Source of the DNA: a virus
Taxonomy: Duplodnaviria; Heunggongvirae; Uroviricota; Caudoviricetes
IMG/VR virus record: IMGVR_UViG_3300034069_000533
Location: 65,947-129,946 of that record
Reading direction: 5' to 3' (one strand)
Length of the DNA: 64,000 nt
The notes under the pieces are model-generated. The model ran no database searches and was not told the origin of the DNA. It was given only the letters and a program-made list of their open reading frames with translations. Shown one piece after another: positions 1 to 64,000 of this stretch. How positions within the stretch are numbered: position 1 is the stretch's first letter; each line of letters opens with the position of its first letter. The position numbers and the translations under genes were made by a program.

Positions 1-157
1 GCAACCTCGTTCGTCACGTCAGCGCGGTCCTCATGCACGCGCTTTAGCGGCGCATAAGTGGACGTAACCAGCATTGCCTTATAGCTGGCGCTATCCGGGT
101 CAACTAGGCCGCGCCACACATTTTCAATAAACTTGTTATAAATAAGATTGGCCATTG

Positions 158-649
158 CTAAACTCCATATTTTACGTCAAGAGAATGGATGTGATCGCCA
201 CATAAAAGCTCGACTGTTTCGATCAATCCTAATTCTTCTTGGGTAATAATGTTATCCATAACCGTAGCTTCTAAAATTCCGCGTTCCTCGTATTGCGAAT
301 TATTTAAAAGCATTGGGACGTTTCTAACAACGTCAACCGTAATGGTAAGCCCGAATGGCGCGGCAGCTTCTACAGCGGACGGCCCCCGGATTCTCGCGGC
401 AATGGCCTCCAACCTCTCGTAAGCCTCGGCGCCGTAGCGCTCAAGCTCTATGGTCCGCACAATGGGCACAACGACGCGGGCGTTGCCGTCAGCGTCCACA
501 GAGCTAACGTGAATCCCCGCCGGCATAACGCTGCGGACAGCCAGTGTGGAGTATGGTTTATCGGGCCGGTTGGCGTTTTGATCCCGGTAAATTAACCGGC
601 CCGGAGTGCAATACAATGCTAGATAATTTAGCACGTTGGAAAGGCTCAT
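158..649 (-). CDS. hypothetical phage structural protein (end of head/connector module)
   Basis: 163-aa ORF co-oriented and tightly packed with the capsid module; no recognisable motif. Confidence 0.35.
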   Translation of the reverse strand: MSLSNVLNYLALYCTPGRLIYRDQNANRPDKPYSTLAVRSVMPAGIHVSSVDADGNARVVVPIVRTIELERYGAEAYERLEAIAARIRGPSAVEAAAPFGLTITVDVVRNVPMLLNNSQYEERGILEATVMDNIITQEELGLIETVELLCGDHIHSLDVKYGV

Positions 650-1038
650 TAAATAACCTCCCCGTTGGAATTCTCTATTTCTGGCGTCAGCAAATACCGC
701 GCATGCGAAGTATCAACATCATCCAGTGAATCATATTTTGAAACAGCAATAGCTAAATAACGCTTGTCATTATAAATAACAATATCGCCGGGATAGCCTT
801 TTTGTTCTCCTGCAACTTTAATATCAACGTCAATATCCGTGTAACACCGCAGCACGCCAGAGAAGCGCCGCCCCTCCGGGTTGGCTTCTAGCCGCTGATA
901 ATCGCTGGACGATGCTGGATGGATATTAGCCATTAATGGAATTGGCGCGCTGACAGATGGCGGGTTTTCCCGGCCATCTGTATAGCCGGATTCGGTGCGG
1001 CGCAGATAATAATACTGCTTAGGGAAAAGTACGCCCAT
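649..1038 (-). CDS. hypothetical phage structural protein
   Basis: 129-aa ORF; its stop overlaps the upstream gene start (ATGA-type coupling). Confidence 0.35.
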   Translation of the reverse strand: MGVLFPKQYYYLRRTESGYTDGRENPPSVSAPIPLMANIHPASSSDYQRLEANPEGRRFSGVLRCYTDIDVDIKVAGEQKGYPGDIVIYNDKRYLAIAVSKYDSLDDVDTSHARYLLTPEIENSNGEVI

Positions 1039-1502
1039 TACTTGCGCGACTTTTCATAATTGACCGCACCAATTAAAATGCCGTGGTCAATAAGCGGAGT
1101 GCTGCTTTTCTTCATCTTAATTGTCAATGGAGAATTTGGCACCGCCCATGATTTAGATGTGCGAATAGTCTCCCGAACCTTGGATTGGTAATACAAGCCA
1201 ACGGCGTTAAGCACCTGATTTGGATTCAGGCGCCGGGAAATCATCTGCTTAATCAGCAGGGCAAATTGTCCGTTGGCTGTCCTGAGCGAACGGCGCTCTT
1301 GGTCGGCGGTGCGGCGCATAAATGGCCGCGATGGAATGCTTTCGGTGCCAAACTCGTTCCAAGTGGCATAATCAACAACAGGCGTACCGTCCTGAGACGG
1401 CCCGCCGGCCAGAAAGCCGACCTTAACTGAACGGTCTTTTAGCGCCGCAATGTCAAGCTGAATTCTATTCCAACCGCGATCACGCCGAATGACATTGGCC
1501 AT
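1038..1502 (-). CDS. putative head-tail joining/minor structural protein (HK97 gp10-like?)
   Basis: 154-aa ORF downstream of capsid genes; weak resemblance to gp10-type head-tail proteins; coupled to neighbours. Confidence 0.3.
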   Translation of the reverse strand: MANVIRRDRGWNRIQLDIAALKDRSVKVGFLAGGPSQDGTPVVDYATWNEFGTESIPSRPFMRRTADQERRSLRTANGQFALLIKQMISRRLNPNQVLNAVGLYYQSKVRETIRTSKSWAVPNSPLTIKMKKSSTPLIDHGILIGAVNYEKSRK

Positions 1503-1508
1503 GCTGCA

Positions 1509-1964
1509 TTACCCATATGCGGTCATAATGCCGCCACGGCGTACCGGCTTTTGTCCTTCTTCCAAAACTGGCGTGCAAATTTCCCAAAGTGCCTGCCAAG
1601 CGGAATAGGCGGTGCCAGGGCCAGTTAAATTGGATTTGACTTGCGTAATCGTGGTATTTTCGGAAGCAGAGGTTGCGTATTTGACGCGGGTATCACCCTC
1701 TTGCTTTTCAACAATTGGCCCAGCTACAGTTGGCGTGGTCGTCTTTTTAGTGACGTTCGCTTTCTGTCGGGCAATAAACTCTGTTACATAAACCGCGTAA
1801 TGTGCCTGAGCCTGATTCTGCCGATCTTCGGTCAGGCATTCCGGGCGGTATGCCGCCGCCACGGAAATTGCCATTTCCAAATCTTGTTCGGGAACAAATC
1901 GCGGATCATCGCCATCCTCAATATAAGGATAGAAGAACCGGACCCATTCCCGAACAGTCGGCAT
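1509..1964 (-). CDS. hypothetical head-completion/connector protein
   Basis: 151-aa ORF in the structural operon. Confidence 0.3.
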   Translation of the reverse strand: MPTVREWVRFFYPYIEDGDDPRFVPEQDLEMAISVAAAYRPECLTEDRQNQAQAHYAVYVTEFIARQKANVTKKTTTPTVAGPIVEKQEGDTRVKYATSASENTTITQVKSNLTGPGTAYSAWQALWEICTPVLEEGQKPVRRGGIMTAYG

Positions 1965-1975
1965 TAATTAGCTCT

Positions 1976-2215
1976 TTACTTGGTCGCCGGCTTTGGTGCG
2001 GGCGGCTTAACGGGCGGCGGATCGTTTTCATCGTCAAGCTCAGACTTCAGCTTGATTTCGCCCTTTTCAATATCACGCCGATCAAGATAAATCTGAATCA
2101 ACGGATGATCCAGCATATCGGCGGATAGCGGAATAGGCTCGCCGGGGACCATAAGCACCCCGCCGGGCAGATGAATAGCCCGGCGGGAAGTGTTGGTATA
2201 CATCGGGTCAGCCAT
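1976..2215 (-). CDS. hypothetical small structural-module protein
   Basis: 79-aa ORF between major capsid and connector genes. Confidence 0.3.
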   Translation of the reverse strand: MADPMYTNTSRRAIHLPGGVLMVPGEPIPLSADMLDHPLIQIYLDRRDIEKGEIKLKSELDDENDPPPVKPPAPKPATK

Positions 2216-2218
2216 GAC

Positions 2219-3238
2219 TTATAGCCCCTCCATCTTGGCCAGCGCGAGCGGCTGACGGACAATAACGCCCGCAGTCTGCGCCTCACACGGCACCACAAGC
2301 TCTAGACCGCGCGCCTGCGGCGGATGCTCGGTAAACTCAAGCACCGACTCATAGGCATAATAGTTCTGATTGCGGTCAGCGAAAATCATGGCGTGCGTCC
2401 CGCCAGCGCCAGCGCCGGCAAGCTCCTGCACTTCCACAATCTGCACATCAGGAAACGTCTCCTGAATTAGCTGCATCGCGGTCGTGGAAGTGTTCGCCAC
2501 GCGACGGCGCAGCGCCGCAATGCGAAGCTGATAGGGCATGCCAACCACGGTCGGGCGGAAATTACCCTTGGACTGCGCATAAATCGCGCTCATGCCATCG
2601 GTAAAATCCTGCGCAATCTGATCGGCAGTCCGCGCCGCATCGCTCCAAGTGCCGTTGGTCGGCACCACGGCAGGGATATTCGGGTGATTAACCAGCCCAT
2701 AAATATTATAGGCAGCGTCACCACGAACCTTAATGCTGTTGATCTTGCGGTCAACAACATCGCGCGCCACGGCAGCCTTACGGGCCGGAAGACCGGCGCC
2801 GCCAAACACGGCGTTTCGCACTTCCTGAAAGGTGTAGCCATAGCTCACGCCGATGGTCTGGACGCGGGCGGTACGCTCAACCGAACGCACGTCAACGCGC
2901 GGCAGATCATCAACATTGGCGCCGATAATCTTGGCCATACCAACAGCATCATAAATGCGGTAGACCACGCTTTCCGCACCAACGGGAATTTCGTTGGAGG
3001 TCGGCACAAGCGCGTCAATGCCGGGCGTATTGCGCAGAACGCTAATGGTGCGGGCGCTGACGAAATCCAGCGCACGCGCAACATAAATGCTATCCGCGTC
3101 ATTACGCAAATTAATGGCGTGCGCCATCTGCCGAACGGCACTCAGCGTATTCGCCTCGTAGCCCGTCCAAGTTTCGTCAAAACGCTCGGGGACGGAAGCT
3201 AAAAGCGCATCCCGGCCGCTAGTCTGAGTGCCGCTCAT
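2219..3238 (-). CDS. putative major capsid protein
   Basis: 339-aa ORF immediately downstream of scaffold and decoration-like genes, the usual position of the major capsid gene; no transmembrane segments, Ala/Val-rich. Confidence 0.55.
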   Translation of the reverse strand: MSGTQTSGRDALLASVPERFDETWTGYEANTLSAVRQMAHAINLRNDADSIYVARALDFVSARTISVLRNTPGIDALVPTSNEIPVGAESVVYRIYDAVGMAKIIGANVDDLPRVDVRSVERTARVQTIGVSYGYTFQEVRNAVFGGAGLPARKAAVARDVVDRKINSIKVRGDAAYNIYGLVNHPNIPAVVPTNGTWSDAARTADQIAQDFTDGMSAIYAQSKGNFRPTVVGMPYQLRIAALRRRVANTSTTAMQLIQETFPDVQIVEVQELAGAGAGGTHAMIFADRNQNYYAYESVLEFTEHPPQARGLELVVPCEAQTAGVIVRQPLALAKMEGL

Positions 3239-3257
3239 TTCAAATACTTCCCTTTAA

Positions 3258-3743
3258 TTAAGCAACAGCCGGGGAATGAAGCTCAACCTGAACAATAATC
3301 TGCGATCCGGTATCAATTCCCGGCACAGACAGATTAGCGGTTAAAAACTTCGCATTCGGCAGCGTCGCAGTGCCGGCATCGGAAAATAGGCCGGTCGCCG
3401 GATCATACTTCGCAACCGCATCCTTCGTGCAGGTGCCCGACGCGCGGCCCCAAATACGGCCGCGCCGCATCACGGACATTGCATCGCCCTGAAGGTAATT
3501 GTCGCCATTACCAACAAGCCGCGCGCCGCCGCGATGATCGTGGATGGCGACGCCCTCTGGAACGTTGGTCCCAATCGGCAGAACCGACACGCCAGTTGCC
3601 GTCACGGAAGCCACAACAGAGCCATAAGGCTGCGCCGTCGCACCGCAAGGCACCGTCACCTTATCGGTAAAGCCGCTGTCGGCAATCATGCCGGCATAAG
3701 CGGGCGGGTAATCGTAATTGGCGTTCCAAGTAACCGGCTGCAT
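3258..3743 (-). CDS. hypothetical structural protein (possible head decoration/DUF2190-like)
   Basis: 161-aa Gly/Thr-rich ORF between scaffold and capsid genes. Confidence 0.3.
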   Translation of the reverse strand: MQPVTWNANYDYPPAYAGMIADSGFTDKVTVPCGATAQPYGSVVASVTATGVSVLPIGTNVPEGVAIHDHRGGARLVGNGDNYLQGDAMSVMRRGRIWGRASGTCTKDAVAKYDPATGLFSDAGTATLPNAKFLTANLSVPGIDTGSQIIVQVELHSPAVA

Positions 3744-3758
3744 CTTAAATACTCCCTA

Positions 3759-4928
3759 TTAAACGCGAGCCAGCGCGCGGCGAAGGTCAGCGGAGGAACG
3801 AATAACCTGCGCACTATCCTGACGCGGCGCCGGATTACCTTCCTGGCCACCGCCATTCGCAGCAATACGGTTACGGTCGTTCGTCTCGGTCGCCTTCTTC
3901 ACCTTGGCAGTCTCGGCATCAAAAGCGAACGCAACGTAAGCGTCTTCCTTGCCGTCAAACTTATAAACGTCAGGCGCCAGCTTATTCGTAACCGCCTCAC
4001 GAATGGCGCGCGGCGTCATATCCGGCTTGGCGTCAACGCCATGCGCCTTGGCCACGGACTCTAGCTCTAGCCGGGCGCGAACGTCCGCAACGGCGTCCTC
4101 ACGGGCCTTGGCAATCGCCGCCTCATGCTTGGCAACGTCAGCCTTCAGCGCGTCACGCTCAGCCTCTAGAGCGTCGGCGCGGGCCTTCTCAGCCTTGGCG
4201 GCATCGGTGCCAGCCTTGGTCGCGTCGGCAATAGCCGAATCGGCCCGCAGCTTATCAGCCTCGCGCGCCGCCTTCTCGGCAGTCAGCGCCTCGTTGACGC
4301 GATCAAGCGCGGCGGCAACTTCCGGCTGCGCCTGATAATCCAGGCGGTCAACGCGGACGGTAACAAGGCGGGGGAGATTGCTCGGCTCGGCCATAATGCT
4401 TTGATCCTCAATCTTAACAGATGCTTCCGCTGCATCCTCACGGTCTAAACGAAGCCTTGCATTACCAGCACGGCCCCGCGTGACAACGGCTAAATGATTG
4501 CCGCGAAGGTTCCTTTGAATGGCATCGTATCGCTGCCCGTCAATCTCGCCGGGCGTTTCGTCAAGCTCAAGGCTGTAACCTAGTGATAACTCCCGTCGCG
4601 CTCCAATCTTCTTTGTCCGGTGAATGACGATTTCTGCCCGGAGATTGGAGTCCTCGCGCTTGCCCTCGGTCAAAACGGCGCCAACAATGGCGTCGTCGTT
4701 GTCTTCATTGACTCGGCCGGGGTGTCCGTCCGTTACCGGCAAGCCGCGAAGGCTATTCAAATGCTCATCGGAAAAGACTTCCTCTGGCGGACGGTATTCG
4801 CGCTGCACCGTACCGTCAGCCCGGCGGTATTCAAAAATGCCGGAACGCGTTAAAATTGGATTATCCTTAATCCAACCTTCGGGCGTCTTTGCCGCTTTGG
4901 AAATGTCAATAAAATCGTAACGGAGCAT
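3759..4928 (-). CDS. DUF2213-like prohead scaffold/protease protein
   Basis: 389 aa; N-terminal globular domain followed by a long A/E/K-rich coiled coil (AKAEKARADALEAERDALKADVAKHEAAIAKARE), typical of scaffolding proteins; position upstream of the capsid gene. Confidence 0.5.
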   Translation of the reverse strand: MLRYDFIDISKAAKTPEGWIKDNPILTRSGIFEYRRADGTVQREYRPPEEVFSDEHLNSLRGLPVTDGHPGRVNEDNDDAIVGAVLTEGKREDSNLRAEIVIHRTKKIGARRELSLGYSLELDETPGEIDGQRYDAIQRNLRGNHLAVVTRGRAGNARLRLDREDAAEASVKIEDQSIMAEPSNLPRLVTVRVDRLDYQAQPEVAAALDRVNEALTAEKAAREADKLRADSAIADATKAGTDAAKAEKARADALEAERDALKADVAKHEAAIAKAREDAVADVRARLELESVAKAHGVDAKPDMTPRAIREAVTNKLAPDVYKFDGKEDAYVAFAFDAETAKVKKATETNDRNRIAANGGGQEGNPAPRQDSAQVIRSSADLRRALARV

Positions 4929-5155
4929 TTTAATAACCTTCCGTTAAATACGCCAACTCGTTCGTTGACCTCTAGTTCCAAAAGAATGAGTCAAGCAATC
5001 TTTTTTCTTGCGGCCCGTGGCGGATTGAATTATGTTCAAGGGGTCGCGGCGGTTTCTGGCCAGAGGCTTGGAGGCGGTTGCAAACGTATTCTTGGCTTAG
5101 TTGCTGAGCGTTCCGTCAGAGACGGGAGCTATTGCATTAGCCGCCGCGACACTGT

Positions 5156-5232
5156 GCGGGCTTATTCCAATCGGTAGAGAAATGCAGCTTAAACCTGTTA
5201 CAGTGTGGGTTCGAATCCCACAGCCCGCACCA
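5156..5232 (+). tRNA. tRNA, class-I architecture with 7-nt loop cTTAAac (anticodon UAA, Leu-type) and encoded CCA
   Basis: Acceptor gcgggct/agcccgc, T-arm gtggg-ttcgaat-cccac, discriminator A plus CCA; hand-folded. The variable arm is only 5 nt, unusual for tRNA-Leu. Confidence 0.55.
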
Positions 5233-5284
5233 TTCATCGCTTGACCATCCATCCCGCAACCATTAAACCCCAAATCAGCGCTAC

Positions 5285-5358
5285 GCTCCCGTAGCCCAAT
5301 TGGCAGAGGCGTTAGGTCTAGGCCCTAATCAGTGTTGGTTCGAGTCCGACCGGGAGTA
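5285..5358 (+). tRNA. tRNA, class-I architecture with loop tcTAGgc (anticodon UAG, or CUA if shifted); C33 is non-canonical
   Basis: Acceptor gctcccg/cgggagt (one G-U pair), anticodon stem ttagg/cctaa, T-arm gttgg-ttcgagt-ccgac; short variable arm. Confidence 0.5.
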
Positions 5359-5379
5359 TTTCGCGCTTTTTGGTTTTAT

Positions 5380-5453
5380 CAGAGCGTAGCTCAGCTTGGT
5401 AGAGCGTTTGCTTTGGGAGCAAAATGCCGTTGGTTCAAATCCAACCGTTCTGA
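5380..5453 (+). tRNA. tRNA-Pro: tRNA-Pro (TGG)
   Basis: D-arm tagctcagcttggtagagc, anticodon loop tTTGGGa, T-loop ggttcaaatcc, acceptor cagagcg/cgttctg. Confidence 0.75.
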
Positions 5454-5459
5454 TTTTAT

Positions 5460-5540
5460 GGTAAGGTGGGCGAGTGGTTGATGCCGTCAGACTGTAAATC
5501 TGATCCTTCGGGCGCGTTGGTTCGAATCCAACCCTTACCA
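5460..5540 (+). tRNA. tRNA-Tyr: tRNA-Tyr (GTA), class II with long variable arm
   Basis: Acceptor ggtaagg/ccttacc, anticodon stem tcaga/tctga with loop cTGTAAa, variable arm tccttcgggcgc, T-arm gttgg-ttcgaat-ccaac. Confidence 0.75.
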
Positions 5541-6344
5541 TTACCTCAAAACCTGCAAGCCAGGGAACACCGGCTCAGAATTACACCGGCAACGAATCTC
5601 GGAACCGGGCTTAATGCCCGGATCACTCCATTTATAGGTTTTGCCATCACGCACCCGATGCGTTGGTCTAACGCGCTCATCTTGGCTAGTGCGCCAGATA
5701 TATTCGTCAATGCCAACCGAACGCTGCCGCATTTCGGCTAGCTGGCCATTCAATCGGCCAATCTGATCGCGCGCAATTAACTCAGCCCGACTACGGCCAA
5801 CGCCCGCGCGATCCTGCACAATCTTTGCAAGGTCTTTCATGGACGCGCCTTGCGTAAAGGCTCGCACCATTTCCCCACGCATTTGCTCAATAATGCGGTC
5901 AGGGATTGATTTAATTAATGCTAAGTTTTCCTGTTCCCACGCTTGTAGCATACCCGCCAATTGCGGCTCGCCGCGCAGAATATCCACCCCATATGCCGCC
6001 CTTACCTGCTTTCGCCAATCGGTTAGGTTCTTTGCATTAATCTGACGGCCAATGGGTTGAACGGTATTTAAGCCGTCTAGCAGTCTTTTTGCGATCTTAT
6101 CTGCGACGCCAAGCAAAAAACTAGCTAGCGTGGAATACCATGCGTCAACGCGCTGGTTACGCTCAGCGGCAACATCAGCAATAATCATCGGGCCAATGGT
6201 TTTTAGATCATTAAGCGCCGCGCGCTCCAAATCATTAACGATAGCTAGCAGCTTCGCTTTATATTCTAGCTCTGCCGTTAATGGGTAGCGAAGCGGCGGA
6301 ATTTTATTCTTCCGCCGCCGCACCATGGTTGCCGCTATGGCCAT
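5541..6344 (-). CDS. phage head morphogenesis protein, Mu F-like / SPP1 gp7 family
   Basis: 267 aa; C-terminal signature RVRPTHRVRDGKTYKWSDP...CRCNSEP is typical of Mu F-like minor head proteins; sits between portal and scaffold. Confidence 0.6.
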   Translation of the reverse strand: MAIAATMVRRRKNKIPPLRYPLTAELEYKAKLLAIVNDLERAALNDLKTIGPMIIADVAAERNQRVDAWYSTLASFLLGVADKIAKRLLDGLNTVQPIGRQINAKNLTDWRKQVRAAYGVDILRGEPQLAGMLQAWEQENLALIKSIPDRIIEQMRGEMVRAFTQGASMKDLAKIVQDRAGVGRSRAELIARDQIGRLNGQLAEMRQRSVGIDEYIWRTSQDERVRPTHRVRDGKTYKWSDPGIKPGSEIRCRCNSEPVFPGLQVLR

Positions 6345-6856
6345 TAGCCGCCGCTGACGGTATCGCCCGCAGGCGTCTCGCCGGTCGGCTCGGTAGTCAC
6401 CCCGCCAGGGGCAGTATCGTCGCCGCCAGGGCCGGTCCCGCCGCCGGACACGGTATCCGTACCGTCGCCCGGCTCGCCGCCCTCTACGGACGTTCCCTGC
6501 GTCACCGCCTCAACGATGCCAGCCACGCCCGCGCGCAAGTCCTTGTTGAAGGCATCGAACGCGGCAAGCTGCTCAGGCGTGGCACCCTTGGCCAGCGCAT
6601 CGGCAACGGCGCGGTCAATACGCGCCGGGATGCCCTCGGCCAGCGCGCGAACGCTGTCGCGCACGGTCCCAAGGTCGGAAATGGTAGAGCGCAGTTCGTC
6701 AAGCTCACTCTGCATGGTCGTGGACATTTGGCGTAATCCCTCAATGGCTTGGGCAACCTCGCTGGCGGGCACCCCGCCAGAAAGCCGGTCCAGCAGACTC
6801 AGAATATCATCCATCTTGGTCGCGCTAAACGACACGGTAAAAGGCATCTTACGCAC
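6344..6856 (-). CDS. hypothetical protein with Gly/Thr/Pro-rich C-terminus
   Basis: 170-aa ORF translationally coupled to the portal and Mu F-like genes. Confidence 0.35.
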   Translation of the reverse strand: MRKMPFTVSFSATKMDDILSLLDRLSGGVPASEVAQAIEGLRQMSTTMQSELDELRSTISDLGTVRDSVRALAEGIPARIDRAVADALAKGATPEQLAAFDAFNKDLRAGVAGIVEAVTQGTSVEGGEPGDGTDTVSGGGTGPGGDDTAPGGVTTEPTGETPAGDTVSGG

Positions 6857-8231
6857 TCCCTGCCAGGGTATCGTTGCCGCCCGTTACCGTATCGCCAGCG
6901 TTGGCCGGATTAGCCGGGTCAAGCGGCTCATCGGGCAACGGCGGCTCATATACGGTATTCTTTAAATCCAATTCAGGAAAAGCAAGGTCGGCACCGGAAC
7001 GCGCTTCCTCTGGCGAAATCGCCTCAATATCGCGGCCAATCTGCAAAGCCTCCATGGTGGTTTTGCGGGCATTGGCTTTGATTTGATCGGTTTCCGCCAT
7101 TTCCTTTGCTGATGGAGAAAACAGCGAGCCAAATAGCAAGCGCCATGTCTCAGGCTCGCTTTCCTTGGCAACCTTTTGCGCCCATAGCAGCCCGGCCAGA
7201 TATTCAATTGCCGGGCGCATATTGCGCTCATGAATCGAGCGAATAAGCGAGTGATAAATAGATTGCTCGCCCTCGCCCCGGCTGCCTAATCCCTTAATGT
7301 CAGAGCCAAACAAAATAACTTGCGGGATTTTGGACGAAGCAGATAGCGCGGTCTGCATCGCGCCAACCACAATATCAATACCGCCAAGGCTCAGGTCAAT
7401 AATGGTATATTTATCGCCATCACCCTCGCCGTTGCCCGGCCCGCCATCAATGGTGATGCCATTCAGTAAGCCGCGCACCGCATCAGTCAGCGCGATTTTG
7501 TCACGGACGATGCTTTTGCCTTCTTCAGAGCCAAGCAATTCCGAAAGTCCGGCCATGGAATGCACCGCCTGCTGTTTCCGCTTCATAATCTCGCGGGCAA
7601 GCTGCAAGCACGTCCGGTAATTGCTCAGGTCTTCGTGGCAGGCGCCAAGCACGGACTTGCCCTGCCAGGGCAGATTGGATGCTACCCGATAATTACGGCC
7701 TGACTTGTCGCCGGTAAACTTAATCAGGCGACTTTCATGCACCACAAATGGCAAGCCGTATTCTGGCGATAGCTCATAAAAAACCGGATGCCCGTAATTT
7801 TTCAGCCGGGCATCGGTGTAACGCTGCTCCCTGGCATTAATAGACATGCCGGGATAAGGGATAAGACTATCAATAACCTCAAGGTTATTTATATCAATCG
7901 GCTCGCGTAAATCTTTGCCATCTTGTGCCAGAATAAACAGCGCAGAAGCGCCACGCAAACGAGCAAGCCGAATTGCCTCGTTGATTGCTGCAAAAGCGTC
8001 AATCCGATCAAACTCATTTAGAATAAAGTTATTTTCGTCACCTTCAATGGTAAAGCCGCAGGATACCGCGTCATCCGCTGGCTTCTCAACAATGGTGGCC
8101 GCAATACCGTCGCGCTCATAAAGCCATTCGGAATCAAAAAACAAATGATTATTGCTGAGAGCGCCATAGGGCCGCATGCCAGAAACAACGTCTAGCAGTC
8201 CATCGGCGCGAATGCCGCTCATCTGATTCAT
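6849..8231 (-). CDS. phage portal protein (DUF1073-type)
   Basis: 460 aa, directly downstream of the large terminase with overlapping stop/start; size and acidic C-terminus fit a portal. Confidence 0.55.
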   Translation of the reverse strand: MNQMSGIRADGLLDVVSGMRPYGALSNNHLFFDSEWLYERDGIAATIVEKPADDAVSCGFTIEGDENNFILNEFDRIDAFAAINEAIRLARLRGASALFILAQDGKDLREPIDINNLEVIDSLIPYPGMSINAREQRYTDARLKNYGHPVFYELSPEYGLPFVVHESRLIKFTGDKSGRNYRVASNLPWQGKSVLGACHEDLSNYRTCLQLAREIMKRKQQAVHSMAGLSELLGSEEGKSIVRDKIALTDAVRGLLNGITIDGGPGNGEGDGDKYTIIDLSLGGIDIVVGAMQTALSASSKIPQVILFGSDIKGLGSRGEGEQSIYHSLIRSIHERNMRPAIEYLAGLLWAQKVAKESEPETWRLLFGSLFSPSAKEMAETDQIKANARKTTMEALQIGRDIEAISPEEARSGADLAFPELDLKNTVYEPPLPDEPLDPANPANAGDTVTGGNDTLAGSA

Positions 8232-11200
8232 CTTAATAGCGCCTTCGCTCTTTCTAGTGCCGAAGTCTTAACTTGCACAATTTCAAATGCGTCGCTTAAT
8301 CCGTCAACAATATCATCATGCGCACCGCCGGGAAACGTACCTAATTCTTCTAATAAAAACCTATTCCAATCGCCGCGAAGCATAAAAACATTGCCTGCAT
8401 TAACCTGACTGGCAAATGGCGCGGCGCGCGTTGCCTTGTCGCCGGTCGGCCGGGAAATGCTGATCTTGTAGCCCGCCAGTTTGCGTGACAGGTATTGGAC
8501 TTGCGCCTTACCAGCTTGGCCAGGGTCTTGCGGCAAGCGGATGGTGACGTTTTTGCCGTCCTGGCTGGCTGTCCCTGTAAGCAATCGCTCAACATCATCC
8601 GGCCCGCCACGCTCGCGCTTAAGGTCGGCAATGACGTAGCCGCCATTGGGCATCCTGCCGAGTAAGGGTCCAGCGGTCCAGTCTGGATCACGCCCGCCGG
8701 TTTCTGCGGTGCTGGCCAAATCCCAAGCGCGGCAAAACGTGCAACCGACAGGGACCGCATCAATGATTTGGATATTGCCGGTTTTAAAAATGGAGCCTTC
8801 CAACGGGCGCGGGCTTTGCTGGTAAAGCGAAAACCAATCGCGCTGACCGGGGCCTTTTTCGGACTCGGCTTTGATCTTTAGGATTTCAGCAGCGTAGCCG
8901 TAAGAATCGTCGGCCCATAACATTTCGCCCGGAGCGCGGCCTAATTGATCGTTTTCTTCGGCAATGGCCGGGATTTTAATGACTTCCCAATCGCCAAAAT
9001 CATCTTGTAATAATCGTCCAGCTAAATCGTCCTCGTGCCAGCGTGTATTATGGCTAACCAAGCCATTTGCAATAAAATTTTCTGTATTCGCAATTTGAAC
9101 GTCAAAAACCTCCTCAACCCCCGCCGGGGTTATCGTCTGGATTTGGTCTAGCGTGAAGTCGCAAATAGGCGGCAAGCGCATCTGCGGCTTCTGACGTTTT
9201 AATATAGCCTGCTGCAAGGTTGCAATCATTGCAGAGAAGCGCCCGCACTTTGCCGGAATCGTGGCAATGGTCAACGCACAATTTTCCGCCCCAATGGGCG
9301 CGAACGTTTTTGCCGGGAGGTTGCCCGCAAACAGCGCATAATCCATTTTGCTGCTTAACAAAGGCGTCGTAAATTTCTGCTGTAATTCCGTAGCGGTGTT
9401 TAATATGCGCCGCGCGCCTGTCTTTAGCATTAACGGAAGGCGGTCGCACGCCATCCGCCCAACGCTTTTTATTGTAATGAGACGCGCAATATCCGCGCAC
9501 CCTAACCGGCTTGCCGCAGCCCTCATGGGCGCAATTGATGCCTTTCCACTTACCCCATTGGCCCGGAAGATTTCTTGCCCCTGGCGTAAGTTTCTCGTCC
9601 TGATCCATTGCGGCTGTCCATTAACGCTCACAAGGAACGGATGCCTTGCGTTTGCCCGGACAGTTTTACCCGAAGTCATCTTGATTTCAAAGACTGGATC
9701 AGGACCATTATTTTTCCAGTTTAGCACTTTTGATGTTGACAAAACGCCATTATCATATGTCGCAACATTGTCGCCAACCCGAATGTCCCTAAGCGGCCTC
9801 TCTGATCCATCGTGCATTAAAACCGGAGTGTCGCCGGTCATACACTGGACCAAGCACACGGACGCGCCCGGCTTTAAACGAGTGCGTAAATCGGCCCTAT
9901 ACCAGTTATAAGCCTTTTCCCGATATGTCGGGCTGTCAGCGTCAGCCCGTGACTTTACCGGGTCATCAATAATAGCGCAGTTATGAACAAGTAAACCATT
10001 TGCAAAAAAGCATTCCGTATCTTCTATTTGCAAATCATAAACGTCTTTTTCTCCGCATACTCGCTCAACCATGGCCACAGAATCACAGACGGAATTGAAC
10101 GCTCCGCTGCGTGAAGTTTGGTGTGGCATGAGCGACAAAGAATAACTAAATTCTCTAATCTGTGATCCGTTGGATTCATATTTATATGATGCACATTCGG
10201 GTTTTTGTCCGAATTGCACACCACGCATTTCAAACTGTCGCGCTCCCAAATCTTCTGTTTCGCAGCAAACCATTGCCGCGTCATGCCGCGATCCGATCCG
10301 TTCCCGTGCCGCCAAGCTGGATTTGCTTTGCCCTTCATTAATTCCGAATGGCTGGCGTTCTTGCATTTCACACTGCAATAAGCCCCGGTTCCCGCATGCG
10401 TCTTCGGCGTGAACGTATCTCCGCATGCTTGACAAGCTCGCGCCAGAATGGGCTTGCGTCTCATGTCCGCAGCCTTGCGGACCCCATCCACTCGACAAGC
10501 TTCTGAGCAAGTTGAACGCGTGCGAGGCATTCCCTCCAACGAATTGCCACAAGCTACGCAGGTTCGATCCAGCATCCCCCGCGCCGCGTTCGTCGTGCGA
10601 GTTGAGCATGTTTTGCCGCAGTAAAGTGGCCGGTCGGGGAATTTCCTGACTTCCGCCGCAAGCCTCTCGCCCGGCGCTTGGCATCGCGCGCAGGAGAACG
10701 TCAGCCACAGCGAGGGACGCAGCTTGTGTCCAACCGTTAGCAGTTTTGAATCTATGGTTTCCCGTTGCTTCAACCACTTTTCCAGCGGCAGAGCTAATCC
10801 GCCAGATATTCGCGGACTTGCGCCTAGCGACAGCAACCACTCGCTTAAAAACTGTTTTATTGGTGCGTTCGTCATAAGACAAAACATAGCCGGTTTTCGT
10901 GCCGGGCAAAACGTCTTCAATCGGGACTTCACCTAACGGTGTCGTTACCATCGTTCCCGCAACGATGCAATCTGCACGGAAGCCAGCAATACCGCCACCA
11001 ACACCGGCAGATTTATAAGTGCATCCGTTGGACGCGCTCCACATTTCTACAGATTCATTTAATAGGCCATAACCTAAAATATCTTCATTATCTTTAATCA
11101 TTGTCTGCACACGCTTGCTAAATGAATCAGCAAGCGATGACGTGTGCGAAGCTGCCAAAATATTCCTATTGGGAAAATTCAGCATATACCATGCTGGAAA

Positions 11201-11476
11201 CAATACGCTAACGTAAGTAGATTTGGCCGATCCTGGCGGCATCGTAACGATTAATCGCTTAATGTCACCACGCGCCACGGCTTCTAGTTTGGAAATTAAA
11301 AAACGATGGTGAAGCGCTGGCTCCTGTTTTAAGGGATGCAACGCATACGTCGCCCAATCAGTTAAGCTTGCTTTTATCCGGCGTTTCAGAATCTCCGTCA
11401 GCTTGACTCGCAAGGAAGCTGGCAAGTTCGTCTCTAAAAGCCGCGTCAAGTTCTTCGTTGTTAAGTGCTGCGACAT
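8228..11476 (-). CDS. terL: terminase large subunit interrupted by two inteins
   Basis: Walker A PPGSAKST in the N-extein. Intein 1 runs from C-IVAGTMVTTPLG (block A), through TGNH (block B), to FANGLLVHN-C. Intein 2 runs from C-MTGDTPVL through ARHPF to FIANGLVSHN-T. The C-extein resumes with TRWHEDDLAGRL, a terminase nuclease motif. The reading frame stays open for 1082 codons. Confidence 0.75.
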   Translation of the reverse strand: MSQHLTTKNLTRLLETNLPASLRVKLTEILKRRIKASLTDWATYALHPLKQEPALHHRFLISKLEAVARGDIKRLIVTMPPGSAKSTYVSVLFPAWYMLNFPNRNILAASHTSSLADSFSKRVQTMIKDNEDILGYGLLNESVEMWSASNGCTYKSAGVGGGIAGFRADCIVAGTMVTTPLGEVPIEDVLPGTKTGYVLSYDERTNKTVFKRVVAVARRKSANIWRISSAAGKVVEATGNHRFKTANGWTQAASLAVADVLLRAMPSAGREACGGSQEIPRPATLLRQNMLNSHDERGAGDAGSNLRSLWQFVGGNASHAFNLLRSLSSGWGPQGCGHETQAHSGASLSSMRRYVHAEDACGNRGLLQCEMQERQPFGINEGQSKSSLAARERIGSRHDAAMVCCETEDLGARQFEMRGVQFGQKPECASYKYESNGSQIREFSYSLSLMPHQTSRSGAFNSVCDSVAMVERVCGEKDVYDLQIEDTECFFANGLLVHNCAIIDDPVKSRADADSPTYREKAYNWYRADLRTRLKPGASVCLVQCMTGDTPVLMHDGSERPLRDIRVGDNVATYDNGVLSTSKVLNWKNNGPDPVFEIKMTSGKTVRANARHPFLVSVNGQPQWIRTRNLRQGQEIFRANGVSGKASIAPMRAAASRLGCADIARLITIKSVGRMACDRLPLMLKTGARRILNTATELQQKFTTPLLSSKMDYALFAGNLPAKTFAPIGAENCALTIATIPAKCGRFSAMIATLQQAILKRQKPQMRLPPICDFTLDQIQTITPAGVEEVFDVQIANTENFIANGLVSHNTRWHEDDLAGRLLQDDFGDWEVIKIPAIAEENDQLGRAPGEMLWADDSYGYAAEILKIKAESEKGPGQRDWFSLYQQSPRPLEGSIFKTGNIQIIDAVPVGCTFCRAWDLASTAETGGRDPDWTAGPLLGRMPNGGYVIADLKRERGGPDDVERLLTGTASQDGKNVTIRLPQDPGQAGKAQVQYLSRKLAGYKISISRPTGDKATRAAPFASQVNAGNVFMLRGDWNRFLLEELGTFPGGAHDDIVDGLSDAFEIVQVKTSALERAKALLR
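9114..9608 (-). CDS. HNH endonuclease ORF nested in intein 2 of terL, in a different frame
   Basis: 164 aa with CAHEGCG...CASHYNKKRW...CAVCGQ...LCVDHCHDSGKVRALLCNDCN, a clear HNH/EndoVII-like signature; frame offset relative to terL. Confidence 0.55.
   Translation of the reverse strand: MDQDEKLTPGARNLPGQWGKWKGINCAHEGCGKPVRVRGYCASHYNKKRWADGVRPPSVNAKDRRAAHIKHRYGITAEIYDAFVKQQNGLCAVCGQPPGKNVRAHWGGKLCVDHCHDSGKVRALLCNDCNLAAGYIKTSEAADALAAYLRLHARPNPDDNPGGG
10024..10932 (-). CDS. Zn-finger/HNH endonuclease ORF nested in intein 1 of terL, in a different frame
   Basis: 302 aa; the C-terminal half has several CxxC pairs and CVVCNSDKNPNVHHIN...DHRLENLVILCRSCHTKLH (HNH); the N-terminal ~90 aa overlap the Hint N-domain and look non-protein-like. 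Confidence 0.45.
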   Translation of the reverse strand: MKSRLKTFCPARKPAMFCLMTNAPIKQFLSEWLLSLGASPRISGGLALPLEKWLKQRETIDSKLLTVGHKLRPSLWLTFSCARCQAPGERLAAEVRKFPDRPLYCGKTCSTRTTNAARGMLDRTCVACGNSLEGMPRTRSTCSEACRVDGVRKAADMRRKPILARACQACGDTFTPKTHAGTGAYCSVKCKNASHSELMKGKANPAWRHGNGSDRGMTRQWFAAKQKIWERDSLKCVVCNSDKNPNVHHINMNPTDHRLENLVILCRSCHTKLHAAERSIPSVILWPWLSEYAEKKTFMICK

Positions 11477-11741
11477 TTAATGATCCGGTTAAATCAACGC
11501 TCTGCTTTGGCTTGCCCCAACCACGGTCAAGAATTTCCTTGGCCGCAGAAACGCGCGCTGCCGCTGGCTGCTTACCGTTCTTTGCAATGCCAACTAATGT
11601 GGTAATTGCAAGGTCAGTATGCTTGCGCGCCTCTGCCTCAAGCTGCGCAAAGGTTTCAATATAGGTTTCTGGCTTAACTTTGCTGCGCCTGCCCCGGTTT
11701 TCCGAGGCAAGCGGCTGATTCATGTCATTAAACTTGACCAT
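11358..11741 (-). CDS. putative terminase small subunit
   Basis: 127-aa basic/acidic ORF immediately upstream of terL; position only. Confidence 0.3.
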   Translation of the reverse strand: MVKFNDMNQPLASENRGRRSKVKPETYIETFAQLEAEARKHTDLAITTLVGIAKNGKQPAAARVSAAKEILDRGWGKPKQSVDLTGSLNVAALNNEELDAAFRDELASFLASQADGDSETPDKSKLN

Positions 11742-11759
11742 AATAAAACACCCAATTAA

Positions 11760-12164
11760 TTACCCATATTGTGCCTTGCGCAGAGCGTCGCGCGCAACAG
11801 CCGCGTCCGTCCGCTCTTTCATTCTGGCCGAGAAAGCGGCTTGCCGGGGATCGTACCCATTCAAGTCCTCACCCTTAACGAAGCTCATGCCAGCCGCGAT
11901 AGGCTCCGGGGCAGGCTCCGTCACGGGCTTTGGCATCGGGAGGCGCTGAGACAGCATCACCGCCGCCTCTGCCGCCTCCTGGCAGCGCTTGGCCACGTCT
12001 GGCGAGCCTAGCCGGGTTAGCTCGCGCGCCGCCTCTAGCAGCGTGTCAGCCTGCGCCATGATGGCGGCGCTGTGGGCCTCAGCCGCCAGCCGGTCAGCCT
12101 CGCGCTTGCGCGCGGAACGCTCTGTTGCACTCATCGCCCGGTCGCCAATAGGTCGCTGACCCAT
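11760..12164 (-). CDS. hypothetical protein
   Basis: 134-aa ORF with RBS tccttctc-type leader upstream. Confidence 0.35.
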   Translation of the reverse strand: MGQRPIGDRAMSATERSARKREADRLAAEAHSAAIMAQADTLLEAARELTRLGSPDVAKRCQEAAEAAVMLSQRLPMPKPVTEPAPEPIAAGMSFVKGEDLNGYDPRQAAFSARMKERTDAAVARDALRKAQYG

Positions 12165-12210
12165 AAATCTAGTCCTTCTCTATCTAGTGCGTTCGTAACT
12201 ATACGTTTAT

Positions 12211-12414
12211 TTAGGCGCCGAAACTGAATTGGTCAAGGTCTTTATGCGCTAGCTCGATAGCTTTTAGCAGGCTGCGCCTCTCACCCCGGCACAGCGTATA
12301 TTCTGAAAGGTCAATCGTTAAATCACAGCATTCGGACTTTTTTATTTTCTCCACCCGATTCCGCAGCTTGCGCAACGCTTCAACTTCTTCGGGCGTAAAC
12401 CATTGCTCATTCAT
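12211..12414 (-). CDS. hypothetical small protein (start moved to internal MNEQW)
   Basis: 67 aa; the adjusted start avoids overlap with the upstream gene. Confidence 0.3.
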   Translation of the reverse strand: MNEQWFTPEEVEALRKLRNRVEKIKKSECCDLTIDLSEYTLCRGERRSLLKAIELAHKDLDQFSFGA

Positions 12415-12415
12415 A

Positions 12416-12784
12416 TCAAAGAGTATCCTTCGCTGATTCACTTGCCGCGATCCTGCTGAGGTTTGGGCCTTCGTACCAAAACACAACCCGTGGCGGCTCG
12501 TTGTAGATCGTCAGGGCGTGCGGGTCGGCGTAGGCATAGCGCCGGACTGCCTTGCGAATCGTGGCGCCGGTCTGCTGTGCGGTATCAACGACAAGCAAGC
12601 GCCCTAGATGCGCTGGCGCTATGGCGCCGTAGGGGATGAACGGCACGCCTTGCCAGTGGCTTGCGTAGACCGCAGCGATGGCACCTGAGCGCCCCGGCCC
12701 GGTCACGGACCCGATGCCCGGCGGCAGGTTGTCCAACGCTTGCTTTAGGGTCCAAGCGAATTCACGCTCAGTGATTATTCGCAT
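12416..12784 (-). CDS. phosphoribosyltransferase-like domain protein
   Basis: 122 aa with the PRTase type-I PRPP-binding motif LLVVDTAQQTGATI and an upstream GxP loop. Confidence 0.4.
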   Translation of the reverse strand: MRIITEREFAWTLKQALDNLPPGIGSVTGPGRSGAIAAVYASHWQGVPFIPYGAIAPAHLGRLLVVDTAQQTGATIRKAVRRYAYADPHALTIYNEPPRVVFWYEGPNLSRIAASESAKDTL

Positions 12785-12970
12785 TTTTATTGGTTGTCCT
12801 TCTCACTATTTTTGCCACGCGCTCTGGCGTGATCGTTGTTCGGATTATAGCCAATCCACCCGGCGGGCATTCGTGCGGACAAGGCCAACAAAATAGCCGA
12901 TTATTGTTAGCCCTATCCTCGCGGATTACCTCGCCCATTCCCCAACATAGCGAGCAATTCAAATTCAATG

Positions 12971-13186
12971 TCAATCCTCCTTTTTAAACAATGGCCGCAT
13001 CGTTGTCTTGCCGTCCTTTTCGTAAACTACCCTGGCATTTTCTCCGCACTCGTTAACAAGCAAATCGTACATGGCCAGCGCGTTGGTAAATATTTGCGCT
13101 TGGCCCTTGCCGGTGCGCCGCTCAAGCTCATTAAGCATGGTTATTGTCTCAGGCGTCGCGGTCAGCATAATGATTTCACGCTGCAT
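12971..13186 (-). CDS. small putative DNA-binding protein (ribbon-helix-helix-like)
   Basis: 71-aa ORF; N-terminal b-strand plus helix pattern TPETITMLNELERRTGK. Confidence 0.3.
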   Translation of the reverse strand: MQREIIMLTATPETITMLNELERRTGKGQAQIFTNALAMYDLLVNECGENARVVYEKDGKTTMRPLFKKED

Positions 13187-13353
13187 TAGATTTTCCTCCC
13201 CTCGCCAAACGCTTCAATCAGCCGCTTGCGCGCATACGCCACAGTTACGCCAGCGGATTTAGCGGCCTCGCGCGCCATGGCGTCAATCTGGCGCTTGTCC
13301 GCCTCGCGGCGAAGTTGAGCCGGATCGGTGGCAGGCTTTTGCTCAGCGGCCAT
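13186..13353 (-). CDS. hypothetical small basic protein
   Basis: Start placed at aggaaaATGGCCGC; the same RBS and start context is duplicated at the next gene. Confidence 0.3.
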   Translation of the reverse strand: MAAEQKPATDPAQLRREADKRQIDAMAREAAKSAGVTVAYARKRLIEAFGEGRKI

Positions 13354-13561
13354 TTTCCTCCCTCCATTTCTGCGTTTCGCTTGGCGAAGCAATGCGGTCG
13401 GCCATGGCATAACACTCGCCGCGCCATAGCTCGGCAACTTCTGGCGGGCAGTTATCGGGCGCTTCAAATTCCTCCATGTATACCGCCCAATGCTGCCTAA
13501 TCCATTGCCGAGCGGCGTGCTTGGTCATCCGCCCGGTCTTCGTGGTGTCTTTAGCGGCCAT
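13343..13561 (-). CDS. hypothetical small protein
   Basis: Start placed at the second copy of aggaaaATGGCCGC. Confidence 0.3.
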   Translation of the reverse strand: MAAKDTTKTGRMTKHAARQWIRQHWAVYMEEFEAPDNCPPEVAELWRGECYAMADRIASPSETQKWREENGR

Positions 13562-13700
13562 TTTCCTGCCTCCTGCGCGAGCCGCCAATCCACCATCGGA
13601 TTTTATGCCGACGCCAAGGGTTGAATTTGGGCGGATTTGCAAAAGCAAAATAAAGGCGCTCAAGGAAGCTTTCGCGCCGTTTGTTTGTGTCGTCCATGCC

Positions 13701-14060
13701 TCACATGCTCCGCATTTCAAGGATGCGCGCCGCAGCGCCGGGGATCACAGCCAGGGCGTCCAGCGCGGCCAAGGATGCCCGCTGAGCGGCCCGCAGCGTC
13801 TTCCGGTGTAGGTTAACCGTCCGCATCGCCTGCGCCTTCTGGACGGCGCGCGGAGCCTGCCAGTTATGGGCCTCAACCCGCGCCCGGTTGGCGTGGCCAA
13901 GCTGCTTGCAGGCAACGCTATACAGATGCTCAGCGGAGGCCAGATCATCCAGAGCGCAGCGGAAAGCGTTGCGGAGCGCTTCGGCGTTGTCCATGGGCGC
14001 CACGATCTGCGGGGCATCGTAAACGGCGCAGATGGAGCGGCGGGGAACATCAAAAAACAT
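13701..14060 (-). CDS. hypothetical protein (first gene behind a consensus promoter cassette)
   Basis: 119-aa ORF; consensus cassette immediately upstream (14061-14120). Confidence 0.4.
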   Translation of the reverse strand: MFFDVPRRSICAVYDAPQIVAPMDNAEALRNAFRCALDDLASAEHLYSVACKQLGHANRARVEAHNWQAPRAVQKAQAMRTVNLHRKTLRAAQRASLAALDALAVIPGAAARILEMRSM

Positions 14061-14120
14061 TTGGTGGCTTCCTTCTCTCTGGCTCCTTTATAGCGTTAGG
14101 CACGGTATGCCGTCAACAGG
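14061..14120 (-). promoter_or_regulatory. consensus promoter-operator-leader cassette
   Basis: ttccttctctctg...atagcg-N-cacgg...gtcaac (plus-strand view), directly 5' of the start codon. Confidence 0.55.
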
Positions 14121-14148
14121 AAAAAGCGCCCGAAGGCGCTTTATTTTA
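14121..14148. terminator. bidirectional hairpin terminator
   Basis: aaaaagcgcccgaaggcgctttatttt. Confidence 0.6.
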
Positions 14149-14343
14149 AGCTAAAACTGCACGGTCAACGCTGACCCATGCTCCATCGGACTTTCGCTGA
14201 ATGCGGGCCTTGTCGTCATTGCCCCAACGACGCCAATACCATTCCCGCGCTTGTTCATCGTCGTTCAGATGCATTGCCTCTTGGACGCGCAAAGCGCCAC
14301 CATAGCCCTTGACAATTCGGTATTCGCTCTGTCCAGCACGCAT
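14146..14343 (-). CDS. hypothetical small protein
   Basis: 65-aa ORF downstream of 14357..14662 in the same transcription unit; terminator follows at 14121-14148. Confidence 0.35.
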   Translation of the reverse strand: MRAGQSEYRIVKGYGGALRVQEAMHLNDDEQAREWYWRRWGNDDKARIQRKSDGAWVSVDRAVLA

Positions 14344-14356
14344 TTTTATTTATCCC

Positions 14357-14662
14357 TTACAGGTTAAGATCAAAGCCGGTGGCGGTGCGGATTACCTGCC
14401 GCAAGCTGTCGGCATACACGCCCGAATGCTCACCCTTGTTGGTGCAGTTGATGCCGCGCACCGAGAAAAACTCAACATTATAAGTGTCGTCGGAGGTCAA
14501 CGTCACCCGCAGCTTATTGGCCTTATTCTTGGCGCCGCGACCGATGCTGAGCATAAGGCTACGCTCGCCGTACACCATGGCCGAGACGCCAACCATGGCG
14601 CAAAACTGATTGCCGCCAAGCTGAGCGAGGATGGCGGCGGGCACTTCGGGCAGGTTCGGCAT
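14357..14662 (-). CDS. hypothetical protein
   Basis: 101-aa ORF with the consensus cassette upstream. Confidence 0.4.
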   Translation of the reverse strand: MPNLPEVPAAILAQLGGNQFCAMVGVSAMVYGERSLMLSIGRGAKNKANKLRVTLTSDDTYNVEFFSVRGINCTNKGEHSGVYADSLRQVIRTATGFDLNL

Positions 14663-14720
14663 GGTGTGTGTTCCTTCTTTCTAAAGCCAATATACCGTGC
14701 CGAACGCTACACGTCAACAG
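14663..14720 (-). promoter_or_regulatory. consensus promoter-operator-leader cassette
   Basis: Same cassette. Confidence 0.55.
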
Positions 14721-14893
14721 CTAATTTTACTCGCTGCGAGCCTCAACGGAATGCGGCAAGTCGCCGCCATTCTCCTTCTTCCACATGGCCTCACCCTTGG
14801 CCGCAGCGGCAGAGGCGCTAAGCGCCTCCACGGTCTGCCAGCTAGAGCCATTGATGATTAGGCGGAATTGCCGGGGTGTGGTGGCGTCTTTCA

Positions 14894-15196
14894 TTATGCC
14901 TGCCCCGCGCGATCATAAGTGGTGCCTCTGGAAACATGCCAACCGCGCGTTGCCGCCTCTGCGGCGCAGCGGAGCGCGGCAGAATACGCGGTAAGGTCGC
15001 CCGCCTTCATAAATTCAAGCGCCTGCCGCAGATAGTCGGCAGAATTGCGCACCGCTGCGCCACCCATAGTAATATCTCTATCCTCGCAAAGATCGCGGGA
15101 AGTGGACGTGCTTACCGCATCGCTCAGCTTGTCAACATCGGCCTTGAAGGCATCGCCCGTGTAGTGGATCGGGCGGGCTCGGTAGTGCTTCGTCAT
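14894..15196 (-). CDS. hypothetical protein
   Basis: 100-aa ORF with the consensus cassette upstream. Confidence 0.4.
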   Translation of the reverse strand: MTKHYRARPIHYTGDAFKADVDKLSDAVSTSTSRDLCEDRDITMGGAAVRNSADYLRQALEFMKAGDLTAYSAALRCAAEAATRGWHVSRGTTYDRAGQA

Positions 15197-15255
15197 TTGC
15201 TGTGCTCCTTCTCTCTGAAACCTTTATATCGTGCGGAACACAGAGCGTCAACAGC
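15197..15255 (-). promoter_or_regulatory. consensus promoter-operator-leader cassette
   Basis: Same cassette. Confidence 0.55.
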
Positions 15256-16037
15256 TATTTCCCGACATACTTAAAAATTATGTGGTTGGCCAACGCTACG
15301 GCCTCCGGGTTTGGCACGGTTGCGCCCTTGCCGGACTCGGCCTTGGCGTAGTCCCATGCCCGGTCAACCATGGCGTCCAGCACCCGCACGCGCCTGCCGT
15401 GGCCAAGCTCTGATGCGGTAGCCTTAGCCATCAGCAGGGCGGAAATGGCGTCACGCTCATCCTGCGATAGCTGCAAGCCGGTGCCGGTCAAAAGCTCACG
15501 CACATCCATGGGCGGGAAACCGCAAGCGTGTTCGCGCATCCACAGGATGCAGAGCGCCGGACGCACGACATACAAATAGCGTTTGAGATTAACCGTCTCA
15601 GGATCGGCCATGTATTTGCGCTTAATTTGGTCAATCATGGCGCGGTAATGGTAGAGTGCGGCAGAGCGGTTTTCTGACAGCTTGGCTAGCTCGCTCAGGT
15701 CAGTAAAAAACTCTGAATTAACAAAATAGCCGATAGGCGAATTCATCCACTCGCGTACCGTGCTGTTGCCAGCCAGCATAAGACTCAGCGCCTTGCGAAT
15801 ATCCCAACCCGACAGATCAAGGTCATCCGGCAAATGCGGGTATTCGATCACGTCGCGGGTCTGGCCGATTGAAAGATAGCGCTGGACGTTATGGGCGTAA
15901 ATAAATCGCACATCCCAATCACTATCCGGGCTAGGAAATCCCCATGCCCGGCTGCCGGATTCTACAGCAAGCAGCACTTGGCAGGAATGCCCGCGCTCAA
16001 TCGCGCGTAGCTCAGAAACGATGCGCTTATTGTCCAT
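15255..16037 (-). CDS. nucleotidyltransferase-fold protein (Pol-beta superfamily, minimal NTase)
   Basis: GSRAWGF...SDWD matches the NTase hG[GS]x9-13Dh[DE]h motif; ~260 aa with a helical C-terminus; start coupled (TAATG) to the upstream gene. Confidence 0.5.
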   Translation of the reverse strand: MDNKRIVSELRAIERGHSCQVLLAVESGSRAWGFPSPDSDWDVRFIYAHNVQRYLSIGQTRDVIEYPHLPDDLDLSGWDIRKALSLMLAGNSTVREWMNSPIGYFVNSEFFTDLSELAKLSENRSAALYHYRAMIDQIKRKYMADPETVNLKRYLYVVRPALCILWMREHACGFPPMDVRELLTGTGLQLSQDERDAISALLMAKATASELGHGRRVRVLDAMVDRAWDYAKAESGKGATVPNPEAVALANHIIFKYVGK

Positions 16038-16333
16038 TAGCAATCCTCCTCCATCTTCTTGCGGCAAAACAAAATTACGGCATCCTCGGTTGATCCGCGA
16101 AACACAATATCCGGGCGCTTGCCAGCCTTCGTGTCGTCCATTGTTACCGTGCTGGCATCGCGGACAACAAATGCTTGGTCATATTCGTTATGCTCGCCGC
16201 AGCGCCGCACAGTCCGCACCGCGTAAATGGCAAAGCGGCTGAGCGATCCTGGCATCATGGCAACGGACAATTCCTGCCCGGCAACCAAGTGCTTCGGGCT
16301 ATTGCCGGGATTGATAGTGCGCCAGTTAAGCAT
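16037..16333 (-). CDS. hypothetical protein
   Basis: 98-aa ORF, middle gene of a three-gene unit. Confidence 0.35.
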   Translation of the reverse strand: MLNWRTINPGNSPKHLVAGQELSVAMMPGSLSRFAIYAVRTVRRCGEHNEYDQAFVVRDASTVTMDDTKAGKRPDIVFRGSTEDAVILFCRKKMEEDC

Positions 16334-16357
16334 TTCTTTATTCCCTTAAAGGCTGGC

Positions 16358-16570
16358 TTACGCCAGCCGCGCCTTGACCTCAAAGTAGGTCCAAACCCGG
16401 CCCGTACCGTTGTCGTCCACAACGTACCCGCGATCCGCGTTGGCGTAGGGCATGCTGCTCGACATATCAGGGATCGCCTGAATGTTGATAATGCGGATGC
16501 CAGCCTTGGCCAGCTTGACAATCGCACGCTTGCCGAAATCGCGGTTCGCAATCTGAAGGGCAACGGACAT
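16358..16570 (-). CDS. hypothetical small protein
   Basis: 70-aa ORF; variant cassette with a hairpin inserted in the 5' leader. Confidence 0.35.
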   Translation of the reverse strand: MSVALQIANRDFGKRAIVKLAKAGIRIINIQAIPDMSSSMPYANADRGYVVDDNGTGRVWTYFEVKARLA

Positions 16571-16650
16571 TTTAGGCTTCCTTCTACTAGGCGGCAGGAT
16601 TGCCGCCCTCTCTGTTGAACCTAACTTAGCGTGGCAAACGCTATGCGTAA
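16571..16650 (-). promoter_or_regulatory. variant cassette with leader hairpin insertion and degenerate -35
   Basis: Hairpin gggcggcaatcctgccgcc lies between CAGAGAG and the RBS; -35 is CTTTAC. Confidence 0.45.
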
Positions 16651-16654
16651 AGCA

Positions 16655-16999
16655 CTAATCGCATTTAAAATTGCGTCCGTGGTTGCGTCCTTTGCATTCG
16701 CATTCACAATCGCCCATTGGCTTGGCGCCCATACAGCGCCAATCGCAAACATGAGGATCGGGCGTCACCAAAACGCGGATTGAACGCTCAACCGGGTAAA
16801 GCTTCAGCCCATCAGGATGGCCGAACGGCAAACCAACGCGCTTACCGGAAAGCTGGCGCGGACCTCGCACGTCCGGCCAATAATTCATCATTTGACCGGC
16901 GGCGCGAGTCTCAATTTCTTGCAGGGTGTAGTTACACACGTCCTTTAACTCGAAATCTTGATGAAAGTGGATCAGCTTTCCGACGCGACGCTTAGCCAT
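16655..16999 (-). CDS. Cys-rich small protein (paralog of 17044..17385)
   Basis: 114 aa; C-terminal CDWRC...CECECKGRNHGRNFKC metal-binding cluster; consensus cassette upstream. Confidence 0.4.
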   Translation of the reverse strand: MAKRRVGKLIHFHQDFELKDVCNYTLQEIETRAAGQMMNYWPDVRGPRQLSGKRVGLPFGHPDGLKLYPVERSIRVLVTPDPHVCDWRCMGAKPMGDCECECKGRNHGRNFKCD

Positions 17000-17057
17000 A
17001 ACGCATATTCCTTCTTCCTGACAGAAAGATAGCGTGCCGCACGTTATGCGTCAAGCG
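17000..17057 (-). promoter_or_regulatory. consensus promoter-operator-leader cassette
   Basis: Same cassette. Confidence 0.55.
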
Positions 17058-17385
17058 CTATTTCTTCGCAAACAAGAAAACCTTGCCCGTGCCGGGCGCC
17101 GCCACACGAACACTCACAGCGAAAGCCCTTGGCGTCGGTGCAACGCACATCGCATTTATGCTCAGTGGTAACGCCGTCCACCGGCTTGGCATTCCAAGCA
17201 GCCTGCTTGCAGCGCGGGCACCACACATCGGCAGAGGCTTTAATCCAGTGTTCAAAGTGCATGCGGCCATACTGCTTGCCCTGACGCTTAAACATGCCTT
17301 GGCCAAGCGTCACGGTACGAAAGTCGTTGTAGTCGCGGGCGCTGGTCTGCTTGCACTCGCGGCACTTACCAATGTAGCGGACCAT
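17044..17385 (-). CDS. Cys-rich small protein (paralog of 16655..16999)
   Basis: 113 aa; CRECK...CPRCK...CDVRC...CECSCGGARHGQGF; consensus cassette upstream. Confidence 0.4.
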   Translation of the reverse strand: MVRYIGKCRECKQTSARDYNDFRTVTLGQGMFKRQGKQYGRMHFEHWIKASADVWCPRCKQAAWNAKPVDGVTTEHKCDVRCTDAKGFRCECSCGGARHGQGFLVCEEIALDA

Positions 17386-17444
17386 CTTCGCTATTCCTTC
17401 TGTCTGACAGAAAGATAGCGTTTCGCACGCTATTGGTCAAGCAG
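17386..17444 (-). promoter_or_regulatory. consensus promoter-operator-leader cassette
   Basis: Same cassette. Confidence 0.55.
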
Positions 17445-17445
17445 T

Positions 17446-17886
17446 TTATTCAGTCTTTTTTATCTTATAGCGGGCGCCGTCACGGTATGCCGCCTGAGCA
17501 AACGACAGAGCGCATATGTTGCCGCAAAACGGCTCACATGCCGTTAAGTAGTAACTTTCGCCATCCCACGTTTCCCACGTCACCCGCACGCCATGCAGGT
17601 AATTGGCGTCGCGTGTTTTATAATAGTCCGGCATGCCGTGTTGCGGTTGCTCAGCACCGGGCTTCAGCATCATGGCGCTGCGGTCAACCCATGTCTGCAA
17701 AAGATGGTGGTTGCCCTGATACTGCGGGTCCGGCTCGCCATGACAGACAAACTCGCTGGTCTTGCGCGTGTTGCGCTTGCCGTACTGCTTGCCGCATAGC
17801 GCGCAAATTGGCCGGGGTTTTGCGCCAGGAATCTTAACTCGGCGCTTGGTGGCTGTTGCAGAATGCAAATGGTGAGTAATGGTCAT
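17446..17886 (-). CDS. Cys/His-rich hypothetical protein
   Basis: 146 aa with CALCGK...CHGEPD...CEPFCGNIC. Confidence 0.35.
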   Translation of the reverse strand: MTITHHLHSATATKRRVKIPGAKPRPICALCGKQYGKRNTRKTSEFVCHGEPDPQYQGNHHLLQTWVDRSAMMLKPGAEQPQHGMPDYYKTRDANYLHGVRVTWETWDGESYYLTACEPFCGNICALSFAQAAYRDGARYKIKKTE

Positions 17887-17888
17887 AA

Positions 17889-18137
17889 TTACTCCAATCC
17901 CGCCAGAATGGTTGCAGCCTCATGACCATCGTAAAAAACCGCATTGTCGCGGGCGGTGCGGAACGCGCTGGCAGCCTTGCCAACCTTGGTGCGCAGCCCG
18001 TTAGCGCGGGCGCGATGGCTGCGGGCGGACGCCGGGTCGCCTTCGTTGGCGGCAGTCAGCGCGCAAAGGTTGGCGTCGGTCAGAGCCTCGCGGGCGGCGG
18101 TAAGCTCAGCGTACAGGCGAAGCGCGGTGGAAAGCAT
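17889..18137 (-). CDS. hypothetical small protein
   Basis: 82-aa ORF with the consensus cassette upstream. Confidence 0.35.
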   Translation of the reverse strand: MLSTALRLYAELTAAREALTDANLCALTAANEGDPASARSHRARANGLRTKVGKAASAFRTARDNAVFYDGHEAATILAGLE

Positions 18138-18197
18138 TTTGCGGTGTCCTTCTCTCTGCGTCCCTTATACCGTGGCAAACGATATTGGTCAATAGAA
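18138..18197 (-). promoter_or_regulatory. consensus promoter-operator-leader cassette
   Basis: Same cassette. Confidence 0.55.
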
Positions 18198-18221
18198 AAA
18201 TAGGGCCTAATCCCCATTAAT

Positions 18222-18692
18222 TTAGCGCTTTACGCCTACCCCATCCGAACGAAGCTCAAAGCCACGTCCATAAAATTCTTCACGGCTAACAAAGACTGGC
18301 ACAAGCCCATGCATTGCCCTGCCTGTAATGTCATAAGCAACGCGGCCAAAACTCAAACTGCTCCAACGTTTATGCTCTATTGCATATGTCTCTTTTTCGC
18401 CAAGGCCGACATTGCATACAAATACCTTATCGTCTCCCGCCTCCGGGTGGTTTGCGCTAACGTTATCGCAAAAAATGCTGGCAAAATCTTTGCGGGAATA
18501 AACCTGCTCCGGTTCTGACTCTTCCTCCACCGGCACAGGCTCAACGCTCTTGAGCGCAAAATCCGATGGCGTCTTGACCGTCTCCACAAGCTGAAGCGTT
18601 GCCGTAAACACCGCGCCGCCGGGCGTTTCCGCCCAAGCTGTTGCGCGCACTTCCTGAAAATTGCCGACAAAAACAACCGCATATTCAATCAT
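18222..18692 (-). CDS. hypothetical protein (start moved to MIEYAVVF)
   Basis: 156 aa; RBS aaagga upstream of the adjusted start. Confidence 0.35.
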   Translation of the reverse strand: MIEYAVVFVGNFQEVRATAWAETPGGAVFTATLQLVETVKTPSDFALKSVEPVPVEEESEPEQVYSRKDFASIFCDNVSANHPEAGDDKVFVCNVGLGEKETYAIEHKRWSSLSFGRVAYDITGRAMHGLVPVFVSREEFYGRGFELRSDGVGVKR

Positions 18693-18706
18693 GGTCTGAT
18701 TTCCTT

Positions 18707-19021
18707 TCAGATAGAGAAAAAGGCGAAATTGTCGGCCAGATAGGCGCGAGCCTGCTTCGCGCGGTGCGCGGCGGCGGTATACCACTGGCCCCGGATGGTG
18801 ACGCCACGCTCGCCAGCCTCAGCGGCGGCAACAATGGCGCTGGCGATCATCCGCTTGCGGGCAGTAGCCTCATCAACGTTGGCGGCAATCTGCGCCGCAA
18901 TCTCGGCGTCCGTGGCGCCCTGGACCGTCTCCACCGGCAGCGCGTCAAGCGCCGCCTGCGGGATCGCGCCGTCATAACGAAGGCTGAGGCTTTCCAGAGC
19001 GGCGGCGCGGGTCGTGGTCAT
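18707..19021 (-). CDS. hypothetical Ala-rich protein
   Basis: 104 aa; consensus cassette upstream. Confidence 0.35.
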   Translation of the reverse strand: MTTTRAAALESLSLRYDGAIPQAALDALPVETVQGATDAEIAAQIAANVDEATARKRMIASAIVAAAEAGERGVTIRGQWYTAAAHRAKQARAYLADNFAFFSI

Positions 19022-19081
19022 TGTCGGTGTTCCTTCTCTCTGACGCCATTTATAGCGTTGGCAACGCTTGGCGTCAACAGA
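19022..19081 (-). promoter_or_regulatory. consensus promoter-operator-leader cassette
   Basis: In transcription direction: TTGACG-17-TATAAA, palindrome AGCGTTGCCAACGCT, leader GTCAGAGAGAAGGAACACCGACAATG. Confidence 0.6.
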
Positions 19082-19084
19082 TAT

Positions 19085-19291
19085 TTATGCGTTTGACTGC
19101 CAAAGATGGATGCAGTTTTGCAGAATCTGCGAGCAACGCGACGCCTCAACATCGCTGTCATTGGACTGCTCTACGGCCCTGTCAGTCACCGCCTTAGCCT
19201 GAATAAGCTTGGTCAGCGTTGCGCCTCGCGTATGCCAGGGCCGCTTTTGGTCAAGGCTGACGGCAAGGTTAAAGGCTTCATCATAGGTCAT
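19085..19291 (-). CDS. hypothetical small protein
   Basis: 68 aa, second gene of a unit. Confidence 0.3.
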   Translation of the reverse strand: MTYDEAFNLAVSLDQKRPWHTRGATLTKLIQAKAVTDRAVEQSNDSDVEASRCSQILQNCIHLWQSNA

Positions 19292-19317
19292 TTTATTAAT
19301 CCTTCTCTTTTTGTCTA

Positions 19318-19536
19318 TTACAGGTTTTCAAGCAAATTAAGTGCGTCAGTCACACCGCTAACGTTAATTTCGCCGCCCAAATTGGGGCCAGAAAGAAACC
19401 AGCACGAAGCAGAGCCGCCCAACTTGGCGCCACCGTCAACCGTAAACACGCCCGCATCATGCTCAATCTGATAGCGGCCCGCCGCGATCTGCTGCACAGA
19501 CTTGGCCCGACTGTAAAACTTGCGGCGGTATGTCAT
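19318..19536 (-). CDS. hypothetical small protein
   Basis: 72 aa; consensus cassette upstream. Confidence 0.35.
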   Translation of the reverse strand: MTYRRKFYSRAKSVQQIAAGRYQIEHDAGVFTVDGGAKLGGSASCWFLSGPNLGGEINVSGVTDALNLLENL

Positions 19537-19594
19537 CGGTCAACTCCTTCTCTCTGACATCAACATAGCGTTGCACACGCTATCAGTCAACAGA
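19537..19594 (-). promoter_or_regulatory. consensus promoter-operator-leader cassette
   Basis: TTGACT-17-TATGTT with ATAGCGTGTGCAACGCTAT palindrome. Confidence 0.6.
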
Positions 19595-19611
19595 TATTTT
19601 TGTTGTTTTTG

Positions 19612-19887
19612 TTAAGCTTCTCCTAAAGCTTCCTCGCTAACTATCTGTTGAAGATTCATATCCTTTTCCGGGTTGACGTAATACCATTGCCCAACGTCAT
19701 CAACCGAGCATTCAGGAACACAAGAAATCACAACCAAATCACCGGCAGCGATTAATGTTGGCTCAAAGGAACATTTGCCCAAATAGCGAAGGTGATCGCC
19801 AATGGCATACTTTGGCGTAAAAATCTTGCCAGCTTCGGATTCTCTGACTTCGGCATCTTCCCAAGAGCGATATTCGTTCGTACCCAT
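19612..19887 (-). CDS. hypothetical small protein
   Basis: 91 aa; consensus cassette upstream. Confidence 0.35.
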   Translation of the reverse strand: MGTNEYRSWEDAEVRESEAGKIFTPKYAIGDHLRYLGKCSFEPTLIAAGDLVVISCVPECSVDDVGQWYYVNPEKDMNLQQIVSEEALGEA

Positions 19888-19945
19888 TGTTTAATTCCTT
19901 CTTTCTGCTGCTGTTATACCGTGCGGCACAAGTATGGTCAACAAT
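19888..19945 (-). promoter_or_regulatory. consensus promoter-operator-leader cassette
   Basis: Same cassette. Confidence 0.55.
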
Positions 19946-19973
19946 AAAATGGGGCTTGCGCCCCACTATTTTT
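19946..19973. terminator. bidirectional hairpin terminator
   Basis: aaaatggggcttgcgccccactattttt. Confidence 0.6.
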
Positions 19974-20151
19974 AACCAGCGCTGGCACACTCATCGCCAA
20001 GAGAAATCCACTCCTGAATCTCGGCCAACAGCGCCGCATCCGTCATAAACTCCGGGTCAAGGTCTTTCAGAAAGAAATGGTCAAACAACAGCCCTTCGCC
20101 GTAAATGGCATTCAGCAGATCGGCGCGGGATGTGGTGCTGTCAATAAACAT
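19972..20151 (-). CDS. hypothetical 59-aa protein (below the ORF-track cutoff)
   Basis: Found because a full consensus cassette (20152-20209) has no annotated ORF behind it; ATG plus 59 codons; terminator at 19946-19973. Confidence 0.4.
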   Translation of the reverse strand: MFIDSTTSRADLLNAIYGEGLLFDHFFLKDLDPEFMTDAALLAEIQEWISLGDECASAG

Positions 20152-20209
20152 TGTCTGCTGTCCTTCTCTCTGTAGCTAACTTAGAGTTTGCCACGGTATA
20201 GGTCAAGCA
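20152..20209 (-). promoter_or_regulatory. consensus promoter-operator-leader cassette
   Basis: Same cassette; revealed the 59-aa gene behind it. Confidence 0.55.
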
Positions 20210-20210
20210 G

Positions 20211-20238
20211 AAAAATAGCCCCTTGCGGGGCTTTATTT
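20211..20238. terminator. bidirectional hairpin terminator
   Basis: aaaaatagccccttgcggggctttattt. Confidence 0.6.
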
Positions 20239-20445
20239 AATTCTTTTCGCTACTGCAAATTCAACTTCTAGGTTAATCAAATCTCGGTCCACAAGCGAGC
20301 CAATGGAGTCAACGAACGGAATCTTACGGTTGGGTTTTACTCCGGGGTATCTGGCAGTTACGGTTATGGCGGTGTCATCGAACATAAAATCAATTTCGTG
20401 GTTTTCAAGTTTGGTCACGGCGTCAGCAAAAGTGATTGTCACCAT
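20233..20445 (-). CDS. hypothetical small protein with a distinct promoter region
   Basis: 70 aa; upstream region carries two CACCTATAGGTG/AACCTATAGGCG palindromes instead of the consensus cassette. Confidence 0.35.
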   Translation of the reverse strand: MVTITFADAVTKLENHEIDFMFDDTAITVTARYPGVKPNRKIPFVDSIGSLVDRDLINLEVEFAVAKRIK

Positions 20446-20530
20446 TTTTATTATTTCCTTTACATGCCACCTATAGGTGACATTTGCGATTGTAACCTAT
20501 AGGCGGCACCGCTGGTAATCGGCAGTCACA

Positions 20531-20558
20531 GTAAAAGAGGCGCCCGAAGGCGCCCCCA
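20531..20558 (-). terminator. rho-independent terminator
   Basis: Minus strand: ggcgccttcgggcgcc plus a T-rich tail. Confidence 0.55.
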
Positions 20559-20562
20559 TTCC

Positions 20563-20976
20563 TCAGCCCGCCGCCTGACCCTCGCGCTCGGCGCGCTTGC
20601 GCGCCATGGTGGCCACCCGGCCAGCGGTCATGCGCGCAACCGTCTCCGGGCTGCACTTGTAGCCCGCCGGTCGCCCGCGCTTACCCTTGGGCGGTGCCTC
20701 GCCCTCAGCGGTAGCCATCAGCGCCGTAACCTGTCGGGTCAGCGAGAGGTTGGCGTTGCTCAGCGCCACGTTGGCAACCTCAGCCTCGGCCAGCTTGGCG
20801 GAAAGGCTGTCAACCAGCGCCGTCAAGGCGGCGTCAGGGAGGCCCACAGCGACGGCACCCATGATGGCGGCGGCGGCAGCCTTGACCGCATCCGGGGCGC
20901 CTTCGGGCACGTTGGCCGGGTCAACCGACTGCATCTGGCCACGGGCATTGCGGAAGCTGATGTGAAGCTTGGTCAT
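20563..20976 (-). CDS. AT-hook-containing hypothetical protein
   Basis: 137 aa; C-terminal PKGKRGRPAGYK AT-hook; cassette with leader-hairpin insertion. Confidence 0.4.
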   Translation of the reverse strand: MTKLHISFRNARGQMQSVDPANVPEGAPDAVKAAAAAIMGAVAVGLPDAALTALVDSLSAKLAEAEVANVALSNANLSLTRQVTALMATAEGEAPPKGKRGRPAGYKCSPETVARMTAGRVATMARKRAEREGQAAG

Positions 20977-21066
20977 TGTCCTATTTCCTTCTCTCTGTTG
21001 AGAGACGGGGTTAGCTCCCCGTCCTCTCTGAAAACTAACTTAGCGTTTGCCACGCTTTAGGTCAAC
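20977..21066 (-). promoter_or_regulatory. variant cassette with leader hairpin insertion
   Basis: Hairpin gacggggagctaaccccgtc is flanked by a duplicated CAGAGAG. Confidence 0.5.
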
Positions 21067-21080
21067 AGGTTTTTTCAGAA

Positions 21081-21335
21081 TTATTTGCCGCAAACCAAAT
21101 CAATCTGAAGATTGCGGCTTTTGCCGTTTGCGTCGTCATAGGTTGAGCTGTAGCCAATGCACGGCGGCTTGCCCTGTGCCTTGGCGTCATCGCGCGCCTT
21201 CTCAAAATCAGTCATTAGGCGGTAGATGCAAGTTGAAATAGCACCGCGCCGAACCTCTTTGGCGGTTGTGCAAATCTCCAAGCCATCAATAACGAGACGG
21301 ACGCGGGCGGAATCTGCGATGCGGTGCGAGGCCAT
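21081..21335 (-). CDS. hypothetical small protein
   Basis: 84 aa from the internal MASHRIAD start adjacent to the cassette. Confidence 0.35.
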   Translation of the reverse strand: MASHRIADSARVRLVIDGLEICTTAKEVRRGAISTCIYRLMTDFEKARDDAKAQGKPPCIGYSSTYDDANGKSRNLQIDLVCGK

Positions 21336-21394
21336 TTGTCTATTCCTTCTCTCTGACTGGAAACATACCGTGCGGCACATTTCCAGTCAACAGG
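21336..21394 (-). promoter_or_regulatory. consensus promoter-operator-leader cassette
   Basis: Same cassette. Confidence 0.55.
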
Positions 21395-21409
21395 TTTTTT
21401 CAAAATTAT

Positions 21410-21661
21410 TTAGTCAATCGTCTGCATATAGGCGGCGCCAAGCTCGGTCATGTAAATGACATTCTGGCCACGGTCGTATTCCTCAGAAGTCAGATAGCCC
21501 TTTTTCGCCAGCGATCCGACCACGCCCGACAATTCCTTGCCGGTAATCCCGCTAGGCTTCTGGCTGTCGTTGATGGCCCATGCCCACACACCGTCACCAT
21601 CGGTCCCATAGTGGTTGTGCTTCAGCGACAGCATAACGGCGGCTTCGTTGGTGGTAAGCAT
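21410..21661 (-). CDS. hypothetical small protein
   Basis: 83 aa; consensus cassette upstream. Confidence 0.35.
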   Translation of the reverse strand: MLTTNEAAVMLSLKHNHYGTDGDGVWAWAINDSQKPSGITGKELSGVVGSLAKKGYLTSEEYDRGQNVIYMTELGAAYMQTID

Positions 21662-21721
21662 TTTGTTGGCTCCTTCTCTCTGACACTGAAAATAGCGTTT
21701 GCCACGCTATCTGTCAACACT
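21662..21721 (-). promoter_or_regulatory. consensus promoter-operator-leader cassette
   Basis: TTGACA-17-TATTTT with perfect ATAGCGT-ggcaa-ACGCTAT palindrome. Confidence 0.6.
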
Positions 21722-21797
21722 TTATTTTTTTTATTTGTAACCCTAACTATGGCAAAGTTATCCACAGCCATAGTTAGGGTTATCTGCTTAACTTTAA

Positions 21798-22007
21798 TTA
21801 GGGCAGAATGACATGCCCCATATTGTCACGATCAACAACATAGTAGCGCTTACCGGAAAACTGCCCGGCGCGCTTGGCGGCAGTGCGGGCGGCGGTGTCA
21901 GCATCAGCGCGCACCGTATAAGTGCGGTAGCTAAAACCAACACCCTTGGCAATGCTGTTCGTCTCGGTAACGAGAATAAAGCGGTTGGTGAAGCGCTGCT
22001 TGGTCAT
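21798..22007 (-). CDS. hypothetical small protein
   Basis: 69 aa from the MTKQRF start adjacent to the cassette. Confidence 0.35.
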   Translation of the reverse strand: MTKQRFTNRFILVTETNSIAKGVGFSYRTYTVRADADTAARTAAKRAGQFSGKRYYVVDRDNMGHVILP

Positions 22008-22066
22008 TGTCGGTGTTCCTTCTCTCTGACCTAAAGATAGCGTGCCGCACGGCATCCGTCAACAGT
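22008..22066 (-). promoter_or_regulatory. consensus promoter-operator-leader cassette
   Basis: Same cassette. Confidence 0.55.
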
Positions 22067-22073
22067 TAAATGC

Positions 22074-22108
22074 AAAAAAAAAAGCGCCCGAAGGCGCTTA
22101 ATTATTTT
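22074..22108. terminator. bidirectional hairpin terminator
   Basis: aaaaaaaaaagcgcccgaaggcgcttaattatttt. Confidence 0.65.
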
Positions 22109-22425
22109 CTAATTGTGTTCAAATGCGCAACGGGCTGCCCAACCGCTCTGGCGGCATAACATACTGTTCTGTATGCAGTCTCAATATCATAGGGAATGCC
22201 AAAATTTTCCGGCCAATCCGGCAACAAACGAAAGCTACGCATGCAGTCCATCGCTCGCAGCCTCCAATTTTCATAAGCCGTCGCTGCGCCTTCGTTCAGA
22301 CTATCAACGTATTTGTAATCAAATTCCTTGCCATTAATTGCATCGTTCCACCCACGCCGGGCAGGCTCAGCGCGATAGTCGTCGGGCACAATTCTTTTTA
22401 GTTTTTTTGAGGAAAAATTAGTCAT
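22102..22425 (-). CDS. hypothetical protein
   Basis: 107 aa from the MTNFSSKK start adjacent to the cassette; terminator at 22074-22108. Confidence 0.35.
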   Translation of the reverse strand: MTNFSSKKLKRIVPDDYRAEPARRGWNDAINGKEFDYKYVDSLNEGAATAYENWRLRAMDCMRSFRLLPDWPENFGIPYDIETAYRTVCYAARAVGQPVAHLNTIRK

Positions 22426-22484
22426 CTTTTTTCTCCTTCTCTCTGACGCCAACCATACCGTTTGGCACGGTTAGCGTCAACACT
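22426..22484 (-). promoter_or_regulatory. consensus promoter-operator-leader cassette
   Basis: Same cassette. Confidence 0.55.
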
Positions 22485-22493
22485 TTATTTTAT

Positions 22494-22745
22494 TTATTTG
22501 TAGGTCACAGACAGGTCAAGATTGACGATGGCGCGGCAAGTGTGCCGGCCCGGAATAACCTCCATCACGTCAAAGCCGCTGGCGCCATGGCTGCGAGCGC
22601 TGGACAGAGCGCGCTTGGTGCTGGACACCGCCGCCTTAACCGCATCCGCCAGAGTGGCGAAATCCTTGCCGCCCGCCATCTTGGCGCCAACGCCGTTGAT
22701 GACGTAGAAAGTGCCGGGAACAAAGGTCGGAAACTTGACGGCCAT
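22494..22745 (-). CDS. hypothetical small protein
   Basis: 83 aa; consensus cassette upstream. Confidence 0.35.
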   Translation of the reverse strand: MAVKFPTFVPGTFYVINGVGAKMAGGKDFATLADAVKAAVSSTKRALSSARSHGASGFDVMEVIPGRHTCRAIVNLDLSVTYK

Positions 22746-22804
22746 GGCGTGTATTCCTTCTCTCTGCCCCCTTTATAGCGTTCGCCACGCTACCCGTCAA
22801 CACT
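22746..22804 (-). promoter_or_regulatory. consensus promoter-operator-leader cassette
   Basis: Same cassette. Confidence 0.55.
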
Positions 22805-22808
22805 TAAA

Positions 22809-23183
22809 TCAGAAAAAATCGCAATGCGTATTGCGGAACGTTTGCGCGGCCTCGGCTGGCTGCCAGCCAGGGAGCGCCACCGGGGTGGGTCCGCGCTGGT
22901 AGACCATCACGACAGCCTCAGCCCGGCCAAGGATCGCAGCCGCCCGGCCAGACAGCCCGGCATCCGCGATAGCCTGCCGCTCAGCCGGTTTGGTCAGGTA
23001 GCCGACCGGATACAGCCGGGCGGGGCTAGCAGCCGCCAGAAGGCACGCGGGGAGCGCTGAGGCGCCAACCGTTGCCGGGCCAGCAACCGACAAGCAGCCA
23101 TCGGCAACCTCAGCAGCGGTCAGCGCGCGGCAATAACCGACATGCACAAGCGCGCTATCAGCAAACAGCATAACCCGTGTCAC
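22809..23183 (-). CDS. hypothetical protein
   Basis: ~120 aa; GTG or a nearby ATG start; no cassette, probably read through from upstream. Confidence 0.3.
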   Translation of the reverse strand: MTRVMLFADSALVHVGYCRALTAAEVADGCLSVAGPATVGASALPACLLAAASPARLYPVGYLTKPAERQAIADAGLSGRAAAILGRAEAVVMVYQRGPTPVALPGWQPAEAAQTFRNTHCDFF

Positions 23184-23185
23184 TC

Positions 23186-23358
23186 TTAAACCCCTTGCAT
23201 CTTCGCAATCTGCATCATGTCCAACAGCCGATTAAAGCGCCGAGTCGCAATAAACAACCTTTCTCCATTGTATGAATGCGGATGCTTTTTATACCGCCGG
23301 GCTGCGTAGAGAAATTTATATTTCGCTTGAGCGTAAGCAGTTTGATTAATCTGCATTA
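23186..23358 (-). CDS. hypothetical 56-aa basic protein
   Basis: ATG with RBS gagaagga; not in the ORF track. Confidence 0.3.
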
Positions 23359-23443
23359 TTTTGGTTCCTTCTCAAAAAGCCATCAACTTGACAGCCGGAG
23401 TCGGCGGGGCGATTTCCCCGCCCTCAGCCTTCCCGATTATACC

Positions 23444-23698
23444 CTAACCCGGCCAGCCATGGCGAGCGCGCAAGGCATGCCACAGCCCCTTGCAGTCAGC
23501 CTCATCGCCCTTATTCAGCGCCTCACGGATCGCAACCACGTCTTCTGGCGGGGCAAACTTGAACCGCTTGGCCGGACCCTTCCAAGCCGCGCGCTGCGTT
23601 TCATAGGAATTGGCCGCAATTGCCGTAGCCATGTCGCCTAGCCGCTTATAGATAGCGTTTGCGCCCGGCCAGCCCGGCAAATTACCTGTTGATTCCAT
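23444..23698 (-). CDS. hypothetical small protein
   Basis: 84 aa with RBS; hairpin terminator after the stop. Confidence 0.35.
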   Translation of the reverse strand: MESTGNLPGWPGANAIYKRLGDMATAIAANSYETQRAAWKGPAKRFKFAPPEDVVAIREALNKGDEADCKGLWHALRARHGWPG

Positions 23699-23952
23699 CG
23701 CCTAATTTCCTTCTTCAGCTTGCGGCGCTTTTGCGCCTGACGTGCAATATACCGCGCCATGCGCGCCTGCACACTATTTCTTTGCATTATTTCCCTTCTT
23801 TTTCCTGTCAGCCTTCCGCCATTTGTCCATGCGCGCCAACATCATATTGTGCGCCATCTGCCGGTAAGCCTCAGCCAATTTCCGGCTATCCTCGGCGGCA
23901 TCGCGCAAGCTTTGCGCATGCTGCAACCATTCCTCCGGTGTGCGTTCGGTCA

Positions 23953-24180
23953 CTATGGTTTTGCCTCGCGCAAAACCAAATCTGCAAGATCAGGCTTTCC
24001 AATCTTCTGCAAAAAATCTGCAATAACAGCGGCGGCAACTCCCCTATCGTCAACATAATAGGCGTCAATATATTCGTCTCGCTCACCTGCATAATTACCT
24101 GACGGATCGCTTTCCACAATCTTTTTACGCAAAGTAACAGCGGCGCAATTAAGCGCCCGAGAAAAATCATTTTCAGCCAT
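23953..24180 (-). CDS. hypothetical small protein
   Basis: 75 aa; TAATG coupling to the upstream gene. Confidence 0.35.
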   Translation of the reverse strand: MAENDFSRALNCAAVTLRKKIVESDPSGNYAGERDEYIDAYYVDDRGVAAAVIADFLQKIGKPDLADLVLREAKP

Positions 24181-24434
24181 TACACCGCCTCCCCATACAA
24201 AGCGTTGAAAATCTCCAACGCCTCGCCTTCCACAAAGCCAAACTCGTACATGGTGGTACGCCCCTTGTATTCGCGCCGCACGACGCGGCCCCACAGCCGG
24301 AAGAAGTCAATCTCGTTTTCGTCCTCCTCGCCCGACCGGAAGCAGGCAGCTACCACCTTGGTCGCAAACGGGCCGTCAAGGTCCGTGTGCAGGTTGTTGA
24401 CGCAATGGGCGGGAACCGGAGTGGCGAAAAGCAT
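24180..24434 (-). CDS. hypothetical small protein
   Basis: 84 aa from the MLFATPV start adjacent to the cassette. Confidence 0.35.
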   Translation of the reverse strand: MLFATPVPAHCVNNLHTDLDGPFATKVVAACFRSGEEDENEIDFFRLWGRVVRREYKGRTTMYEFGFVEGEALEIFNALYGEAV

Positions 24435-24493
24435 TGTATGTGTCCTTCTCTCTGACACCTAACTTAGCGTGCGCCACACTAAAGGTCAATAGT
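24435..24493 (-). promoter_or_regulatory. consensus promoter-operator-leader cassette
   Basis: Same cassette. Confidence 0.55.
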
Positions 24494-24761
24494 TATTTTG
24501 CACATTTTCAAGCGCGACATTCGCCTTACGCACCACGCGCGCCCACTCAGCGCCAACTAGCCGTGTGTTGTCCTTTCCGGTGCGAATATCAATAATACTG
24601 TCGAACATGGTGAATACCCGGTGCATGGCCTCGCCTTCCATGTGGCATTCATAAGCCAACACACCCGGCGGCACGGATGCCCGCTCATACGGCACGGCAT
24701 AATTGGCCGGTAGCTTCACCTTGGCGCGACTCATGATGCCATCCAGCCCATAGCCATCCAC
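24486..24761 (-). CDS. hypothetical small protein
   Basis: 91-aa ORF. Confidence 0.3.
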   Translation of the reverse strand: MDGYGLDGIMSRAKVKLPANYAVPYERASVPPGVLAYECHMEGEAMHRVFTMFDSIIDIRTGKDNTRLVGAEWARVVRKANVALENVQNNY

Positions 24762-24879
24762 AGCACGCCCGACAGCGCAAAGCCTGCCGCATATCCCGGC
24801 GCTGCCGCTGGCGACAGGCTGAGGCGAAACCCGCCAGCGATCAGCAGCGCGCCAAATCCCATGAAAACATGACCAATCA
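24731..24879 (-). CDS. small hydrophobic membrane protein
   Basis: 49 aa, almost entirely hydrophobic (GFGALLIAGGF...VLWMAMGWM). Confidence 0.3.
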
Positions 24880-24899
24880 TTTGCTTGCTCCTGCCTGCC

Positions 24900-25053
24900 T
24901 CAAGATTTGCACAAAACAACAACGATGCCAGTCATAGAGATTGAAGCCATAATTAAAAAATAAATCTTGTCTCTTGTCCTGTCGGCACATGATATGACCA
25001 TCAAAGAAAAAACAACAGTAAGAATGCTGAGCGCAAGATAAATTTCGGTAAAC
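24900..25053 (-). CDS. small hydrophobic membrane protein (GTG start)
   Basis: 51 aa with TM-like LALSILTVVFSLMVI...MTGIVVVLC; RBS agaaggaaa 6 nt before the GTG; consensus cassette upstream. Confidence 0.35.
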
Positions 25054-25119
25054 ACGGCAAATTTCCTTCTAATTTTCCTACAAACAAATATACCGTGTCG
25101 CACGCAAACGGTCAACAAA
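25054..25119 (-). promoter_or_regulatory. consensus promoter-operator-leader cassette (slightly divergent leader)
   Basis: ataccgtgtcgcacgcaaacggtcaac plus RBS agaaggaaa. Confidence 0.45.
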
Positions 25120-25146
25120 AAAAGCGCCCGAAGGCGCTTTAATCTT
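25117..25146. terminator. bidirectional hairpin terminator
   Basis: aaaaaaagcgcccgaaggcgctttaatctt. Confidence 0.6.
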
Positions 25147-25157
25147 GTCACTCATAA

Positions 25158-25541
25158 TTATTCTCCCCACACAAAGTTAACGCCATCAACCGGTTTCCAG
25201 CCCGGTAGCCATCGCGGATGCGGTGATTCCACATCCAGCAAAACGATAACTTCCACATCGTAAAACGGTTCAAGTTGCATCGCAATAGCGATTTGCGCGG
25301 TATTATAAAGAATATAAGCAAATCCCTTGTTATGCGTCTCGCCTTCGCGCTCCTTCACGATGGCGCCAAACTTGTATTTCACCGGAGGATTAGCCGCGCG
25401 CACAATATCCGCCGGCAAGCCGGATGCGTCGTTGCGGGGCGGCTGAATGCTCCATGTTCCGCTAGCCATCTGCTCAGCGGTAGCGCTGTGGCAATCTCCC
25501 ACCTTCGGCACACCGACACGGGTAAGCGCGAAAACCTGCAT
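25158..25541 (-). CDS. hypothetical protein
   Basis: 127 aa from the MQVFALT start adjacent to the cassette; terminator at 25117-25146. Confidence 0.35.
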   Translation of the reverse strand: MQVFALTRVGVPKVGDCHSATAEQMASGTWSIQPPRNDASGLPADIVRAANPPVKYKFGAIVKEREGETHNKGFAYILYNTAQIAIAMQLEPFYDVEVIVLLDVESPHPRWLPGWKPVDGVNFVWGE

Positions 25542-25601
25542 GCGTTCCGACTCCTTCTCTCTGTGGTCAGCATATCGTGGCAAACGATATGGGTCAAGGA
25601 C
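25542..25601 (-). promoter_or_regulatory. consensus promoter-operator-leader cassette
   Basis: Same cassette. Confidence 0.55.
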
Positions 25602-26196
25602 AGCTTTTGTACCAATATGGCAACGACAAGGCAAATTTTCCTGTCATTACGGAATTATGGGCCGACGAATTTTTGACGCAACCATGACGATTGCTCTCTG
25701 ATTATGGATTATGGGCCGACACGTCCGGCAAAAACAGGGGTCCGAAATGGGCAATCGTGCCATTGCATGACAGAAACATCGGCCCATAATACCGTAACAA
25801 AAAGTAGGGGGAGGAAGAAGGGAAATAGAGCTAACCACTTGATATATATAATATATATATATTACATATATGTATTATCTCTCTTTCTCCCTGATTTATG
25901 GATTATGTCCGCAGCCTTTGTGTCATTCGCAAGGGGTCAGCTTGTTTCCCCGATCATTTTGCTATCGTTACTAGCTACCCCACCCCTCCCGCCAGATACC
26001 CGGCGGGAGGGGAAGACAGGCAAAAAACTCTGCCATTAGGACGAAAGTTTTTCCGTAACAAAATCTACGCCTAGAGCAAGCTGGCTTTTCTTTTCGCCCG
26101 ACCACCCGAAAAGTTTTGGTAATTTGCCGTCAGAGAATTTAATCCTGTCCTTAGTTTCGGGGGCGTATACCATAATTGGTTTGCTCAACTAATTGG
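25602..26196. other. large intergenic region with AT-rich tract and iteron-like repeats (candidate origin/att region)
   Basis: Direct repeats GGAATTATGGGCCGAC / GGATTATGGGCCGAC, inverted copy CGGCCCATAAT, another TTATGGATTATG, an (AT)n tract at 25845-25880, G-rich stretches and a strong hairpin ccctcccgcc/ggcgggaggg. Confidence 0.35.
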
Positions 26197-26727
26197 TTAG
26201 TCCCAAAACCATGCCAGCCGGGGTCTGCCGCGCTGCGGTGTTCGCTCCTGACGCACGCCATACGCCTTCAATTCCTCAAGGTGCTGCGCAACCTCGCATT
26301 CATCAATGATGCGCAGCCTTGTCTTCATGAGGTCGCGCGTGGTGACGCCAGCCGATCCGCTCAGTTTAATATTAAAAAGGATTTCCCGTTTAATCGGCTC
26401 ATTTATATTATTCTTATACATAAACATAGCAACGGCATCCAAAGCAATGCGATCCGCGTCTGTCAGCTTGTCGTCATCCCTGTCCTTAAATGGACCATCA
26501 TCATAGCTTATTGCCTCGCCTTCTTTCTCTGGCAGCTTCTTTTTATCAAACTTTGACAATCTTGCCATAGCTTTATTGTATTTAGCGTAAAGCTCATCAT
26601 GCTTTGCGTCTTGTCTATTTCTTTTCAATTTTAATGTTATGTATTCCTGATAATCTTCCTCCGGTATGGTGACAACGGCGTTGCCATCATCGTTAACGCT
26701 GAAGATATGATTTTCGTTTTCCATCAT
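26197..26727 (-). CDS. hypothetical protein in low-GC island (possible winged-helix C-terminus)
   Basis: 176-aa Lys/Asp-rich ORF in an AT-rich context. Confidence 0.35.
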   Translation of the reverse strand: MMENENHIFSVNDDGNAVVTIPEEDYQEYITLKLKRNRQDAKHDELYAKYNKAMARLSKFDKKKLPEKEGEAISYDDGPFKDRDDDKLTDADRIALDAVAMFMYKNNINEPIKREILFNIKLSGSAGVTTRDLMKTRLRIIDECEVAQHLEELKAYGVRQERTPQRGRPRLAWFWD

Positions 26728-26744
26728 TCATCTTCCTTCTTTCA

Positions 26745-27446
26745 CTAACTGAAGTCTGGCCTATAAATTTCGATGTAATCACAATGAACGTAAGCGTTTC
26801 TTTCTCTTCCTCCCGTCCTAATTTCTAACAAATAAACCAAACCAAAGGCACAATACGCATTTAATATTTCGTTCCATATTTTGTCACTATCAAATCTTGC
26901 AATTAACCTCTTTAAATCTCTAAGGGTCAATCCCCTTTTGTCTGCCTTATAAATTATTGAATACAATTTAACCATTTCTGCCAGTCTCGGCTTTGATCCC
27001 CTGATTTCAAATAATTTTTCCGCCTCGTTAAACTTCTGCCTGCACAAATTGCCTTCGGGCGTATCTGGAAATATTTTATCCAATAAACTGCTTTCTTTGT
27101 CTTTTTCTTTATATTCAACGCTTCCTAAATGCCCTGGCACAATAAATTGAACATTCGTCAAATCTGAATACATATTTCTAAAATGGACTATCCACTGCGC
27201 CTCTAATTCCATCCATCCTTCGTAGCATGAATCAATTTCTTCAATTAGCGGATAATGGCCATTGTCGTATAATTCACGAATCCATTTGCATTTCTCTGAC
27301 CTAAATTCAGTCGAGCCGTAAGCAAATGCTTCGTCCATGTGCTGCTTCAATCGGCGGTCAAGTCCGTGGAATGTCTTGCCAACGTACCTGACGCGTTTAT
27401 TCCTTGGGTCTTTCAAAACATAAATACGCGTTTTAAAACCGGACAT
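26745..27446 (-). CDS. GIY-YIG homing endonuclease
   Basis: N-terminal RIYVLKDPRNKRVRYVGKT...L..R...H matches GIY-(10-11)-YIG; low-GC island. Confidence 0.55.
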   Translation of the reverse strand: MSGFKTRIYVLKDPRNKRVRYVGKTFHGLDRRLKQHMDEAFAYGSTEFRSEKCKWIRELYDNGHYPLIEEIDSCYEGWMELEAQWIVHFRNMYSDLTNVQFIVPGHLGSVEYKEKDKESSLLDKIFPDTPEGNLCRQKFNEAEKLFEIRGSKPRLAEMVKLYSIIYKADKRGLTLRDLKRLIARFDSDKIWNEILNAYCAFGLVYLLEIRTGGRERNAYVHCDYIEIYRPDFS

Positions 27447-27843
27447 TTTTTACCTCGCAATTTGCTGCCCGACAGCATTTGCGGAAGCCGGCAAACTTTT
27501 GTCAATCAAACGTCTTCGTGATGTACTTTTGTCATCCGAAACGAAAAACCGCTGACAGAAAGCCATAACCCTTGACTCCCCCGACACCCTTCCCCATCCT
27601 CTGCGGCGAGGCGCCCGGCTCCTGTTAAGCACTTACGCCAGTCCCCCAAGACATTCGGCTGTATAGATGGCCACCGGGGGCCGGGGCGCCTCACCAAGAT
27701 TGCCCGCCTGAGACGCGCTCCGCGCGCTGGCGGGCGCAGGCCGGGGTTTCAGGGGTGTCCCTCGGCCGGCGGGTGCAAGACCCGCCATAGGCTTCACCGG
27801 GCGGGACTCCTCCTTCTCCACCACGCCCGGCGCGGCTAGCGAG

Positions 27844-28157
27844 CGGTGAAAATCCGCCGGCCGGGTGCTGTTCCCGATGCGGCATCCGGCAGAGGCATGG
27901 GAGCGCAGATTGCGCCGCGTTTGCCATGCTGCGGCCGGTGGAAACCCGGCCCTCTATTTTCCCTTGATCTTTCTGCAATGACCGGATATACCATTCTCCG
28001 GTTTCGCCGCTAGCGCTTGTCACGCCAGCGGCAGACGGGCCTCCTCCTCCCGGCAGCCGGTGAAAGCCCGGCTGTGCTGCGATTGCTGGAACAAGACGCA
28101 ACACAGAGACATGACGGCGCCGCACACGCCATCATGTCGCGGCCGGTGAAAGCCCGG
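27844..28157 (+). repeat. array of four GC-rich hairpin repeats (GCCGGTGAAAGCCCGGC family)
   Basis: Copies at 27844-27860 (cggtgaaaatccgccgg), 27934-27950, 28056-28072 and 28141-28157, spaced ~90-120 nt apart, in an ~800-bp region with no convincing ORF. Confidence 0.5.
27965..27993 (+). promoter_or_regulatory. putative promoter TTGATC-N17-TATACC, sharing a 20-nt motif with the rsr promoter
   Basis: TTGATCTTTCTGCAATG here versus TTGATCTTTTTGCAATG at 30245. Confidence 0.4.
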
Positions 28158-28257
28158 CGCCAATTTCACCTTACATAAAGCTGTTTATGTTTGCCTTGCC
28201 TTACACAAGGCACTCGCCTATTGAAGTTGTGCCACAAACTTTAATGGAGCAATAACC

Positions 28258-28482
28258 ATGTCCGATGTTGACCAGCGCGCAATGCTAGCGTGGCAAACTC
28301 TGGCGTTTGATCGCTTGGCTGCCGTCAACCAGCTTATTGACGCGCTGAATTCCGCATTACGCGATGTTGCCGACGCTGGCATGACGGTAAATCAGCCAAG
28401 GATCGAATCCCACCCGGCCAGCGCTGGCGGCTTGTCGGTGCCGTCCTACAGGATTTTGCCGATTAAGGGTAAGATTGGCTAA
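28258..28482 (+). CDS. hypothetical protein
   Basis: 74 aa; RBS ggag; stop overlaps the next start (TAATG). Confidence 0.4.
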   Translation: MSDVDQRAMLAWQTLAFDRLAAVNQLIDALNSALRDVADAGMTVNQPRIESHPASAGGLSVPSYRILPIKGKIG

Positions 28483-29021
28483 TGGCAACATTCTTTACCT
28501 CCGACACGCATTTTGGTCACACCGGCATTATTGCTCATTGCCACCGGCAATTTGCCAGCGTGCAGGAGATGGACGCGACGCTAATCCGCAACTGGAATGC
28601 GTTTGTTGGCCCGCGTGACGAAGTTTGGCACCTTGGCGATTTTACACTGGCTGGCACCGATGATGCCATTAATTATCTTAACCAGCTAAACGGCAAAATT
28701 CATCTGATTTGGGGCAATCATGACCGCAACAGCGTGCGGTCACTGTCCCGATGGGTGACAAGCGACTATGCGCGCGAAATCAACCTTGACGGCCACAAGC
28801 TGACGCTCTGCCATTACGCAATGCGCGTTTGGAATCAATGTGCGAGAGGCGCGCTCATGCTGTATGGCCACAGCCATACCGGCTTGCCCGGCACATCGCA
28901 GAGCCAGGATGTTGGCGTTGACGCTTGGGACTTCCGCCCGGTGACGCTAGCTGACATTCTGCACCGCATGGCCGGCGCACCCGCGTTTGCCAGCGAAGAT
29001 CATCATTCCCCGGAGTTTTAA
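28482..29021 (+). CDS. calcineurin-like metallophosphoesterase
   Basis: Motifs SDTHFGH, GD, GNHD and HSH in the canonical order. Confidence 0.65.
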   Translation: MATFFTSDTHFGHTGIIAHCHRQFASVQEMDATLIRNWNAFVGPRDEVWHLGDFTLAGTDDAINYLNQLNGKIHLIWGNHDRNSVRSLSRWVTSDYAREINLDGHKLTLCHYAMRVWNQCARGALMLYGHSHTGLPGTSQSQDVGVDAWDFRPVTLADILHRMAGAPAFASEDHHSPEF

Positions 29022-29024
29022 TAA

Positions 29025-29282
29025 ATGCCGAGTTTTGAGATTGATCCGCTGATTGCGCAAGCCGCCAACCGGCTGGACGTGCCTTACCATGCGGTTGAGT
29101 GGTTTGCTTGGCCGGAAGCCTTCCCCACTACCGCCGGCCCGTCGCGCGGCATGATCGCGGGCCAAGCCTTCACCACCTTTCAAGTCTTCGCCTTCCGCGT
29201 GGCGGGCGCTGACAAGGGGCTGATGTATTGCGCCGGTCACTGGCAGGATTGGGGCGGCGCCATGCAGGAGCGTTGGAAGTAA
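29025..29282 (+). CDS. hypothetical protein
   Basis: 85-aa ORF followed by the A/T-flanked hairpin caacggaaaaa...tttttccgttg. Confidence 0.35.
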   Translation: MPSFEIDPLIAQAANRLDVPYHAVEWFAWPEAFPTTAGPSRGMIAGQAFTTFQVFAFRVAGADKGLMYCAGHWQDWGGAMQERWK

Positions 29283-29368
29283 GTCGAATCCGCAACGGAA
29301 AAATCTTCAACGCCGATGCATTTTTCCGTTGCGCCCCATCCAGAATGGCGGCATACATAGCGGGCCGG

Positions 29369-29426
29369 GTTTGGCGCAGGTCGCGGTTTCATCATGGAAC
29401 GAAAAACCGCAGCCGACTCTTTCCAA
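29369..29426 (+). ncRNA. Y-RNA-like hairpin RNA, unit 1 (stem only)
   Basis: 5' TTGGCGCAGGTCGCGGTTTCATC pairs imperfectly with 3' GAAAAACCGCAGCCGACTCTTTCCAA, giving a long bulged stem with a 10-nt loop; the same 5' and 3' motifs recur in five more units. Confidence 0.55.
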
Positions 29427-29477
29427 TCCGGTATTTACCGCCGCAGTAGCGGCGATCTACCGCCGCAGGGCGGGACG

Positions 29478-29557
29478 CTTGGTGTAGGTTACGGTTGCAT
29501 CTGTTTTGTAAACAGGCGTCCTTATGGGACACCGCACGCCGTTCCCGCTTATTCCAG
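29478..29557 (+). ncRNA. Y-RNA-like RNA, unit 2
   Basis: Starts cTTGGTGTAGGttacGGTTGCATC and ends cTTATTCCAG; internal hairpin ctgtttTGTAAacagg; flanked by a long inverted repeat (gcagggcgggacgc / gcgtcccgccctac). Confidence 0.45.
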
Positions 29558-29596
29558 CGTCCCGCCCTACGGCGTCTAACTCGGTAAAGGGGAATT

Positions 29597-29720
29597 CTTG
29601 GCGTAGGACGCGATTGCATCAGCAGGGAGCGGAGGTTGCCGGTTTGGAGTCCGGCCAGCGCCATTCGGGGCTGTAGCTCAACATAGAGCGCCGTTAAGCT
29701 TCGCATCCGATTATTTCCAG
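29597..29720 (+). ncRNA. Y-RNA-like RNA with permuted tRNA-like module, unit 3
   Basis: 5' cTTGGCGTAGG...GATTGCATC; T-arm-like gccgg-tttggag-tccgg; acceptor-like cagcgcc/ggggctg; D-arm tagctcaac-atagagcg; 3' ...TTATTTCCAG. Confidence 0.5.
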
Positions 29721-29759
29721 AATTCCCCTTTGCTGTGTTGGTTGCCGATCAGCGGGCAT

Positions 29760-29819
29760 CTTGGCGCAGGCTTCGGTTTCATCTCCGTAACATGAAAAAC
29801 CGCAGCCGATTATTTCCAG
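29760..29819 (+). ncRNA. Y-RNA-like hairpin RNA, unit 4 (stem only, paralog of unit 1)
   Basis: cTTGGCGCAGGcttcGGTTTCATC ... GAAAAACCGCAGCCGATTATTTCCAG. Confidence 0.55.
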
Positions 29820-29858
29820 ATGCCCGCTTAACGGCGCCTCGATTAAAAGAGTGGTTAT

Positions 29859-29990
29859 TTTGGCGCAGGTTTCGGTTTCATCAAAAGCAGTGTGCCGTTG
29901 GTTCGATTCCAACCAGCCTCCCCAAAATTTATGGAGGCTGTAGCTCAGTGGTAGAGCAACCGCCAGTAGACCGATACCGCCTCTTTCCAA
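29859..29990 (+). ncRNA. YrlA-like Y RNA with canonical circularly permuted tRNA-like domain, unit 5
   Basis: 5' TTGGCGCAGGtttcGGTTTCATC, then T-arm gttgg-TTCGATTCC-aac, acceptor 3' cagcctc, loop ccccaaaatttat, acceptor 5' gaggctg, D-arm tagctcagtggtagagc, then 3' aaccgcc...CTCTTTCCAA. This T-arm / acceptor / D-arm order is a tRNA opened at the anticodon loop and closed at the acceptor end. Confidence 0.65.
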
Positions 29991-30027
29991 ATAACCGCTC
30001 TTTTAATTAGGTCTGTAAAGTGGTTTG

Positions 30028-30175
30028 CTTGGCGTAGGATTTGGTTGCATCGCAGCGCGCGGGTTCGATTCCCGCACAGTCTCAAGCCTAGGCAGCCGGG
30101 AGATTGTTGGGCGAGTGGTAAGCCAGGGGGAGCAATCCCCCGCTTCGGCAATATGCTAATTCCGCTAAATTTCCA
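30028..30175 (+). ncRNA. Y-RNA-like RNA with permuted tRNA-like module, unit 6
   Basis: 5' cTTGGCGTAGGatttGGTTGCATC; T-arm gcggg-TTCGATTCC-cgc; acceptor-like cagtctc/gagattg; D-like ggc-gagtggtaa-gcc; 3' ...TAAATTTCCAG. Confidence 0.5.
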
Positions 30176-30244
30176 GCAAACCGCTTTACCGACTTAATTC
30201 CCGCAAGCTGTCAGACAGCCCCAATTTTTCCCCAATTCTCTGTT

Positions 30245-30273
30245 GATCTTTTTGCAATGGGCGCGTAGCCTAA
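30245..30273 (+). promoter_or_regulatory. putative rsr promoter TTGATC-N17-TAGCCT with the shared TTGATCTTTTTGCAATG motif
   Basis: Same -35 and spacer sequence as at 27965. Confidence 0.4.
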
Positions 30274-30319
30274 ATTTGCGGGCCTATTTTGGCCCCATCG
30301 CAGAAGGAGCAACCATCCC

Positions 30320-31753
30320 ATGTCTCGCATCAACGTCGCCCGGTCTTCCGGCGTATCCCCGTTCGTTCCGCACGAAGCGGGCGCCAATCAGGCGCTTTCC
30401 GCTGAGCAGACGCTAGAGCGGCTTGTGTCGTGCTGCCTGCTTGGCGAGGATCAGTTTTATCTCAACGGCCAGTCCGTCCAGACTGCGATTGCTGAGGTCG
30501 CCAAGCAGGTTAAGCCGGAATTTGTGGTGTCGCTCGCCGTCAAGGCGCGGCTTGAGCTTGGGCTGCGGCATGTCCCGCTGCTGCTGCTGACGCTCACGCT
30601 CGATACCGACGCGGGGCGCAACGCCATCCGCAAGCAGGCGGCGCCGATTCTGCGCACGCCGAAGGATGCGATGGATTTGCTGGCGCTCTACTGGCGAGCG
30701 GGCAAGCGTCCGGTGCCGCACGTTTTCAAGCAGCTTTTCCGTCAGCGCTTCGCGGTTTGGTCTGACTACCAAATCCAGAAGTATGGCACGCTATCGGCGC
30801 GCGTTAGCGTCCGGCTGCGTGATGTGCTGCGGCTGTGCCATGCCGATCCGCGCAATTTTTACTCCAACGCTCTGGCTGATGATCGTAACGCAATTACTGT
30901 TGCGCGCGAGGCTTTGTTTAAGTCGCTGACCGACGACACCATTCGCGCGCCCGACACCTGGGAGTCCGCGCTGTCTGCGGCCGGGCCGGATGGCGACAAG
31001 CGCGCCATTTGGGAGCGGCTGTTGGCTGAGCGGAAGCTTGGCGCGCTGGCGCTGGTCCGCAACCTGCGGAACATGGAGGCGGCCGGCGTCACCCCGGCGC
31101 TCGTGATCGCGGCCATGGAGACGGTCAAGGCGGGCGACGTATGGCCCTGGCAGGCTCTAGCGGCGGCGCGTGAGGCCCCGACCTATACGCACGCCCTGGA
31201 TGCCCTCATGCTGCGATCTGCCGGCTCCCTGCCGCGCCTGCCGGGGCATACGGGCGTGCTGGTAGACGTGTCGGGGTCCATGGATCACGGGCTGTCCACC
31301 AAGGGCACGATGAAGCGCATGGACGCGGGCGCCGGGCTTGCCGTGGTGCTGAATGAGGTTTGCGAGGCGTCCACCATCGCCAGCTTTTCCGAATCCGTGG
31401 TGCTGGTTTCCAGCATCGCCATAGGCAAGCGCGGCGCGGGTCTGGCCAGCGACATTGTACGCAGCCAGCCGCATGGCAGAACCTATCTGGCGCAGGCGGT
31501 GGAAACCTTCCTGCGCTGCCATCCGATCATTGACCGGCTGGTAATTCTGACCGACGAACAGGCGCAGGACCACTTCACGTCCCCGCCGAATTTGCCGGTG
31601 TATGTCGTCAATCTCGCGTCCACTGAGCGCGGGATGAACATGCAACAGAAGGTAACGCGTATCAACGGTTGGTCCGGCAATGTTATTCGCTGGCTGGCTC
31701 AGGATATTGCCGGCACCATCGGGCAGGTTGGCGACGGTAGCGAGGAAGATTAA
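30320..31753 (+). CDS. rsr: Ro60-related protein (TROVE domain plus vWA domain), Rsr ortholog
   Basis: The N-terminus NQALSAEQTLERLVSCCLLGEDQFYLNG aligns with the Ro60/Rsr N.xGG.A..L....L.RFL.LGSEGGTYY block. The C-terminal vWA has a MIDAS-like DVSGSM. Y-RNA-like genes lie immediately upstream, and the terminator gccgggcagtaatgcccggcttttttt follows. Confidence 0.75.
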   Translation: MSRINVARSSGVSPFVPHEAGANQALSAEQTLERLVSCCLLGEDQFYLNGQSVQTAIAEVAKQVKPEFVVSLAVKARLELGLRHVPLLLLTLTLDTDAGRNAIRKQAAPILRTPKDAMDLLALYWRAGKRPVPHVFKQLFRQRFAVWSDYQIQKYGTLSARVSVRLRDVLRLCHADPRNFYSNALADDRNAITVAREALFKSLTDDTIRAPDTWESALSAAGPDGDKRAIWERLLAERKLGALALVRNLRNMEAAGVTPALVIAAMETVKAGDVWPWQALAAAREAPTYTHALDALMLRSAGSLPRLPGHTGVLVDVSGSMDHGLSTKGTMKRMDAGAGLAVVLNEVCEASTIASFSESVVLVSSIAIGKRGAGLASDIVRSQPHGRTYLAQAVETFLRCHPIIDRLVILTDEQAQDHFTSPPNLPVYVVNLASTERGMNMQQKVTRINGWSGNVIRWLAQDIAGTIGQVGDGSEED

Positions 31754-31761
31754 CCAACGAA

Positions 31762-31789
31762 GCCGGGCAGTAATGCCCGGCTTTTTTTA
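31762..31789 (+). terminator. rho-independent terminator after rsr
   Basis: gccgggcagtaatgcccggc followed by a T7 run. Confidence 0.7.
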
Positions 31790-31808
31790 ACCGAGAAGGA
31801 TAAACAAA

Positions 31809-32171
31809 ATGGCTGAAGTGCATATTGGTGGCAAAAAGTTTATTATGTCCGATTCCGACGCCATGCAGCGAACCATGGAGGGAATTCTAGAAATTCAATC
31901 TAACGGCTCTTACGGGCTGCACCCGGATTTCCCGCTGTTTGATGTTATGTCCAAGGGCGTTGCTGATACCATGGACATTGGGCGGCTGCCCTCTAGGAAA
32001 TCTGGCGTTATGGCATTTCTGATGGCAATGTTTGTCAATGTGCAAACACGCCAGGGGACGGTTGCTGCCATTCCCAACGCAATCCTGATTGCGGAATATT
32101 GCGCCGATCATGGCCACGATGTTGCTGCTAGCCTGCGCCTCGCCATGTCGCTTGATCGGCCGCCGCAGTAA
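31809..32171 (+). CDS. hypothetical protein
   Basis: 120 aa; RBS gagaagga; terminator at 32195-32226. Confidence 0.4.
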   Translation: MAEVHIGGKKFIMSDSDAMQRTMEGILEIQSNGSYGLHPDFPLFDVMSKGVADTMDIGRLPSRKSGVMAFLMAMFVNVQTRQGTVAAIPNAILIAEYCADHGHDVAASLRLAMSLDRPPQ

Positions 32172-32194
32172 CTAACGCTTGCCGCCACAGACGA

Positions 32195-32226
32195 AGCCGG
32201 GCTATAATAGCCCGGTTTTTTTATTG
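32195..32226 (+). terminator. rho-independent terminator
   Basis: agccgggctataatagcccggc plus a T run. Confidence 0.65.
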
Positions 32227-32236
32227 AGGAATAATC

Positions 32237-32365
32237 ATGTCCTGGCTGCTGTGGTTTGCTATTGGCTATTGCGTATCAACCATCTTCCCGGTGCCGAAGG
32301 TCCAGCGCGTCATTCTGGACGGTTGGGCGCGCGTGTGGGATCGGATCAAGGTCCACTTTGGTTAA
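32237..32365 (+). CDS. 42-aa hydrophobic peptide
   Basis: RBS gagga 8 nt upstream; MSWLLWFAIGYCVSTIFPV looks like a TM helix. Confidence 0.3.
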   Translation: MSWLLWFAIGYCVSTIFPVPKVQRVILDGWARVWDRIKVHFG

Positions 32366-32377
32366 CCGGCGGGTGCC

Positions 32378-32593
32378 GTGACGGACCTAGCGGACGCACC
32401 CGGCCAGCCCGCCAGCCCTGACGCCGTAACCGCTGGCGAGGTCCACAAGCTAGCCGCTGAGCGCGGTATAGGCGTGCTGTCGGCCAAGGCGCTGCTGATC
32501 CGCGAGCGCATGCAGGCGCAGCTAGAAGCGGCTCAGACGGTAGAAGATTTGAAGCCGCTGCTGCGGCTGCTGATCCGGCACTACACGCCGTAG
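32378..32593 (+). CDS. hypothetical small protein
   Basis: 71-aa ORF. Confidence 0.3.
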   Translation: MTDLADAPGQPASPDAVTAGEVHKLAAERGIGVLSAKALLIRERMQAQLEAAQTVEDLKPLLRLLIRHYTP

Positions 32594-32595
32594 GA

Positions 32596-32910
32596 GTGCG
32601 CCAGATGGGTTGGAGCGATTGCGACACTCATAGCCAGGGGCGGCGCATCGGGTACGCTCACGCGGCGTCCTGCGACCACCCCGGCTGCACCCGCGCCATA
32701 GACCGTGGCCTAGCCTATGCCTGCGGCGGCGATCACGGCGCAGGCGAATTGTTCTGCGAAGGATACTTCTGCGGCGATCATCTCATGGTGGCGCCGGATA
32801 CCGATGGCGGCAGCGTATGGCTCTGCCCTGGCTGCTACGAAGCATATGCAAAAGCCGCCACGGATGATCCGGGCGGCTTTCCTGACATGGCGCGGGATTT
32901 GGGGCTTTAG
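32596..32910 (+). CDS. Cys/His-rich hypothetical protein
   Basis: 104 aa with CDHPGC, CGGDHG, CEGYFCGDH and CPGC metal-binding motifs. Confidence 0.35.
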   Translation: MRQMGWSDCDTHSQGRRIGYAHAASCDHPGCTRAIDRGLAYACGGDHGAGELFCEGYFCGDHLMVAPDTDGGSVWLCPGCYEAYAKAATDDPGGFPDMARDLGL

Positions 32911-32916
32911 CGGGGC

Positions 32917-33306
32917 TTAGCGCCCCGCCTCCCAACCAAGTGCCTGCTTGGTCTTGTTGTCAGCCTGCATGCCGCAGGTAGTCTTGCCGTTCTCCTTCGG
33001 TGCCCGGTCATACGGGTTGCGCTTGTGATAGGTAATGGTCTGCACCACAAGGCAGATAGAGAATTCGCCGCCCTCGCCGCCTTCGCGCTCGAAAACAATA
33101 CTCCAAACCGTCTTGTGGTTATCGGCGTAAGAGGAGCGGCCCCAATTAAAACCAGTGTTATTGGTGGCCTTGGTGCAGTCGAGAAGCTGAAACCCCTTGG
33201 CGGCGATCCGCTGAAGCGTGCGGGTGACAATCTTGTTGGGGCTGTTGTCGGAAGGCTCAACGCCCTCAATCACGCCCGCATTCCAGTCAAAACCCGTCGC
33301 GTTGGT
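32917..33306 (-). CDS. hypothetical protein
   Basis: ~129 aa from MTNATGF; consensus cassette upstream (33307-33367). Confidence 0.4.
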   Translation of the reverse strand, partial: TNATGFDWNAGVIEGVEPSDNSPNKIVTRTLQRIAAKGFQLLDCTKATNNTGFNWGRSSYADNHKTVWSIVFEREGGEGGEFSICLVVQTITYHKRNPYDRAPKENGKTTCGMQADNKTKQALGWEAGR

Positions 33307-33367
33307 CATCAGTGTCTTCCTTCTCTCTGACATCTTTTTACCGTGCCGCACGCATACGGTCAACACC
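33307..33367 (-). promoter_or_regulatory. consensus promoter-operator-leader cassette (outside the main array)
   Basis: Same cassette. Confidence 0.55.
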
Positions 33368-33382
33368 TAATTTCAGCTTTAA

Positions 33383-33412
33383 CAAAAAAAAGCGGGGCTT
33401 AAGCCCCGCTAT
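33383..33412 (-). terminator. rho-independent terminator (bidirectional type)
   Basis: aaaaaaaagcggggcttaagccccgc. Confidence 0.6.
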
Positions 33413-33600
33413 CCATCTGCTTGATCGCCAGATTGGCCTTATGCCGTAAACGCCGATTGTATCCGCGCTTGATCGACTGACACACGCCCGGCCGGTGGGT
33501 GTAGCAATACATCTTGCGCCAGCCGGTAAACACGTCCTGCTCATTACCGTTGGCAAGCTTAATCTTGGACGGCGGCTCTACCTCATGCGCTCGCATTGTC
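33399..33600 (-). CDS. small basic protein
   Basis: 67 aa (MTMRAHEVEPP...), K/R-rich; the longer ORF upstream overlaps tRNA-Gln and was truncated. Confidence 0.3.
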
Positions 33601-33610
33601 ATTCTCCATT

Positions 33611-33685
33611 TGGTTGCCCTGCCAGGATTCGAACCTAGACCCTCGCATTCAAAGTGCGATGTTACTACCGTTAAACTACAGGGCA
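33611..33685 (-). tRNA. tRNA-Gln: tRNA-Gln (TTG)
   Basis: Minus-strand read: acceptor tgccctg/cagggca, anticodon stem tcgca/tgcga with loop cTTTGaa, T-arm ctagg-ttcgaat-cctgg, encoded CCA. Confidence 0.7.
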
Positions 33686-33690
33686 ATAAA

Positions 33691-33927
33691 TTAACTGCGC
33701 TTCGTTTTCTTCTTCTCATCCACCGACGCCACAGCGACCGCCAGCCGGTCAATTGCGCTGGCGATGGCGAATAACCCCGCCGCCTGCCAGCATAGTGGCT
33801 GAATGCTGGATGCGCCCTGCATGCCGGCCAGAGAATTGCCAACATCGGTCAGATGCTCACGCTGCACATCAGACGCGTTAGCCATCATTTCCGCACGCTC
33901 TTTAATGTCCATACTGTTTATTCCCAA
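33691..33927 (-). CDS. hypothetical small protein
   Basis: 78-aa ORF. Confidence 0.3.
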   Translation of the reverse strand: MGINSMDIKERAEMMANASDVQREHLTDVGNSLAGMQGASSIQPLCWQAAGLFAIASAIDRLAVAVASVDEKKKTKRS

Positions 33928-33966
33928 ATAAAAGAAACCCGGCGGGACAATCCCGCCGGATTATTT

Positions 33967-34155
33967 TTAGCGCCGCCTAGCGTCCTCAAACAATGGCGTC
34001 AGGACAACCGCGAGCGCCGTCATGGCTACGCCCAATATTGCGGAAGCGAGAATTGGCACCGGCCCAAAAATCTCGCCAAAGAAGTAAGCAAAATTAACCG
34101 TAAACCCAATAATCAGAATAGCAGCCAGATAAAGCGGCATGTTTTTCTCCCTCAC
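33967..34155 (-). CDS. small membrane protein
   Basis: 62 aa with two hydrophobic helices; translationally coupled upstream of the SPFH gene. Confidence 0.35.
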   Translation of the reverse strand: MREKNMPLYLAAILIIGFTVNFAYFFGEIFGPVPILASAILGVAMTALAVVLTPLFEDARRR

Positions 34156-35081
34156 TTCCCTTCAACGCTGCCGGGCAGCATCATCATGGGAGTCGGCCCG
34201 GAGCCACCGAAAATCTGCCGGGGCATGGCGCCGTCCCACCGTTCAGCCTGCCGCAACCGCACATAGCTGTCGCCAGCGGCCCCAAGCGCTGCCGCCTGCG
34301 CCCGAATGGCACCAGCCTCAGCCTCACCCCGGAGCGCGATGCTGCGGGCCTCTGCGGCTGCCTGTAGCTCGGTCGCCTGCGCCTTGGCCTTGGCCTCGGC
34401 AACCGCGCTGTCAGCCCGCCCACGCGCCGCCTGAATGGCAGCGTTGGCCTCACCGCGCGCCGCATCCTCGCGCGTCTTGGCCTCCGTCTCAACCTGCGCC
34501 TGCCGCTGCTGCGCGATGGCCGCAGTGTTTACCGCATCACGGAATTCCTTGGAGTAATCAAAATTATCAAGTCGCAGGTCGTTAATCAGGATGCCATAAC
34601 GCTCCATCGCTTCTGGCTTCACGCGCTCAAAGATTGCCTGCTGAATGCGCGCCCGACCGCCGGGCAATTCCTCAGCGCGATGCGTGCCAATCTCAGCCTT
34701 GGCGCGGGCAACAATCAGGCTGGCGAGTAGCGCCTCAACGTTGCCGCGAATACGCCATACCTGCTCAACGTTGGCTTCCGGCACGATCCAATCAACCACG
34801 AAATCAACGTCAACGTGCTGCGGCTGGTTGCCGCTGGTAAACACTTCCAAATTCTTCAGCGTAAGAATGCGATTGGTCAAGCTAATATCGTCAACGCCGT
34901 CAATAAACGGCACCTTAAAGCCCATGCCGGGCTGAGCAATGCCGACAAAAGCGCCATTGCGGGTCAACACCCCACGCTCAGTGGCATGCACGTTGTAGAA
35001 GCTGCCGCCAATGGTGGTAATGCCAACCAGCCCAACCACGCCGAGAGCGGCAACACCGCCAATAAATCCAGCATTCGACAT
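34152..35081 (-). CDS. SPFH/band-7 (stomatin/HflK-like) membrane protein
   Basis: N-terminal TM segment, SPFH core, C-terminal Ala/Glu-rich coiled coil (AQVETEAKTREDAARGEANAAIQAARG...). Confidence 0.6.
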   Translation of the reverse strand: MSNAGFIGGVAALGVVGLVGITTIGGSFYNVHATERGVLTRNGAFVGIAQPGMGFKVPFIDGVDDISLTNRILTLKNLEVFTSGNQPQHVDVDFVVDWIVPEANVEQVWRIRGNVEALLASLIVARAKAEIGTHRAEELPGGRARIQQAIFERVKPEAMERYGILINDLRLDNFDYSKEFRDAVNTAAIAQQRQAQVETEAKTREDAARGEANAAIQAARGRADSAVAEAKAKAQATELQAAAEARSIALRGEAEAGAIRAQAAALGAAGDSYVRLRQAERWDGAMPRQIFGGSGPTPMMMLPGSVEGK

Positions 35082-35196
35082 TAATAGTTTTCCTTCTTCT
35101 CTTTTGCATTAGGACCAAGGAGGTAGCATGCGGCCCATCCACACGCGCCCCCAAAGGCAAAGAAAGTCATAGCCACAAAGGCTAGCTCTTTCAGCA

Positions 35197-35778
35197 TTAC
35201 TTCATCCCAAAATTGCCAGGAAACGCAGCCTTCAGCCCCCAAGCCGCGTTAAGATAAATCCGCGCCTTGGAAATATTCGTCTCGCCGGTGTAGAGCGCCA
35301 TCGCCCGGTTGTAGACATCAACGATGGGGTCAAGCGCGCTCGCCGCCGCATCCGCTACGCTGGCCGGCGCTGCCTCAGCGACGGACTCAGCAGCAACGGG
35401 CGCCGCCTTCGCAGGCTTGGCCTCAGCACGGGCAGCCAGCAAAGCCGCTGAGGCCGTCTTGCCGCCCTTGGCCGCGACCGGACCCTTGCCAGTCCACGGC
35501 GCGACGAACCGGCGCGGACCAACACCCTGCACAACCGGCTTGCCAAGCTGCTCGACAGCCTTAACGCCCGCCGTGGTCAGCGAGTAGACCGACACGCCAT
35601 ACTTGTCGGGATACCGGACAGCGAGGCCATCACGCACAAGCTTCTGTGCGTAATTATACGCATTGTTGCCAGCGATGCCGGTTTCCTTGGAAATCTCAGT
35701 CGTCTTGACCGCACGGTGATGCGAAAGGATGAAATATGCAACCTCATGCGCGCGAGTGTTCGGGTAAATCTGCTTCAT
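35197..35778 (-). CDS. winged-helix DNA-binding protein with Ala-rich tail
   Basis: wHTH-like TTEISKETGIAGNNAYNYAQKLVRDGLAVR; upstream promoter carries its own GGAAC-N9-GTTCC palindrome. Confidence 0.4.
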   Translation of the reverse strand: MKQIYPNTRAHEVAYFILSHHRAVKTTEISKETGIAGNNAYNYAQKLVRDGLAVRYPDKYGVSVYSLTTAGVKAVEQLGKPVVQGVGPRRFVAPWTGKGPVAAKGGKTASAALLAARAEAKPAKAAPVAAESVAEAAPASVADAAASALDPIVDVYNRAMALYTGETNISKARIYLNAAWGLKAAFPGNFGMK

Positions 35779-35868
35779 GGTATGTGTTTTCCTTCTCTGT
35801 TGTGGTTAGCGAGTTAGGTATAGCGCTCTGGCTGGAACATTGCAAGCGTTCCGTACAGTTGCGGCGAA
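35779..35868 (-). promoter_or_regulatory. variant promoter TTGCAA-N17-TATACC with a different palindrome GGAACgcttgcaatGTTCC over the -35
   Basis: Upstream of the wHTH gene; possible autoregulatory operator. Confidence 0.35.
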
Positions 35869-36758
35869 TTTTCTTGAGCAACCTCAGAACCGGACTTGGA
35901 GCCAAACAGCGCGCCAATCAGCCCCTTACCCTTTTCTTCATGCATGACAACCTGACAATCATCCTGAATGCCAAGCTGCTCGGCCATGGCGTAAGCTGCC
36001 TGCCGGCGCGAACCGATACCATCAATCAGGCTGTATTCAAGCGCTGTCTGCGCATCAAAAATCATGGCGCCCATTTCGTCGGTAATAACATTTTCGTCAA
36101 TCATCCGGCACGATGAAACATGATTAACAAAATCGGCGTACTGTCGCTTCAGCATGCCACTAATGCCGTCATATTCCTCCTGCGTCATTGCGCGGTGCGG
36201 ATTCAAAATATCCTTGCCGCGCCCGGCGCTCAGCGTGCGAAAGTCAATGCCGCCGCCGCTGGCATCCGTCTCAATTCCGCCAAGCAATCCCTTCTGCGCA
36301 ATAACCTTGCGATAAAAAGCGTGCGTGCCAAGCGTCACGCCAATTGATCCAATGATGCTGCCAGGATCGGCGTAAATCTTGTCAGCCGCCACCATGGCCC
36401 AAACGCCACCCGATGCCGAAATGCCCTCAACATGGGCAAAAATCGGCGCTTTGTCGCCATAGTCAGAAATACCCTCGGCCAGCGCCTCAGCCGCCGATAC
36501 CGTGCCGCCGGGCGTGATAAACTGCATCAGTACGCCCTTGATGCTTTTGTCATCTTCGGCGCGGTCCAAGAGGTTCTGAATGTCCAGCGCCGATGCGCTG
36601 CGGTCAAGCGCGCTGAACGCGCCACGGGGCTTAACCGTAGTCATCACGCCTTCAACCCGGATCAGCAGAATCTTATTCTTGGAGTGACGATCACCCCAAA
36701 CATAGCGCGTGCTAAGCTTCTCGCCCTTGGTCGCGGTCTTACTCGAAAAAATACCCAA
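35814..36758 (-). CDS. S49-family (SppA/ClpP-fold) serine peptidase, NfeD-like
   Basis: GGTVSAAEALAEGI...APIFAHVEGISASGGVWAMVAADKIYADPGSIIGSIGV matches the SppA catalytic region; paired with the SPFH gene. Confidence 0.55.
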   Translation of the reverse strand: MGIFSSKTATKGEKLSTRYVWGDRHSKNKILLIRVEGVMTTVKPRGAFSALDRSASALDIQNLLDRAEDDKSIKGVLMQFITPGGTVSAAEALAEGISDYGDKAPIFAHVEGISASGGVWAMVAADKIYADPGSIIGSIGVTLGTHAFYRKVIAQKGLLGGIETDASGGGIDFRTLSAGRGKDILNPHRAMTQEEYDGISGMLKRQYADFVNHVSSCRMIDENVITDEMGAMIFDAQTALEYSLIDGIGSRRQAAYAMAEQLGIQDDCQVVMHEEKGKGLIGALFGSKSGSEVAQENSPQLYGTLAMFQPERYT

Positions 36759-36876
36759 TTAACTAACTCCTTCTCTTGTTGGGCCTTAGTTTTCCGGCCA
36801 CAGCCCAACAATAAGCGTTGCAAACGATAGGTCAAGCAGATACTTTGAAAATCGTTCAACACAGGAGTTAGCCCCT

Positions 36877-37086
36877 ATGCCCGCCCTGGAAGCGGCGGCA
36901 CCACAGCCGCCCGCCCCAACCCTACTGGACCCGGCCAGCGATCATGCCGCGCTTGTCGCCGCATGGCGCGCGGCTGACGCAGCTTATGAATCATACCGTA
37001 CATGCAATTTCAATGTGTATGGCAGTTGGCTTTCATGGCAACGTCTTGTTGCTGTGGCTGCAAGCTTGGGCGAGCGGCCAGAATAA
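36877..37086 (+). CDS. hypothetical small protein
   Basis: 69-aa ORF. Confidence 0.3.
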   Translation: MPALEAAAPQPPAPTLLDPASDHAALVAAWRAADAAYESYRTCNFNVYGSWLSWQRLVAVAASLGERPE

Positions 37087-37100
37087 GTGGAGTAATTAAA

Positions 37101-37475
37101 ATGAGCGTATGCACTGATGATGTTGAGCGCGCGGTGTTTAATGCCTTTATTCGGCATTACCGCTGCGCCGGGATGGCCGGGCCAGCCTTGACCATTAATC
37201 ATTGGCTGGCGGTAGTCGCGGCGGGTGACGATGACGGATTCAACGCCAGTCAGCGCTTGCGCGATTGGTCGGCCATTCTGAGCGCGGCGGCGAGCGCGCT
37301 GGACGGCACCACGCCAGAGGATGCCGCCCGCATCCACAAAATTGAATGCGAGGCTTACGAACGCGCCGCAAAAGAGGTAGAAGCCATATTGCGCGAGGCG
37401 TCGCAAACAGTCGCCCGCGACATATCAACTGCCATCCGGCAGCTTGGATCAAAAGAAGGAAATAAACATGAGTAA
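37101..37475 (+). CDS. hypothetical protein
   Basis: 125 aa from MSVCTDD with RBS aagtggag. Confidence 0.35.
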   Translation: MSVCTDDVERAVFNAFIRHYRCAGMAGPALTINHWLAVVAAGDDDGFNASQRLRDWSAILSAAASALDGTTPEDAARIHKIECEAYERAAKEVEAILREASQTVARDISTAIRQLGSKEGNKHE

Positions 37476-38277
37476 TGACGCGCTAGGTGACAGAATGAAG
37501 GCTTACGAAGCGCGCGAAAGCGCGCGGCGCTTTCTGCCGGGTTTGCCGATCTATGCCCGCATTGATGGGCGCGGCTTTTCTCGCTTCACCAAGGGACTTG
37601 TGCGCCCCTTTGACCAGCGCATGTCGCTGGCCATGCTGAGCGCCACCCGGCGTCTTGTGCAGGAAACGCACGCCCGGATTGGCTATGTGCAATCGGATGA
37701 AATATCCCTCGTCTGGCTGGCGGAAGACGTGACCGGATCGGTTTTTTTTGACGGCAAGATTCAAAAAATGTGTTCGGTGCTGGCCGGAATGGCGACCGCT
37801 GCCTTTACCCGTGCCGTTCTGAATAGCGATCCGACATTCGCCGCCTACGCTGAAAAGCTGCCGCATTTTGACTGCCGGGTGATTGAGCTACCGAACAAGA
37901 CCGAAGCCGCCAATATGTTCCTTTGGCGTAATCTGGACGCGACCAAAAACGCAGTCAGCATGGCGTGTCGCCATTATTACCCGCATAAAGAAATGCACGG
38001 CCAGGGCCAAGCCGATCAACACGAAATGTTGCATGTGCAGGGTGTTAATTTCAATAACTACCCGGCATTCTTCAAGCGCGGGGTTTGGGTGCGGCGCGTG
38101 CTGGTAGAGCGGCCATTCACGCCACAGGAATTGGAGCGCATCCCCGAAGCGCACCGGCCAGAGCCGAATACCCTTGTGACTCGAAGTGAGATTCGTTCGT
38201 TTGACTTACCGAAGTTTAGCAGCGTGCTAAATCGGGAGGCGGTTATTTTTGATGGCGCGGAGGCGCTGACGCTATGA
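37468..38277 (+). CDS. Thg1-like protein (tRNA-His guanylyltransferase family, 3'-5' nucleotidyl polymerase)
   Basis: DRMKAYE...FLPGLPIYARIDGRGFSRFTKGL...QSDEISLVW parallels Thg1 blocks (KxYE, R[IL]DG[RK]xF[HS]xF, SDE[YI]SF); ~270 aa; RBS aaagaaggaaa. Confidence 0.65.
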   Translation: MSNDALGDRMKAYEARESARRFLPGLPIYARIDGRGFSRFTKGLVRPFDQRMSLAMLSATRRLVQETHARIGYVQSDEISLVWLAEDVTGSVFFDGKIQKMCSVLAGMATAAFTRAVLNSDPTFAAYAEKLPHFDCRVIELPNKTEAANMFLWRNLDATKNAVSMACRHYYPHKEMHGQGQADQHEMLHVQGVNFNNYPAFFKRGVWVRRVLVERPFTPQELERIPEAHRPEPNTLVTRSEIRSFDLPKFSSVLNREAVIFDGAEALTL

Positions 38278-38699
38278 GCCAACACAAATTCTGGCTCATG
38301 GTTACGGGCGGCAGGCACTACGCCAACCAGCCGGCGGTATGGGACGCGCTGGATGAGGTGCATTACGAGGTGGGCGGTATAACCCTGCTGATCCATGGCG
38401 CCACACCAACCAAGCAAGGCGCGGACTGGCTGGCCGATGCTTGGGCTAAAGCCCGTGGCGTGCCGGTCAAGCAGGTTCCGGTTGACACCAAGTTTGATGG
38501 TCCCTGGCCGAACGCTGGCCGCATGCGCAACGCGCGGATGCTGATGCACTACCCGCCGGATGGCATCATGGCGTGGCCAGGAGGTCCGGGAACACAGGAC
38601 ATGATGGTTAGAGCCGATTTAGCCGGGTATATCGTTCGCTATATTGACATACCCGACACCGGGCTTAATGCGGATGGCTCGCTAGTCGGAAAAGGATAA
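38274..38699 (+). CDS. SLOG-family (DUF2493-like) Rossmann-fold protein
   Basis: LMVTGGRHY...LLIHGATPTKQGADWLADAWAKARGVPV resembles the DprA/LOG-like SLOG core; coupled to the Thg1-like gene. Confidence 0.4.
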   Translation: MSQHKFWLMVTGGRHYANQPAVWDALDEVHYEVGGITLLIHGATPTKQGADWLADAWAKARGVPVKQVPVDTKFDGPWPNAGRMRNARMLMHYPPDGIMAWPGGPGTQDMMVRADLAGYIVRYIDIPDTGLNADGSLVGKG

Positions 38700-38723
38700 G
38701 GCGCCTCACGGCGCCTTTTTCAA
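38699..38723 (+). terminator. rho-independent terminator
   Basis: aaggcgcctcacggcgcc plus a T run. Confidence 0.6.
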
Positions 38724-38992
38724 TTAGCTGTCCGCTTAAGCTGCTTTTCCAGCTTCCGGCTGCGCTGCAAAACATCGTCGTACAGCTTGCAGCCAGGGCC
38801 ACGCTTGAAGCTGGAACCGGGCGCCATGTGCCGTTCATAAGCCATGAAGGCAAGCGCCTCGGCCAGAAGCGCGCGGGTCCGCGACACGCACTTGACCGGG
38901 TAGCAGTTGGACGCATGCAGCGGATTTTCCGGCGAAGGCGTCAGTTGTGCGCGAAACTCAACCTGAAAGTCAGCAAGGGTCTTGATTGTCAT
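38720..38992 (-). CDS. hypothetical protein
   Basis: 90 aa; consensus cassette upstream (38993-39050). Confidence 0.4.
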   Translation of the reverse strand: MTIKTLADFQVEFRAQLTPSPENPLHASNCYPVKCVSRTRALLAEALAFMAYERHMAPGSSFKRGPGCKLYDDVLQRSRKLEKQLKRTAN

Positions 38993-39050
38993 GGCTGCAT
39001 TCCTTCTCAACGCAGCCAACTTAACGTGCCACACGAATGCGGTCAACATG
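38993..39050 (-). promoter_or_regulatory. consensus promoter-operator-leader cassette
   Basis: Same cassette. Confidence 0.5.
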
Positions 39051-39070
39051 TTTTTTCAGAATTATTTACA

Positions 39071-39271
39071 TTACAACCGACAGCACGCCACCAACCACCG
39101 CAAAAGCGAACACTTCCAAATTTTCCAATGAGATAGCTTCCAAAGCATCCCTTCAATTAACTGCTCAACGCTGGTTCCTTTGCGCTCGCAATGATACTGA
39201 ATTATGCAACCAATCAATCCAATAATTATTGGCATACCATAAATCAGCAGCAGAAATTGCCCGTCGTTCAT
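39071..39271 (-). CDS. small membrane protein (low-GC)
   Basis: 66 aa with TM helix LLLIYGMPIIIGLIGCII. Confidence 0.3.
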   Translation of the reverse strand: MNDGQFLLLIYGMPIIIGLIGCIIQYHCERKGTSVEQLIEGMLWKLSHWKIWKCSLLRWLVACCRL

Positions 39272-40062
39272 TCGTGCAACTCCTTTACAAACGTCATATT
39301 GTTTTGCTGACAATATCGCTGAAACGCGACTTGGTGAAGCTCACCGGGCAGCATATTTATGCTGGTTCCGATTGTGCCGCCTTTCCATGATCCCTTGCGT
39401 CGTCCGGTTTCTTCTGAAAAAAACAAATCAAGCGAGCGCACAATTTTAGATTTACGGAACAGTGAAAGCCATTTAAACCACCCCTCACCAAACTTCCATT
39501 CGCCCTCATGAATGGCGGTTGTCGCTATAATTTCTTGTCCATCATAATCCTTAAATAAAAACTTACGCTTTGGGCAATCCTCTCGCGCGTCATGCCATGC
39601 GTCATATCCTTGCGTGCCTTTGTCTTGTGGCACGGTTGCAATGTGCTCGCCGTTTAATCCGTACACACTCCACCTAGTGTGCCGCCAATTCATCCAAGGC
39701 AAAAACTTAGAATAGCTTTTTGTTGTTTCGCTATCCCCGGTTTGCGGACCATAAAATAACTGAAAAAATCCTTCATTTGAGGAAACGCCGTATTGCTTTC
39801 TTGCAGTGTCAGTTAACAATTGACCATTGTATGCCGATATACGCGACTTTTGCCAAGGCTTTATGATCTCTGGAATCTCAGCAATAATAGTATGGCCAAA
39901 CCCGCTAATACGCAGCGAGCATGCCGGGGATTCGTCCCCGTCGCCGGAAGATAAAATAATGGCTAGTGGTTTATAACCTGACCTATTGCGGGCATAGGTA
40001 AATGGCCCACAATATTTATCATGATCGCTCCACCGATTATTGCGCGGCATTGTTTTCTCCAT
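39268..40062 (-). CDS. hypothetical Trp-rich protein (low-GC island)
   Basis: ~265 aa with GC well below the surrounding genome. Confidence 0.35.
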   Translation of the reverse strand: MEKTMPRNNRWSDHDKYCGPFTYARNRSGYKPLAIILSSGDGDESPACSLRISGFGHTIIAEIPEIIKPWQKSRISAYNGQLLTDTARKQYGVSSNEGFFQLFYGPQTGDSETTKSYSKFLPWMNWRHTRWSVYGLNGEHIATVPQDKGTQGYDAWHDAREDCPKRKFLFKDYDGQEIIATTAIHEGEWKFGEGWFKWLSLFRKSKIVRSLDLFFSEETGRRKGSWKGGTIGTSINMLPGELHQVAFQRYCQQNNMTFVKELHE

Positions 40063-40531
40063 AATTAAATTCCCTCGCCGCCAACGCCATAGCTGCATGC
40101 GGCCAAATCCAATCCAGCATGCGCTTTATCTCTGGCGGCATCTGTGCGCTCTGCACAAAGCCCATGCCGCCGTTACCCATCATCTGACCAAACACCATCG
40201 GACCAAACGGCCAGGGGCCATGAGCATACGGCTCCATATTCATTGTCCGGCACATATGTAAAGCCAGCCGTTCAATGCGCGCATCCCTGCGCGCCCAAGC
40301 AATAGCTTTGACGTAAGCCGCACGCAAAGAATTCGCTGAGCTATTAAACTCGCGCATTGGGTTGTTATAACTAAAATCATTCTTCCTTGCGCTGACGCCG
40401 TAATCTCCGTTGTGCGTCCAGCCGTTATTAATCAAATAGCCCGGCGGCGCCAGCTTACTAACCACACGCGGCAAGTCTTTAATAATTTTGTCCGGCACAT
40501 TTCGCGCCTGCTGTATTTGCCTTCTATTCAT
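40037..40531 (-). CDS. hypothetical protein
   Basis: 164-aa ORF. Confidence 0.35.
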   Translation of the reverse strand: MNRRQIQQARNVPDKIIKDLPRVVSKLAPPGYLINNGWTHNGDYGVSARKNDFSYNNPMREFNSSANSLRAAYVKAIAWARRDARIERLALHMCRTMNMEPYAHGPWPFGPMVFGQMMGNGGMGFVQSAQMPPEIKRMLDWIWPHAAMALAAREFNYGENNAAQ

Positions 40532-40763
40532 TGCCCTTCTCCTCGCGCTTTATATATGGATTGTGGCGGTTGCTGCCCGGCTCAGGGCATGGCCCCAAGC
40601 CTATTTTGTTTTCCTCGCGCCATTTGGCCTCGTCGGCTTGGTCATACCAAATGTCAGCCATAATATCGTAATTAGGGCAAATTAGCAGCGTTTCCCCTGG
40701 ATCATTGCAGCCGCAGTGGACGCAATAAGCGCCCGGCCAGCCGGACCATGAATGATTATTCAT
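40524..40763 (-). CDS. small Zn-binding protein
   Basis: CVHCGC...CPNYD...C spacing. Confidence 0.3.
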   Translation of the reverse strand: MNNHSWSGWPGAYCVHCGCNDPGETLLICPNYDIMADIWYDQADEAKWREENKIGLGPCPEPGSNRHNPYIKREEKGNE

Positions 40764-40950
40764 TTTTAATATCCAATAATGCTTTCTCTCCGCCGATTAA
40801 TGTTAGCGCATCTAAAGCATTAGATACTTCATTCCAAAGTTCGGGACGTACCGGATAGCGTGAGCCCGCCGCTTCTCTGCCGCGACGATATGCAATAACA
40901 GCGCGTATAACACGCATCGCCGCATTATTTGTTTGCAAATTATCAGACAT
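40756..40950 (-). CDS. hypothetical small protein
   Basis: 64-aa ORF. Confidence 0.3.
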   Translation of the reverse strand: MSDNLQTNNAAMRVIRAVIAYRRGREAAGSRYPVRPELWNEVSNALDALTLIGGEKALLDIKNE

Positions 40951-40973
40951 ATATTGCTTTCCTCAGTTGTTAA

Positions 40974-41411
40974 TTACAACTTGCGCCTCGGGCCGAACAT
41001 CCGGTCAATGCGATCAATTGCGGATTCGCTAATCCGCCGGTCCATCATCTCTTGCAGGGTCGGCGGCTCGGCAAACGCCGGGTCCGGTGGCGGCGTCTCT
41101 GGCAGCCCTAGCCCGCCGGGCTCTGGCGTGACCGTGGACGGGTCTTCCAGCCCTTCGGCTGCCGACAAGCCGTGATTGCCCCGGCGGGCATCCTCAGCCG
41201 CCATGCCGGCCTCTACGGAGGCCCGCCACGCGAGGTTTTCGCGCAAGCCCCGCTCAGCCGCCGCCAGGATGCGCGGCCGATACTCGGCATCCGTCTCCCC
41301 CGGCCGGCGCGGCACGTCCGATCCCCGGCCGAGAATATCCAACTGCCGCATGTTGTAGGTCGCCACCCGCCGGGCGTAGCCATCCAAAATATGCGTCACT
41401 TCGTCAGTCAT
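40974..41411 (-). CDS. hypothetical protein
   Basis: 145-aa ORF. Confidence 0.35.
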   Translation of the reverse strand: MTDEVTHILDGYARRVATYNMRQLDILGRGSDVPRRPGETDAEYRPRILAAAERGLRENLAWRASVEAGMAAEDARRGNHGLSAAEGLEDPSTVTPEPGGLGLPETPPPDPAFAEPPTLQEMMDRRISESAIDRIDRMFGPRRKL

Positions 41412-41575
41412 TCCTTCATTCCCTCTGCTTCTTCAACCAACACCCGACAAACGCACGGCGCCCCTTCATGGTAAGCGCACGCGCGCATTTGCTTAAAATG
41501 CCACGGACAATCAATACGCGTGGCAAATTCCTCAATCTTGTCGTCAATAAGCTTTCGCTTTTCCTTCTCGTTCAT
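41408..41575 (-). CDS. hypothetical 55-aa protein
   Basis: Fills a gap; MNEKEKRKLIDDKIEEFATRIDCPWHFKQM...; not in the ORF track. Confidence 0.3.
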   Translation of the reverse strand: MNEKEKRKLIDDKIEEFATRIDCPWHFKQMRACAYHEGAPCVCRVLVEEAEGMKE

Positions 41576-42141
41576 CCGATTAACTCCCGACAGATTGCGC
41601 GATGACTTCTAATCCAATTGCTAAATGTATGCACAGCAACTATCTTGTCGTGCGGAAACTCTGGATGCCAATGCTTAGGGTTTTCCGGGTCGCAGACATA
41701 ACCAACCGTCATATAATCAATGTCGCTTGGAAATGGTGGCGTCCGGTTGCACCATACGATTGTGCGGGGTGGCGTGTCACGTCTGATTTTGCGCGGTATC
41801 CACTTTTGGCCGGGCGCCAATTTAAACGCGCTATAATCAAACGTGTTTAGTTTTTGATCGGCAGTTTTTTCTTGTTCGATCCACTCGCCGTTTTCTGCCT
41901 CCTCAAACAGCCGATCATTGCGCCGCTTAATCTCAGCGCCAATCGCCTGCATAACCTGTGCCGGCAAACGCAGCGGCTTGCCCGGCACTAGCTCAATCTC
42001 CACCCCATCCCGCATGGCATCAAAGAACGCAGCCACAATCGTTGTTGTGTGCCGCAGTCGCCGCATGCCGGAAGATCGGACGGATATATGCGCCTCTTTC
42101 AAAGCGCGCTGTATCGGGTCCAGCTTGGCCATTAGGTCCAA
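41572..42141 (-). CDS. hypothetical protein
   Basis: 189-aa ORF. Confidence 0.35.
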   Translation of the reverse strand: MDLMAKLDPIQRALKEAHISVRSSGMRRLRHTTTIVAAFFDAMRDGVEIELVPGKPLRLPAQVMQAIGAEIKRRNDRLFEEAENGEWIEQEKTADQKLNTFDYSAFKLAPGQKWIPRKIRRDTPPRTIVWCNRTPPFPSDIDYMTVGYVCDPENPKHWHPEFPHDKIVAVHTFSNWIRSHRAICRELIG

Positions 42142-42620
42142 AGGCTCTCGCGTATTTCCATTAGCTTTTTAAGTTTTTGGTCACATACGTTTTCAACGTG
42201 ACCATATTCATATTTGGATTCTTTTACTCGGCCAAGGCTAATAACCCGTTTAATTTCAACGCCAGCAACCGTTTCCGGCACGGTCATAATTTTTCCTGAA
42301 AAAGATTCTCGAACATCTTTGGCGTAATCTTCTTTAAGCGCTGGCAGTTCGTCCCGATACCACAGCCAAAGATCAATAGCTTTTTTATCTCCATCGTCAG
42401 AGGCGTGCAGGCGATAGCCGCGATACATGCCATTCTCGCCGTCTTCTCGGTCAGCGGACCAAGAGGCTGGCTCGGTGCCAAGCTCCTTCTCGACATATTC
42501 ACCAAGAATAATGAAGCAGGCGTGAAACATACGGGTATCCGCATCAACCCAATCACCCTTTTCAAAGGGCAGCTTCAGGGTGGTAAAATCAAGCTCAGAC
42601 ATTTTAAACTCCCGCACCAA
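42132..42620 (-). CDS. hypothetical protein
   Basis: 162-aa ORF. Confidence 0.35.
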   Translation of the reverse strand: MVREFKMSELDFTTLKLPFEKGDWVDADTRMFHACFIILGEYVEKELGTEPASWSADREDGENGMYRGYRLHASDDGDKKAIDLWLWYRDELPALKEDYAKDVRESFSGKIMTVPETVAGVEIKRVISLGRVKESKYEYGHVENVCDQKLKKLMEIRESLWT

Positions 42621-43182
42621 ACAGCTTCAGGTTAGGAATACGCCCGGCAATAACATGCGATGGCGTCCAGTCGTTTTGCACAACCTCATTACGCAGCTTC
42701 GTGCAGATCAGCCCAAGCTTATTGTAACCCCGCAGGCAACCGGGGCTGCCAGCCAGCACCGCCGCGCCCCAAAAGTTATCCTTGCTGCTGCGCTCAACAA
42801 TGGTGCGGTCCTCGGTGTCCCGAATGGCCGGGGTAAGCGTGTGGATATTCTGCTCAATCTTCAGCCGCACCACCCATTCCATAACGGACTCGCGTACCGC
42901 ATCCCAATCCGGCCGGGTGTCGCTGATGAACGCCTTGGCATTCAGCTTGGCGTTAAAGCCATTCAGCCCGGCAAACACCGCCTCTTGCGCCCGCACATTA
43001 TGCGGATACCGGCAAGCCTGATACAGCGCCTCAGAGGAAGTCCAGCCCATGTTATTGACCATAATTGGATAGCCGCTGGTCATGTTGGACCACGCGCCGT
43101 GGCGCTCGCGCGAGCGAAAGAACACCGCGCATTGCACGGCGTAATAGGTTGTCATATCCGGGGCGTCAGGAAGCATTGGCAT
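42604..43182 (-). CDS. NADAR-domain (YbiA-like, DUF1768) protein
   Basis: FFRSRERHGAWSNMTSGYPIMVNNMGWTSSEALYQACRYPHN matches the NADAR core (F...G..SN...GWTSSEALYQA.KF). Confidence 0.55.
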   Translation of the reverse strand: MPMLPDAPDMTTYYAVQCAVFFRSRERHGAWSNMTSGYPIMVNNMGWTSSEALYQACRYPHNVRAQEAVFAGLNGFNAKLNAKAFISDTRPDWDAVRESVMEWVVRLKIEQNIHTLTPAIRDTEDRTIVERSSKDNFWGAAVLAGSPGCLRGYNKLGLICTKLRNEVVQNDWTPSHVIAGRIPNLKLFGAGV

Positions 43183-43185
43183 TTT

Positions 43186-43935
43186 TTAAACTCCTTCTTT
43201 ATATTTTTTCAGTCTATCTCTTGTTTGCTCTGGCGTCAATCTGCTTCCTTTCATTCTGTTGCACCTAAGACAAGATATTTTTAGATTTTCCCATGTGTGG
43301 TTGCCGCCTTTTGCTATGGATACAATATGCTCAATCTCTGCTTTGTTCGCTGATCTAGGCTCAGCTTGAATTGACGTTTCTATTCCACATATATAGCATA
43401 TTAATCCGTCTCTTTTTGCTATGTCTTCAATTGTAATTTTTTCAAATATTATTCCACGAATTGTTGCTTTTCTTTTTGCTTTAGAGATTTTTGCGTTAAT
43501 TTTTACTTTTTCTTTATTTTTTGTTCGCCAAATTTTTGAATTGCATGAAGCTTGCTCTGAATTGGAGTAATGCCATATTTTTGATCTTTCTTTTATTTTT
43601 TCTTTGTTGTTTTGATAATATTTGATTTGGTTTTCTTTGTATTTTTCAGGATTTTTTGCTATCCACTCTTTAAATTTTTTGTTTCTTTTTTGCGGGTCTT
43701 TGTTGGCATTTTTTCTATTTGTTTCTTTTACTTTTTCAGGATTTTCCAACCAAAGTTTTTGCATTCTTTCCCTTGATCTTATTCTTCCGCACTCATTGCA
43801 AACACCGTTTAATGTTTGTCTATCTGACAAATGATTGTTTACACATAATTTTCCTGTAAAATAACTTTTTAAACCAAGCTTTTTGGCTTCTGATCTTTTT
43901 ATAATTTTTTGATTCATTATACACCCATCAAACAA
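43186..43935 (-). CDS. HNH homing endonuclease (low-GC)
   Basis: C-terminal CYICGIE...EIEHIVSIAKGGNHTWENLKISCLRCNRMKG; AT-rich gene with a K-rich N-terminus. Confidence 0.6.
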   Translation of the reverse strand: MFDGCIMNQKIIKRSEAKKLGLKSYFTGKLCVNNHLSDRQTLNGVCNECGRIRSRERMQKLWLENPEKVKETNRKNANKDPQKRNKKFKEWIAKNPEKYKENQIKYYQNNKEKIKERSKIWHYSNSEQASCNSKIWRTKNKEKVKINAKISKAKRKATIRGIIFEKITIEDIAKRDGLICYICGIETSIQAEPRSANKAEIEHIVSIAKGGNHTWENLKISCLRCNRMKGSRLTPEQTRDRLKKYKEGV

Positions 43936-45299
43936 GCCGCAAACCTTGCTCTAGTCAAAGCTACATACATAAGTTGCTGGTATTCAAGCAGCTTATAGCT
44001 AATTAACTTGTTGCAGTCAGGAACGTCAATCAGCACATTTGAAAATGTAGAACCTTGGCTTGTGTGGATGGTCATGCTGTAAACCGGCCGCAAATCGGCA
44101 ATCTCATCCTTGAAAAGAAATAAGTCTTTCCATCGTGCCTTATTGCCCTGCGCCTCAGCCCGAATGCGACCGATGACAAATTGCAACTCTTGCTCATTGA
44201 CCGGAATGTAAGCCGTCACGTCATCGTTGTTAATAATCTGCTCGCCAGTCCACTTGTCGCGGTAAATGTCTGGCTGGTTGCGGACAAGACTGACCTTCCA
44301 TACCGGCAAGTCATAATACCATTCCGGTATTTCAAGCTGGCCGGGGGAGCCTACCCGCTTTTCAAAATAAATCTTTTTGGTGGATAGCTCAATGTCGGAA
44401 ATATACGCCTCCTCATTGGTCTGGAATGCCGGGCGCCCCATACCATCCAACACCGGATTGCGGCACATGACGCGCTCACCCGGTACAAACGGGGTTTCCG
44501 TCTCGCCGTAAATCCAATAACGCGCCTTGGCGTTAATTTCTTTGACCTTATTATTGGTGTAGGCCAGATAACGAAAACTATCGTTATCCTCCCGAAAAAC
44601 CTCTGACGTAAAAGCGTCATTCAGCCATTTATCGCCATCCGTGCCCGCGCAATACACGCCCGATTGGCCATGCTCGACAGTCCGCACCCATGACATATCC
44701 AGCGCACCGCCCTGCTGGCGCCGCAGAATGCCCGCCGCTTGCAGGATGGGGTTATCTGCCGCCTGCCGCACAACCTCGCTCAGATGCGCGTGGTACTCGC
44801 CACCGATCATCCGATCAAAGATAGGCGCGCGAGCTTCACCCACAGGCGGAAGCTGCGCCGGGTCGCCAACGTAAAGCCGGAAATGCCACGCCAAGTCATT
44901 GTCAATGACACGCTGCATTTCGTGGCCGTTCATTGAAGTTTCGTCAACAACAACGGCCTGATATGCGCCGGCCCGGCTCTTGCCGATTTTCTTTAATACG
45001 GTTTTTTCCGTATCACCCGCCGCCGGGCGCAGCCCCATAAGGCTATGCTCGGTCATGCAGGGAACGTCTAGCTCAGCCTCTACCATCTTGCGCGACAGCA
45101 CTTTGACGGACTGATGCGTTGGCCCGACGCACACAACGTTATGGCCAATGTCCTGAATGGACTTGGCCACCTTTTGCATCAGCGTGGTTTTACCTGTGCC
45201 AGAATCACCCGTGAGCAAAACCTCACGGCTCACCCGATCTTGGTAAATCTGCATAATCCGGGCAAACGCGGACTCCTGCGATCCGCTCAGCGTTATCAT
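43917..45299 (-). CDS. RecD/Dda-like SF1 DNA helicase
   Basis: Walker A LTGDSGTGKTT; Walker B VVVDETSM; C-terminal SMTIHTSQGSTF ... ALTRAR. Confidence 0.65.
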   Translation of the reverse strand: MITLSGSQESAFARIMQIYQDRVSREVLLTGDSGTGKTTLMQKVAKSIQDIGHNVVCVGPTHQSVKVLSRKMVEAELDVPCMTEHSLMGLRPAAGDTEKTVLKKIGKSRAGAYQAVVVDETSMNGHEMQRVIDNDLAWHFRLYVGDPAQLPPVGEARAPIFDRMIGGEYHAHLSEVVRQAADNPILQAAGILRRQQGGALDMSWVRTVEHGQSGVYCAGTDGDKWLNDAFTSEVFREDNDSFRYLAYTNNKVKEINAKARYWIYGETETPFVPGERVMCRNPVLDGMGRPAFQTNEEAYISDIELSTKKIYFEKRVGSPGQLEIPEWYYDLPVWKVSLVRNQPDIYRDKWTGEQIINNDDVTAYIPVNEQELQFVIGRIRAEAQGNKARWKDLFLFKDEIADLRPVYSMTIHTSQGSTFSNVLIDVPDCNKLISYKLLEYQQLMYVALTRARFAACLMGV

Positions 45300-45660
45300 G
45301 TTTTGGTTTGATCCTTCTCGCCTTGGCCGCGCGTTTGCGTGCTTTATGCTTGACGTATCTTAGCTCAGCCGCCGCCAGTAGGTCAACGTAGAACATGATT
45401 CGCTCTAGCTTTACCGGATCATGTTTAAGAAATCTTTTAACTGACATGCTGCCTTTGCGCAGATTGCACGGCTGGCAGGAAGCCACAAAATTACTATACC
45501 GGGCCATGCAGCCATCTAGGGCGCGGGGGATTACATGGTCCAAGTGATCGCGGGATGTTAGCCCGCAATCACAATAGGCGCAGCGCCAGCCCCATGCATG
45601 AAACACAGTGTCTTTTATCTGGCGCCGCTGTTTTGCGTTCCGGTTTTTAATTCCGGCCAT
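45223..45660 (-). CDS. HNH endonuclease
   Basis: CAYCDCGL...DHLDHVIPRALDG...CQPCNLRKGS. Confidence 0.55.
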   Translation of the reverse strand: MAGIKNRNAKQRRQIKDTVFHAWGWRCAYCDCGLTSRDHLDHVIPRALDGCMARYSNFVASCQPCNLRKGSMSVKRFLKHDPVKLERIMFYVDLLAAAELRYVKHKARKRAAKARRIKPKHDNAERIAGVRVCPDYADLPRSGEP

Positions 45661-45983
45661 TAATCAGCGGGCGGCTTAATCTCTTGCCACTTGCAGCCAT
45701 GCCAATATCTGATTTCGTGAGGATGAAAGGTGGATACGTCAAAAGTATCTGAAGCTTTATGATACCGCATGACTTCCTGGCCTTGGTCCGGCCTCTTTTC
45801 AGAGAAATTCCACCAACCGTTAGCGTCCGGCTTCGGCTCTGGCGCAAGAATTTCTGCCCATTCGCACCCAATTGTGGCTTCGTAAGCGTGTCCTGTATAA
45901 ATTCTTGTATCATTCCTAATAAGAACAAGCCTACCGTCACGTTTAAGCTCAGACATTGGCTGACCATTAATAAGCTTCACCAT
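45660..45983 (-). CDS. hypothetical protein
   Basis: 107-aa ORF. Confidence 0.35.
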   Translation of the reverse strand: MVKLINGQPMSELKRDGRLVLIRNDTRIYTGHAYEATIGCEWAEILAPEPKPDANGWWNFSEKRPDQGQEVMRYHKASDTFDVSTFHPHEIRYWHGCKWQEIKPPAD

Positions 45984-45998
45984 TTGCTTTCTCCTTAT

Positions 45999-46691
45999 TT
46001 AGCCGCCTCGGCAACCCTTTGTAATCATCGTATTGTCGCTGTCAAGCGCAATATGTCGGGCAATTCGCGGAACACCATCCGGGCCGGTGGTAATCGTCTC
46101 AATTGACTCGCGCGGCACCGCATATTCCCCATTGGGCAGAATGCGCAGCGGCGCAATCAGTCCCGCCTTAACGGTGTCGTCGTTATCTTGGTCATGATAA
46201 TAGCAGGTAAGCACCTGCACCACATCGCGCGAAATAACCTCAGCAATAATTCGCATTGCGACAAAGCCACGAAAACGAAAGGCGCGGTCGGCGCAAGCTT
46301 GCATAAGCTGCGGCTTGGTCCGGCGCCGGAAGCCAAGCCGCCTGCCCTCGGTGTGAACGAAGTTGGCATGCACAAGCTCGCCCATGGCCGCACAGTGGCG
46401 CATGCGCTCCGCATTGTCGGGCAGGTTCATCCCAAGCCCCATATGCGACACGCGCCGCAGGTACGTCCTGATTCCGGCCTCCCAAGCCGCGTCCAGCGCC
46501 GCCGCTTCCTCTGGCGTCTCGCTCTCACCGGGCACGCGCGGCACCACAGCACCCGCCGTGACCGGGTAATATGTTTCCGACCAATGCAGGTCTAACGCAG
46601 GCTCAAAGCCCCATGCCGGGCCAGGATCGGTCGCACGCGCGGCATGGAGGCCAGCCAGGAGGCCAGCGGTAGCCAGGAGAAATTTACGCAT
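45999..46691 (-). CDS. secreted hypothetical protein (signal peptide)
   Basis: MRKFLLATAGLLAGLHAARA signal sequence; 230 aa. Confidence 0.4.
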   Translation of the reverse strand: MRKFLLATAGLLAGLHAARATDPGPAWGFEPALDLHWSETYYPVTAGAVVPRVPGESETPEEAAALDAAWEAGIRTYLRRVSHMGLGMNLPDNAERMRHCAAMGELVHANFVHTEGRRLGFRRRTKPQLMQACADRAFRFRGFVAMRIIAEVISRDVVQVLTCYYHDQDNDDTVKAGLIAPLRILPNGEYAVPRESIETITTGPDGVPRIARHIALDSDNTMITKGCRGG

Positions 46692-46718
46692 TTTCGTTTT
46701 CCTTCTCAGTTTGTTTAT

Positions 46719-46889
46719 TTAATCTTCGTCGCCAGCCTGCGTCAGCAAGTCAGCCTTGGCGGCATCTTCGGTTGCGCCCCAACCTTCCGGCTGTGTGTCG
46801 TCAGCGTCAAACCGGGCGAAGCGCGCCCGGTAATCAAAGCCGCGGTCAGGGACCGGCGGATTCTCGAACGTTACCACAATTTTTGGCAT
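46719..46889 (-). CDS. hypothetical 56-aa acidic protein
   Basis: Found behind a consensus cassette (46890-46946); not in the ORF track. Confidence 0.35.
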   Translation of the reverse strand: MPKIVVTFENPPVPDRGFDYRARFARFDADDTQPEGWGATEDAAKADLLTQAGDED

Positions 46890-46946
46890 TTTCTTTCCTT
46901 CTTAACGCCAACAGATTTAACGTGCCAAACGCTTTGCGTCAACACC
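46890..46946 (-). promoter_or_regulatory. consensus promoter-operator-leader cassette
   Basis: Same cassette; precedes a 56-aa gene. Confidence 0.5.
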
Positions 46947-46951
46947 TATTT

Positions 46952-49615
46952 TTAGTCTTCTTCTGCCTCCATCCCATCCGGCCGATGCACGGCGATGTGG
47001 TCCTTATGCACCCACGCCTTACGCTCGCGTCCGCCGGTCTTAATTGTAATCCAAAACAAATCGCCCGCCTGCGCCGCTAGCTCTTGGATTTCTTCAAGCA
47101 GCTTCTTTGGTAGGCGCCCGGTCGGTGCCCGGCTAACGTCGCGCTGCGTCATGCCGCGCTCGCCAGAGTTGCGCACAAGCTTAACAAACGTGTTGTAGTC
47201 CCGCTGAAACGGGCTATCGGCAATGTTGTCGGATACCGCGTCCATGCGCTCGACTGTGGCGCGCGACAGGTCAACCGCCCAACGCATCGTCTCAGCATCC
47301 ACATTCAGCGCGCTTTCGTTAATAAAAGGCCCCATGTCGGATGCGGTGGGCAGGATCGCACACGCCCGGATAAGCGCAAACTTCAGCGCGTTTTCCATCG
47401 CACGAACGTACAGCGCATCTTTGCCGCGCTTTCGCGCCTTAAGTTTGGCGTCGTGAATTTCGCCCTCAAAATCCTCAACAATTTTCTTCGCTTCATCGCT
47501 AACGCTGACTGTGCGCGGCTCCAACAACTGCGTACCGCCAAAGCGATGCAGCGGATTTTGGATGGGCGATACCTTGGTCCATGCTGTTAGCCAGTCCGTC
47601 ACCACGCTTGGCACCGGCAGGTTGGCCGGCACGCGGATGCGTTCGTCTCGGTCGCCGGCATCAAACAGCACCATACGCGACAGCAAGCCATTGTTGAGGT
47701 CAGCAGAGGTCAAGGCGCCCGTGATACCGGCGGGTGTTGACGTGCCGTAAAATGATGCGCAAGGCTGGTCTATAATCTTAACCAACTTGGTATCGGCATA
47801 CGATTTGCTTTTGTAGGTGCCTTTGCTGGCGGAATACAGCTTAAGCAGCGTGCCGATAATGCCCACCATATGCGGCCCGGCTTGCTTGCTGTTGGCGGCG
47901 TTAATCATGAATGACGCTTCATCAACTAGCATAAGCTGACGCGGGTATTCTGCGATTGAGTTGACGATGCCGCTATCTGACACCATTTCCTCAACGCCAA
48001 TCAATTCCTCTGTCAGCCCGGCGGATCGCGCCATTTCCTTGACGCATGACATGGGATGCTCTTTGCCGGCGCCGGAATAGGCAATGCCCAACGCATACAT
48101 ATTCGGGCGAGTATTCCAGTATTCCAACTTGACGCGCTGGCCAATCGCGCTGGCCATGAATGCCAGCACACAGCCCAAGGTTAGCGTTGGCTGCGGCTTC
48201 AGCGCGGTAGCCAACACCCATTCGGTCATCATGCCAAGCACACCCGGCAAGCCCTCATACATGGCAGGCGTAACGTTGGAGCCAGTATCCAACGGCTCGG
48301 TTTTAAGCGCCCGCTTGGCGGCGCTCTGGATCAAAGCAGACGGGTCAATCTGCGGCGCGTCCGGCAGCAAGAATGCCGGGTCCGTCAGGTCGGACACCCC
48401 AAGCTTGCCCGTCGCCAACAGCGCGTGCAGATGGTCCAGCCGATCTAGGCCGACGCAGCCGTTGTGCCGACAGTTAATGACGAAGCCGCTGCTAATGCCC
48501 GGCATATGCGCTTGCTCAAGCTGGCTGGCATTGACCGCAAACGTGCCGGTGCCTTCCGCGCCTTGCGTTACATGCTCTGCCGAATTCGGACAAATCAGAT
48601 GGTGTTTGACGCCACTAACCCGTGTAGAAAACACGCTTGGCGCCCGCGTCTTAAGTGCGGTAACAACCTCAAACCGTAGCGCGTATTTTGCTGCCCACGT
48701 TGTCAGGTCAACGAATTCGCCAGCCGGACTAACGAATGTCTTATGGTTGGCGTTGACCGCCTGCAAGCTTGGGCGTGGCGGCGCGTCGAATAACGTTGCT
48801 GCCTTTTGCGCATTGCGATCCGTGATGCGCTCAGCATCCGGCAGGCTCCACAAGTCGCAATCGTCACCATCAACAACCCGGTGCAGGAATTCTTGCGTCT
48901 CATCCCGCCGTCTCGGCAGGTAGAACAGCCGCGACGTGTCAACGCAGGATTGGTCGTGGTCTAGTCCAAGCGCATACGCCAAAGCGCCAATGCGCTCGCG
49001 CCACTTCTGATTTGCGACGGTTTGGTTTTCGTAATTCTCAGCCTGCCAGGGCGTGACAAGCGGCAGGATGATACGAAACTTCGGACACGGCTGATGCTTA
49101 ATCAGATAATTCCGATTGTCCGGGTTGTTTTGGTCTATGACTTCATCAACAATGGCCGCGCCATGCATGACGCGCGGCAGATAGCCGCGCTTGGCTACCA
49201 TGTATGCGCCAATAGGAGCGCCGGAATTCTCAGCAAGCCATTTGTCAGCCGGCTTGGCCGCAATCAGGCTGGTATCGGTCAGGTGCGAAAACGTGCTGTG
49301 GATGATTGCCCGCCAACCCTTCGCCGCAAGCGAGGCGCGGATTTCCTCTAGCGTGTGGCCGCTGTCAGCGTCCAACACCACCACATCAATGCGGCTGGCT
49401 TGGTCCATGCGCCGGACGTAGCCGCTGAACAGCGCAGGCGTGTAACACTCGCCATCTTTCGTCCCAACAGGCGACGTGCTGAGTAGGTCGGCAAACTGCG
49501 CAAACGACATTTCGCGCTGGTCAGTCCAGCGCATTTCAGAGCGCGAGCGCCCAAAGGTGAATCGGAACGGCGCGGACTCGGCAAACTGCCGAACGTCAAA
49601 CAGCAGCGGGGCCAT
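46952..49615 (-). CDS. putative AEP-type primase-polymerase fused to a P-loop helicase-like C-terminal region
   Basis: 887 aa; N-terminal VVVLDADSGHT (AEP DxD motif); later GIAYSGAGKEH P-loop. Confidence 0.45.
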   Translation of the reverse strand: MAPLLFDVRQFAESAPFRFTFGRSRSEMRWTDQREMSFAQFADLLSTSPVGTKDGECYTPALFSGYVRRMDQASRIDVVVLDADSGHTLEEIRASLAAKGWRAIIHSTFSHLTDTSLIAAKPADKWLAENSGAPIGAYMVAKRGYLPRVMHGAAIVDEVIDQNNPDNRNYLIKHQPCPKFRIILPLVTPWQAENYENQTVANQKWRERIGALAYALGLDHDQSCVDTSRLFYLPRRRDETQEFLHRVVDGDDCDLWSLPDAERITDRNAQKAATLFDAPPRPSLQAVNANHKTFVSPAGEFVDLTTWAAKYALRFEVVTALKTRAPSVFSTRVSGVKHHLICPNSAEHVTQGAEGTGTFAVNASQLEQAHMPGISSGFVINCRHNGCVGLDRLDHLHALLATGKLGVSDLTDPAFLLPDAPQIDPSALIQSAAKRALKTEPLDTGSNVTPAMYEGLPGVLGMMTEWVLATALKPQPTLTLGCVLAFMASAIGQRVKLEYWNTRPNMYALGIAYSGAGKEHPMSCVKEMARSAGLTEELIGVEEMVSDSGIVNSIAEYPRQLMLVDEASFMINAANSKQAGPHMVGIIGTLLKLYSASKGTYKSKSYADTKLVKIIDQPCASFYGTSTPAGITGALTSADLNNGLLSRMVLFDAGDRDERIRVPANLPVPSVVTDWLTAWTKVSPIQNPLHRFGGTQLLEPRTVSVSDEAKKIVEDFEGEIHDAKLKARKRGKDALYVRAMENALKFALIRACAILPTASDMGPFINESALNVDAETMRWAVDLSRATVERMDAVSDNIADSPFQRDYNTFVKLVRNSGERGMTQRDVSRAPTGRLPKKLLEEIQELAAQAGDLFWITIKTGGRERKAWVHKDHIAVHRPDGMEAEED

Positions 49616-49880
49616 CTGTTAAAAACCGTTCAACAAATTGCGAATCAATGGATCGCTGCCGCCACTTCGGGTATTAAGCACATAAGCCATTGGTTGCTAC
49701 CTCTTGGCGTCTGCTTGAAAGCCCGGCCCCGCAAGCGCTGCGAACGCTTCGCGGGGTCGTTGGCGTTATGGGTTGCTCTCAGCCCGGCCAGACGGCCGAG
49801 ACGGGGCAGGCATCATCCATGGAATCTCTGTTCGTTGGCATACATTCTTCCTTCATCTTTGCTTGCGTTGTTGCGTAAGC

Positions 49881-50090
49881 CTAAGCATAAATGGAACCGG
49901 GCTGCCCTGGTTCGTTGCTGTTAGTGCAGGCTAGCCGGTGGTCGCTGTGGTGTGGACACCGCTTGTTGCCACATACCTCGCAGGCATAGCGAAATCGCTG
50001 CCAGGACAGCGCGTCAAGCGGTCCAATTTCTTCCTTCTCGCGCCATTTCCGGCGGCAGCGCAGGCATTCACAATCCGGGCGCTCAGTCAT
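49881..50090 (-). CDS. small Zn-finger protein
   Basis: CECLRC...CEVCGNKRCPHH. Confidence 0.3.
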   Translation of the reverse strand: MTERPDCECLRCRRKWREKEEIGPLDALSWQRFRYACEVCGNKRCPHHSDHRLACTNSNEPGQPGSIYA

Positions 50091-50427
50091 TCCCCTTCTC
50101 CCCTTCCACTACCATCAGCTTCCAAATCTCGCTCCAATCTTTGTCATGAGAATGCGCGCTGAAACCACATTTACGAATTGCGGGCGTTGCCTCACGCGGC
50201 ACTAACGCATAGCGCCGGGGCACGCCATACATGCCGCGCTCGCCAATGGCCTTAGCCACCGCCTCTGGCGCTTTCATCCCAAGCTTCGCCACATTGAACG
50301 CAGCCAGGGCAGCAAAATACATGGCACCGGCAACGCCCTCGCCCTGCGGCGCGGCTTCGTAAGCGCCGTAAATCGCTGCCTCTAGCTCATCCCGCAAATC
50401 ATCATCTGACATGTTGCTTTCCTTCAT
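50083..50427 (-). CDS. hypothetical protein
   Basis: 114-aa ORF. Confidence 0.3.
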   Translation of the reverse strand: MKESNMSDDDLRDELEAAIYGAYEAAPQGEGVAGAMYFAALAAFNVAKLGMKAPEAVAKAIGERGMYGVPRRYALVPREATPAIRKCGFSAHSHDKDWSEIWKLMVVEGEKGND

Positions 50428-50684
50428 GTTGGAACATACGGCGTTATTTTATTCATTGCATTATTTGCGGCCGCATTCTTTTCAACCACGCTATCAACGT
50501 AGCCGCCGCATACCGTGCGTATAAAAGTCTGCCATTCGTCGTGAGTCAAGGTTGATAAGTCGGTTTTCTTTATTTCGTCTAAATACTCGCCGCCAAGGTT
50601 TCCAGCATCATCCATGGCGGCTAATTCTAAATCGGTCGGGTCAATCATTTTTACCTCTGATAGTTTGGATCGTAATATTTGCAC
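50424..50684 (-). CDS. hypothetical protein
   Basis: 86-aa ORF. Confidence 0.3.
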   Translation of the reverse strand: MQILRSKLSEVKMIDPTDLELAAMDDAGNLGGEYLDEIKKTDLSTLTHDEWQTFIRTVCGGYVDSVVEKNAAANNAMNKITPYVPT

Positions 50685-50817
50685 TTATTAATATCTACGC
50701 ATTCGCCGCCGGGATAGGCGCACAGCATACAATCGTATTTTGATTCCTTTATGTTGTCCTCCAACATTGCAGGCTCTTTCTTTTGCGGCGCGAATAGTCG
50801 CTTAATCCAAGTCATCA

Positions 50818-52503
50818 TCATATGAATCGCGCCCCTACAACGTTAATGTATTTACCATCCGGCTTTAGCTGAATCTGCGACGGCCAACGCAATTCGCCAG
50901 TCCGGCCCATGGCTTCCGTCACGCTGCCAGGAATGCCGCCGCTGGATCGCTGACGCCACCACATTTCCGCTTTGCTGCGAGGCCAGCCCATGTGGTCCAG
51001 CATGACGTTTTCATTGTGCCGGTTTAGTCCGCAATGATACGTCACCTTCAGCATAGGAAGGTTGGTCTGACGCGATACGGTCTGCGAATACGTTACCTTA
51101 TTCACATCAACCCATTCCGCCGCTTTCTGCTGAATAGACAGCATCGGCGCGACAAATGCCGTGGTGGAAATCTTGGAGCCTTCAATGTCGAACGGAGCGC
51201 CGCATGTGCTGCACTCGCGCGCCGCGATGAAGTTGTCAGCGCCGCACACCCGGCATGCCTTCATCGGCATTTCGCCGCCACCCTTGCCGGGCGTCTTCAC
51301 GTTCGGCTTGTCAATGAAGCCGTGGCGTTTGATGTTGCCGCCGAAGTCCAGCACAAGGCAATCAGGCTTCGGGCCAGCCGCCATCGCCGCCAACCGCCCG
51401 TCAGCGGTGTCAAGGTCGTAGCCGTCCGCATACAATGGCCGAGTGCCGCGCCCGCAAATCTGGATATACAGCCCGGTTGATTGCGTCGGTCTGGCCAGCC
51501 CGATTAGGTCAACGTGCTTGGCGTTGAAGCCAACCGCAAGCGCGTTAACAGACAACAGACAACGGATTTCCTTTCTTTTAAATCGCTCAATTAAGCTGTC
51601 ACGCTCAGCCTTCTTTGTAATAGCGTAGACGCCGTGCGCCGAGAAGCCGCGCCGCTGGATCGCTTCGGCCAGCATTTCGCAATGCTTGACGCCAGCACCA
51701 AACACGATCCAGCCATGCCGGTTGGCGCCTTTGCGGCAAATTTCCTCAGCGATGGAATCCACGGTCTGCGGGTCCATGGCGACAGCTTCAAGCTGGCCGG
51801 GGATAAACTCGCCGCCCCGCACGCCAACGCCCGTGGTGTCAATCTGCGTCTCTGATGCTTCGGATTTCGGACAGGCAAGATAGCCGTCCTTAATCGCCTC
51901 AATAATCGAATACTCGTAACAGACTTCATCAAACATGGCGTCATCGCCATCCGTCAGCCGTCCGCTATCAAGCCGGTAATCGGTCGCGGTCAGCCCGGCA
52001 ACCCGCAGCTTGTTGCCGTTAATGCGGTTAACATCGTTAAAAAACTTCAGCCACATGGTATTTTCATCGCGCGGAATAGACTGCGCTTCGTCAACCAAAA
52101 CAATATCAACCCGCTGCAAAGCAAAGGCAGATTTGTGCATGCTCTGAATAGAGCCAAAAATAACGGTGCTGCTAACGTCACGCTTGCCCAAACCGGCGTT
52201 GTTAATACCGGCAGGGCAGTTTGGCCATAATTCTATCATCTCTTTGTAGTTTTGGGCCACTAGCTCCTTAGCGTGGGTAAGCACCAAAATTCTACAATCA
52301 GGATAGTCAAGCATTACCCTTTGCACAAACAAGCAAATGATAAGAGCCTTGCCCGTTCCTGTCGGGCAAACCACAAGAGGATTGCCGTCTTTATTAATCA
52401 AAAAATCCCATAAGGAATTAACCGCATCCTCTTGGTATGGACGCGGCTTAAGCGGTGTGTGATTCGTCGTTTGCAGCGCAAGCCGCTTCATCGGCATATG
52501 CAT
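50818..52503 (-). CDS. SF2 DEAD/DEAH-box family DNA helicase with C-terminal Zn ribbon
   Basis: PYQEDAV, motif I VVCPTGTGKA, motif II VDEAQ, motif VI QICGRGTR, C-terminal CRVCGADN...CSTCGAP. Confidence 0.6.
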   Translation of the reverse strand: MHMPMKRLALQTTNHTPLKPRPYQEDAVNSLWDFLINKDGNPLVVCPTGTGKALIICLFVQRVMLDYPDCRILVLTHAKELVAQNYKEMIELWPNCPAGINNAGLGKRDVSSTVIFGSIQSMHKSAFALQRVDIVLVDEAQSIPRDENTMWLKFFNDVNRINGNKLRVAGLTATDYRLDSGRLTDGDDAMFDEVCYEYSIIEAIKDGYLACPKSEASETQIDTTGVGVRGGEFIPGQLEAVAMDPQTVDSIAEEICRKGANRHGWIVFGAGVKHCEMLAEAIQRRGFSAHGVYAITKKAERDSLIERFKRKEIRCLLSVNALAVGFNAKHVDLIGLARPTQSTGLYIQICGRGTRPLYADGYDLDTADGRLAAMAAGPKPDCLVLDFGGNIKRHGFIDKPNVKTPGKGGGEMPMKACRVCGADNFIAARECSTCGAPFDIEGSKISTTAFVAPMLSIQQKAAEWVDVNKVTYSQTVSRQTNLPMLKVTYHCGLNRHNENVMLDHMGWPRSKAEMWWRQRSSGGIPGSVTEAMGRTGELRWPSQIQLKPDGKYINVVGARFI

Positions 52504-52515
52504 TAGCTATTCCTT

Positions 52516-52770
52516 CTAACTGGCGAAATTGCGCGCCTTCTTTGCGGGCGGCTGCGGTATCTGTCGCCATTCTAGGTGATTGGTTACTTCGGTTTGCTGG
52601 ATAGCGACAAACCCGCCGCCGTGTTTGAATCCGACAATAATCCATGAACCGCTGCCACCCGCTGCCTGCACACAATCGCCGGGGCGCAGGTTGGCAAATT
52701 CTTCTTCAGTCAATTTTATTAATCCTTCTTTTCCGTTTGCAACCCTAGCAGCCTCGCCGCCGGGTTGCAA
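52516..52770 (-). CDS. hypothetical protein
   Basis: 84-aa ORF. Confidence 0.3.
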   Translation of the reverse strand: MQPGGEAARVANGKEGLIKLTEEEFANLRPGDCVQAAGGSGSWIIVGFKHGGGFVAIQQTEVTNHLEWRQIPQPPAKKARNFAS

Positions 52771-52791
52771 GATTTTCAGCGATTGTTCCGC

Positions 52792-53103
52792 TTACTGACC
52801 AGCACGCTTGCGGAATTCTTCGTCCGGCGCCCGGAGCGCTTTGGCTAGGTAGCTGTAGCACGCCAGGGTGCCGCGCTCCCGCAGCATGTCGCTTGCCTGC
52901 CGGGTCGCCATCATGGCCGCTGCCGCCTCCGCAGGGCTGCCAGGAGGCCCGCCCATGGACTTCCGCACCACCACACGCGCGGTTGCCTCGCAGGGGTCCA
53001 CAGCGCCCGCAGCGACGAAGGGAAAGCCAAGCCCGATAGCGGTCAGAGTTGAAAGCGTGACAAAGCCAATAACCAAGCCGCGCTGTAAATTAATGTTGCT
53101 CAT
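52792..53103 (-). CDS. small membrane/secreted protein
   Basis: N-terminal hydrophobic LVIGFVTLSTLTAIGLGFPFVAAGA. Confidence 0.3.
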   Translation of the reverse strand: MSNINLQRGLVIGFVTLSTLTAIGLGFPFVAAGAVDPCEATARVVVRKSMGGPPGSPAEAAAAMMATRQASDMLRERGTLACYSYLAKALRAPDEEFRKRAGQ

Positions 53104-53283
53104 AATCCGTACCTCAAATGTTAAGTTTTTGTCTTGTCGCGCGCTTTCGGTCTTGCCTCAACACGAACCGACATGACATAGAGACAGCAGCAAGGCGGCG
53201 GGTCTATTTCCTTCTCCCCGTTCGCTAAACTTGGCCCTGCCGATGACACCCTTTGGGGAAGCTCTCGGCAGGGCATTTTTTTG

Positions 53284-53592
53284 CTAATTCGTCCGGTGGG
53301 GTTGAAGCTCCTGCATAATCTCAGCCGCCGCCGCATCCAATGCCCGGCGCTCAGCGTCAATGGAATTCTGCGCTACCGCTCCCGATAGGCAAGCAATTGA
53401 TAGCGCCGCCTCTTTCATTTGCGACGCCGGTAGCGCGCTGGCCATTTGGTCCACCGCTTCCAGAAAGCACAGCAATACAATCTGCGGCATAACTCCGGTA
53501 AATTTCTCTGTCAGCATTTCATCAATTGCGGCGCGGACAATTTCCGTTTCCTGCAAAATGTCCTGCGGCGCATGATTCTGATTAACTTCCAT
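53284..53592 (-). CDS. hypothetical protein
   Basis: 102 aa from MEVNQNH. Confidence 0.3.
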   Translation of the reverse strand: MEVNQNHAPQDILQETEIVRAAIDEMLTEKFTGVMPQIVLLCFLEAVDQMASALPASQMKEAALSIACLSGAVAQNSIDAERRALDAAAAEIMQELQPHRTN

Positions 53593-53593
53593 A

Positions 53594-54547
53594 TTACTTG
53601 TCCTTTCCACTATCACGCCAAATTTTGCCGTCACCCATTTTGTAGTCGATCCACGCGGCATTTTCTGCTGCGTCGATTTGTTCCCCGGCAATAAATGCCG
53701 GGATATACTTGTGCCCATTGCCGCAGCCGTGCCGCTGCATGCGGCTATTCAAAATCCAGCCGTGAAGCTCGCAACGCCATTTCCCGGCTAGCTCACCATC
53801 CGCAACGGGAGTTGAATGCATGCAACTGCGACAATGCCGCTCTGGTAGGTTGCCAGCATGGCACGCGCTGTGATGCTGGCACATTTTGCATTGAAACCAA
53901 GTTGGATCATCGCTGATCCGGCCGGGTGGCACGGGCGAGCGGATAATCCGGCCAGCATGCGCGACAATACGCATGCCTTCCTCCGCATCGTATTGCACGC
54001 GCTCCTGATATAATTCGTCGGTATTTTTATTAACTGCCAAATACATAAATCGCGTTAGCTGCGCCAAATGCATATAGGTTTGCATCTGGCCATAATGCTC
54101 TGGCTTGGATGCTTGAACACCCTTGGCTTTTAATGCGTTAAATGATTTCTCAGAATGCGTCTTGAATTCTAATCCGTGGTAAGTCTTCGGCGCTTCCGGC
54201 AAGCCAATGCATACGCCGTCCATTGACCCACCAAAATGGCCGGTGCTATCCCGCACGGTCCATTGCCGTCCGGTGTCAGGGTCAACGTCCATGACGGTTA
54301 CGCCAATGGACCGCAGGTCATCAACAAACCTAGCCTCAGCCAGATTTCCGGTTTCAAACAAGCGCAATAGCCGGCCGGGGAATACCGCCCTAGTCATCCA
54401 GCGCCAAGTATACCACTTGGCCCGGTCGCAAGCGCCGCCAATAAGTGACGCGCCTAAATGGTCGCGGAAGCCATTGTTGGCTTTGGACTCATACGCTTTA
54501 TATATCGCTTCAACTGTCGGCATTTGTGGCGGTGGAATTGCTACCAT
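53594..54547 (-). CDS. PD-(D/E)XK nuclease with C-terminal Cys cluster (Cas4/RecB-like exonuclease)
   Basis: GGSMDGVCI...LEFKT (D..ExK) plus CKMCQHHSACH...CRSC. Confidence 0.5.
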   Translation of the reverse strand: MVAIPPPQMPTVEAIYKAYESKANNGFRDHLGASLIGGACDRAKWYTWRWMTRAVFPGRLLRLFETGNLAEARFVDDLRSIGVTVMDVDPDTGRQWTVRDSTGHFGGSMDGVCIGLPEAPKTYHGLEFKTHSEKSFNALKAKGVQASKPEHYGQMQTYMHLAQLTRFMYLAVNKNTDELYQERVQYDAEEGMRIVAHAGRIIRSPVPPGRISDDPTWFQCKMCQHHSACHAGNLPERHCRSCMHSTPVADGELAGKWRCELHGWILNSRMQRHGCGNGHKYIPAFIAGEQIDAAENAAWIDYKMGDGKIWRDSGKDK

Positions 54548-55065
54548 GTCCTAGACCTACAGTTAGGGCACATTCTGTTGCCCGGTCCTTCTGAGGTAAA
54601 CCATTTGCCGCAATCCGTGCCCAAGCATTTCATTTGTTTTGGCCACTTCTTCTCGGTCTCCGGTTTACCGGCGGGTTTATCTTCGGGCTGGACAATATGA
54701 ATGGACGAACCGCGCCGCTTTTCAATCACTCCCCGCGCTTGCAAAATCTTTGAAAGTCGGGTGCGGTGCGTATCAATATCTTTGGCTTTAAGTCGCGCCG
54801 TCATTTCAGTTAGGCTTGGCGGCGGGCTTTCTTTTAGCCAAGGCTTCAGCGTGTCAAAAATAAATTGATCGCGGTTAGCGCTGTTTTTCCTAATGTCGTC
54901 AATGCTGATGCGTTTAGCCCAAAGAATATACTTAATGGCATAACCATAGTCGCGGCCAAGAATATCCGAAATCTCATCATTGGTTTTGCCTTCAGCAAGC
55001 AAGCCTTTGACTTGTTCGGTTATTTCCTGCTGTGACTTTCGCTTTGGCTTAAATGATTTATTCAT
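54541..55065 (-). CDS. hypothetical DNA-binding protein with C-terminal Zn ribbon
   Basis: CLGTDCGKWF...CPNCRS. Confidence 0.3.
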   Translation of the reverse strand: MNKSFKPKRKSQQEITEQVKGLLAEGKTNDEISDILGRDYGYAIKYILWAKRISIDDIRKNSANRDQFIFDTLKPWLKESPPPSLTEMTARLKAKDIDTHRTRLSKILQARGVIEKRRGSSIHIVQPEDKPAGKPETEKKWPKQMKCLGTDCGKWFTSEGPGNRMCPNCRSRTW

Positions 55066-55080
55066 TTATTATATCCAGCT

Positions 55081-55112
55081 AAACAAAAGGGCGGCTTGCG
55101 CCGCCCTTCAGT
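55081..55112 (-). terminator. rho-independent terminator
   Basis: gggcggcgcaagccgccc plus a T run on the minus strand. Confidence 0.6.
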
Positions 55113-55131
55113 CTCTCATGCCCGGCCGGCG

Positions 55132-55803
55132 TCAGCCGCGCCGCCACGGGGCGTTGCCACCCCCGCCGCCCTGGCCAACCATGCCCTGCATGGGCGGCTG
55201 CCCACCCTGGCCGCCCTGCTGACCCTGGTAGCCCTGGAAGCCCTGTCCCTGCGGCTCCTGCGGGCGCTGCTGCGGCGCTTGGGCGTAGGCCCCGCCGCCG
55301 TTGGTGTTCGGGTTCGGCGGCAGACGCGGCGCCTGCGCCTGCTGATACAGCCCGCTATCGTTGTTGAACGTGGAATAGCCCTTGACCGCATTGACCAAGC
55401 GCTGTGTCCCCGGCGGGAGATTCTTGTCCTGCCCGTGAACCTCAACCGCGACCTTCAGCAGCATGGGAATACCATGCAACTGCTCGCTGTCCTGAAGGTT
55501 CATCACGCCCGCCGCCCGGCAGATGGCCGAAAGAGTGCGCTGCGCAATCTCCATGGTCTGCTGCGCCTTGGGGCCGGTGTTGACCAAGTTGAGTCGGTCC
55601 CACAGTTTCTTATCCTTGGCCTCACCGTCAAGGATGGCGAATTCCAACACAAGCTGCTGCCCGCCCGTGCTGGTATCCTTCATCTCGCTTTTGGTGATCC
55701 AAGCCGGATAATCACCGGCCGGAAGCGGAGCAAAGGGCGTGGACGGCTCCACCGAATTAGCATCAAAAGCGTTGCCGCCGAAAAGTCCACCGAGGTTAGC
55801 CAT
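55132..55803 (-). CDS. DUF669-like SSB-type partner of Sak4 with Gln/Gly-rich tail
   Basis: 223 aa with a Q/G-rich low-complexity C-terminus; directly downstream of the AAA_24 ATPase. Confidence 0.4.
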   Translation of the reverse strand: MANLGGLFGGNAFDANSVEPSTPFAPLPAGDYPAWITKSEMKDTSTGGQQLVLEFAILDGEAKDKKLWDRLNLVNTGPKAQQTMEIAQRTLSAICRAAGVMNLQDSEQLHGIPMLLKVAVEVHGQDKNLPPGTQRLVNAVKGYSTFNNDSGLYQQAQAPRLPPNPNTNGGGAYAQAPQQRPQEPQGQGFQGYQGQQGGQGGQPPMQGMVGQGGGGGNAPWRRG

Positions 55804-56595
55804 TTATGCAAGTCCCTTCTCTGTAGTTTCGTGTTGGGCATCAATGGCCTTTTGGCCACTGTAATAGGGCACATAGCCCTCAACCGCCGCCCATTCCAGC
55901 GGGATTCGGTCTGGCATATTATAACGGTTCTTTGCCAGAAAAGCCGGGCGCTCAATCGTATAAAGATGCCGGGTGCCGTTACCGACGCCACGCACAGCCT
56001 TACGATTAAACCCCGCATCCGCCTTGGTTGTGGAAACCATGTAGTTGGCGAATAGCAGCGCGTCCACATGCTCTTGCACTAGAGCGGATGCGCTCTTTTG
56101 AAGCTTCGGCTGATACCTGTCGTAAGGCTCAGTTTCCGGGCTATCAAACTTCTTAATCTCCGCGTGGCCAATGAGGATAATCCCCATTTCGCGCTCATCG
56201 CGGGCAATATTCAGCCCCTCTAGAAACTCGCGCCACACCTCCAGCGCGGCGGCAAATCCCTTGCCGTATCCGGGGTCTTCAATGCTATTCCATTTGTTAA
56301 TGCGGCAGGTTTCCGCATGGATAAGCGGCTCAAGCCAATCAACGCTATCCAGCACAATCGTCTTAAAATCGTGCGGCTGCTTAATAAGCTCGCCAATCGC
56401 CTGCGTCACATCGGAATAGGTTTTCAGCACGCCAAAGGTTGCAACCTCAACGTGGCTATCTTCGGTCTGGATAAACACCGGGGCTGGCGCATAAGTGCCA
56501 AGCGTGGTCTTACCAATACCGGCAGTGCCGTAAACCCAAATGCGGGGCGGCTTTGGTCGGGACTGTCTTTGTAATGATGCAATGCTAATTGCCAT
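55804..56595 (-). CDS. Sak4-like (AAA_24) recombination ATPase
   Basis: Walker A VYGTAGIGKTT close to the N-terminus; ~260 aa RecA-like core. Confidence 0.55.
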   Translation of the reverse strand: MAISIASLQRQSRPKPPRIWVYGTAGIGKTTLGTYAPAPVFIQTEDSHVEVATFGVLKTYSDVTQAIGELIKQPHDFKTIVLDSVDWLEPLIHAETCRINKWNSIEDPGYGKGFAAALEVWREFLEGLNIARDEREMGIILIGHAEIKKFDSPETEPYDRYQPKLQKSASALVQEHVDALLFANYMVSTTKADAGFNRKAVRGVGNGTRHLYTIERPAFLAKNRYNMPDRIPLEWAAVEGYVPYYSGQKAIDAQHETTEKGLA

Positions 56596-57046
56596 CGCTC
56601 GCCTTTTCCTTTTGCCTTTTCTCGTTCATCGCTTCGGTCAGTAGTTTGCGCGCCTCCGCTATCATCGCAGAAGCCATCGCCTCGCCTTCGTCAATGGTGC
56701 CACCGGAGTCAGTGTTACCGTTGCGAAAATCTCCGTGTTCCGACACGCTTAATAGCATATCCAACCCGGCCAGCAAGCGAGAAAACAAGTCAAGCCGCCG
56801 TTTATCTTCTTTATTCCCAATAAAGAAGCCGTGCCGGGTAAGAATATCTGACAATTGCCGCGCGCTGTGCATGTACGTTGCGCACAATTCGCCACCAAAC
56901 TTGTCAGCAGTATTGTTTTTGCTTTGCTGAAATTTGACCAAATTGTTGTCTGTTTCTGCCAAAGCCTCTGCCGTTACTTCAATCGTGCGCAACGCTTTGT
57001 CTGCTTTGCTTAGCGGCCCGTCAGTAAAGCCGTCATCCATTGCCAA
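56585..57046 (-). CDS. hypothetical protein
   Basis: 153-aa ORF. Confidence 0.3.
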   Translation of the reverse strand: MAMDDGFTDGPLSKADKALRTIEVTAEALAETDNNLVKFQQSKNNTADKFGGELCATYMHSARQLSDILTRHGFFIGNKEDKRRLDLFSRLLAGLDMLLSVSEHGDFRNGNTDSGGTIDEGEAMASAMIAEARKLLTEAMNEKRQKEKASDGN

Positions 57047-57386
57047 GCGCCTTGTTAACTGCCGCCTTTATCTCGCCGTAGCTGTGCTGGCTGCGGGCTA
57101 GCCCGGCATCCACCTTGGCCACGAAATTCATGCAGGCTTCCAATAGGTCGGGCGCTGCCGCCATAAGCTGCGCATTAGCCCTGGCTACATCGGGTGTCAG
57201 GGTATCGCCCGTCATGTTCCCTTCGTATTCGTCAGGGATGCGGACAACGGCAAGCGAAAACCACGAAGGCAACCCGACGACGCAGGCAATTTCCGCCTGC
57301 ACAAGCCAATGGCGTTCAGTCGGATGCATAATGGCTCGCCACGGGCCGGACGAAAACGGCTTAGCCCACTGTTCTTCAAAATTCAT
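57033..57386 (-). CDS. member A of a tandem paralog triplet
   Basis: SGPWRA ... ANAQLMAAAPDLLEA. Confidence 0.4.
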   Translation of the reverse strand: MNFEEQWAKPFSSGPWRAIMHPTERHWLVQAEIACVVGLPSWFSLAVVRIPDEYEGNMTGDTLTPDVARANAQLMAAAPDLLEACMNFVAKVDAGLARSQHSYGEIKAAVNKALGNG

Positions 57387-57688
57387 TTAATTTCTCCTTC
57401 TGCCTTGGCGATGGCAGCGCGGGCGGCATCCCATGCCGACGCTGTGTGGAAATGCGCGTCACGCTGGCCAACAAGCTCGCGCAAAGCAGCCAGCAAATCC
57501 GGCGCGGCCAAAATCAGGTTGAGATTAGCGCGACCCTCCGCACTTTCCTTGCCTTCAACAATGGTAACAACCTTGGCAAAATCATACCACTGTCCGCGCG
57601 AATTAAGCGGGCCGTCTACTTCTGCGTAACCGTCATATTCCCGCTTGCACGTCCATGGGCCGGGCGTGTGCTTGCCTTTATCTGCCAT
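57383..57688 (-). CDS. member B of a tandem paralog triplet
   Basis: PGPWTC ... ANLNLILAAPDLLAA; start at MADKGK. Confidence 0.4.
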   Translation of the reverse strand: MADKGKHTPGPWTCKREYDGYAEVDGPLNSRGQWYDFAKVVTIVEGKESAEGRANLNLILAAPDLLAALRELVGQRDAHFHTASAWDAARAAIAKAEGEIK

Positions 57689-57689
57689 T

Positions 57690-58004
57690 TTATTCTCCTT
57701 CCTTCGCCAGCCGGATCGCGCTGCGCAGCAAGTCAACCTGTTCGCGCTCGCCGGGCGTCAGGTCGTTGGCCTTAATCATGGGCTCAAAGCCCCGCAGAGC
57801 GCGCTCAGCGGCCACGAACAAAGCGGGCGCGGCTGCCACTAGGCGAGCATTGGCCAAGGCTTCTGGCGGCTCCTGCGAGACTTCGCAGCATTGCAGGGTC
57901 AGCCCCCGGCCGGTTTCGATCCAGTAGCCGCCCCACGCCTTACCCGCGTCGCTGGCGTCGGGCGGCACTACGCGCCACGGGCCGGAAGAAATGCGCAGCG
58001 TCAT
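57690..58004 (-). CDS. member C of a tandem paralog triplet
   Basis: SGPWRV ... ANARLVAAAPALFVAA. Confidence 0.4.
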   Translation of the reverse strand: MTLRISSGPWRVVPPDASDAGKAWGGYWIETGRGLTLQCCEVSQEPPEALANARLVAAAPALFVAAERALRGFEPMIKANDLTPGEREQVDLLRSAIRLAKEGE

Positions 58005-58498
58005 GCGCCCTTCTCCTTTTTCCGCTCAAGCTTAATGGTGTTGCCTCCCGGCTTCGTGGTTCGCGCCGCCTCAAATTCCTTGCGGATCGGCGTTGGCCAA
58101 GACTTGTATGCAGTCTCGCTCACAGAAAGCTTGGTGATAATATACTCGCCGGGCTTGCCGCCCCACTCCTCCTGAATAAGCTTGGCCACCTTCCAAAGCT
58201 CATCCTGATTCCACTCGACATTGATCTTTTTATCGCCCGTCACCACAACGTCAGGATCATCCGGCGCCGGAATATGGACAATGCCGCTGGTCTTCTTTTG
58301 CGCGGTACGCGCGGCATCGGTGCTGTCTGCATACAGATTTAGCAGCGTGGTTTGCAGCTTGTCATTCAGCGCCTTGGCTGCGGCAACGCGCTGCTTAATT
58401 TCGTCCTGCAAGGTTAACAGTTGATCGCTTGGAATGCCGGTGGCATCCTCTGGCGTCATGCTCTCGAATTGCTCAACGGTCACACGGTTACTAGCCAT
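58001..58498 (-). CDS. hypothetical protein
   Basis: 165-aa ORF. Confidence 0.3.
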   Translation of the reverse strand: MASNRVTVEQFESMTPEDATGIPSDQLLTLQDEIKQRVAAAKALNDKLQTTLLNLYADSTDAARTAQKKTSGIVHIPAPDDPDVVVTGDKKINVEWNQDELWKVAKLIQEEWGGKPGEYIITKLSVSETAYKSWPTPIRKEFEAARTTKPGGNTIKLERKKEKGA

Positions 58499-58531
58499 GT
58501 TTGGCTTCTCCTTCTTTGTGGCCAGCCAGAG

Positions 58532-58969
58532 CTAGTCGCCTGTTGAATTTTCTGCAACAGGTTTCTTTTTTATTCTTTTTACTTTTTCCGGCATTGTCTC
58601 GCCCGTATCCACAAGCTCAATCATGACCGAACCGGGCGGGCGCGTTTCGTCAATGTCCAACGTCACGCCACGACAGTATTTGTCATTGACAATGGCGCCA
58701 CCCTTTTGGCATGCGTCTAATAATTCTTTTAATGGCGCATCAACGTCAAAGCCGCTTTCGTCAACCAAGATATGCGCACGAAAGCGATATGGCAGGGTGA
58801 CGCCTTCGCGCTGATTGGCGACGCTGTAAGCCGCTTCATGCGCCCATGCACGGGCCGGTGTGCTTTTGCGAATGCTGGCGCCGGTACGCGTGCGCTGAGC
58901 GCGATATAGCCGGTTTACCCCGCCGGGGCGGTCAAGAAATAGCGTTATCCGTAGCAATTCATTTGTCAT
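58532..58969 (-). CDS. rusA: RusA-like Holliday junction resolvase
   Basis: Size and motifs match RusA (LPYRFRAHILVDE...D.DAPLKELLDA). Confidence 0.55.
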   Translation of the reverse strand: MTNELLRITLFLDRPGGVNRLYRAQRTRTGASIRKSTPARAWAHEAAYSVANQREGVTLPYRFRAHILVDESGFDVDAPLKELLDACQKGGAIVNDKYCRGVTLDIDETRPPGSVMIELVDTGETMPEKVKRIKKKPVAENSTGD

Positions 58970-59205
58970 ATTTTAAAACCTTTATCTTTTAACCTTACGG
59001 CGCCTCGCATTTTGCCGCCGCCAGCATGCTTTGTGCAAGCTTGATAATTGTGGTCATCTTCGCCACAATAAGTGCATCTTATTCTAGAATACTTAACCGA
59101 TCCGCCCCAAGTGTGCGGGCAATGGCTGGTTGGATGCTTCTCTGATCCACAATAAGTGCATCTCATTTTATCACCATAAAAAAGCGGGGCTTGCGCCCCG
59201 CTCAT
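58966..59205 (-). CDS. small Zn-knuckle protein
   Basis: CTYCGSEKHPTSHCPH plus CTYCGEDDHNYQAC. Confidence 0.35.
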   Translation of the reverse strand: MSGAQAPLFYGDKMRCTYCGSEKHPTSHCPHTWGGSVKYSRIRCTYCGEDDHNYQACTKHAGGGKMRGAVRLKDKGFKI

Positions 59206-59208
59206 TTG
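59178..59208 (-). terminator. rho-independent terminator
   Basis: gagcggggcgcaagccccgc plus a T run on the minus strand. Confidence 0.6.
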
Positions 59209-59210
59209 AT

Positions 59211-59912
59211 CTAGTCGCAGTTTGCCGCCAGATAGTCACGCTGCACCTGCGTAGGATCGGCAACGCGACGGATGGCATTGCATTGCGTCCGGCTTGGGCG
59301 CGGATCGCGCGCCGTCGCCGGATGCATCGGCACAACGCGGGTAATCGTCACTGGCTGCGCCGCCTGAGCATTGCGCCGGTTGCGGCTCTCGGTCAGCGCC
59401 TCATTCACTTCCCGATTCTTGGCCATGACCAATAGCGCCGCTTCCGGCTCGCCAAGCACCTGAAGCGCAAGCGCGTAATTGTAACGAATGCAATCCTCGT
59501 CATGCCGGCCGAACATGGCCGAGAAGCTAAAGCCCGGCCCGCTGCCGCCAACGCCTGCCGAATTCTGGCAATAAGCGGTCGCCATGCCAAGCGCAATGCC
59601 GGGCGTGTTGCGGATAGTTGACGGGCTGTTGCTATTGAATGTGTTGCTATTGCTAGCGACACCGCCGCTGGAATTGGCAGAGCCGTAGCCCGTGCCGCCC
59701 TGACCGCCAGCCCCGCCACCGCCACCCGCGCCGCCGGTCGCGGTGCTGTTGCTGCCAATCTGGCCGGTAGAGATTGCGGAGTTAACGCCGTTCTGAAAGT
59801 TGCCGTTGGTCAGCCCGGTTGGCATGTTGACGTTGCCGCCAACCTGCGGCGTTTGCGCAAGCGCTGGAAGCGCAGCGAGACAGAAAACAGCAGACAACAA
59901 AGCTTTATTCAT
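59211..59912 (-). CDS. secreted Gly/Ser/Asn-rich protein (moron-like)
   Basis: Signal peptide MNKALLSAVFCLAALPALA; low-complexity G/S/N core; own terminator. Confidence 0.4.
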   Translation of the reverse strand: MNKALLSAVFCLAALPALAQTPQVGGNVNMPTGLTNGNFQNGVNSAISTGQIGSNSTATGGAGGGGGAGGQGGTGYGSANSSGGVASNSNTFNSNSPSTIRNTPGIALGMATAYCQNSAGVGGSGPGFSFSAMFGRHDEDCIRYNYALALQVLGEPEAALLVMAKNREVNEALTESRNRRNAQAAQPVTITRVVPMHPATARDPRPSRTQCNAIRRVADPTQVQRDYLAANCD

Positions 59913-60092
59913 TTTATTAACTCCTGTTTCAACGCAGCCTGTCTAGCAACCTGCTGTAGAAATTGCAATCGGTATGTGTGACGTTGCGGCGCAGCATGTT
60001 GTTGCTGGTTTGTTAATTGCAGATTTATCAGATTTCGTTTGACACGGTATGCTTATGCTGACATATTGCAATCACAGAGACGGAGAAACCCA

Positions 60093-60317
60093 ATGCTGAC
60101 GCCAGAGCAAATTGCAAAGACCATTGACCATGCTGAGGGTTTTGGTCCGCAGGGCGTTTCAAATTTAATTGATATGCTTGAGCGGCAAGCTGTCGCCTCA
60201 GAAGCTTGGGCTGCGCAATCATCTTATAAGGGTGACAAGCGCAAGGCTTCCGCGCTGGCCGAAGCCAAGCGCCTCCGCGATGAAGCCGCACAGCTTCGCA
60301 CATACGTCTTACGCTGA
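60093..60317 (+). CDS. hypothetical protein
   Basis: Start at MLTPEQ with RBS ggag. Confidence 0.3.
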   Translation: MLTPEQIAKTIDHAEGFGPQGVSNLIDMLERQAVASEAWAAQSSYKGDKRKASALAEAKRLRDEAAQLRTYVLR

Positions 60318-60332
60318 CGCAGGAACCGCTTC

Positions 60333-60527
60333 ATGAACGATCACCACTTTGCTCCGCATAGCAATGAAACATCACAAGCGGAGCGACGGGAATTGATTCG
60401 GCTCCGCGCTATCGAGGCGGCAGCACAAGCCGTATCTCTTGCTGCTTGGACTGATCGCCATTCGCGTCTTCACGGCCACCCTGCGGTGACTGCTTTGGAT
60501 GCCGCGCTGAAGCCTAACCCTGACTGA
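60333..60527 (+). CDS. hypothetical protein
   Basis: 64-aa ORF. Confidence 0.3.
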   Translation: MNDHHFAPHSNETSQAERRELIRLRAIEAAAQAVSLAAWTDRHSRLHGHPAVTALDAALKPNPD

Positions 60528-60542
60528 CCGACAGGCCCCGAC

Positions 60543-60941
60543 TTAGCCCCGCACATACGGCACAGCCAACCCCGCGCCTAACAGCGCGTCGCCAACATCC
60601 TCGCCCGCCTGCGTCACGATGCGGGCGAGGAACCGGCCGAAGCCGTCTTTCGGGTCGCTCCCCTTGGCTTTATCCGTGATGACGAACACCGCCGCGCCGG
60701 GCGGGGCCATATGGTTGGAGTAAGCGGCGCCTAGCTCTGCCGCCTCGCGCGTCTTCGGGTCGCTGGCGTGTAGCTCATAGCAGTTGACGCCTCCCTTGCT
60801 GCCAAGGAGACGGACCCGCTGTTTTGTTCCGATGTAAAAACCAACGTCCACATCCAAATCAACGGTATCGCCATCAATCCAGCGGACGATGCGCGCTTGA
60901 TAGCGCCATAAATTAATTTCCTCTGGCATCGTTGAAATCAC
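60543..60941 (-). CDS. thermonuclease (SNase-like) family nuclease
   Basis: ARIVRWIDGDTVDLDV...QRVRLLG matches SNase (IDGDT...RL.GID). Confidence 0.5.
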   Translation of the reverse strand: MISTMPEEINLWRYQARIVRWIDGDTVDLDVDVGFYIGTKQRVRLLGSKGGVNCYELHASDPKTREAAELGAAYSNHMAPPGAAVFVITDKAKGSDPKDGFGRFLARIVTQAGEDVGDALLGAGLAVPYVRG

Positions 60942-61126
60942 CTTGACAATTTAGGTTTCTTGGACGCCACGGGTGGTAGGTCGCCCGTGTCGCGGTGCCT
61001 GACGATTGCGCGCTCAGGAATGTCAAGCAGCGCGGCAATCCGCACGGTTGAATATTTCTTGCTTAAATATTCACGAATCTGCGCCAGTTGGTCGGGCGCC
61101 AATTTGCCAGCCGGACGGTTTGCCAC
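60938..61126 (-). CDS. small HTH DNA-binding protein
   Basis: EYLSKKYSTVRIAALLDIPERAIVRH helix-turn-helix. Confidence 0.4.
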   Translation of the reverse strand: MANRPAGKLAPDQLAQIREYLSKKYSTVRIAALLDIPERAIVRHRDTGDLPPVASKKPKLSR

Positions 61127-61143
61127 GCTGCCAGCGCGCTAGC

Positions 61144-61374
61144 TTAGCGGACCCGACTCAGAGTCATCTTCTTTGGCGCTCCGCGCGCCAGGGTGTCCAG
61201 CGTGATCTTGTCGCGCATATCTTTGTTCTTCTTTGCAATATCCACAACCTGTGTCCATCGCAGCGTAGGGATGCCGCCCTTGCGCCACTTGAATACGGTT
61301 GTCTCTACAAGGTCCAACTTTTCGGCAAGGAGCTTGTAGCCGCCCAACGCCTCAATAATTTTCTCATGGTTCAT
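61144..61374 (-). CDS. Cro/CI-like HTH regulator
   Basis: MNHEKIIEALGGYKLLAEKLDLVETTVFKWRK; divergently oriented from the 61475 gene. Confidence 0.45.
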   Translation of the reverse strand: MNHEKIIEALGGYKLLAEKLDLVETTVFKWRKGGIPTLRWTQVVDIAKKNKDMRDKITLDTLARGAPKKMTLSRVR

Positions 61375-61395
61375 CGCTTTTGCTCCAAATACCTG

Positions 61396-61424
61396 TTGAC
61401 GCCATGTTGGCGCCCGCCCATAAT
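61396..61424 (+). promoter_or_regulatory. sigma70-type promoter TTGACG-N17-CATAAT in the divergent switch region
   Basis: Canonical hexamers with 17-bp spacing upstream of 61475. Confidence 0.5.
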
Positions 61425-61474
61425 CACCGCATCGCATCCGGCGATAAAGCCCAAAAGTGAGAAAGGATCAAAAA

Positions 61475-61780
61475 ATGTCTGACGTTGTGAACACCGAGGT
61501 TGCCGAGGCTTTCGACGCGCTCAAGACCAAGCTGAAGCAAGTTGCCATGGCTGGCAAGGCTGTGGATATGCAGCGCAATATCAATTACGCTGTGGCGGTT
61601 GAGGCGCTTGAGGAGACGTATAATGCTGGCCATCCGGTTGGCGGCGTGAAGCCTGCGGGCGCGAAGCGCGGTCGTAAGCCGAAGAATGCCGCGACCGAGG
61701 CCAGCCCGGAGGGCGAGACTGCCGCGACCGAGGTTGAGGCTTCTGCCGAGGCTGAGGGTGGGCGGCGCCGCCGGGGCTAA
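61475..61780 (+). CDS. AT-hook-like acidic protein
   Basis: GAKRGRKPKNAATE AT-hook-like motif followed by an acidic tail; RBS gagaaagga. Confidence 0.4.
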   Translation: MSDVVNTEVAEAFDALKTKLKQVAMAGKAVDMQRNINYAVAVEALEETYNAGHPVGGVKPAGAKRGRKPKNAATEASPEGETAATEVEASAEAEGGRRRRG

Positions 61781-62057
61781 TCCCCTAGAGTAAGAGAAAG
61801 CCCGCGCTGGTTCACTGGCGCGGGATTTTCTTTAAAGTAAAAAAGGAAAAAAATTCAATGCAGAAGGAAGCCACCAACATTATTAATTTGCATGCCGCGC
61901 GGGACCGCCGCAACGCGTTCGCCATCCCCTGCCCGCCGCCGGGCAGTCTGATCTACAGCCGCACATGGCCTAGCCGCTGGTTGAATTACCCGCGCATTAT
62001 TGGCCCGTCGCGTCGTCTGTGGATTTGGTTTTAAAAATAGAAAAACGGAGAAGGAAA

Positions 62058-62213
62058 ATGCAAACAATTGCTAGCTATATATATGCTTTTTTTGTAACCA
62101 TTCTCAGCGTTATGTTTATTTTTTACGGGAAAGCTACAAATATTTTATCATTTATTTTTATATTTACATTTTTGACTTTTGCTTTTATTACAGTAAAGGC
62201 AGTTTTGCCTTGA
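62058..62213 (+). CDS. 51-aa hydrophobic membrane protein (very AT-rich)
   Basis: RBS ggagaagga; two TM-like segments; GC far below genome average. Confidence 0.35.
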   Translation: MQTIASYIYAFFVTILSVMFIFYGKATNILSFIFIFTFLTFAFITVKAVLP

Positions 62214-62764
62214 GCGGCGCAATCACATTGGCGATGTTTCTGCAACTGGCCGGGGCCAGTTGCGAGATTGCGCCGCACACTCTGGCCAGCCTGAGCTTTG
62301 CCGAGAGCGGCGGCGCAGGCCAGACGCTTGACTCACTGGCTATCAACATTAACGGGCCGGGTGGCGGCACGGTAAGGGGGATCAGGACGAAGGCGCAAGC
62401 CATGGCGAAGGCGCGCGAGTTAATCCGCGCTGGCAGGGACTTTGATGCGGGTGTTGGACAAATTAACGTCCGCAATTGGCGTTGGCTTGGCGTGACGGTT
62501 GAGACGGTATTTAACCCGGCAGATAATATTGCCGCGCAATGCCGGCTTTTGCAGTCATACAGCCGATACAATACGGGATCACCCGTCCGTGGCGTGGCTA
62601 ATGGCTATGTCGGACGGATTGTCAGAGGCGCAGCCAGCGTCAGGGAGGTTGCTCGGCAATCCGCCGCGTCAACACCCCGGCGCGACGCTAACGCATGCCC
62701 TAGCCGCTCCCGCGTGGCGGTATGGGGCACGTCGCCCCGACAGGCACGGTGCCGGTCGGGATAA
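62210..62764 (+). CDS. lytic transglycosylase (SLT domain; VirB1-like)
   Basis: SLSFAESGG ... GVGQINVRNW catalytic-region motifs. Confidence 0.55.
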   Translation: MSGAITLAMFLQLAGASCEIAPHTLASLSFAESGGAGQTLDSLAININGPGGGTVRGIRTKAQAMAKARELIRAGRDFDAGVGQINVRNWRWLGVTVETVFNPADNIAAQCRLLQSYSRYNTGSPVRGVANGYVGRIVRGAASVREVARQSAASTPRRDANACPSRSRVAVWGTSPRQARCRSG

Positions 62765-62784
62765 TTCTGCATGGAAACAAACCG

Positions 62785-63063
62785 ATGGATAATAACACTT
62801 GGCGTAAGCTTAATATTGTCTGTTTAACGCTTCTGGCTTGCTTGTTTTCCGTTACTGCCAGCGCTGATGTTATTGGCGCCATGTCGGCAGTAAGCACGGA
62901 AATGATTGGTTGGGTACAGACTGGCGCGATTATCGTTGTTATTATTTCCGCTATTGCGGTGGCAACTGGTCGCGCTTCGCTTCTTGGTTTGGCTGGTCTG
63001 ATTATTGGTCTTGCGGTTGCGGCTCAGCCGGAAACCTTCGCCAATCTGATTACTAGGTCTTAA
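62785..63063 (+). CDS. VirB2/TrbC-like pilin
   Basis: Signal peptide ending ASA, then two TM helices; size and topology of T4SS pilins. Confidence 0.45.
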   Translation: MDNNTWRKLNIVCLTLLACLFSVTASADVIGAMSAVSTEMIGWVQTGAIIVVIISAIAVATGRASLLGLAGLIIGLAVAAQPETFANLITRS

Positions 63064-63064
63064 A

Positions 63065-63412
63065 ATGTCCATTTCAGTCGAGCAAGAAATAGAAACGCAT
63101 ACCATCCAGCTTGCAGACACGCGACCGACGATGATTGGTATTCCGTTTTTGGGCGAAATACCAATTGTGCTAGGAGCGCTGGTTTTCGCAATCTTTGGCT
63201 GCGCCTATGTCTTGTTCGGCTGGAAATGGGCACTTGGCTTTCCGGCGGTGTGGTTTGGCGTGTCAAGGCTAATTGCGCTTGACTACCACGCAATTACCAA
63301 ATTTGACTTGTGGCGCAACACAAGCGCGTGGAACCTAGACACAAAGACGCACGGCGGAAATTCGGTGACGCCGTTTCCGCTGTATCCAAAGCGCCCAAAA
63401 GGTATGAGATAG
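63065..63412 (+). CDS. VirB3/TrbD-like T4SS protein
   Basis: ADTRPTMIGIPFLG resembles the VirB3 ATRPALFLGVP motif; ALDYHA resembles ERDYNA; hydrophobic core. Confidence 0.5.
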   Translation: MSISVEQEIETHTIQLADTRPTMIGIPFLGEIPIVLGALVFAIFGCAYVLFGWKWALGFPAVWFGVSRLIALDYHAITKFDLWRNTSAWNLDTKTHGGNSVTPFPLYPKRPKGMR

Positions 63413-63483
63413 CAAATTAGGTGTTGCGCACGATTAGAATTCTGCTAAGCTGTTTGTGTTGAGCAAGCAGAAGGAATAGACAA

Positions 63484-63843
63484 ATGACGCTTTCCGTTGT
63501 TATTACCCGCGAGGGTCTTTTGGTTTCCGGCGCCATGAGCAGCGCCGATGATGTTGACTTCGTTATCAAGTCGCTGCGGGCGGCGCAGGAGAGTCTTTTT
63601 CCGGTTGGGCGCATGCACTCGGTCACGCTGCGCCATGTGCCGGATGATCGGCGGATTAATACTATTAAGGAAGTCCGCGCGTTTACCGGCCTTGGACTGA
63701 AGGAAGCCAAAGATTTGGTTGACAAGGTTTCCGCTGGTAATCCGACCATTGTTGCCAGCATGTTGCCCCACAATGACGCGGTACGCGCCCGGTCTGCGCT
63801 TGAGTCACACGGTTGCGCCGCTGATATTTCCCTTGTTGCGTAG
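63484..63843 (+). CDS. protein with ribosomal bL12 (L7/L12) C-terminal-domain-like region
   Basis: [28 protein letters not shown]...[12 protein letters not shown] aligns with bL12 CTD [30 protein letters not shown]...AEALKKALEEAG; the N-terminal half is unrelated. Confidence 0.5.
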   Translation: [119 protein letters not shown]

Positions 63844-63860
63844 AGAAGGAACATGAAACA

Positions 63861-64000
63861 ATGCCGCACCTGACTGATTACTTGCCCGCCAAACTGAGGG
63901 AGGCGGTTGGTTGGTGCGGCGGGGGAGAAAGCGAGCCGTCGCGCTTCTTCCCTTATTTCGATCATGTGCGGCCCAATGTCATGCTGTTACGCGACGGCGG
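63861..64000 (+). CDS. partial ORF running off the window
   Basis: ATG at 63861 stays open to the window end. Confidence 0.2.
   Translation, partial: MPHLTDYLPAKLREAVGWCGGGESEPSRFFPYFDHVRPNVMLLRDG

Follow-up and report, generated by a model that had tools for sequence, protein, structure and literature searches.

Free-standing NADAR proteins encoded by phages are an established class of counter-defence factor. Three unrelated phage orphans of this kind, AdfN of T4 (gp30.3), AdfN-Bas32 and AdfN-Bas60, neutralize DarTG1 by removing the guanine ADP-ribose that DarT1 sets on DNA, and NADARs were argued to have been co-opted by phages several times; mutagenesis indicated that residues E36 and K43 of T4 AdfN matter (Johannesman et al. 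2025, PMC11825919). E. coli YbiA is both a riboflavin-intermediate N-glycosidase and a hydrolase of guanine- and cytosine-linked ADP-ribose (G-ADPr and C-ADPr). All NADAR subtypes tested in one study, including YbiA, hydrolyse G-ADPr in vitro, and YbiA-type enzymes also remove C-ADPr. In one study, however, YbiA and the T4 NADAR were active in vitro but did not rescue cells from DarT1, indicating that in vivo specificity is not readable from the fold. Subfamilies have been distinguished at the position of PnNADAR E125, where Glu denotes YbiA, Asp the BC4488/DarT1-linked NADARs and His the T4-like phage NADARs (PMC11543638). A further described system is DS-32, an anti-phage system validated by experiment (DefensePredictor) that comprises PRTase-CE (DS-32A; NCBIfam NF053875, DS32_1) and a NADAR protein (DS-32B; NF053876, DS32_2). 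The partner of the NADAR half is thus a phosphoribosyltransferase, not an ADP-ribosyltransferase. A literature search for 'PRTase-CE' returned no match.

The NADAR gene examined here lies in a window of 64,000 nucleotides (the whole stretch of DNA that was analysed), approximately half of a phage contig, and an identical protein was found on a 129,946-bp metagenome contig. The initial annotation had described the setting as a mobile element packed with nucleases. Instead, the window is part of a large phage genome, in which PHROG matches pick out primase and helicase genes as well as those for terminase, portal, capsid and protease, and the nearby nucleases are homing endonucleases. A megablast search of positions 41000-45500 against 50,697 phage records returned no match, and the capsid protein showed no more than 38% identity to its counterparts in those records, indicating that the phage has no annotated close relative. 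The NADAR gene sits in a leftward replication/accessory gene array together with a homologue of the CBASS inhibitor Acb3, the real start of which is probably near 40050 (Table 1). The array is probably ended by a hairpin. When 38-50 kb was scanned for promoters and terminators, the number of candidates did not exceed that in shuffles, and this conserved hairpin is the sole element of the scan retained here.

Table 1. Features of the NADAR gene and the surrounding leftward array
Feature	Coordinates	Strand	Evidence and remarks
NADAR-domain gene, YbiA-type	42604..43182	-	ORF, Pfam, NCBIfam, residues, AlphaFold2 and Foldseek
Shine-Dalgarno AAGGAG, 8 nt 5' of the NADAR ATG, within the final HNH-gene codons	43191..43196	-	Read from sequence
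HNH homing endonuclease, free-standing, between Dda helicase and NADAR	43186..43935	-	Pfam HNH E=8e-11; PHROG HNH/endonuclease VII
Dda-like SF1 helicase, ancestral upstream neighbour of NADAR	43917..45299	-	PHROG 325 E=6e-83; Pfam AAA_30 and UvrD_C_2
ORF156	42132..42602	-	ATG 1 nt past the NADAR stop, GGGAG before it
ORF189	41572..42141	-	No family match; 92% identical in sibling contig
Acb3 (CBASS inhibitor) homologue, distal end of co-directional block	39268..40098	-	Pfam PF25187 E=1.2e-75
GC-rich hairpin, 8 bp stem, between convergent gene arrays	38698..38717	.	Terminator-like on both strands

The ORF list gave an ORF at exactly 42604..43182, encoding 192 aa from an ATG start. The initial annotation had assigned it a NADAR core, GWTSSEALYQAC, which corresponds to residues 46-57 of the protein, and that assignment was borne out on the minus strand: the profile match and the aligned catalytic residues on which it had been made to depend were both found. 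The Pfam NADAR profile (PF08719) matched with E=6.1e-17 and a score of 62.8 bits (cut-off 35.1), spanning profile positions 2-161 of 163, whilst PHROG 1017 (E=5.7e-23) and the structure of E. coli YbiA (2b3w; E=1.2e-9) were also matched. An AlphaFold2 model (pLDDT 96.8, pTM 0.92) was matched by Foldseek at a probability of 1.00 both to 2b3w (TM 0.65/0.73; E=6e-7) and to 8bau, an oomycete NADAR in complex with ADP-ribose (TM 0.64/0.65), and the predicted fold fits a YbiA-like alpha-helical core with small flanking beta-sheets. These data confirm that the gene encodes a NADAR superfamily protein, with a match far above chance. PADLOC returned only a weak match, PDC-M42C (E=2e-4).

Residues E51, R58, W93, R97, E130, D135 and W138 were identified as putative catalytic or ligand residues. 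The catalytic Glu, E51, is followed seven positions on by the basic R58, a pair equivalent to E88/K95 of E. coli C7, E43/K50 of PnNADAR and E36/K43 of T4 AdfN, the last of which aligned to E51/R58 by hhalign; W93, R97, D135 and W138 fill the ADPr-contacting Trp/Arg/Asp positions. Across an alignment of 93 paired NADARs with 30 orphans from viruses and 11 from genomes, E51, Y54, K108, E130, S132, D135, W138 and N154 were invariant, and the window protein retains every one of them. Position 58 was Arg or Lys in this alignment, and the Lys to Arg change in the window protein is shared with most DS-32B-like proteins. E130, within IVERSSKDNFWGA, aligned to LYEASRHDAIWG of 8bau; the presence of Glu rather than Asp at this diagnostic position indicates a YbiA-type protein and not one of the DarT1-linked type. 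The TIGR02464 model of riboflavin-intermediate N-glycosidases scored 51.8 bits, under its curated cut-off of 73.7. The window protein therefore appears, from its residues and predicted fold, to be a free-standing, catalytically competent N-glycohydrolase of YbiA type.

The diagnostic residue also bears on an AdfN-like, anti-DarT1 role, in which ADP-ribosyltransferases (ARTs) of DarT1 type (or pierisin/ScARP type) would modify guanine in phage DNA and the protein would strip the ADP-ribose off again. The initial annotation had made such a link to DarT, and the conserved Glu/basic pair, the adjoining replication helicase, the precedent of the three AdfNs and the breadth of G-ADPr hydrolysis among NADARs all accord with it. 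We nevertheless consider it unlikely, as Glu130 is neither the Asp of DarT1-linked NADARs nor the His of T4-like ones. Amongst the AdfNs, direct sequence comparison covered that of T4, for which BLASTP detected no pairwise similarity (E=0.39) and hhalign aligned the active-site motif only, at a probability of 63%. No Escherichia phage was retrieved by tblastn at E<=1e-3, a profile of the window NADAR family did not match the solved Geobacter DarG1 (DarT1-linked) NADAR at E<=1, and no DarT domain was found by Pfam in the neighbours of the gene. The lack of in vivo rescue from DarT1 by YbiA also argues against this role, as does the usual partner of the related bacterial NADARs, a phosphoribosyltransferase (PRTase) and not an ART; on this evidence the DarT-specific link was not sustained.

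That partner is the one found in DS-32. Of the family models, DS32_2 was far ahead with 164.8 bits (E=1e-48; positions 2-179 of 181) vs 62.8 (Pfam NADAR) and 51.8 (TIGR02464), though below its own equivalog cut-off of 240, and paired bacterial homologues scored 237 to 276 on the same model. After the sibling phage sequence described below, the top BLAST matches were paired bacterial NADARs (37-44% identity). In three homologues from three bacterial groups, the NADAR gene directly follows and overlaps a PRTase-CE gene whose product passes the DS32_1 equivalog cut-off, and two of these three NADARs were above the DS32_2 cut-off. More broadly, PRTase-CE abutted a related NADAR in 67 of 80 bacterial genome loci. 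The PRPP-binding loop was kept in 98 of 100 PRTase-CE partners, suggesting that these are plausibly active transferases with an N-ribosyl product that NADAR could cleave. DS-32-like NADARs fitting our search motif were rare, with 482 stretches recovered from a genome set spanning 185,579 species, which counts against DS-32 as the target.

The window NADAR itself has no PRTase-CE immediately upstream, the upstream genes being the HNH endonuclease and then the Dda helicase. Within the 64-kb window the best candidates for PRTase-CE had E=0.25 (hmmsearch --max) and E=0.2 (tblastn), and no ART, DarT, macrodomain, Nudix or PRTase domain was present among 40 window ORFs scanned with Pfam. Orphan NADARs were likewise seen in 38-40 of 80 viral loci. 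Complete PRTase-CE and NADAR pairs made up half of the IMG/VR matches, indicating that such systems travel on viral or prophage-like elements. This observation would suit a toxin-antitoxin or superinfection-exclusion module carried by the phage, with the NADAR protein as its antitoxin and the toxin being an unrecognized neighbour such as ORF156, which begins 1 nt after the NADAR stop codon and is conserved in the sibling phage, or a gene outside the window, which covers about half of the contig. We regard such a module as very improbable. The toxin gene of DS-32 lies upstream of NADAR and overlaps it, where the ancestral gene here is a helicase; ORF156 (no Pfam, PHROG or NCBIfam match) and ORF189 have no family matches, and neither they nor any other window neighbour recurred beside NADAR in 160 other loci; and no recurrent alternative partner was present within 3 kb of NADAR at 50 orphan loci.

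In a neighbour-joining tree rooted on YbiA alone and built without Bas32, Bas60 or DarG1 sequences, the window NADAR had only orphans as neighbours, lay outside the paired clade and grouped with orphans in 92.5% of bootstraps. Bootstrap values were 3% for the 10-member orphan clade and 41.5% for the group uniting the window protein and Planctomycetota; this deep branching is poorly supported, and the tree therefore does not establish descent from a DS-32 antitoxin. Planctomycetota chromosomes also carry free-standing relatives, in surroundings that look ordinary, so the orphan state alone does not imply counter-defence. We considered whether these Planctomycetota orphans were prophage-borne and rejected this, as their neighbours (FabH, DDE transposase, AAA ATPase, PD40 and DUF2201) look non-viral.

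A 3.8 kb sibling contig (L168) carries the same syntenic block, with a NADAR of 62% amino-acid identity to that of the window. There the Dda gene stops at 684 and NADAR starts at 686 with no HNH gene between them, indicating that the HNH gene of the window is an insertion. The GC content of that gene is 30.5% vs 57.7% for NADAR and 52.6% for Dda, and we treat it as context, outside NADAR function. The window Dda has 82% identity to the upstream ORF of L168, a counterpart of ORF156 lies 3' of NADAR (59% identity), and the syntenic Acb3 homologue (70% identical) is directly followed by the hairpin, which is 97% conserved. Dda-NADAR synteny was restricted to this sibling; two further viral loci (L016 and L040) were rejected because their Dda matches were weak (E~1e-4) and lay at a distance of 8 to 10 kb. 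The block that holds NADAR and Acb3 is thus conserved in two related phages, which makes it a candidate anti-defence region of an otherwise uncharacterized phage lineage.

The same neighbourhood could be read in two other ways. A YAcAr SLOG-domain gene is situated ~4 kb from NADAR, two other orphan loci have SLOG homologues less than 10 kb away, and the Acb3 of the block counters another signal-based defence, features consistent with an enzyme whose targets are small ADP-ribose-derived molecules serving as immune signals or toxins (e.g. TIR/Thoeris-type products) and not macromolecule adducts. This seems improbable to us given that the SLOG gene runs on the other strand and is outside the block of the 3.8-kb sibling contig, that the co-occurrences are weak (E=6e-7 and 1e-5), and that every NADAR activity demonstrated in the cited papers concerns base adducts or riboflavin intermediates. 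Alternatively, genes associated with RNA repair on the phage genome (TROVE/Ro-like, RlaP and Thg1-like), a published genomic context that ties NADARs to RNA repair, and YbiA as the nearest solved structure could point to a housekeeping or RNA-repair helper that clears ADPr-type by-products of tRNA repair or acts, like YbiA, on reactive riboflavin-pathway intermediates. We hold this to be less probable still. The RNA-repair genes are 4 to 27 kb from NADAR, which has Dda, Acb3 and small ORFs as its conserved neighbours; the ORFs scanned included neither KptA/Tpt1 nor an RNA ligase; the TIGR02464 cut-off was missed; and a phage would not evidently need riboflavin damage control.

We favour, with moderate confidence, an orphan antitoxin-like N-glycohydrolase that acts in counter-defence, most likely against DS-32-type toxins. 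In this scheme a host toxin would place ribose-type adducts on phage nucleic acid or nucleotides, and the NADAR protein, produced from the phage's replication/accessory array, would cut the N-glycosidic bond between the ribose moiety (ADP-ribose or 5-phosphoribose) and the nucleobase amine, clearing the adducts so that phage replication could go on. The likeliest threat would be a DS-32-type PRTase toxin, since the related bacterial NADARs are mostly the DS-32B partner of PRTase-CE; guanine or cytosine ADP-ribose made by a DarT1-like ART is a second possible substrate. Because in bacteria its nearest relatives form the antitoxin-like half of DS-32, the gene is probably of a stolen-antidote type. 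A more specific and tentative proposal is that orphan NADARs of this clade are dedicated DS-32 inhibitors that reverse PRPP-dependent N-phosphoribosylation of bases. DS-32A would then use PRPP to N-phosphoribosylate an exocyclic nucleobase amine in phage DNA, RNA or nucleotides, so that immunity would operate by base phosphoribosylation and not ADP-ribosylation, and either the host DS-32B or the phage orphan could hydrolyse the N-glycosidic bond, as YbiA does on 5-phosphoribosylamino-pyrimidines.

With AdfN established experimentally, the existence of a NADAR gene in this phage is unsurprising, and the counter-defence role put forward in the initial annotation is plausible but of an already known kind. 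The novelty lies in the link to DS-32, as the best curated family match, like the majority of the related bacterial NADARs, represents the NADAR half of that system. Should the phage protein neutralize DS-32, a natural inhibitor of the system would be in hand, a toxin-antitoxin logic for it would be supported, and a PRPP-dependent base modification undone by an N-glycohydrolase would be suggested as its chemistry. If orphans of this clade were indeed dedicated inhibitors, no natural anti-DS-32 factor would precede this protein, which would give direct access to the DS-32 mechanism.

Compared with the described systems, the window NADAR resembles AdfN in being phage-encoded, free-standing and without a toxin partner among early/replication-type genes, in carrying the catalytic Glu with a basic residue seven positions on, and in its presumed logic of an orphan antitoxin-like enzyme that erases the modification made by a toxin. 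It differs in having Glu where T4-like phage NADARs have His, and in that AdfN counters DarT1 whereas the bacterial relatives of the window protein pair with a PRTase. With DarG1 of the BC4488 subfamily, a type IV antitoxin that reverses base modification and has a conserved Glu/Lys pair (Schuller et al. 2023), it has the NADAR fold in common, but DarG1 has the diagnostic Asp, in contrast to Glu130, and is extended at its N terminus by a basic stretch for which ssDNA binding has been proposed. YbiA is the nearest solved structure (113.7 bits with the family profile) and shares the YbiA-type Glu and the lack of the N-terminal extension of DarT1-linked NADARs; however, identity is only 23%, YbiA has Lys in place of Arg at position 58, lacks the C-terminal tail (residues ~169-192) that the window protein has in common with DS-32B proteins, and is encoded in a LexA-regulated operon and not in a phage. 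DS-32B and the window NADAR have every invariant residue in common, along with two signature motifs, SSEALYQACRYP and SKDNFWGA. DS-32B, however, occurs in a bacterial defence locus next to PRTase-CE, whereas the window protein is phage-encoded with no adjacent PRTase-CE, scores under the DS32_2 equivalog cut-off and clusters with orphans outside the paired DS-32B clade.

The predicted protein carries GWTSSEALYQAC at residues 46-57. As read from the sequence, a Shine-Dalgarno AAGGAG lies 8 nt 5' of its ATG and the ATG of the next gene 1 nt from its stop codon. It matched Pfam PF08719 over its full length (E=6.1e-17; 62.8 bits against a cut-off of 35.1), PHROG 1017, labelled as unknown function (E=5.7e-23), and the E. 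coli YbiA structure 2b3w (E=1.2e-9). An AlphaFold2 model (pLDDT 96.8, pTM 0.92) built from an input alignment of 40 sequences resembled YbiA (Foldseek E=6e-7; TM 0.65/0.73) and 8bau, a Phytophthora NADAR-ADP-ribose complex (E=5e-5; TM 0.64), with no significant Foldseek match beyond these two. As profile, structural and model matches all pointed to NADAR and the catalytic residues were kept, the domain claim of the initial annotation stands and the assignment is solid.

Residues were mapped through the family alignment, profile alignment to 8bau and 2b3w, and hhalign alignment to T4 gp30.3. PnNADAR contacts ADP-ribose through E43, K50, R79, W89, R93, E125, D130 and W133 (Schuller et al., PMC11543638); counterparts in the window protein were E51, R58 (Arg for Lys), W93, R97, E130, D135 and W138. 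At the E125 position, Glu denotes the YbiA subfamily, Asp DarT1-linked NADARs (BC4488) and His T4-like phage NADARs (PMC11543638), and the mapped residues, including E130 at this diagnostic position, assign the protein by sequence to the YbiA type. E51 and R58 aligned with E36 and K43 of AdfN, the anti-DarT factor NADAR of T4, where mutants of either residue drop to partial rescue in counter-defence and the E36A protein leaves ADP-ribose on DNA in vitro (PMC11825919). Among distinct sequences of 93 NADARs paired with a PRTase-CE phosphoribosyltransferase, and of 30 viral and 11 genomic orphans without one adjoining, E51, Y54, K108, E130, S132, D135, W138 and N154 were invariant or nearly so, and position 58 was always Arg or Lys. 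We infer that the protein is enzymatically competent.

The top curated family was NCBIfam NF053876, 'DS32_2 NADAR family anti-phage protein' (E=1e-48, positions 2-179 of 181), whose 164.8 bits fell under the equivalog cut-off of 240 but far exceeded the scores for generic NADAR (62.8) and TIGR02464 (51.8, missing its cut-off of 73.7). DS-32, an E. coli anti-phage system that has been validated, consists of two genes, for the phosphoribosyltransferase DS-32A and the NADAR DS-32B; the authors of the DefensePredictor study suggest that toxin and antitoxin partners were swapped relative to DarTG. By BLAST, the next best matches after a sibling contig were paired bacterial NADARs (37-44 % identical). 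In all three homologue loci inspected (Acinetobacter baumannii, an Alteromonadaceae MAG and Clostridium algidicarnis), NADAR lay directly downstream of a PF24390 PRTase-CE gene and overlapped it; the PRTases (253, 407 and 331 bits) all passed the DS32_1 equivalog cut-off of 250, the NADARs scored 237, 276 and 275 bits against the DS32_2 cut-off of 240, and the surroundings of the latter two loci resembled a defence island. In a motif-seeded survey, PRTase-CE abutted NADAR in 67 of 80 GTDB species-genome loci. Among 80 IMG/VR contigs (L007-L086), 40 held a complete PRTase-CE and NADAR pair, 38, some of them very large (231 to 485 kb), were orphans with sufficient upstream sequence, and two lay at contig edges. 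Since many paired IMG/VR loci were isolate-genome UViGs, prophage-like elements appear to carry DS-32-type systems. Several paired loci showed very long stop-free frames through the NADAR domain (L007 9503-12079, L008 9911-14032, L009, L011-L013, L019) and L021 (9344-10564) perhaps roughly 100 extra aa at the N-terminus; either genuine domain fusions or artefacts of high GC could account for them.

The window gene is itself an orphan. PRTase-CE was absent from the window (hmmsearch --max best E=0.25; tblastn best E=0.2), no ART, macrodomain, Nudix or PRTase domain was found among 40 window ORFs scanned with Pfam, and no neighbour within 3 kb recurred across 50 orphan loci. That the protein is the antitoxin of a phage-borne module whose toxin goes unrecognised is, alongside these searches, highly improbable. 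In a neighbour-joining tree rooted on YbiA (200 bootstraps), it paired with its sibling-contig homologue in 100 % of replicates, and the smallest clade of at least five tips around it lacked PRTase-paired members in 92.5 %. Its neighbours were viral orphans and four free-standing Planctomycetota genes (L106, L127, L131, L143) in unrelated chromosomal contexts (FabH, DDE transposase, AAA ATPase, DUF2201 protein), with no PRTase or evident prophage around them. Because deeper nodes were poorly supported and long branches might have produced the ladder-like topology, a descent of the phage orphans from DS-32 antitoxins would be no more than tentative.

The window is a phage genome, with large terminase, portal, head protease and major head protein genes, a primase, two helicases (one Dda-like) and five tRNAs (table). 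An identical protein occurs on a 129,946-bp JGI metagenome contig. No INPHARED phage was close, with no megablast match and capsid protein at most 38 % identical. The NADAR gene sits in a long, mainly leftward run (primase, HNH, Dda-like helicase, HNH, NADAR, ORF156, ORF189, several small ORFs, Acb3 homologue) closed by a conserved hairpin, where the convergent Thg1-like and SLOG genes meet it. The 3.8-kb metagenomic contig L168, carrying the sole close homologue, kept this order (Dda C-terminus 82 %, NADAR 62 %, ORF154 59 % and ORF186 92 % identical), continuing through three small ORFs to Acb3 (70 %) and the hairpin. In two further loci (L084, L085), a divergent orphan NADAR had an Acb3 homologue no more than about 2 kb away. 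ORF189, at 92 % identity between the window and L168 against 52-62 % for flanking genes including NADAR, may be under unusually strong constraint.

Features of the phage genome around the NADAR gene
Feature	Position	Strand	Remarks
tRNA cluster (Leu-TAA, Leu-TAG, Pro-TGG, Tyr-GTA)	5156-5541	+	Overlaps ORF 5329-5541 (-) from crude ORF calling
Large terminase subunit, 1082 aa	8228-11476	-	Two Hint/intein segments, about residues 170-263 and 540-810
RlaP (RNA-repair pathway Pol-beta family) nucleotidyltransferase	15255-16067	-	
GIY-YIG endonuclease	26745-27446	-	
Calcineurin-like phosphoesterase	28482-29021	+	
TROVE/Ro-like RNA-binding protein	30320-31753	+	
tRNA-Gln	33611-33685	-	Separate
SPFH/Band 7 protein	34152-35081	-	Near neighbour
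S49 (NfeD-like) peptidase	35814-36758	-	Near neighbour
Thg1-like (tRNA-His guanylyltransferase family), then YAcAr SLOG-domain gene	37444-38699	+	
Hairpin	38698-38717		Conserved
Acb3 CBASS-inhibitor homologue	39268-40098	-	PF25187, E=1.2e-75; co-directional with NADAR, syntenic in L168
ORF189	41572-42141	-	No family match
NADAR	42604-43182	-	192 aa, ATG start
HNH endonuclease, free-standing	43186-43935	-	Exactly at Dda-NADAR junction; absent from L168
Dda-like helicase	43917-45299	-	5' of HNH and NADAR
Second HNH endonuclease	45223-45660	-	Overlaps Dda gene start

The stop codon of Dda adjoins the start of NADAR in L168, and the window HNH gene between them has a GC content of 30.5 %, against 57.7 % for NADAR, 52.6 % for Dda and a window mean of 54 %; the HNH gene is therefore a homing-endonuclease insertion. 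The initial annotation's 'mobile element packed with nucleases' is a phage, and this insertion explains the nucleases noticed there. A similar sequence (GGAGTTTAAAA..ATG) occurs at both the HNH-NADAR and NADAR-ORF156 junctions. The pairing of SPFH/Band 7 with an S49 peptidase is unusual in phage. The TROVE/Ro-like, RlaP and Thg1-like genes suggest a phage RNA-repair toolkit, and NADAR might serve as an RNA-repair or housekeeping helper; however, none of the three is adjacent to it, and we regard this role as very unlikely. On the 147.7-kb viral contig L021, a Thg1 gene (68 % identical) lies about 3 kb from NADAR.

On balance we lean, somewhat beyond even, towards an active N-glycohydrolase serving the phage as an orphan, antitoxin-like counter-defence. 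The likeliest opponent would be a DS-32-type PRTase toxin, as related bacterial NADARs usually pair with such a protein. NADAR would strip ribosyl-type adducts from nucleobases, allowing replication to continue. The PRPP-binding loop of type-I PRTases (DDx3-4[S/T]G) was kept in 98 of 100 distinct PRTase-CE sequences, with both Asp and the loop Gly invariant, so these proteins are probably active as PRPP-dependent transferases. A base amine bearing an N-(5-phosphoribosyl) adduct would present the bond type cut by NADARs in G-ADPr and riboflavin intermediates, an equivalence we infer partly from established YbiA knowledge. Anti-DS-32 activity by reversal of base phosphoribosylation is a more tentative proposal. 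Iyer, Aravind and colleagues propose that most phage NADARs degrade small ADPr-derived immune signals, a role slightly supported here by the YAcAr SLOG gene about 4 kb away and in our estimation quite unlikely.

Counter-defence by orphan phage NADARs is already known, the initial annotation's idea having been published in 2024-2025. Among CHARACTERISED phage NADARs, T4 gp30.3 (AdfN) strips ADP-ribose off DarT1-modified DNA, the divergent Bas32 and Bas60 NADARs neutralise DarT1 and let phage plate again on DarTG1 hosts, and all three left the thymidine-targeting DarTG2 defence unaffected (Johannesman et al., PMC11825919). DarT1-linked, sigma70-linked, YbiA and T4 NADARs alike hydrolyse G-ADPr in vitro (Cihlova et al., PMC11125620), yet YbiA and T4 NADAR did not rescue cells from DarT1 (PMC11125620), so the fold suggests a broader specificity than is seen in vivo. 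Cytidine ADP-ribose, too, is removed by NADARs of the YbiA type. That the window protein acts like AdfN, specifically against DarT1, is unlikely, though less so than immune-signal degradation: it lacked pairwise similarity to T4 gp30.3 (BLASTP E=0.39), by profile the two aligned only at the active-site motif, and its family profile matched YbiA (113.7 bits) and PnNADAR (43.8 bits) with no match to the DarT1-linked Geobacter NADAR. By tblastn (E<=1e-3), 32 of 50,697 phage records matched, none from Escherichia phages, the best being Dolichospermum phage Dfl-JY45 (39 % identity) and a 485-kb uncultured phage (41.5 %). A link of phage orphan NADARs to DS-32 was absent from the literature searched; it would be the novel part, and yields a concrete, testable hypothesis on DS-32 defence. 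Judged by its sequence, the window gene is a highly divergent new candidate among phage counter-defence NADARs, from another NADAR subfamily.

Follow-up and report, generated by a model that had tools for sequence, protein, structure and literature searches.

Phages and conjugative elements are regarded as two distinct routes of self-driven gene transfer, and the locus studied here raises the question of whether both can meet in one element. In a 64-kb stretch of the Caudoviricetes record IMGVR_UViG_3300034069_000533 (the window), T4SS genes fill the last 2 kb, and a large tailed-phage genome takes up the rest (158-61437, minus strand). An earlier reading of the letters alone (the sequence-only reading) had left two explanations side by side, a prophage inserted beside a conjugative element and a phage-plasmid hybrid, and the evidence presented below moves somewhat towards the hybrid. 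The window was supplemented with the public Logan contigs L001, L015 and L016, which match the junction region; L001 is 100% identical to window positions 61817-64000 and adds approximately 1.2 kb past position 64000.

The end of the window as part of a virB operon

In T4SSs, VirB1 opens the peptidoglycan and VirB2 is the pilin, while VirB3 docks on the VirB4 ATPase, which powers assembly of the pilus and channel. The 62058-64000 region is almost certainly the promoter-proximal part of such an operon of the VirB/VirD4 type (P-type, MPF-T; Table 1), as three independent homology matches, arranged collinearly with the genes of three reference T4SS loci, place this identity far beyond chance. All ORFs listed in the sequence-only reading were recovered on the plus strand where it had placed them, and its virB1/virB2/virB3 order is borne out by the family matches and by the collinearity with the reference loci. 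Two genes in this region come in addition to its list, namely a bL12-domain gene and the 5' end of virB4.

Table 1. Features of the phage-T4SS junction region and of the opposite end of the window
Feature	Position	Strand	Basis
Neck/tail terminator gene	158-649	-	ORF scan
Cro/YdaS-like HTH regulator, last minus-strand gene of the early/replication arm	61144-61437	-	Pfam, PHROG
101-aa protein	61475-61780	+	ORF and gene call
Intrinsic-terminator-like hairpin, 10 pairs (8 GC), followed by T run	61801-61824	+	Sequence scan
58-aa ORF upstream of T4SS genes	61858-62034	+	Called as gene on Logan contigs
51-aa ORF, two hydrophobic segments, 26% GC island	62058-62213	+	ORF, hydropathy
VirB1-like lytic transglycosylase, 184 aa, TTG start	62210-62764	+	NCBIfam VirB1 E 3e-16
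VirB2/TrbC-type propilin, 92 aa	62785-63063	+	Topology, position between virB1 and virB3
VirB3, 115 aa	63065-63412	+	NCBIfam VirB3 E 5.5e-10
Spacer ahead of bL12-domain gene	63413-63483	+	Resembles decayed phage promoter-leader cassette
bL12 C-terminal-domain protein, 119 aa	63484-63843	+	Pfam Ribosomal_L12 E 2.7e-14, above cutoff
virB4 5' end, 46 codons within window	63861-64000	+	L001 ORF 2045-3391, 449 aa

The nearest sequenced loci are those of Roseomonas sp. OT10 plasmid pOT10-2 (NZ_CP087721) and of the metagenomic contigs L003 and L004, all of which have the canonical virB1-B11/virD4 order, and hence the same virB1-virB4 order as found here; the succession of transglycosylase, pilin, VirB3 and VirB4 is also that of the archetype, the virB operon of Agrobacterium tumefaciens pTi (P-type, MPF-T). 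As in the three nearest loci, VirB3 and VirB4 are encoded by separate genes, and the signature motifs are common to both sides, albeit at an identity of only 30-43%. The VirB1 protein is 43% identical to the lytic transglycosylase of pOT10-2 (E 2e-27) and 36-43% identical to VirB1 of the three loci, with the catalytic E-S, GxxQxN and YNTG motifs invariant across the alignment; a 19-residue segment of its relatives is missing from it, and its tail is unusual in being rich in Arg and Ser. VirB3 is 30-37% identical to the three VirB3s (37% for pOT10-2) and keeps the TRP, DY(H/N)A and GGxS..P motifs, and the residues that had suggested VirB3 from the translation alone (TRPTM..G.P and DYHA) are indeed conserved VirB3 motifs. 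The pilin, which probably starts at 62785 rather than at 62722, has a signal peptide that ends in ASA before D, followed by two hydrophobic helices. Profile searches upheld the earlier assignment for VirB3 and only in part for VirB2, where sequence support is weak: the Pfam TrbC/VirB2 match (E 8e-5, 23 bits) lies under the cutoff of 27.9 bits, an hhalign comparison with neighbouring VirB2s gave E 3e-4 at a probability of 40%, and BLASTP against the reference T4SS loci gave no match. VirB4, which was expected to follow if these were T4SS genes, does so: the N-terminal 449 residues encoded on L001 match Pfam CagE_TrbE_VirB (E 4e-20), are 35-36% identical to the full-length VirB4 of L003 and pOT10-2, and are stop-free and aligned end to end with homologs. 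The part of the T4SS seen here is confined to virB1 through the N-terminal portion of virB4, and the Walker A/B part of VirB4, virB5-B11 and any genes for a coupling protein and a relaxase, with an oriT, would lie past the available sequence.

The operon differs from its nearest relatives in several respects. Its GC content is about 55.5%, compared with 64-69% in the related loci, and unlike these it is preceded by an AT-rich mini-ORF, which the sequence-only reading had already described as a membrane protein gene and for which our analyses show two hydrophobic segments and 26% GC. This 51-aa ORF has a strong GGAG ribosome-binding site and a stop codon that overlaps the VirB1 start (TTGA), and although it has no family match in Pfam, NCBIfam or PHROGs it may encode a small membrane protein; the low-GC island may at the same time supply the operon with an AT-rich promoter, and a promoter-like site is located inside the ORF (62122-62151). 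The neighbour of the operon is a phage early region here, whereas the related loci are flanked by plasmid replication genes or HTH regulators, with no phage genes near those of pOT10-2, L003 and L004. Finally, virB3 and virB4 overlap with no gene between them in these three loci, whereas here they are separated by the bL12-domain gene and two spacers.

The best VirB4 matches are alphaproteobacterial (plasmids of Acetobacteraceae and Rhizobiaceae), the nearest homologs would suggest an Acetobacteraceae-like host, and most of the plasmid records with a VirB4 homolog are typed as conjugative (2346/2781). Close relatives are scarce: a search of 5.8 billion proteins gave only two hits at E <= 1e-10, a search of IMG/VR and JGI metagenomes seeded with the VirB4 protein gave no close T4SS relative, and in blastn the 61800-64000 segment matched neither plasmids nor phages. 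Deposited phage records have virtually no VirB4 homologs (4 entries among 50,697, all unannotated and metagenomic), which makes for a low prior for a phage-borne T4SS.

A bL12-domain gene between virB3 and virB4

We are highly confident that the gene separating virB3 from virB4 is a foreign insertion, with leader-like sequences on both sides. Its product matches L7/L12 structures in the PDB (Foldseek TM 0.77 to 1ctf), and lacks the N-terminal dimerisation/L10-binding domain (PF16320), having in its place 45 residues which are unrelated to bL12, are common only to the protein P0364, and are of low confidence when the structure is predicted without an alignment. Judged by this domain content, it is a bL12-domain protein and not the product of a ribosomal protein gene. 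Among 1.84 billion representatives, P0364 is the sole homolog that matches over the full length; it is encoded in an early operon of a phage unrelated to this one, and by its gene context the bL12-like family is phage-borne. Many phages have independently acquired bL12 domains (Mizuno et al. 2019, PMC6375957), and the protein described here shares with those virus-encoded proteins the C-terminal domain with its conserved helix region and a gene of phage type, but differs from them in the absence of the L10-binding domain and in its private N-terminus. We found no earlier description of a bL12-domain gene within a virB operon, a setting that is new for ribosomal-protein domains of virus type.

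The spacers connect the insertion to the phage next door. The phage has at least 23 promoter-leader cassettes, and at the 3' end of the spacer ahead of the bL12-domain gene the leader, ribosome-binding site and start are identical (18/18) to those of the cassette gene at 21333-21350. The spacer reached a local-alignment score of 36, compared with a maximum of 32 among 2768 control segments; the link to the cassettes is based on this control and the exact 18-nt leader match, and is without profile support, as an nhmmer profile of the phage promoter cassette gave only a non-significant hit in the T4SS region (E 5.3, 63469-63486). A second leader-like AGAGAAGGAA precedes virB4, which has a good ribosome-binding site downstream of the inserted gene. 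We regard the presence of a phage cassette with its leader inside a conjugation operon as direct evidence that genes have passed between both kinds of element.

The junction

The last phage gene before the operon encodes a Cro-like regulator (Pfam YdaS_toxin E 2e-4 and P22_Cro E 5e-3; PHROG DNA-binding protein E 5e-8), for which the Logan gene call is 61144-61374. Divergent from it, and sitting where related phages have their repressor, is the gene for a 101-aa protein with a helical N-terminus, a KRGRKPK AT-hook-like motif and an acidic tail, for which there was no match in Pfam, NCBIfam or PHROG; a promoter-like site is present nearby (61396-61424). The terminator-like hairpin divides this gene from the T4SS operon, and the 58-aa ORF that follows has no Pfam match. 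Likewise, no useful Pfam match was obtained for eight small ORFs near the junction and ten at 11.7-17.9 kb, the sole match among these eighteen being a zinc ribbon under the cutoff (E 0.007).

The sequence-only reading had suggested a check for attachment sites on either side of the phage-like region, and a search at the junction found no att-like repeat, tRNA or tRNA fragment; 61.3-62.3 kb was also free of known RNA families and boundary-type repeats. There is no recombinase gene near the junction, and no host gene lies between phage and operon.

The phage genome and its relatives

The region upstream of the operon, previously called phage-like, is truly phage: it encodes the major capsid protein, a DUF2213 protein, Mu-F, portal, an intein-bearing large terminase and a neck terminator, together with a replication module. 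It further contains inteins, homing endonucleases, tRNAs, RNA-repair genes and Acb3, with no lysogeny module seen, and these traits are those of a virulent or plasmid-phage type. The earlier reading had identified no other lysis cassette, and this holds, with no lysis genes recognised among the window ORFs scanned; the tail genes are outside the window, and the lysis genes probably are too, beyond the neck/tail terminator gene at its opposite end. Among the 27 large window ORFs (174-1082 aa) there was no match to integrase, partition (ParA/ParB) or replication-initiator (Rep) families, and the window ORFs scanned yielded neither a relaxase nor a coupling protein; the SF1 helicase at 43917-45299 is Dda/RecD-like and not a relaxase.

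Related phages have the same AAA_24/DUF669/exonuclease/helicase/primase module at 67-70% identity, and upstream of their early genes there is an integrase or a serine recombinase, accompanied by an S24 repressor where one is visible; the recombinase at the immunity-side end is apparent in two of them (L018 and a 95-kb contig). The position of integrase and repressor in these relatives is held by the T4SS here. No T4SS was found within 10 kb in nine IMG/VR loci or in four closer AAA_24 homolog contexts, and no close relative of the phage was found in GTDB genomes. The tetranucleotide composition of the 3.4-kb T4SS segment correlates with that of the phage at 0.945, above all 35 windows of the phage itself, compared with about 0.65 for the homologous T4SS loci.

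One element or two

Three further explanations were considered, and each has some observations in its favour. The order of a small ORF with two hydrophobic segments, a lytic transglycosylase and membrane proteins is superficially that of a phage lysis cassette, in which these would be a two-TM holin, an endolysin of transglycosylase type and spanin-like proteins, and the lack of recognisable lysis genes in the other ORFs scanned would fit with this. The sequence-only reading had considered a lysis cassette the less fitting alternative, and the searches agree, as none of the five proteins has a holin, endolysin or spanin match in Pfam or PHROGs, while VirB1, VirB3 and VirB4 are specifically homologous to, and collinear with, their counterparts in T4SS loci; moreover, in L017, the one relative in which lysis genes were seen, these are upstream of the divergent early region and not beside the replication genes. 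The chance of a lysis cassette is negligible, and with VirB4 following we consider it refuted. Joining of a phage contig to a plasmid contig during assembly is only marginally more probable: L001 starts (61817) and L015, which covers 60005-61841, ends inside the terminator hairpin, but the two overlap by 25 nt, the JGI assembly, with genes annotated as 'type IV secretory pathway VirB3-like protein' and 'ribosomal protein L7/L12', has the same phage-T4SS join, and composition is seamless across it. A chimera was rejected, since L016, which comes from a different sequencing run, bridges the junction over 61460-63009 with 100% identity. It is also improbable that the genes are a decaying virB1-virB4 fragment, taken up as cargo or left behind by recombination, with no working secretion system. 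In line with decay, the insertion splits a virB3/virB4 pair that normally overlaps, VirB1 has its missing segment and unusual tail, all proteins are highly divergent (<=43% identity), and the visible sequence ends at VirB4 residue 449; against this, all five reading frames are intact, the catalytic and signature motifs are conserved, and VirB4 retains its ribosome-binding site and its uninterrupted end-to-end alignment.

This leaves the comparison of one element with two. We propose that operon and phage may form one composite mobile replicon, for which we see the case as evenly balanced, and which is slightly favoured over two adjacent elements. The proposal draws on the lack of an integrase, recombinase, tRNA or att-like repeat at the junction, from the location of the T4SS where related phages carry integrase and repressor, from the match in oligonucleotide composition between operon and phage, from the phage-borne nature of the bL12-like family and the leader of this phage on its gene, and from a phage part with virulent or plasmid-phage traits rather than a lysogeny module. 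It is weakened by the limited part of the T4SS seen, by the strong terminator and AT-rich break between phage arm and operon, by the absence of a T4SS close to the genes of the phage relatives and of phage genes close to the T4SS relatives, and by the rarity of VirB4 in deposited phages; matching composition could also come from a shared host alone. The same terminator, separate relatives and VirB4 rarity fit two abutting elements, i.e. a prophage on or beside a conjugative plasmid, ICE or chromosomal T4SS island, in which case the 61.8-62.05 kb spacer would contain the boundary and the integrase would sit at the opposite, unseen end, and both phage-ICE tandems (PMC13651849) and prophages on conjugative megaplasmids (PMC12934698) are documented. 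This is a realistic reading which we rate clearly below even. The integrase could indeed sit at the far prophage end, beyond the tail genes, but the immunity-side end, where two relatives have their recombinase, lacks an integrase, att-like repeat and tRNA, no host gene separates the parts, their composition is identical, and a gene of a phage family with this phage's leader is found 1.4 kb inside the operon.

In the proposed composite element, the operon would fill the divergent 'left arm' beside the Cro-like gene in place of repressor and integrase, and would have taken in a gene cassette of the phage itself. Such an element would need no integration in order to persist and could spread in virions, and also by conjugation provided that VirB5-B11, a coupling protein and a relaxase are encoded further on. 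The most complete form of this proposal, a conjugative phage-plasmid in which a tailed phage (head-to-early region >61 kb, on a contig of ~130 kb) carries a complete P-type T4SS that replaced its lysogeny/integration module, with a virB operon remodelled by its own cassette for a free bL12 factor-binding domain, is put forward tentatively, at a little under an even chance.

Comparison with known systems

Phage-plasmids such as P1, N15, SSU5 and similar (Pfeifer et al. 2021, PMC7969092; Pfeifer and Rocha 2024, PMC10879196) likewise join a tailed phage to plasmid-type genes, and in phage-plasmid surveys conjugation machinery is nearly absent; a full mating-pair-formation operon beside an apparently intact set of head and replication genes would be unusual among them. 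The element described here further differs in lacking a plasmid replication or partition gene among the 27 large ORFs. No integrase or recombinase was found in its 64 kb, including the position where relatives have one. Phage-ICE tandems and megaplasmid prophages also have phage and conjugation genes on one DNA, with co-transfer possible, but these are accretions in which both elements are complete and bring an integrase and att sites of their own, whereas there is no recombinase or att site at the join described here, and a phage cassette is located inside the T4SS operon. If the composite reading is true, phage head, packaging and replication genes combined with a VirB-type mating apparatus would offer two routes of transmission, and host-range limits would be blurred because conjugation needs no phage receptor. 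Under the ordinary reading too, co-transfer is possible for a prophage and the T4SS operon that it abuts.

The VirB-type operon adjoining the phage genes

The plus strand from 62058 to 64000 carries a tightly packed series of ORFs (see table), which opens with the AT-rich membrane ORF that the sequence-only reading had placed ahead of virB1: its GC content is 26% vs ~55% in the surroundings, its stop codon shares bases with the TTG that starts the VirB1 gene, and it has no family match in Pfam, NCBIfam or PHROGs. The lytic transglycosylase was correctly taken for VirB1, with 43%, 41% and 36% identity to the lytic transglycosylases opening three reference T4SS loci, and with catalytic Glu-Ser, GxxQxN and YNTG motifs that are invariant across the alignment. 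For the pilin-like ORF, whose likeliest start (62785) agrees with the Logan contig gene calls, the signal peptide and hydrophobic helices were borne out, while sequence matches to VirB2 are weak (Pfam TrbC/VirB2 E 8e-5, below gathering score; hhalign E 3e-4). The VirB3-like protein is 30-37% identical to three VirB3s, and the motifs first quoted for it are conserved VirB3 motifs.

Two genes had gone unmentioned in that reading, the bL12-like gene and the ORF after it, which is virB4: L001, a public Logan contig 100% identical to the window at 61817-64000, extends 1.2 kb further, and its virB4 ORF runs for 449 aa with no stop (Pfam CagE_TrbE_VirB E 4e-20; 35-36% identity to full-length VirB4 proteins). 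The nearest VirB4s are located in canonical virB1-B11 plus virD4 operons (metagenomic contigs L003 and L004, and the Roseomonas plasmid pOT10-2), and 2346/2781 plasmids with a VirB4 homolog are typed conjugative. The T4SS is a divergent new representative of the VirB/VirD4 kind, of which VirB1-VirB4 only are visible.

Features at the junction and in the T4SS operon
Feature	Position	Strand	Remarks
Cro-like regulator	61144-61437	-
101-aa gene	61475-61780	+	divergent from Cro-like gene
51-aa ORF	62058-62213	+	two hydrophobic segments, GGAG ribosome-binding site
VirB1 lytic transglycosylase, 184 aa	62210-62764	+	NCBIfam VirB1 E 3e-16
VirB2 pilin-like ORF, 92 aa	likeliest start 62785	+	signal peptide ending ASA|D, two hydrophobic helices
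VirB3, 115 aa	63065-63412	+	NCBIfam VirB3 E 5.5e-10
bL12-like protein, 119 aa	63484-63843	+	Pfam L7/L12 C-terminal domain
virB4 5' end	from 63861, runs off window	+	ORF

In VirB systems, VirB1 opens the murein locally, VirB2 is processed and then polymerised as a pilus, and VirB3 and VirB4 form an inner-membrane energising complex. By analogy, VirB1 would here open the murein locally, VirB2 would be processed and polymerised into a pilus, and VirB3 would form the energising complex in the inner membrane with VirB4; DNA conjugation would depend on components beyond the visible VirB1-VirB4.

A phage-type gene between virB3 and virB4

Residues 46-115 of the 119-aa protein match the ribosomal L7/L12 C-terminal domain above the Pfam cutoff (E 2.7e-14) and keep the bL12 helix 4-5 region. 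The protein is without the L10-binding N-terminal domain of bL12, and the normal way into the ribosomal stalk is probably not open to it; as guesses, it may bind translational GTPases or act as an adaptor. When 1.84 billion representatives were searched exhaustively with HMMER, the N-terminal part of the 119-aa protein recurred in a single protein, P0364 (37% identity), whose gene sits in an early operon on a phage contig that is otherwise unrelated, and repeated acquisition of bL12 domains by phages is known (PMC6375957). We class the bL12-like gene as phage-type. The same search yielded many multi-repeat non-ribosomal bL12-domain proteins, and four PHROG families of unannotated function match the protein. 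Two related IMG/VR phage contigs (L010 3754-4506, L011 6073-7008) encode proteins of 250-311 aa with a bL12-helix-like C-terminal motif (AIKELR..TG..LK..KD.VE) just upstream of the replication gene AAA_24.

The phage repeats a promoter-leader cassette of ~70 nt at least 23 times, each time ahead of a small ORF, with the layout TGTTGAC-N17-TATAAn-N9-CAGAGAGAAGGA-N8-10-ATG and a CGTG..CACG palindrome within N17. The array occupies the minus strand at 14000-47000 (densest at 14000-25600), the cassette 12-mer occurs 17 times vs 0.2 expected, and a weak plus-strand copy lies at 60031-60093; taken together, these cassettes resemble an array of regulated early or middle promoters. Similarity to them upstream of the bL12-like gene was not significant by profile search. 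The 18 nt ending at its start codon match the leader of the cassette gene at 21333-21350 base for base, the 74-nt spacer upstream scored 36 against the cassettes (control maximum 32 in 2768 segments), and a second leader-like AGAGAAGGAA precedes virB4; the insert therefore resembles a cassette that came out of the array of this phage.

One element or two

The sequence-only reading had the T4SS genes directly adjoining a phage region, and both sides of this hold. The phage genes (158-61437, almost all on the minus strand) are genuine, and include structural and packaging genes (neck terminator, major capsid, DUF2213 protein, Mu-F, portal, and large terminase with inteins), five tRNAs, a 35-kb accessory region (RlaP, TROVE/Ro60 protein, SPFH/NfeD, Thg1, Acb3, NADAR, HNH and GIY-YIG endonucleases), and a replication module (SF1 helicase, DUF3987 primase-helicase, SNF2-type helicase, exonuclease, DUF669, AAA_24). 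An assembly chimera could be suspected, as one Logan contig breaks within the terminator hairpin at the join, but L016, from a different run, covers 61460-63009 with zero mismatches, L015 covers 60005-61841, and the JGI assembly has the same proteins in a contig of 129,946 bp, making a chimeric join unlikely. A holin-endolysin-spanin lysis cassette, already judged less consistent, is rejected because none of the five proteins matches a holin, endolysin or spanin family (Pfam, PHROGs); together these two readings have very little probability.

We give an even chance to phage and T4SS forming one composite element, considering junction, relatives, composition, bL12-like gene and cassettes. Phages with a replication module 67-70% identical to this one are temperate, 40-50 kb in size, and carry either a tyrosine integrase with an S24 repressor or a serine recombinase upstream of the early genes, a place here taken by the T4SS. 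The junction contains neither integrase nor recombinase, and no tRNA, att-like repeat or known RNA, and the 27 large ORFs scanned in the window (174-1082 aa) include no recombinase, Rep or Par protein. These points favour one element, as do the phage-type bL12-like gene, the cassette-like leader and the matching composition. Correlation of the 3.4-kb T4SS segment (GC 55.5%) with the tetranucleotide profile of the phage is 0.945, which exceeds the value of each of the 35 phage self-windows, vs ~0.65 for homologous T4SS loci at 64-69% GC. Composition may also be shared through a common host; AAA_24 and VirB4 homologs both point to Acetobacteraceae-like Alphaproteobacteria. Two adjacent elements are a serious possibility, somewhat short of even: a strong terminator (61801-61824) ends the 101-aa gene, the T4SS operon begins beyond it, within an AT-rich stretch with promoter-like hexamers, and this break counts against one element, as does the limitation of the visible T4SS to VirB1-VirB4. 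Also against one element, the combination was not found in the relatives of either part examined, a VirB4 homolog occurs in no more than four of 50,697 deposited phage records, all four of them unannotated metagenomic entries, and profile search gave no significance to the cassette similarity. A decaying fragment is improbable; the four VirB proteins are intact, with their signature motifs preserved.

The known arrangements that come closest are phage-plasmids, phage-ICE tandems and prophages on conjugative megaplasmids, and none of the three matches fully. Unusual here are the phage-type gene inserted between virB3 and virB4, and the placement of the operon in a large phage's left arm, without a recombinase at the join.

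Other features of the phage part

The 101-aa protein, in 'repressor position', combines a helical N-terminus with a KRGRKPK AT-hook-like motif and an acidic tail, and has no HTH match; as 280 bp separate its gene from the 26% GC island at 62058-62213, we speculate that it might bind AT-rich DNA. In the phage early arm lies the gene for a 233-aa protein (59211-59912, minus strand) that has a signal peptide, a long stretch rich in Gly/Ser/Asn and no family match. The large terminase (8228-11476, minus strand, 1082 aa) carries intein/Hint domains at residues ~170-263 and ~540-810. Four tRNA genes (Leu-TAA, Leu-TAG, Pro, Tyr; 5156-5541, plus strand) lie within the head-gene block, on the opposite strand, between the Mu-F and DUF2213 genes, while tRNA-Gln (33611-33685, minus strand) lies in the accessory region.

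Anti-defence and homing-endonuclease genes abound in that region, which has low-GC islands at 24-28 kb and 41-45 kb; a strong match to the CBASS inhibitor Acb3 (39268-40098, minus strand; E 1e-75) has NADAR, HNH, GIY-YIG and SPFH/NfeD genes close by. The TROVE/Ro60-like gene (30320-31753, plus strand) is preceded by Y-RNA-like sequences (region 29354-31753), including a YrlA match at 29860-29986 (E 1.8e-6, 37 bits, below gathering score), a 151-nt tRNA-like match at 29934-30084, and six repeats of ~33-40 nt spaced 100-170 nt apart. The same accessory region also encodes RlaP, Thg1 and a metallophosphoesterase, and these genes and sequences may form a phage-borne Ro/Y-RNA RNA-repair module.
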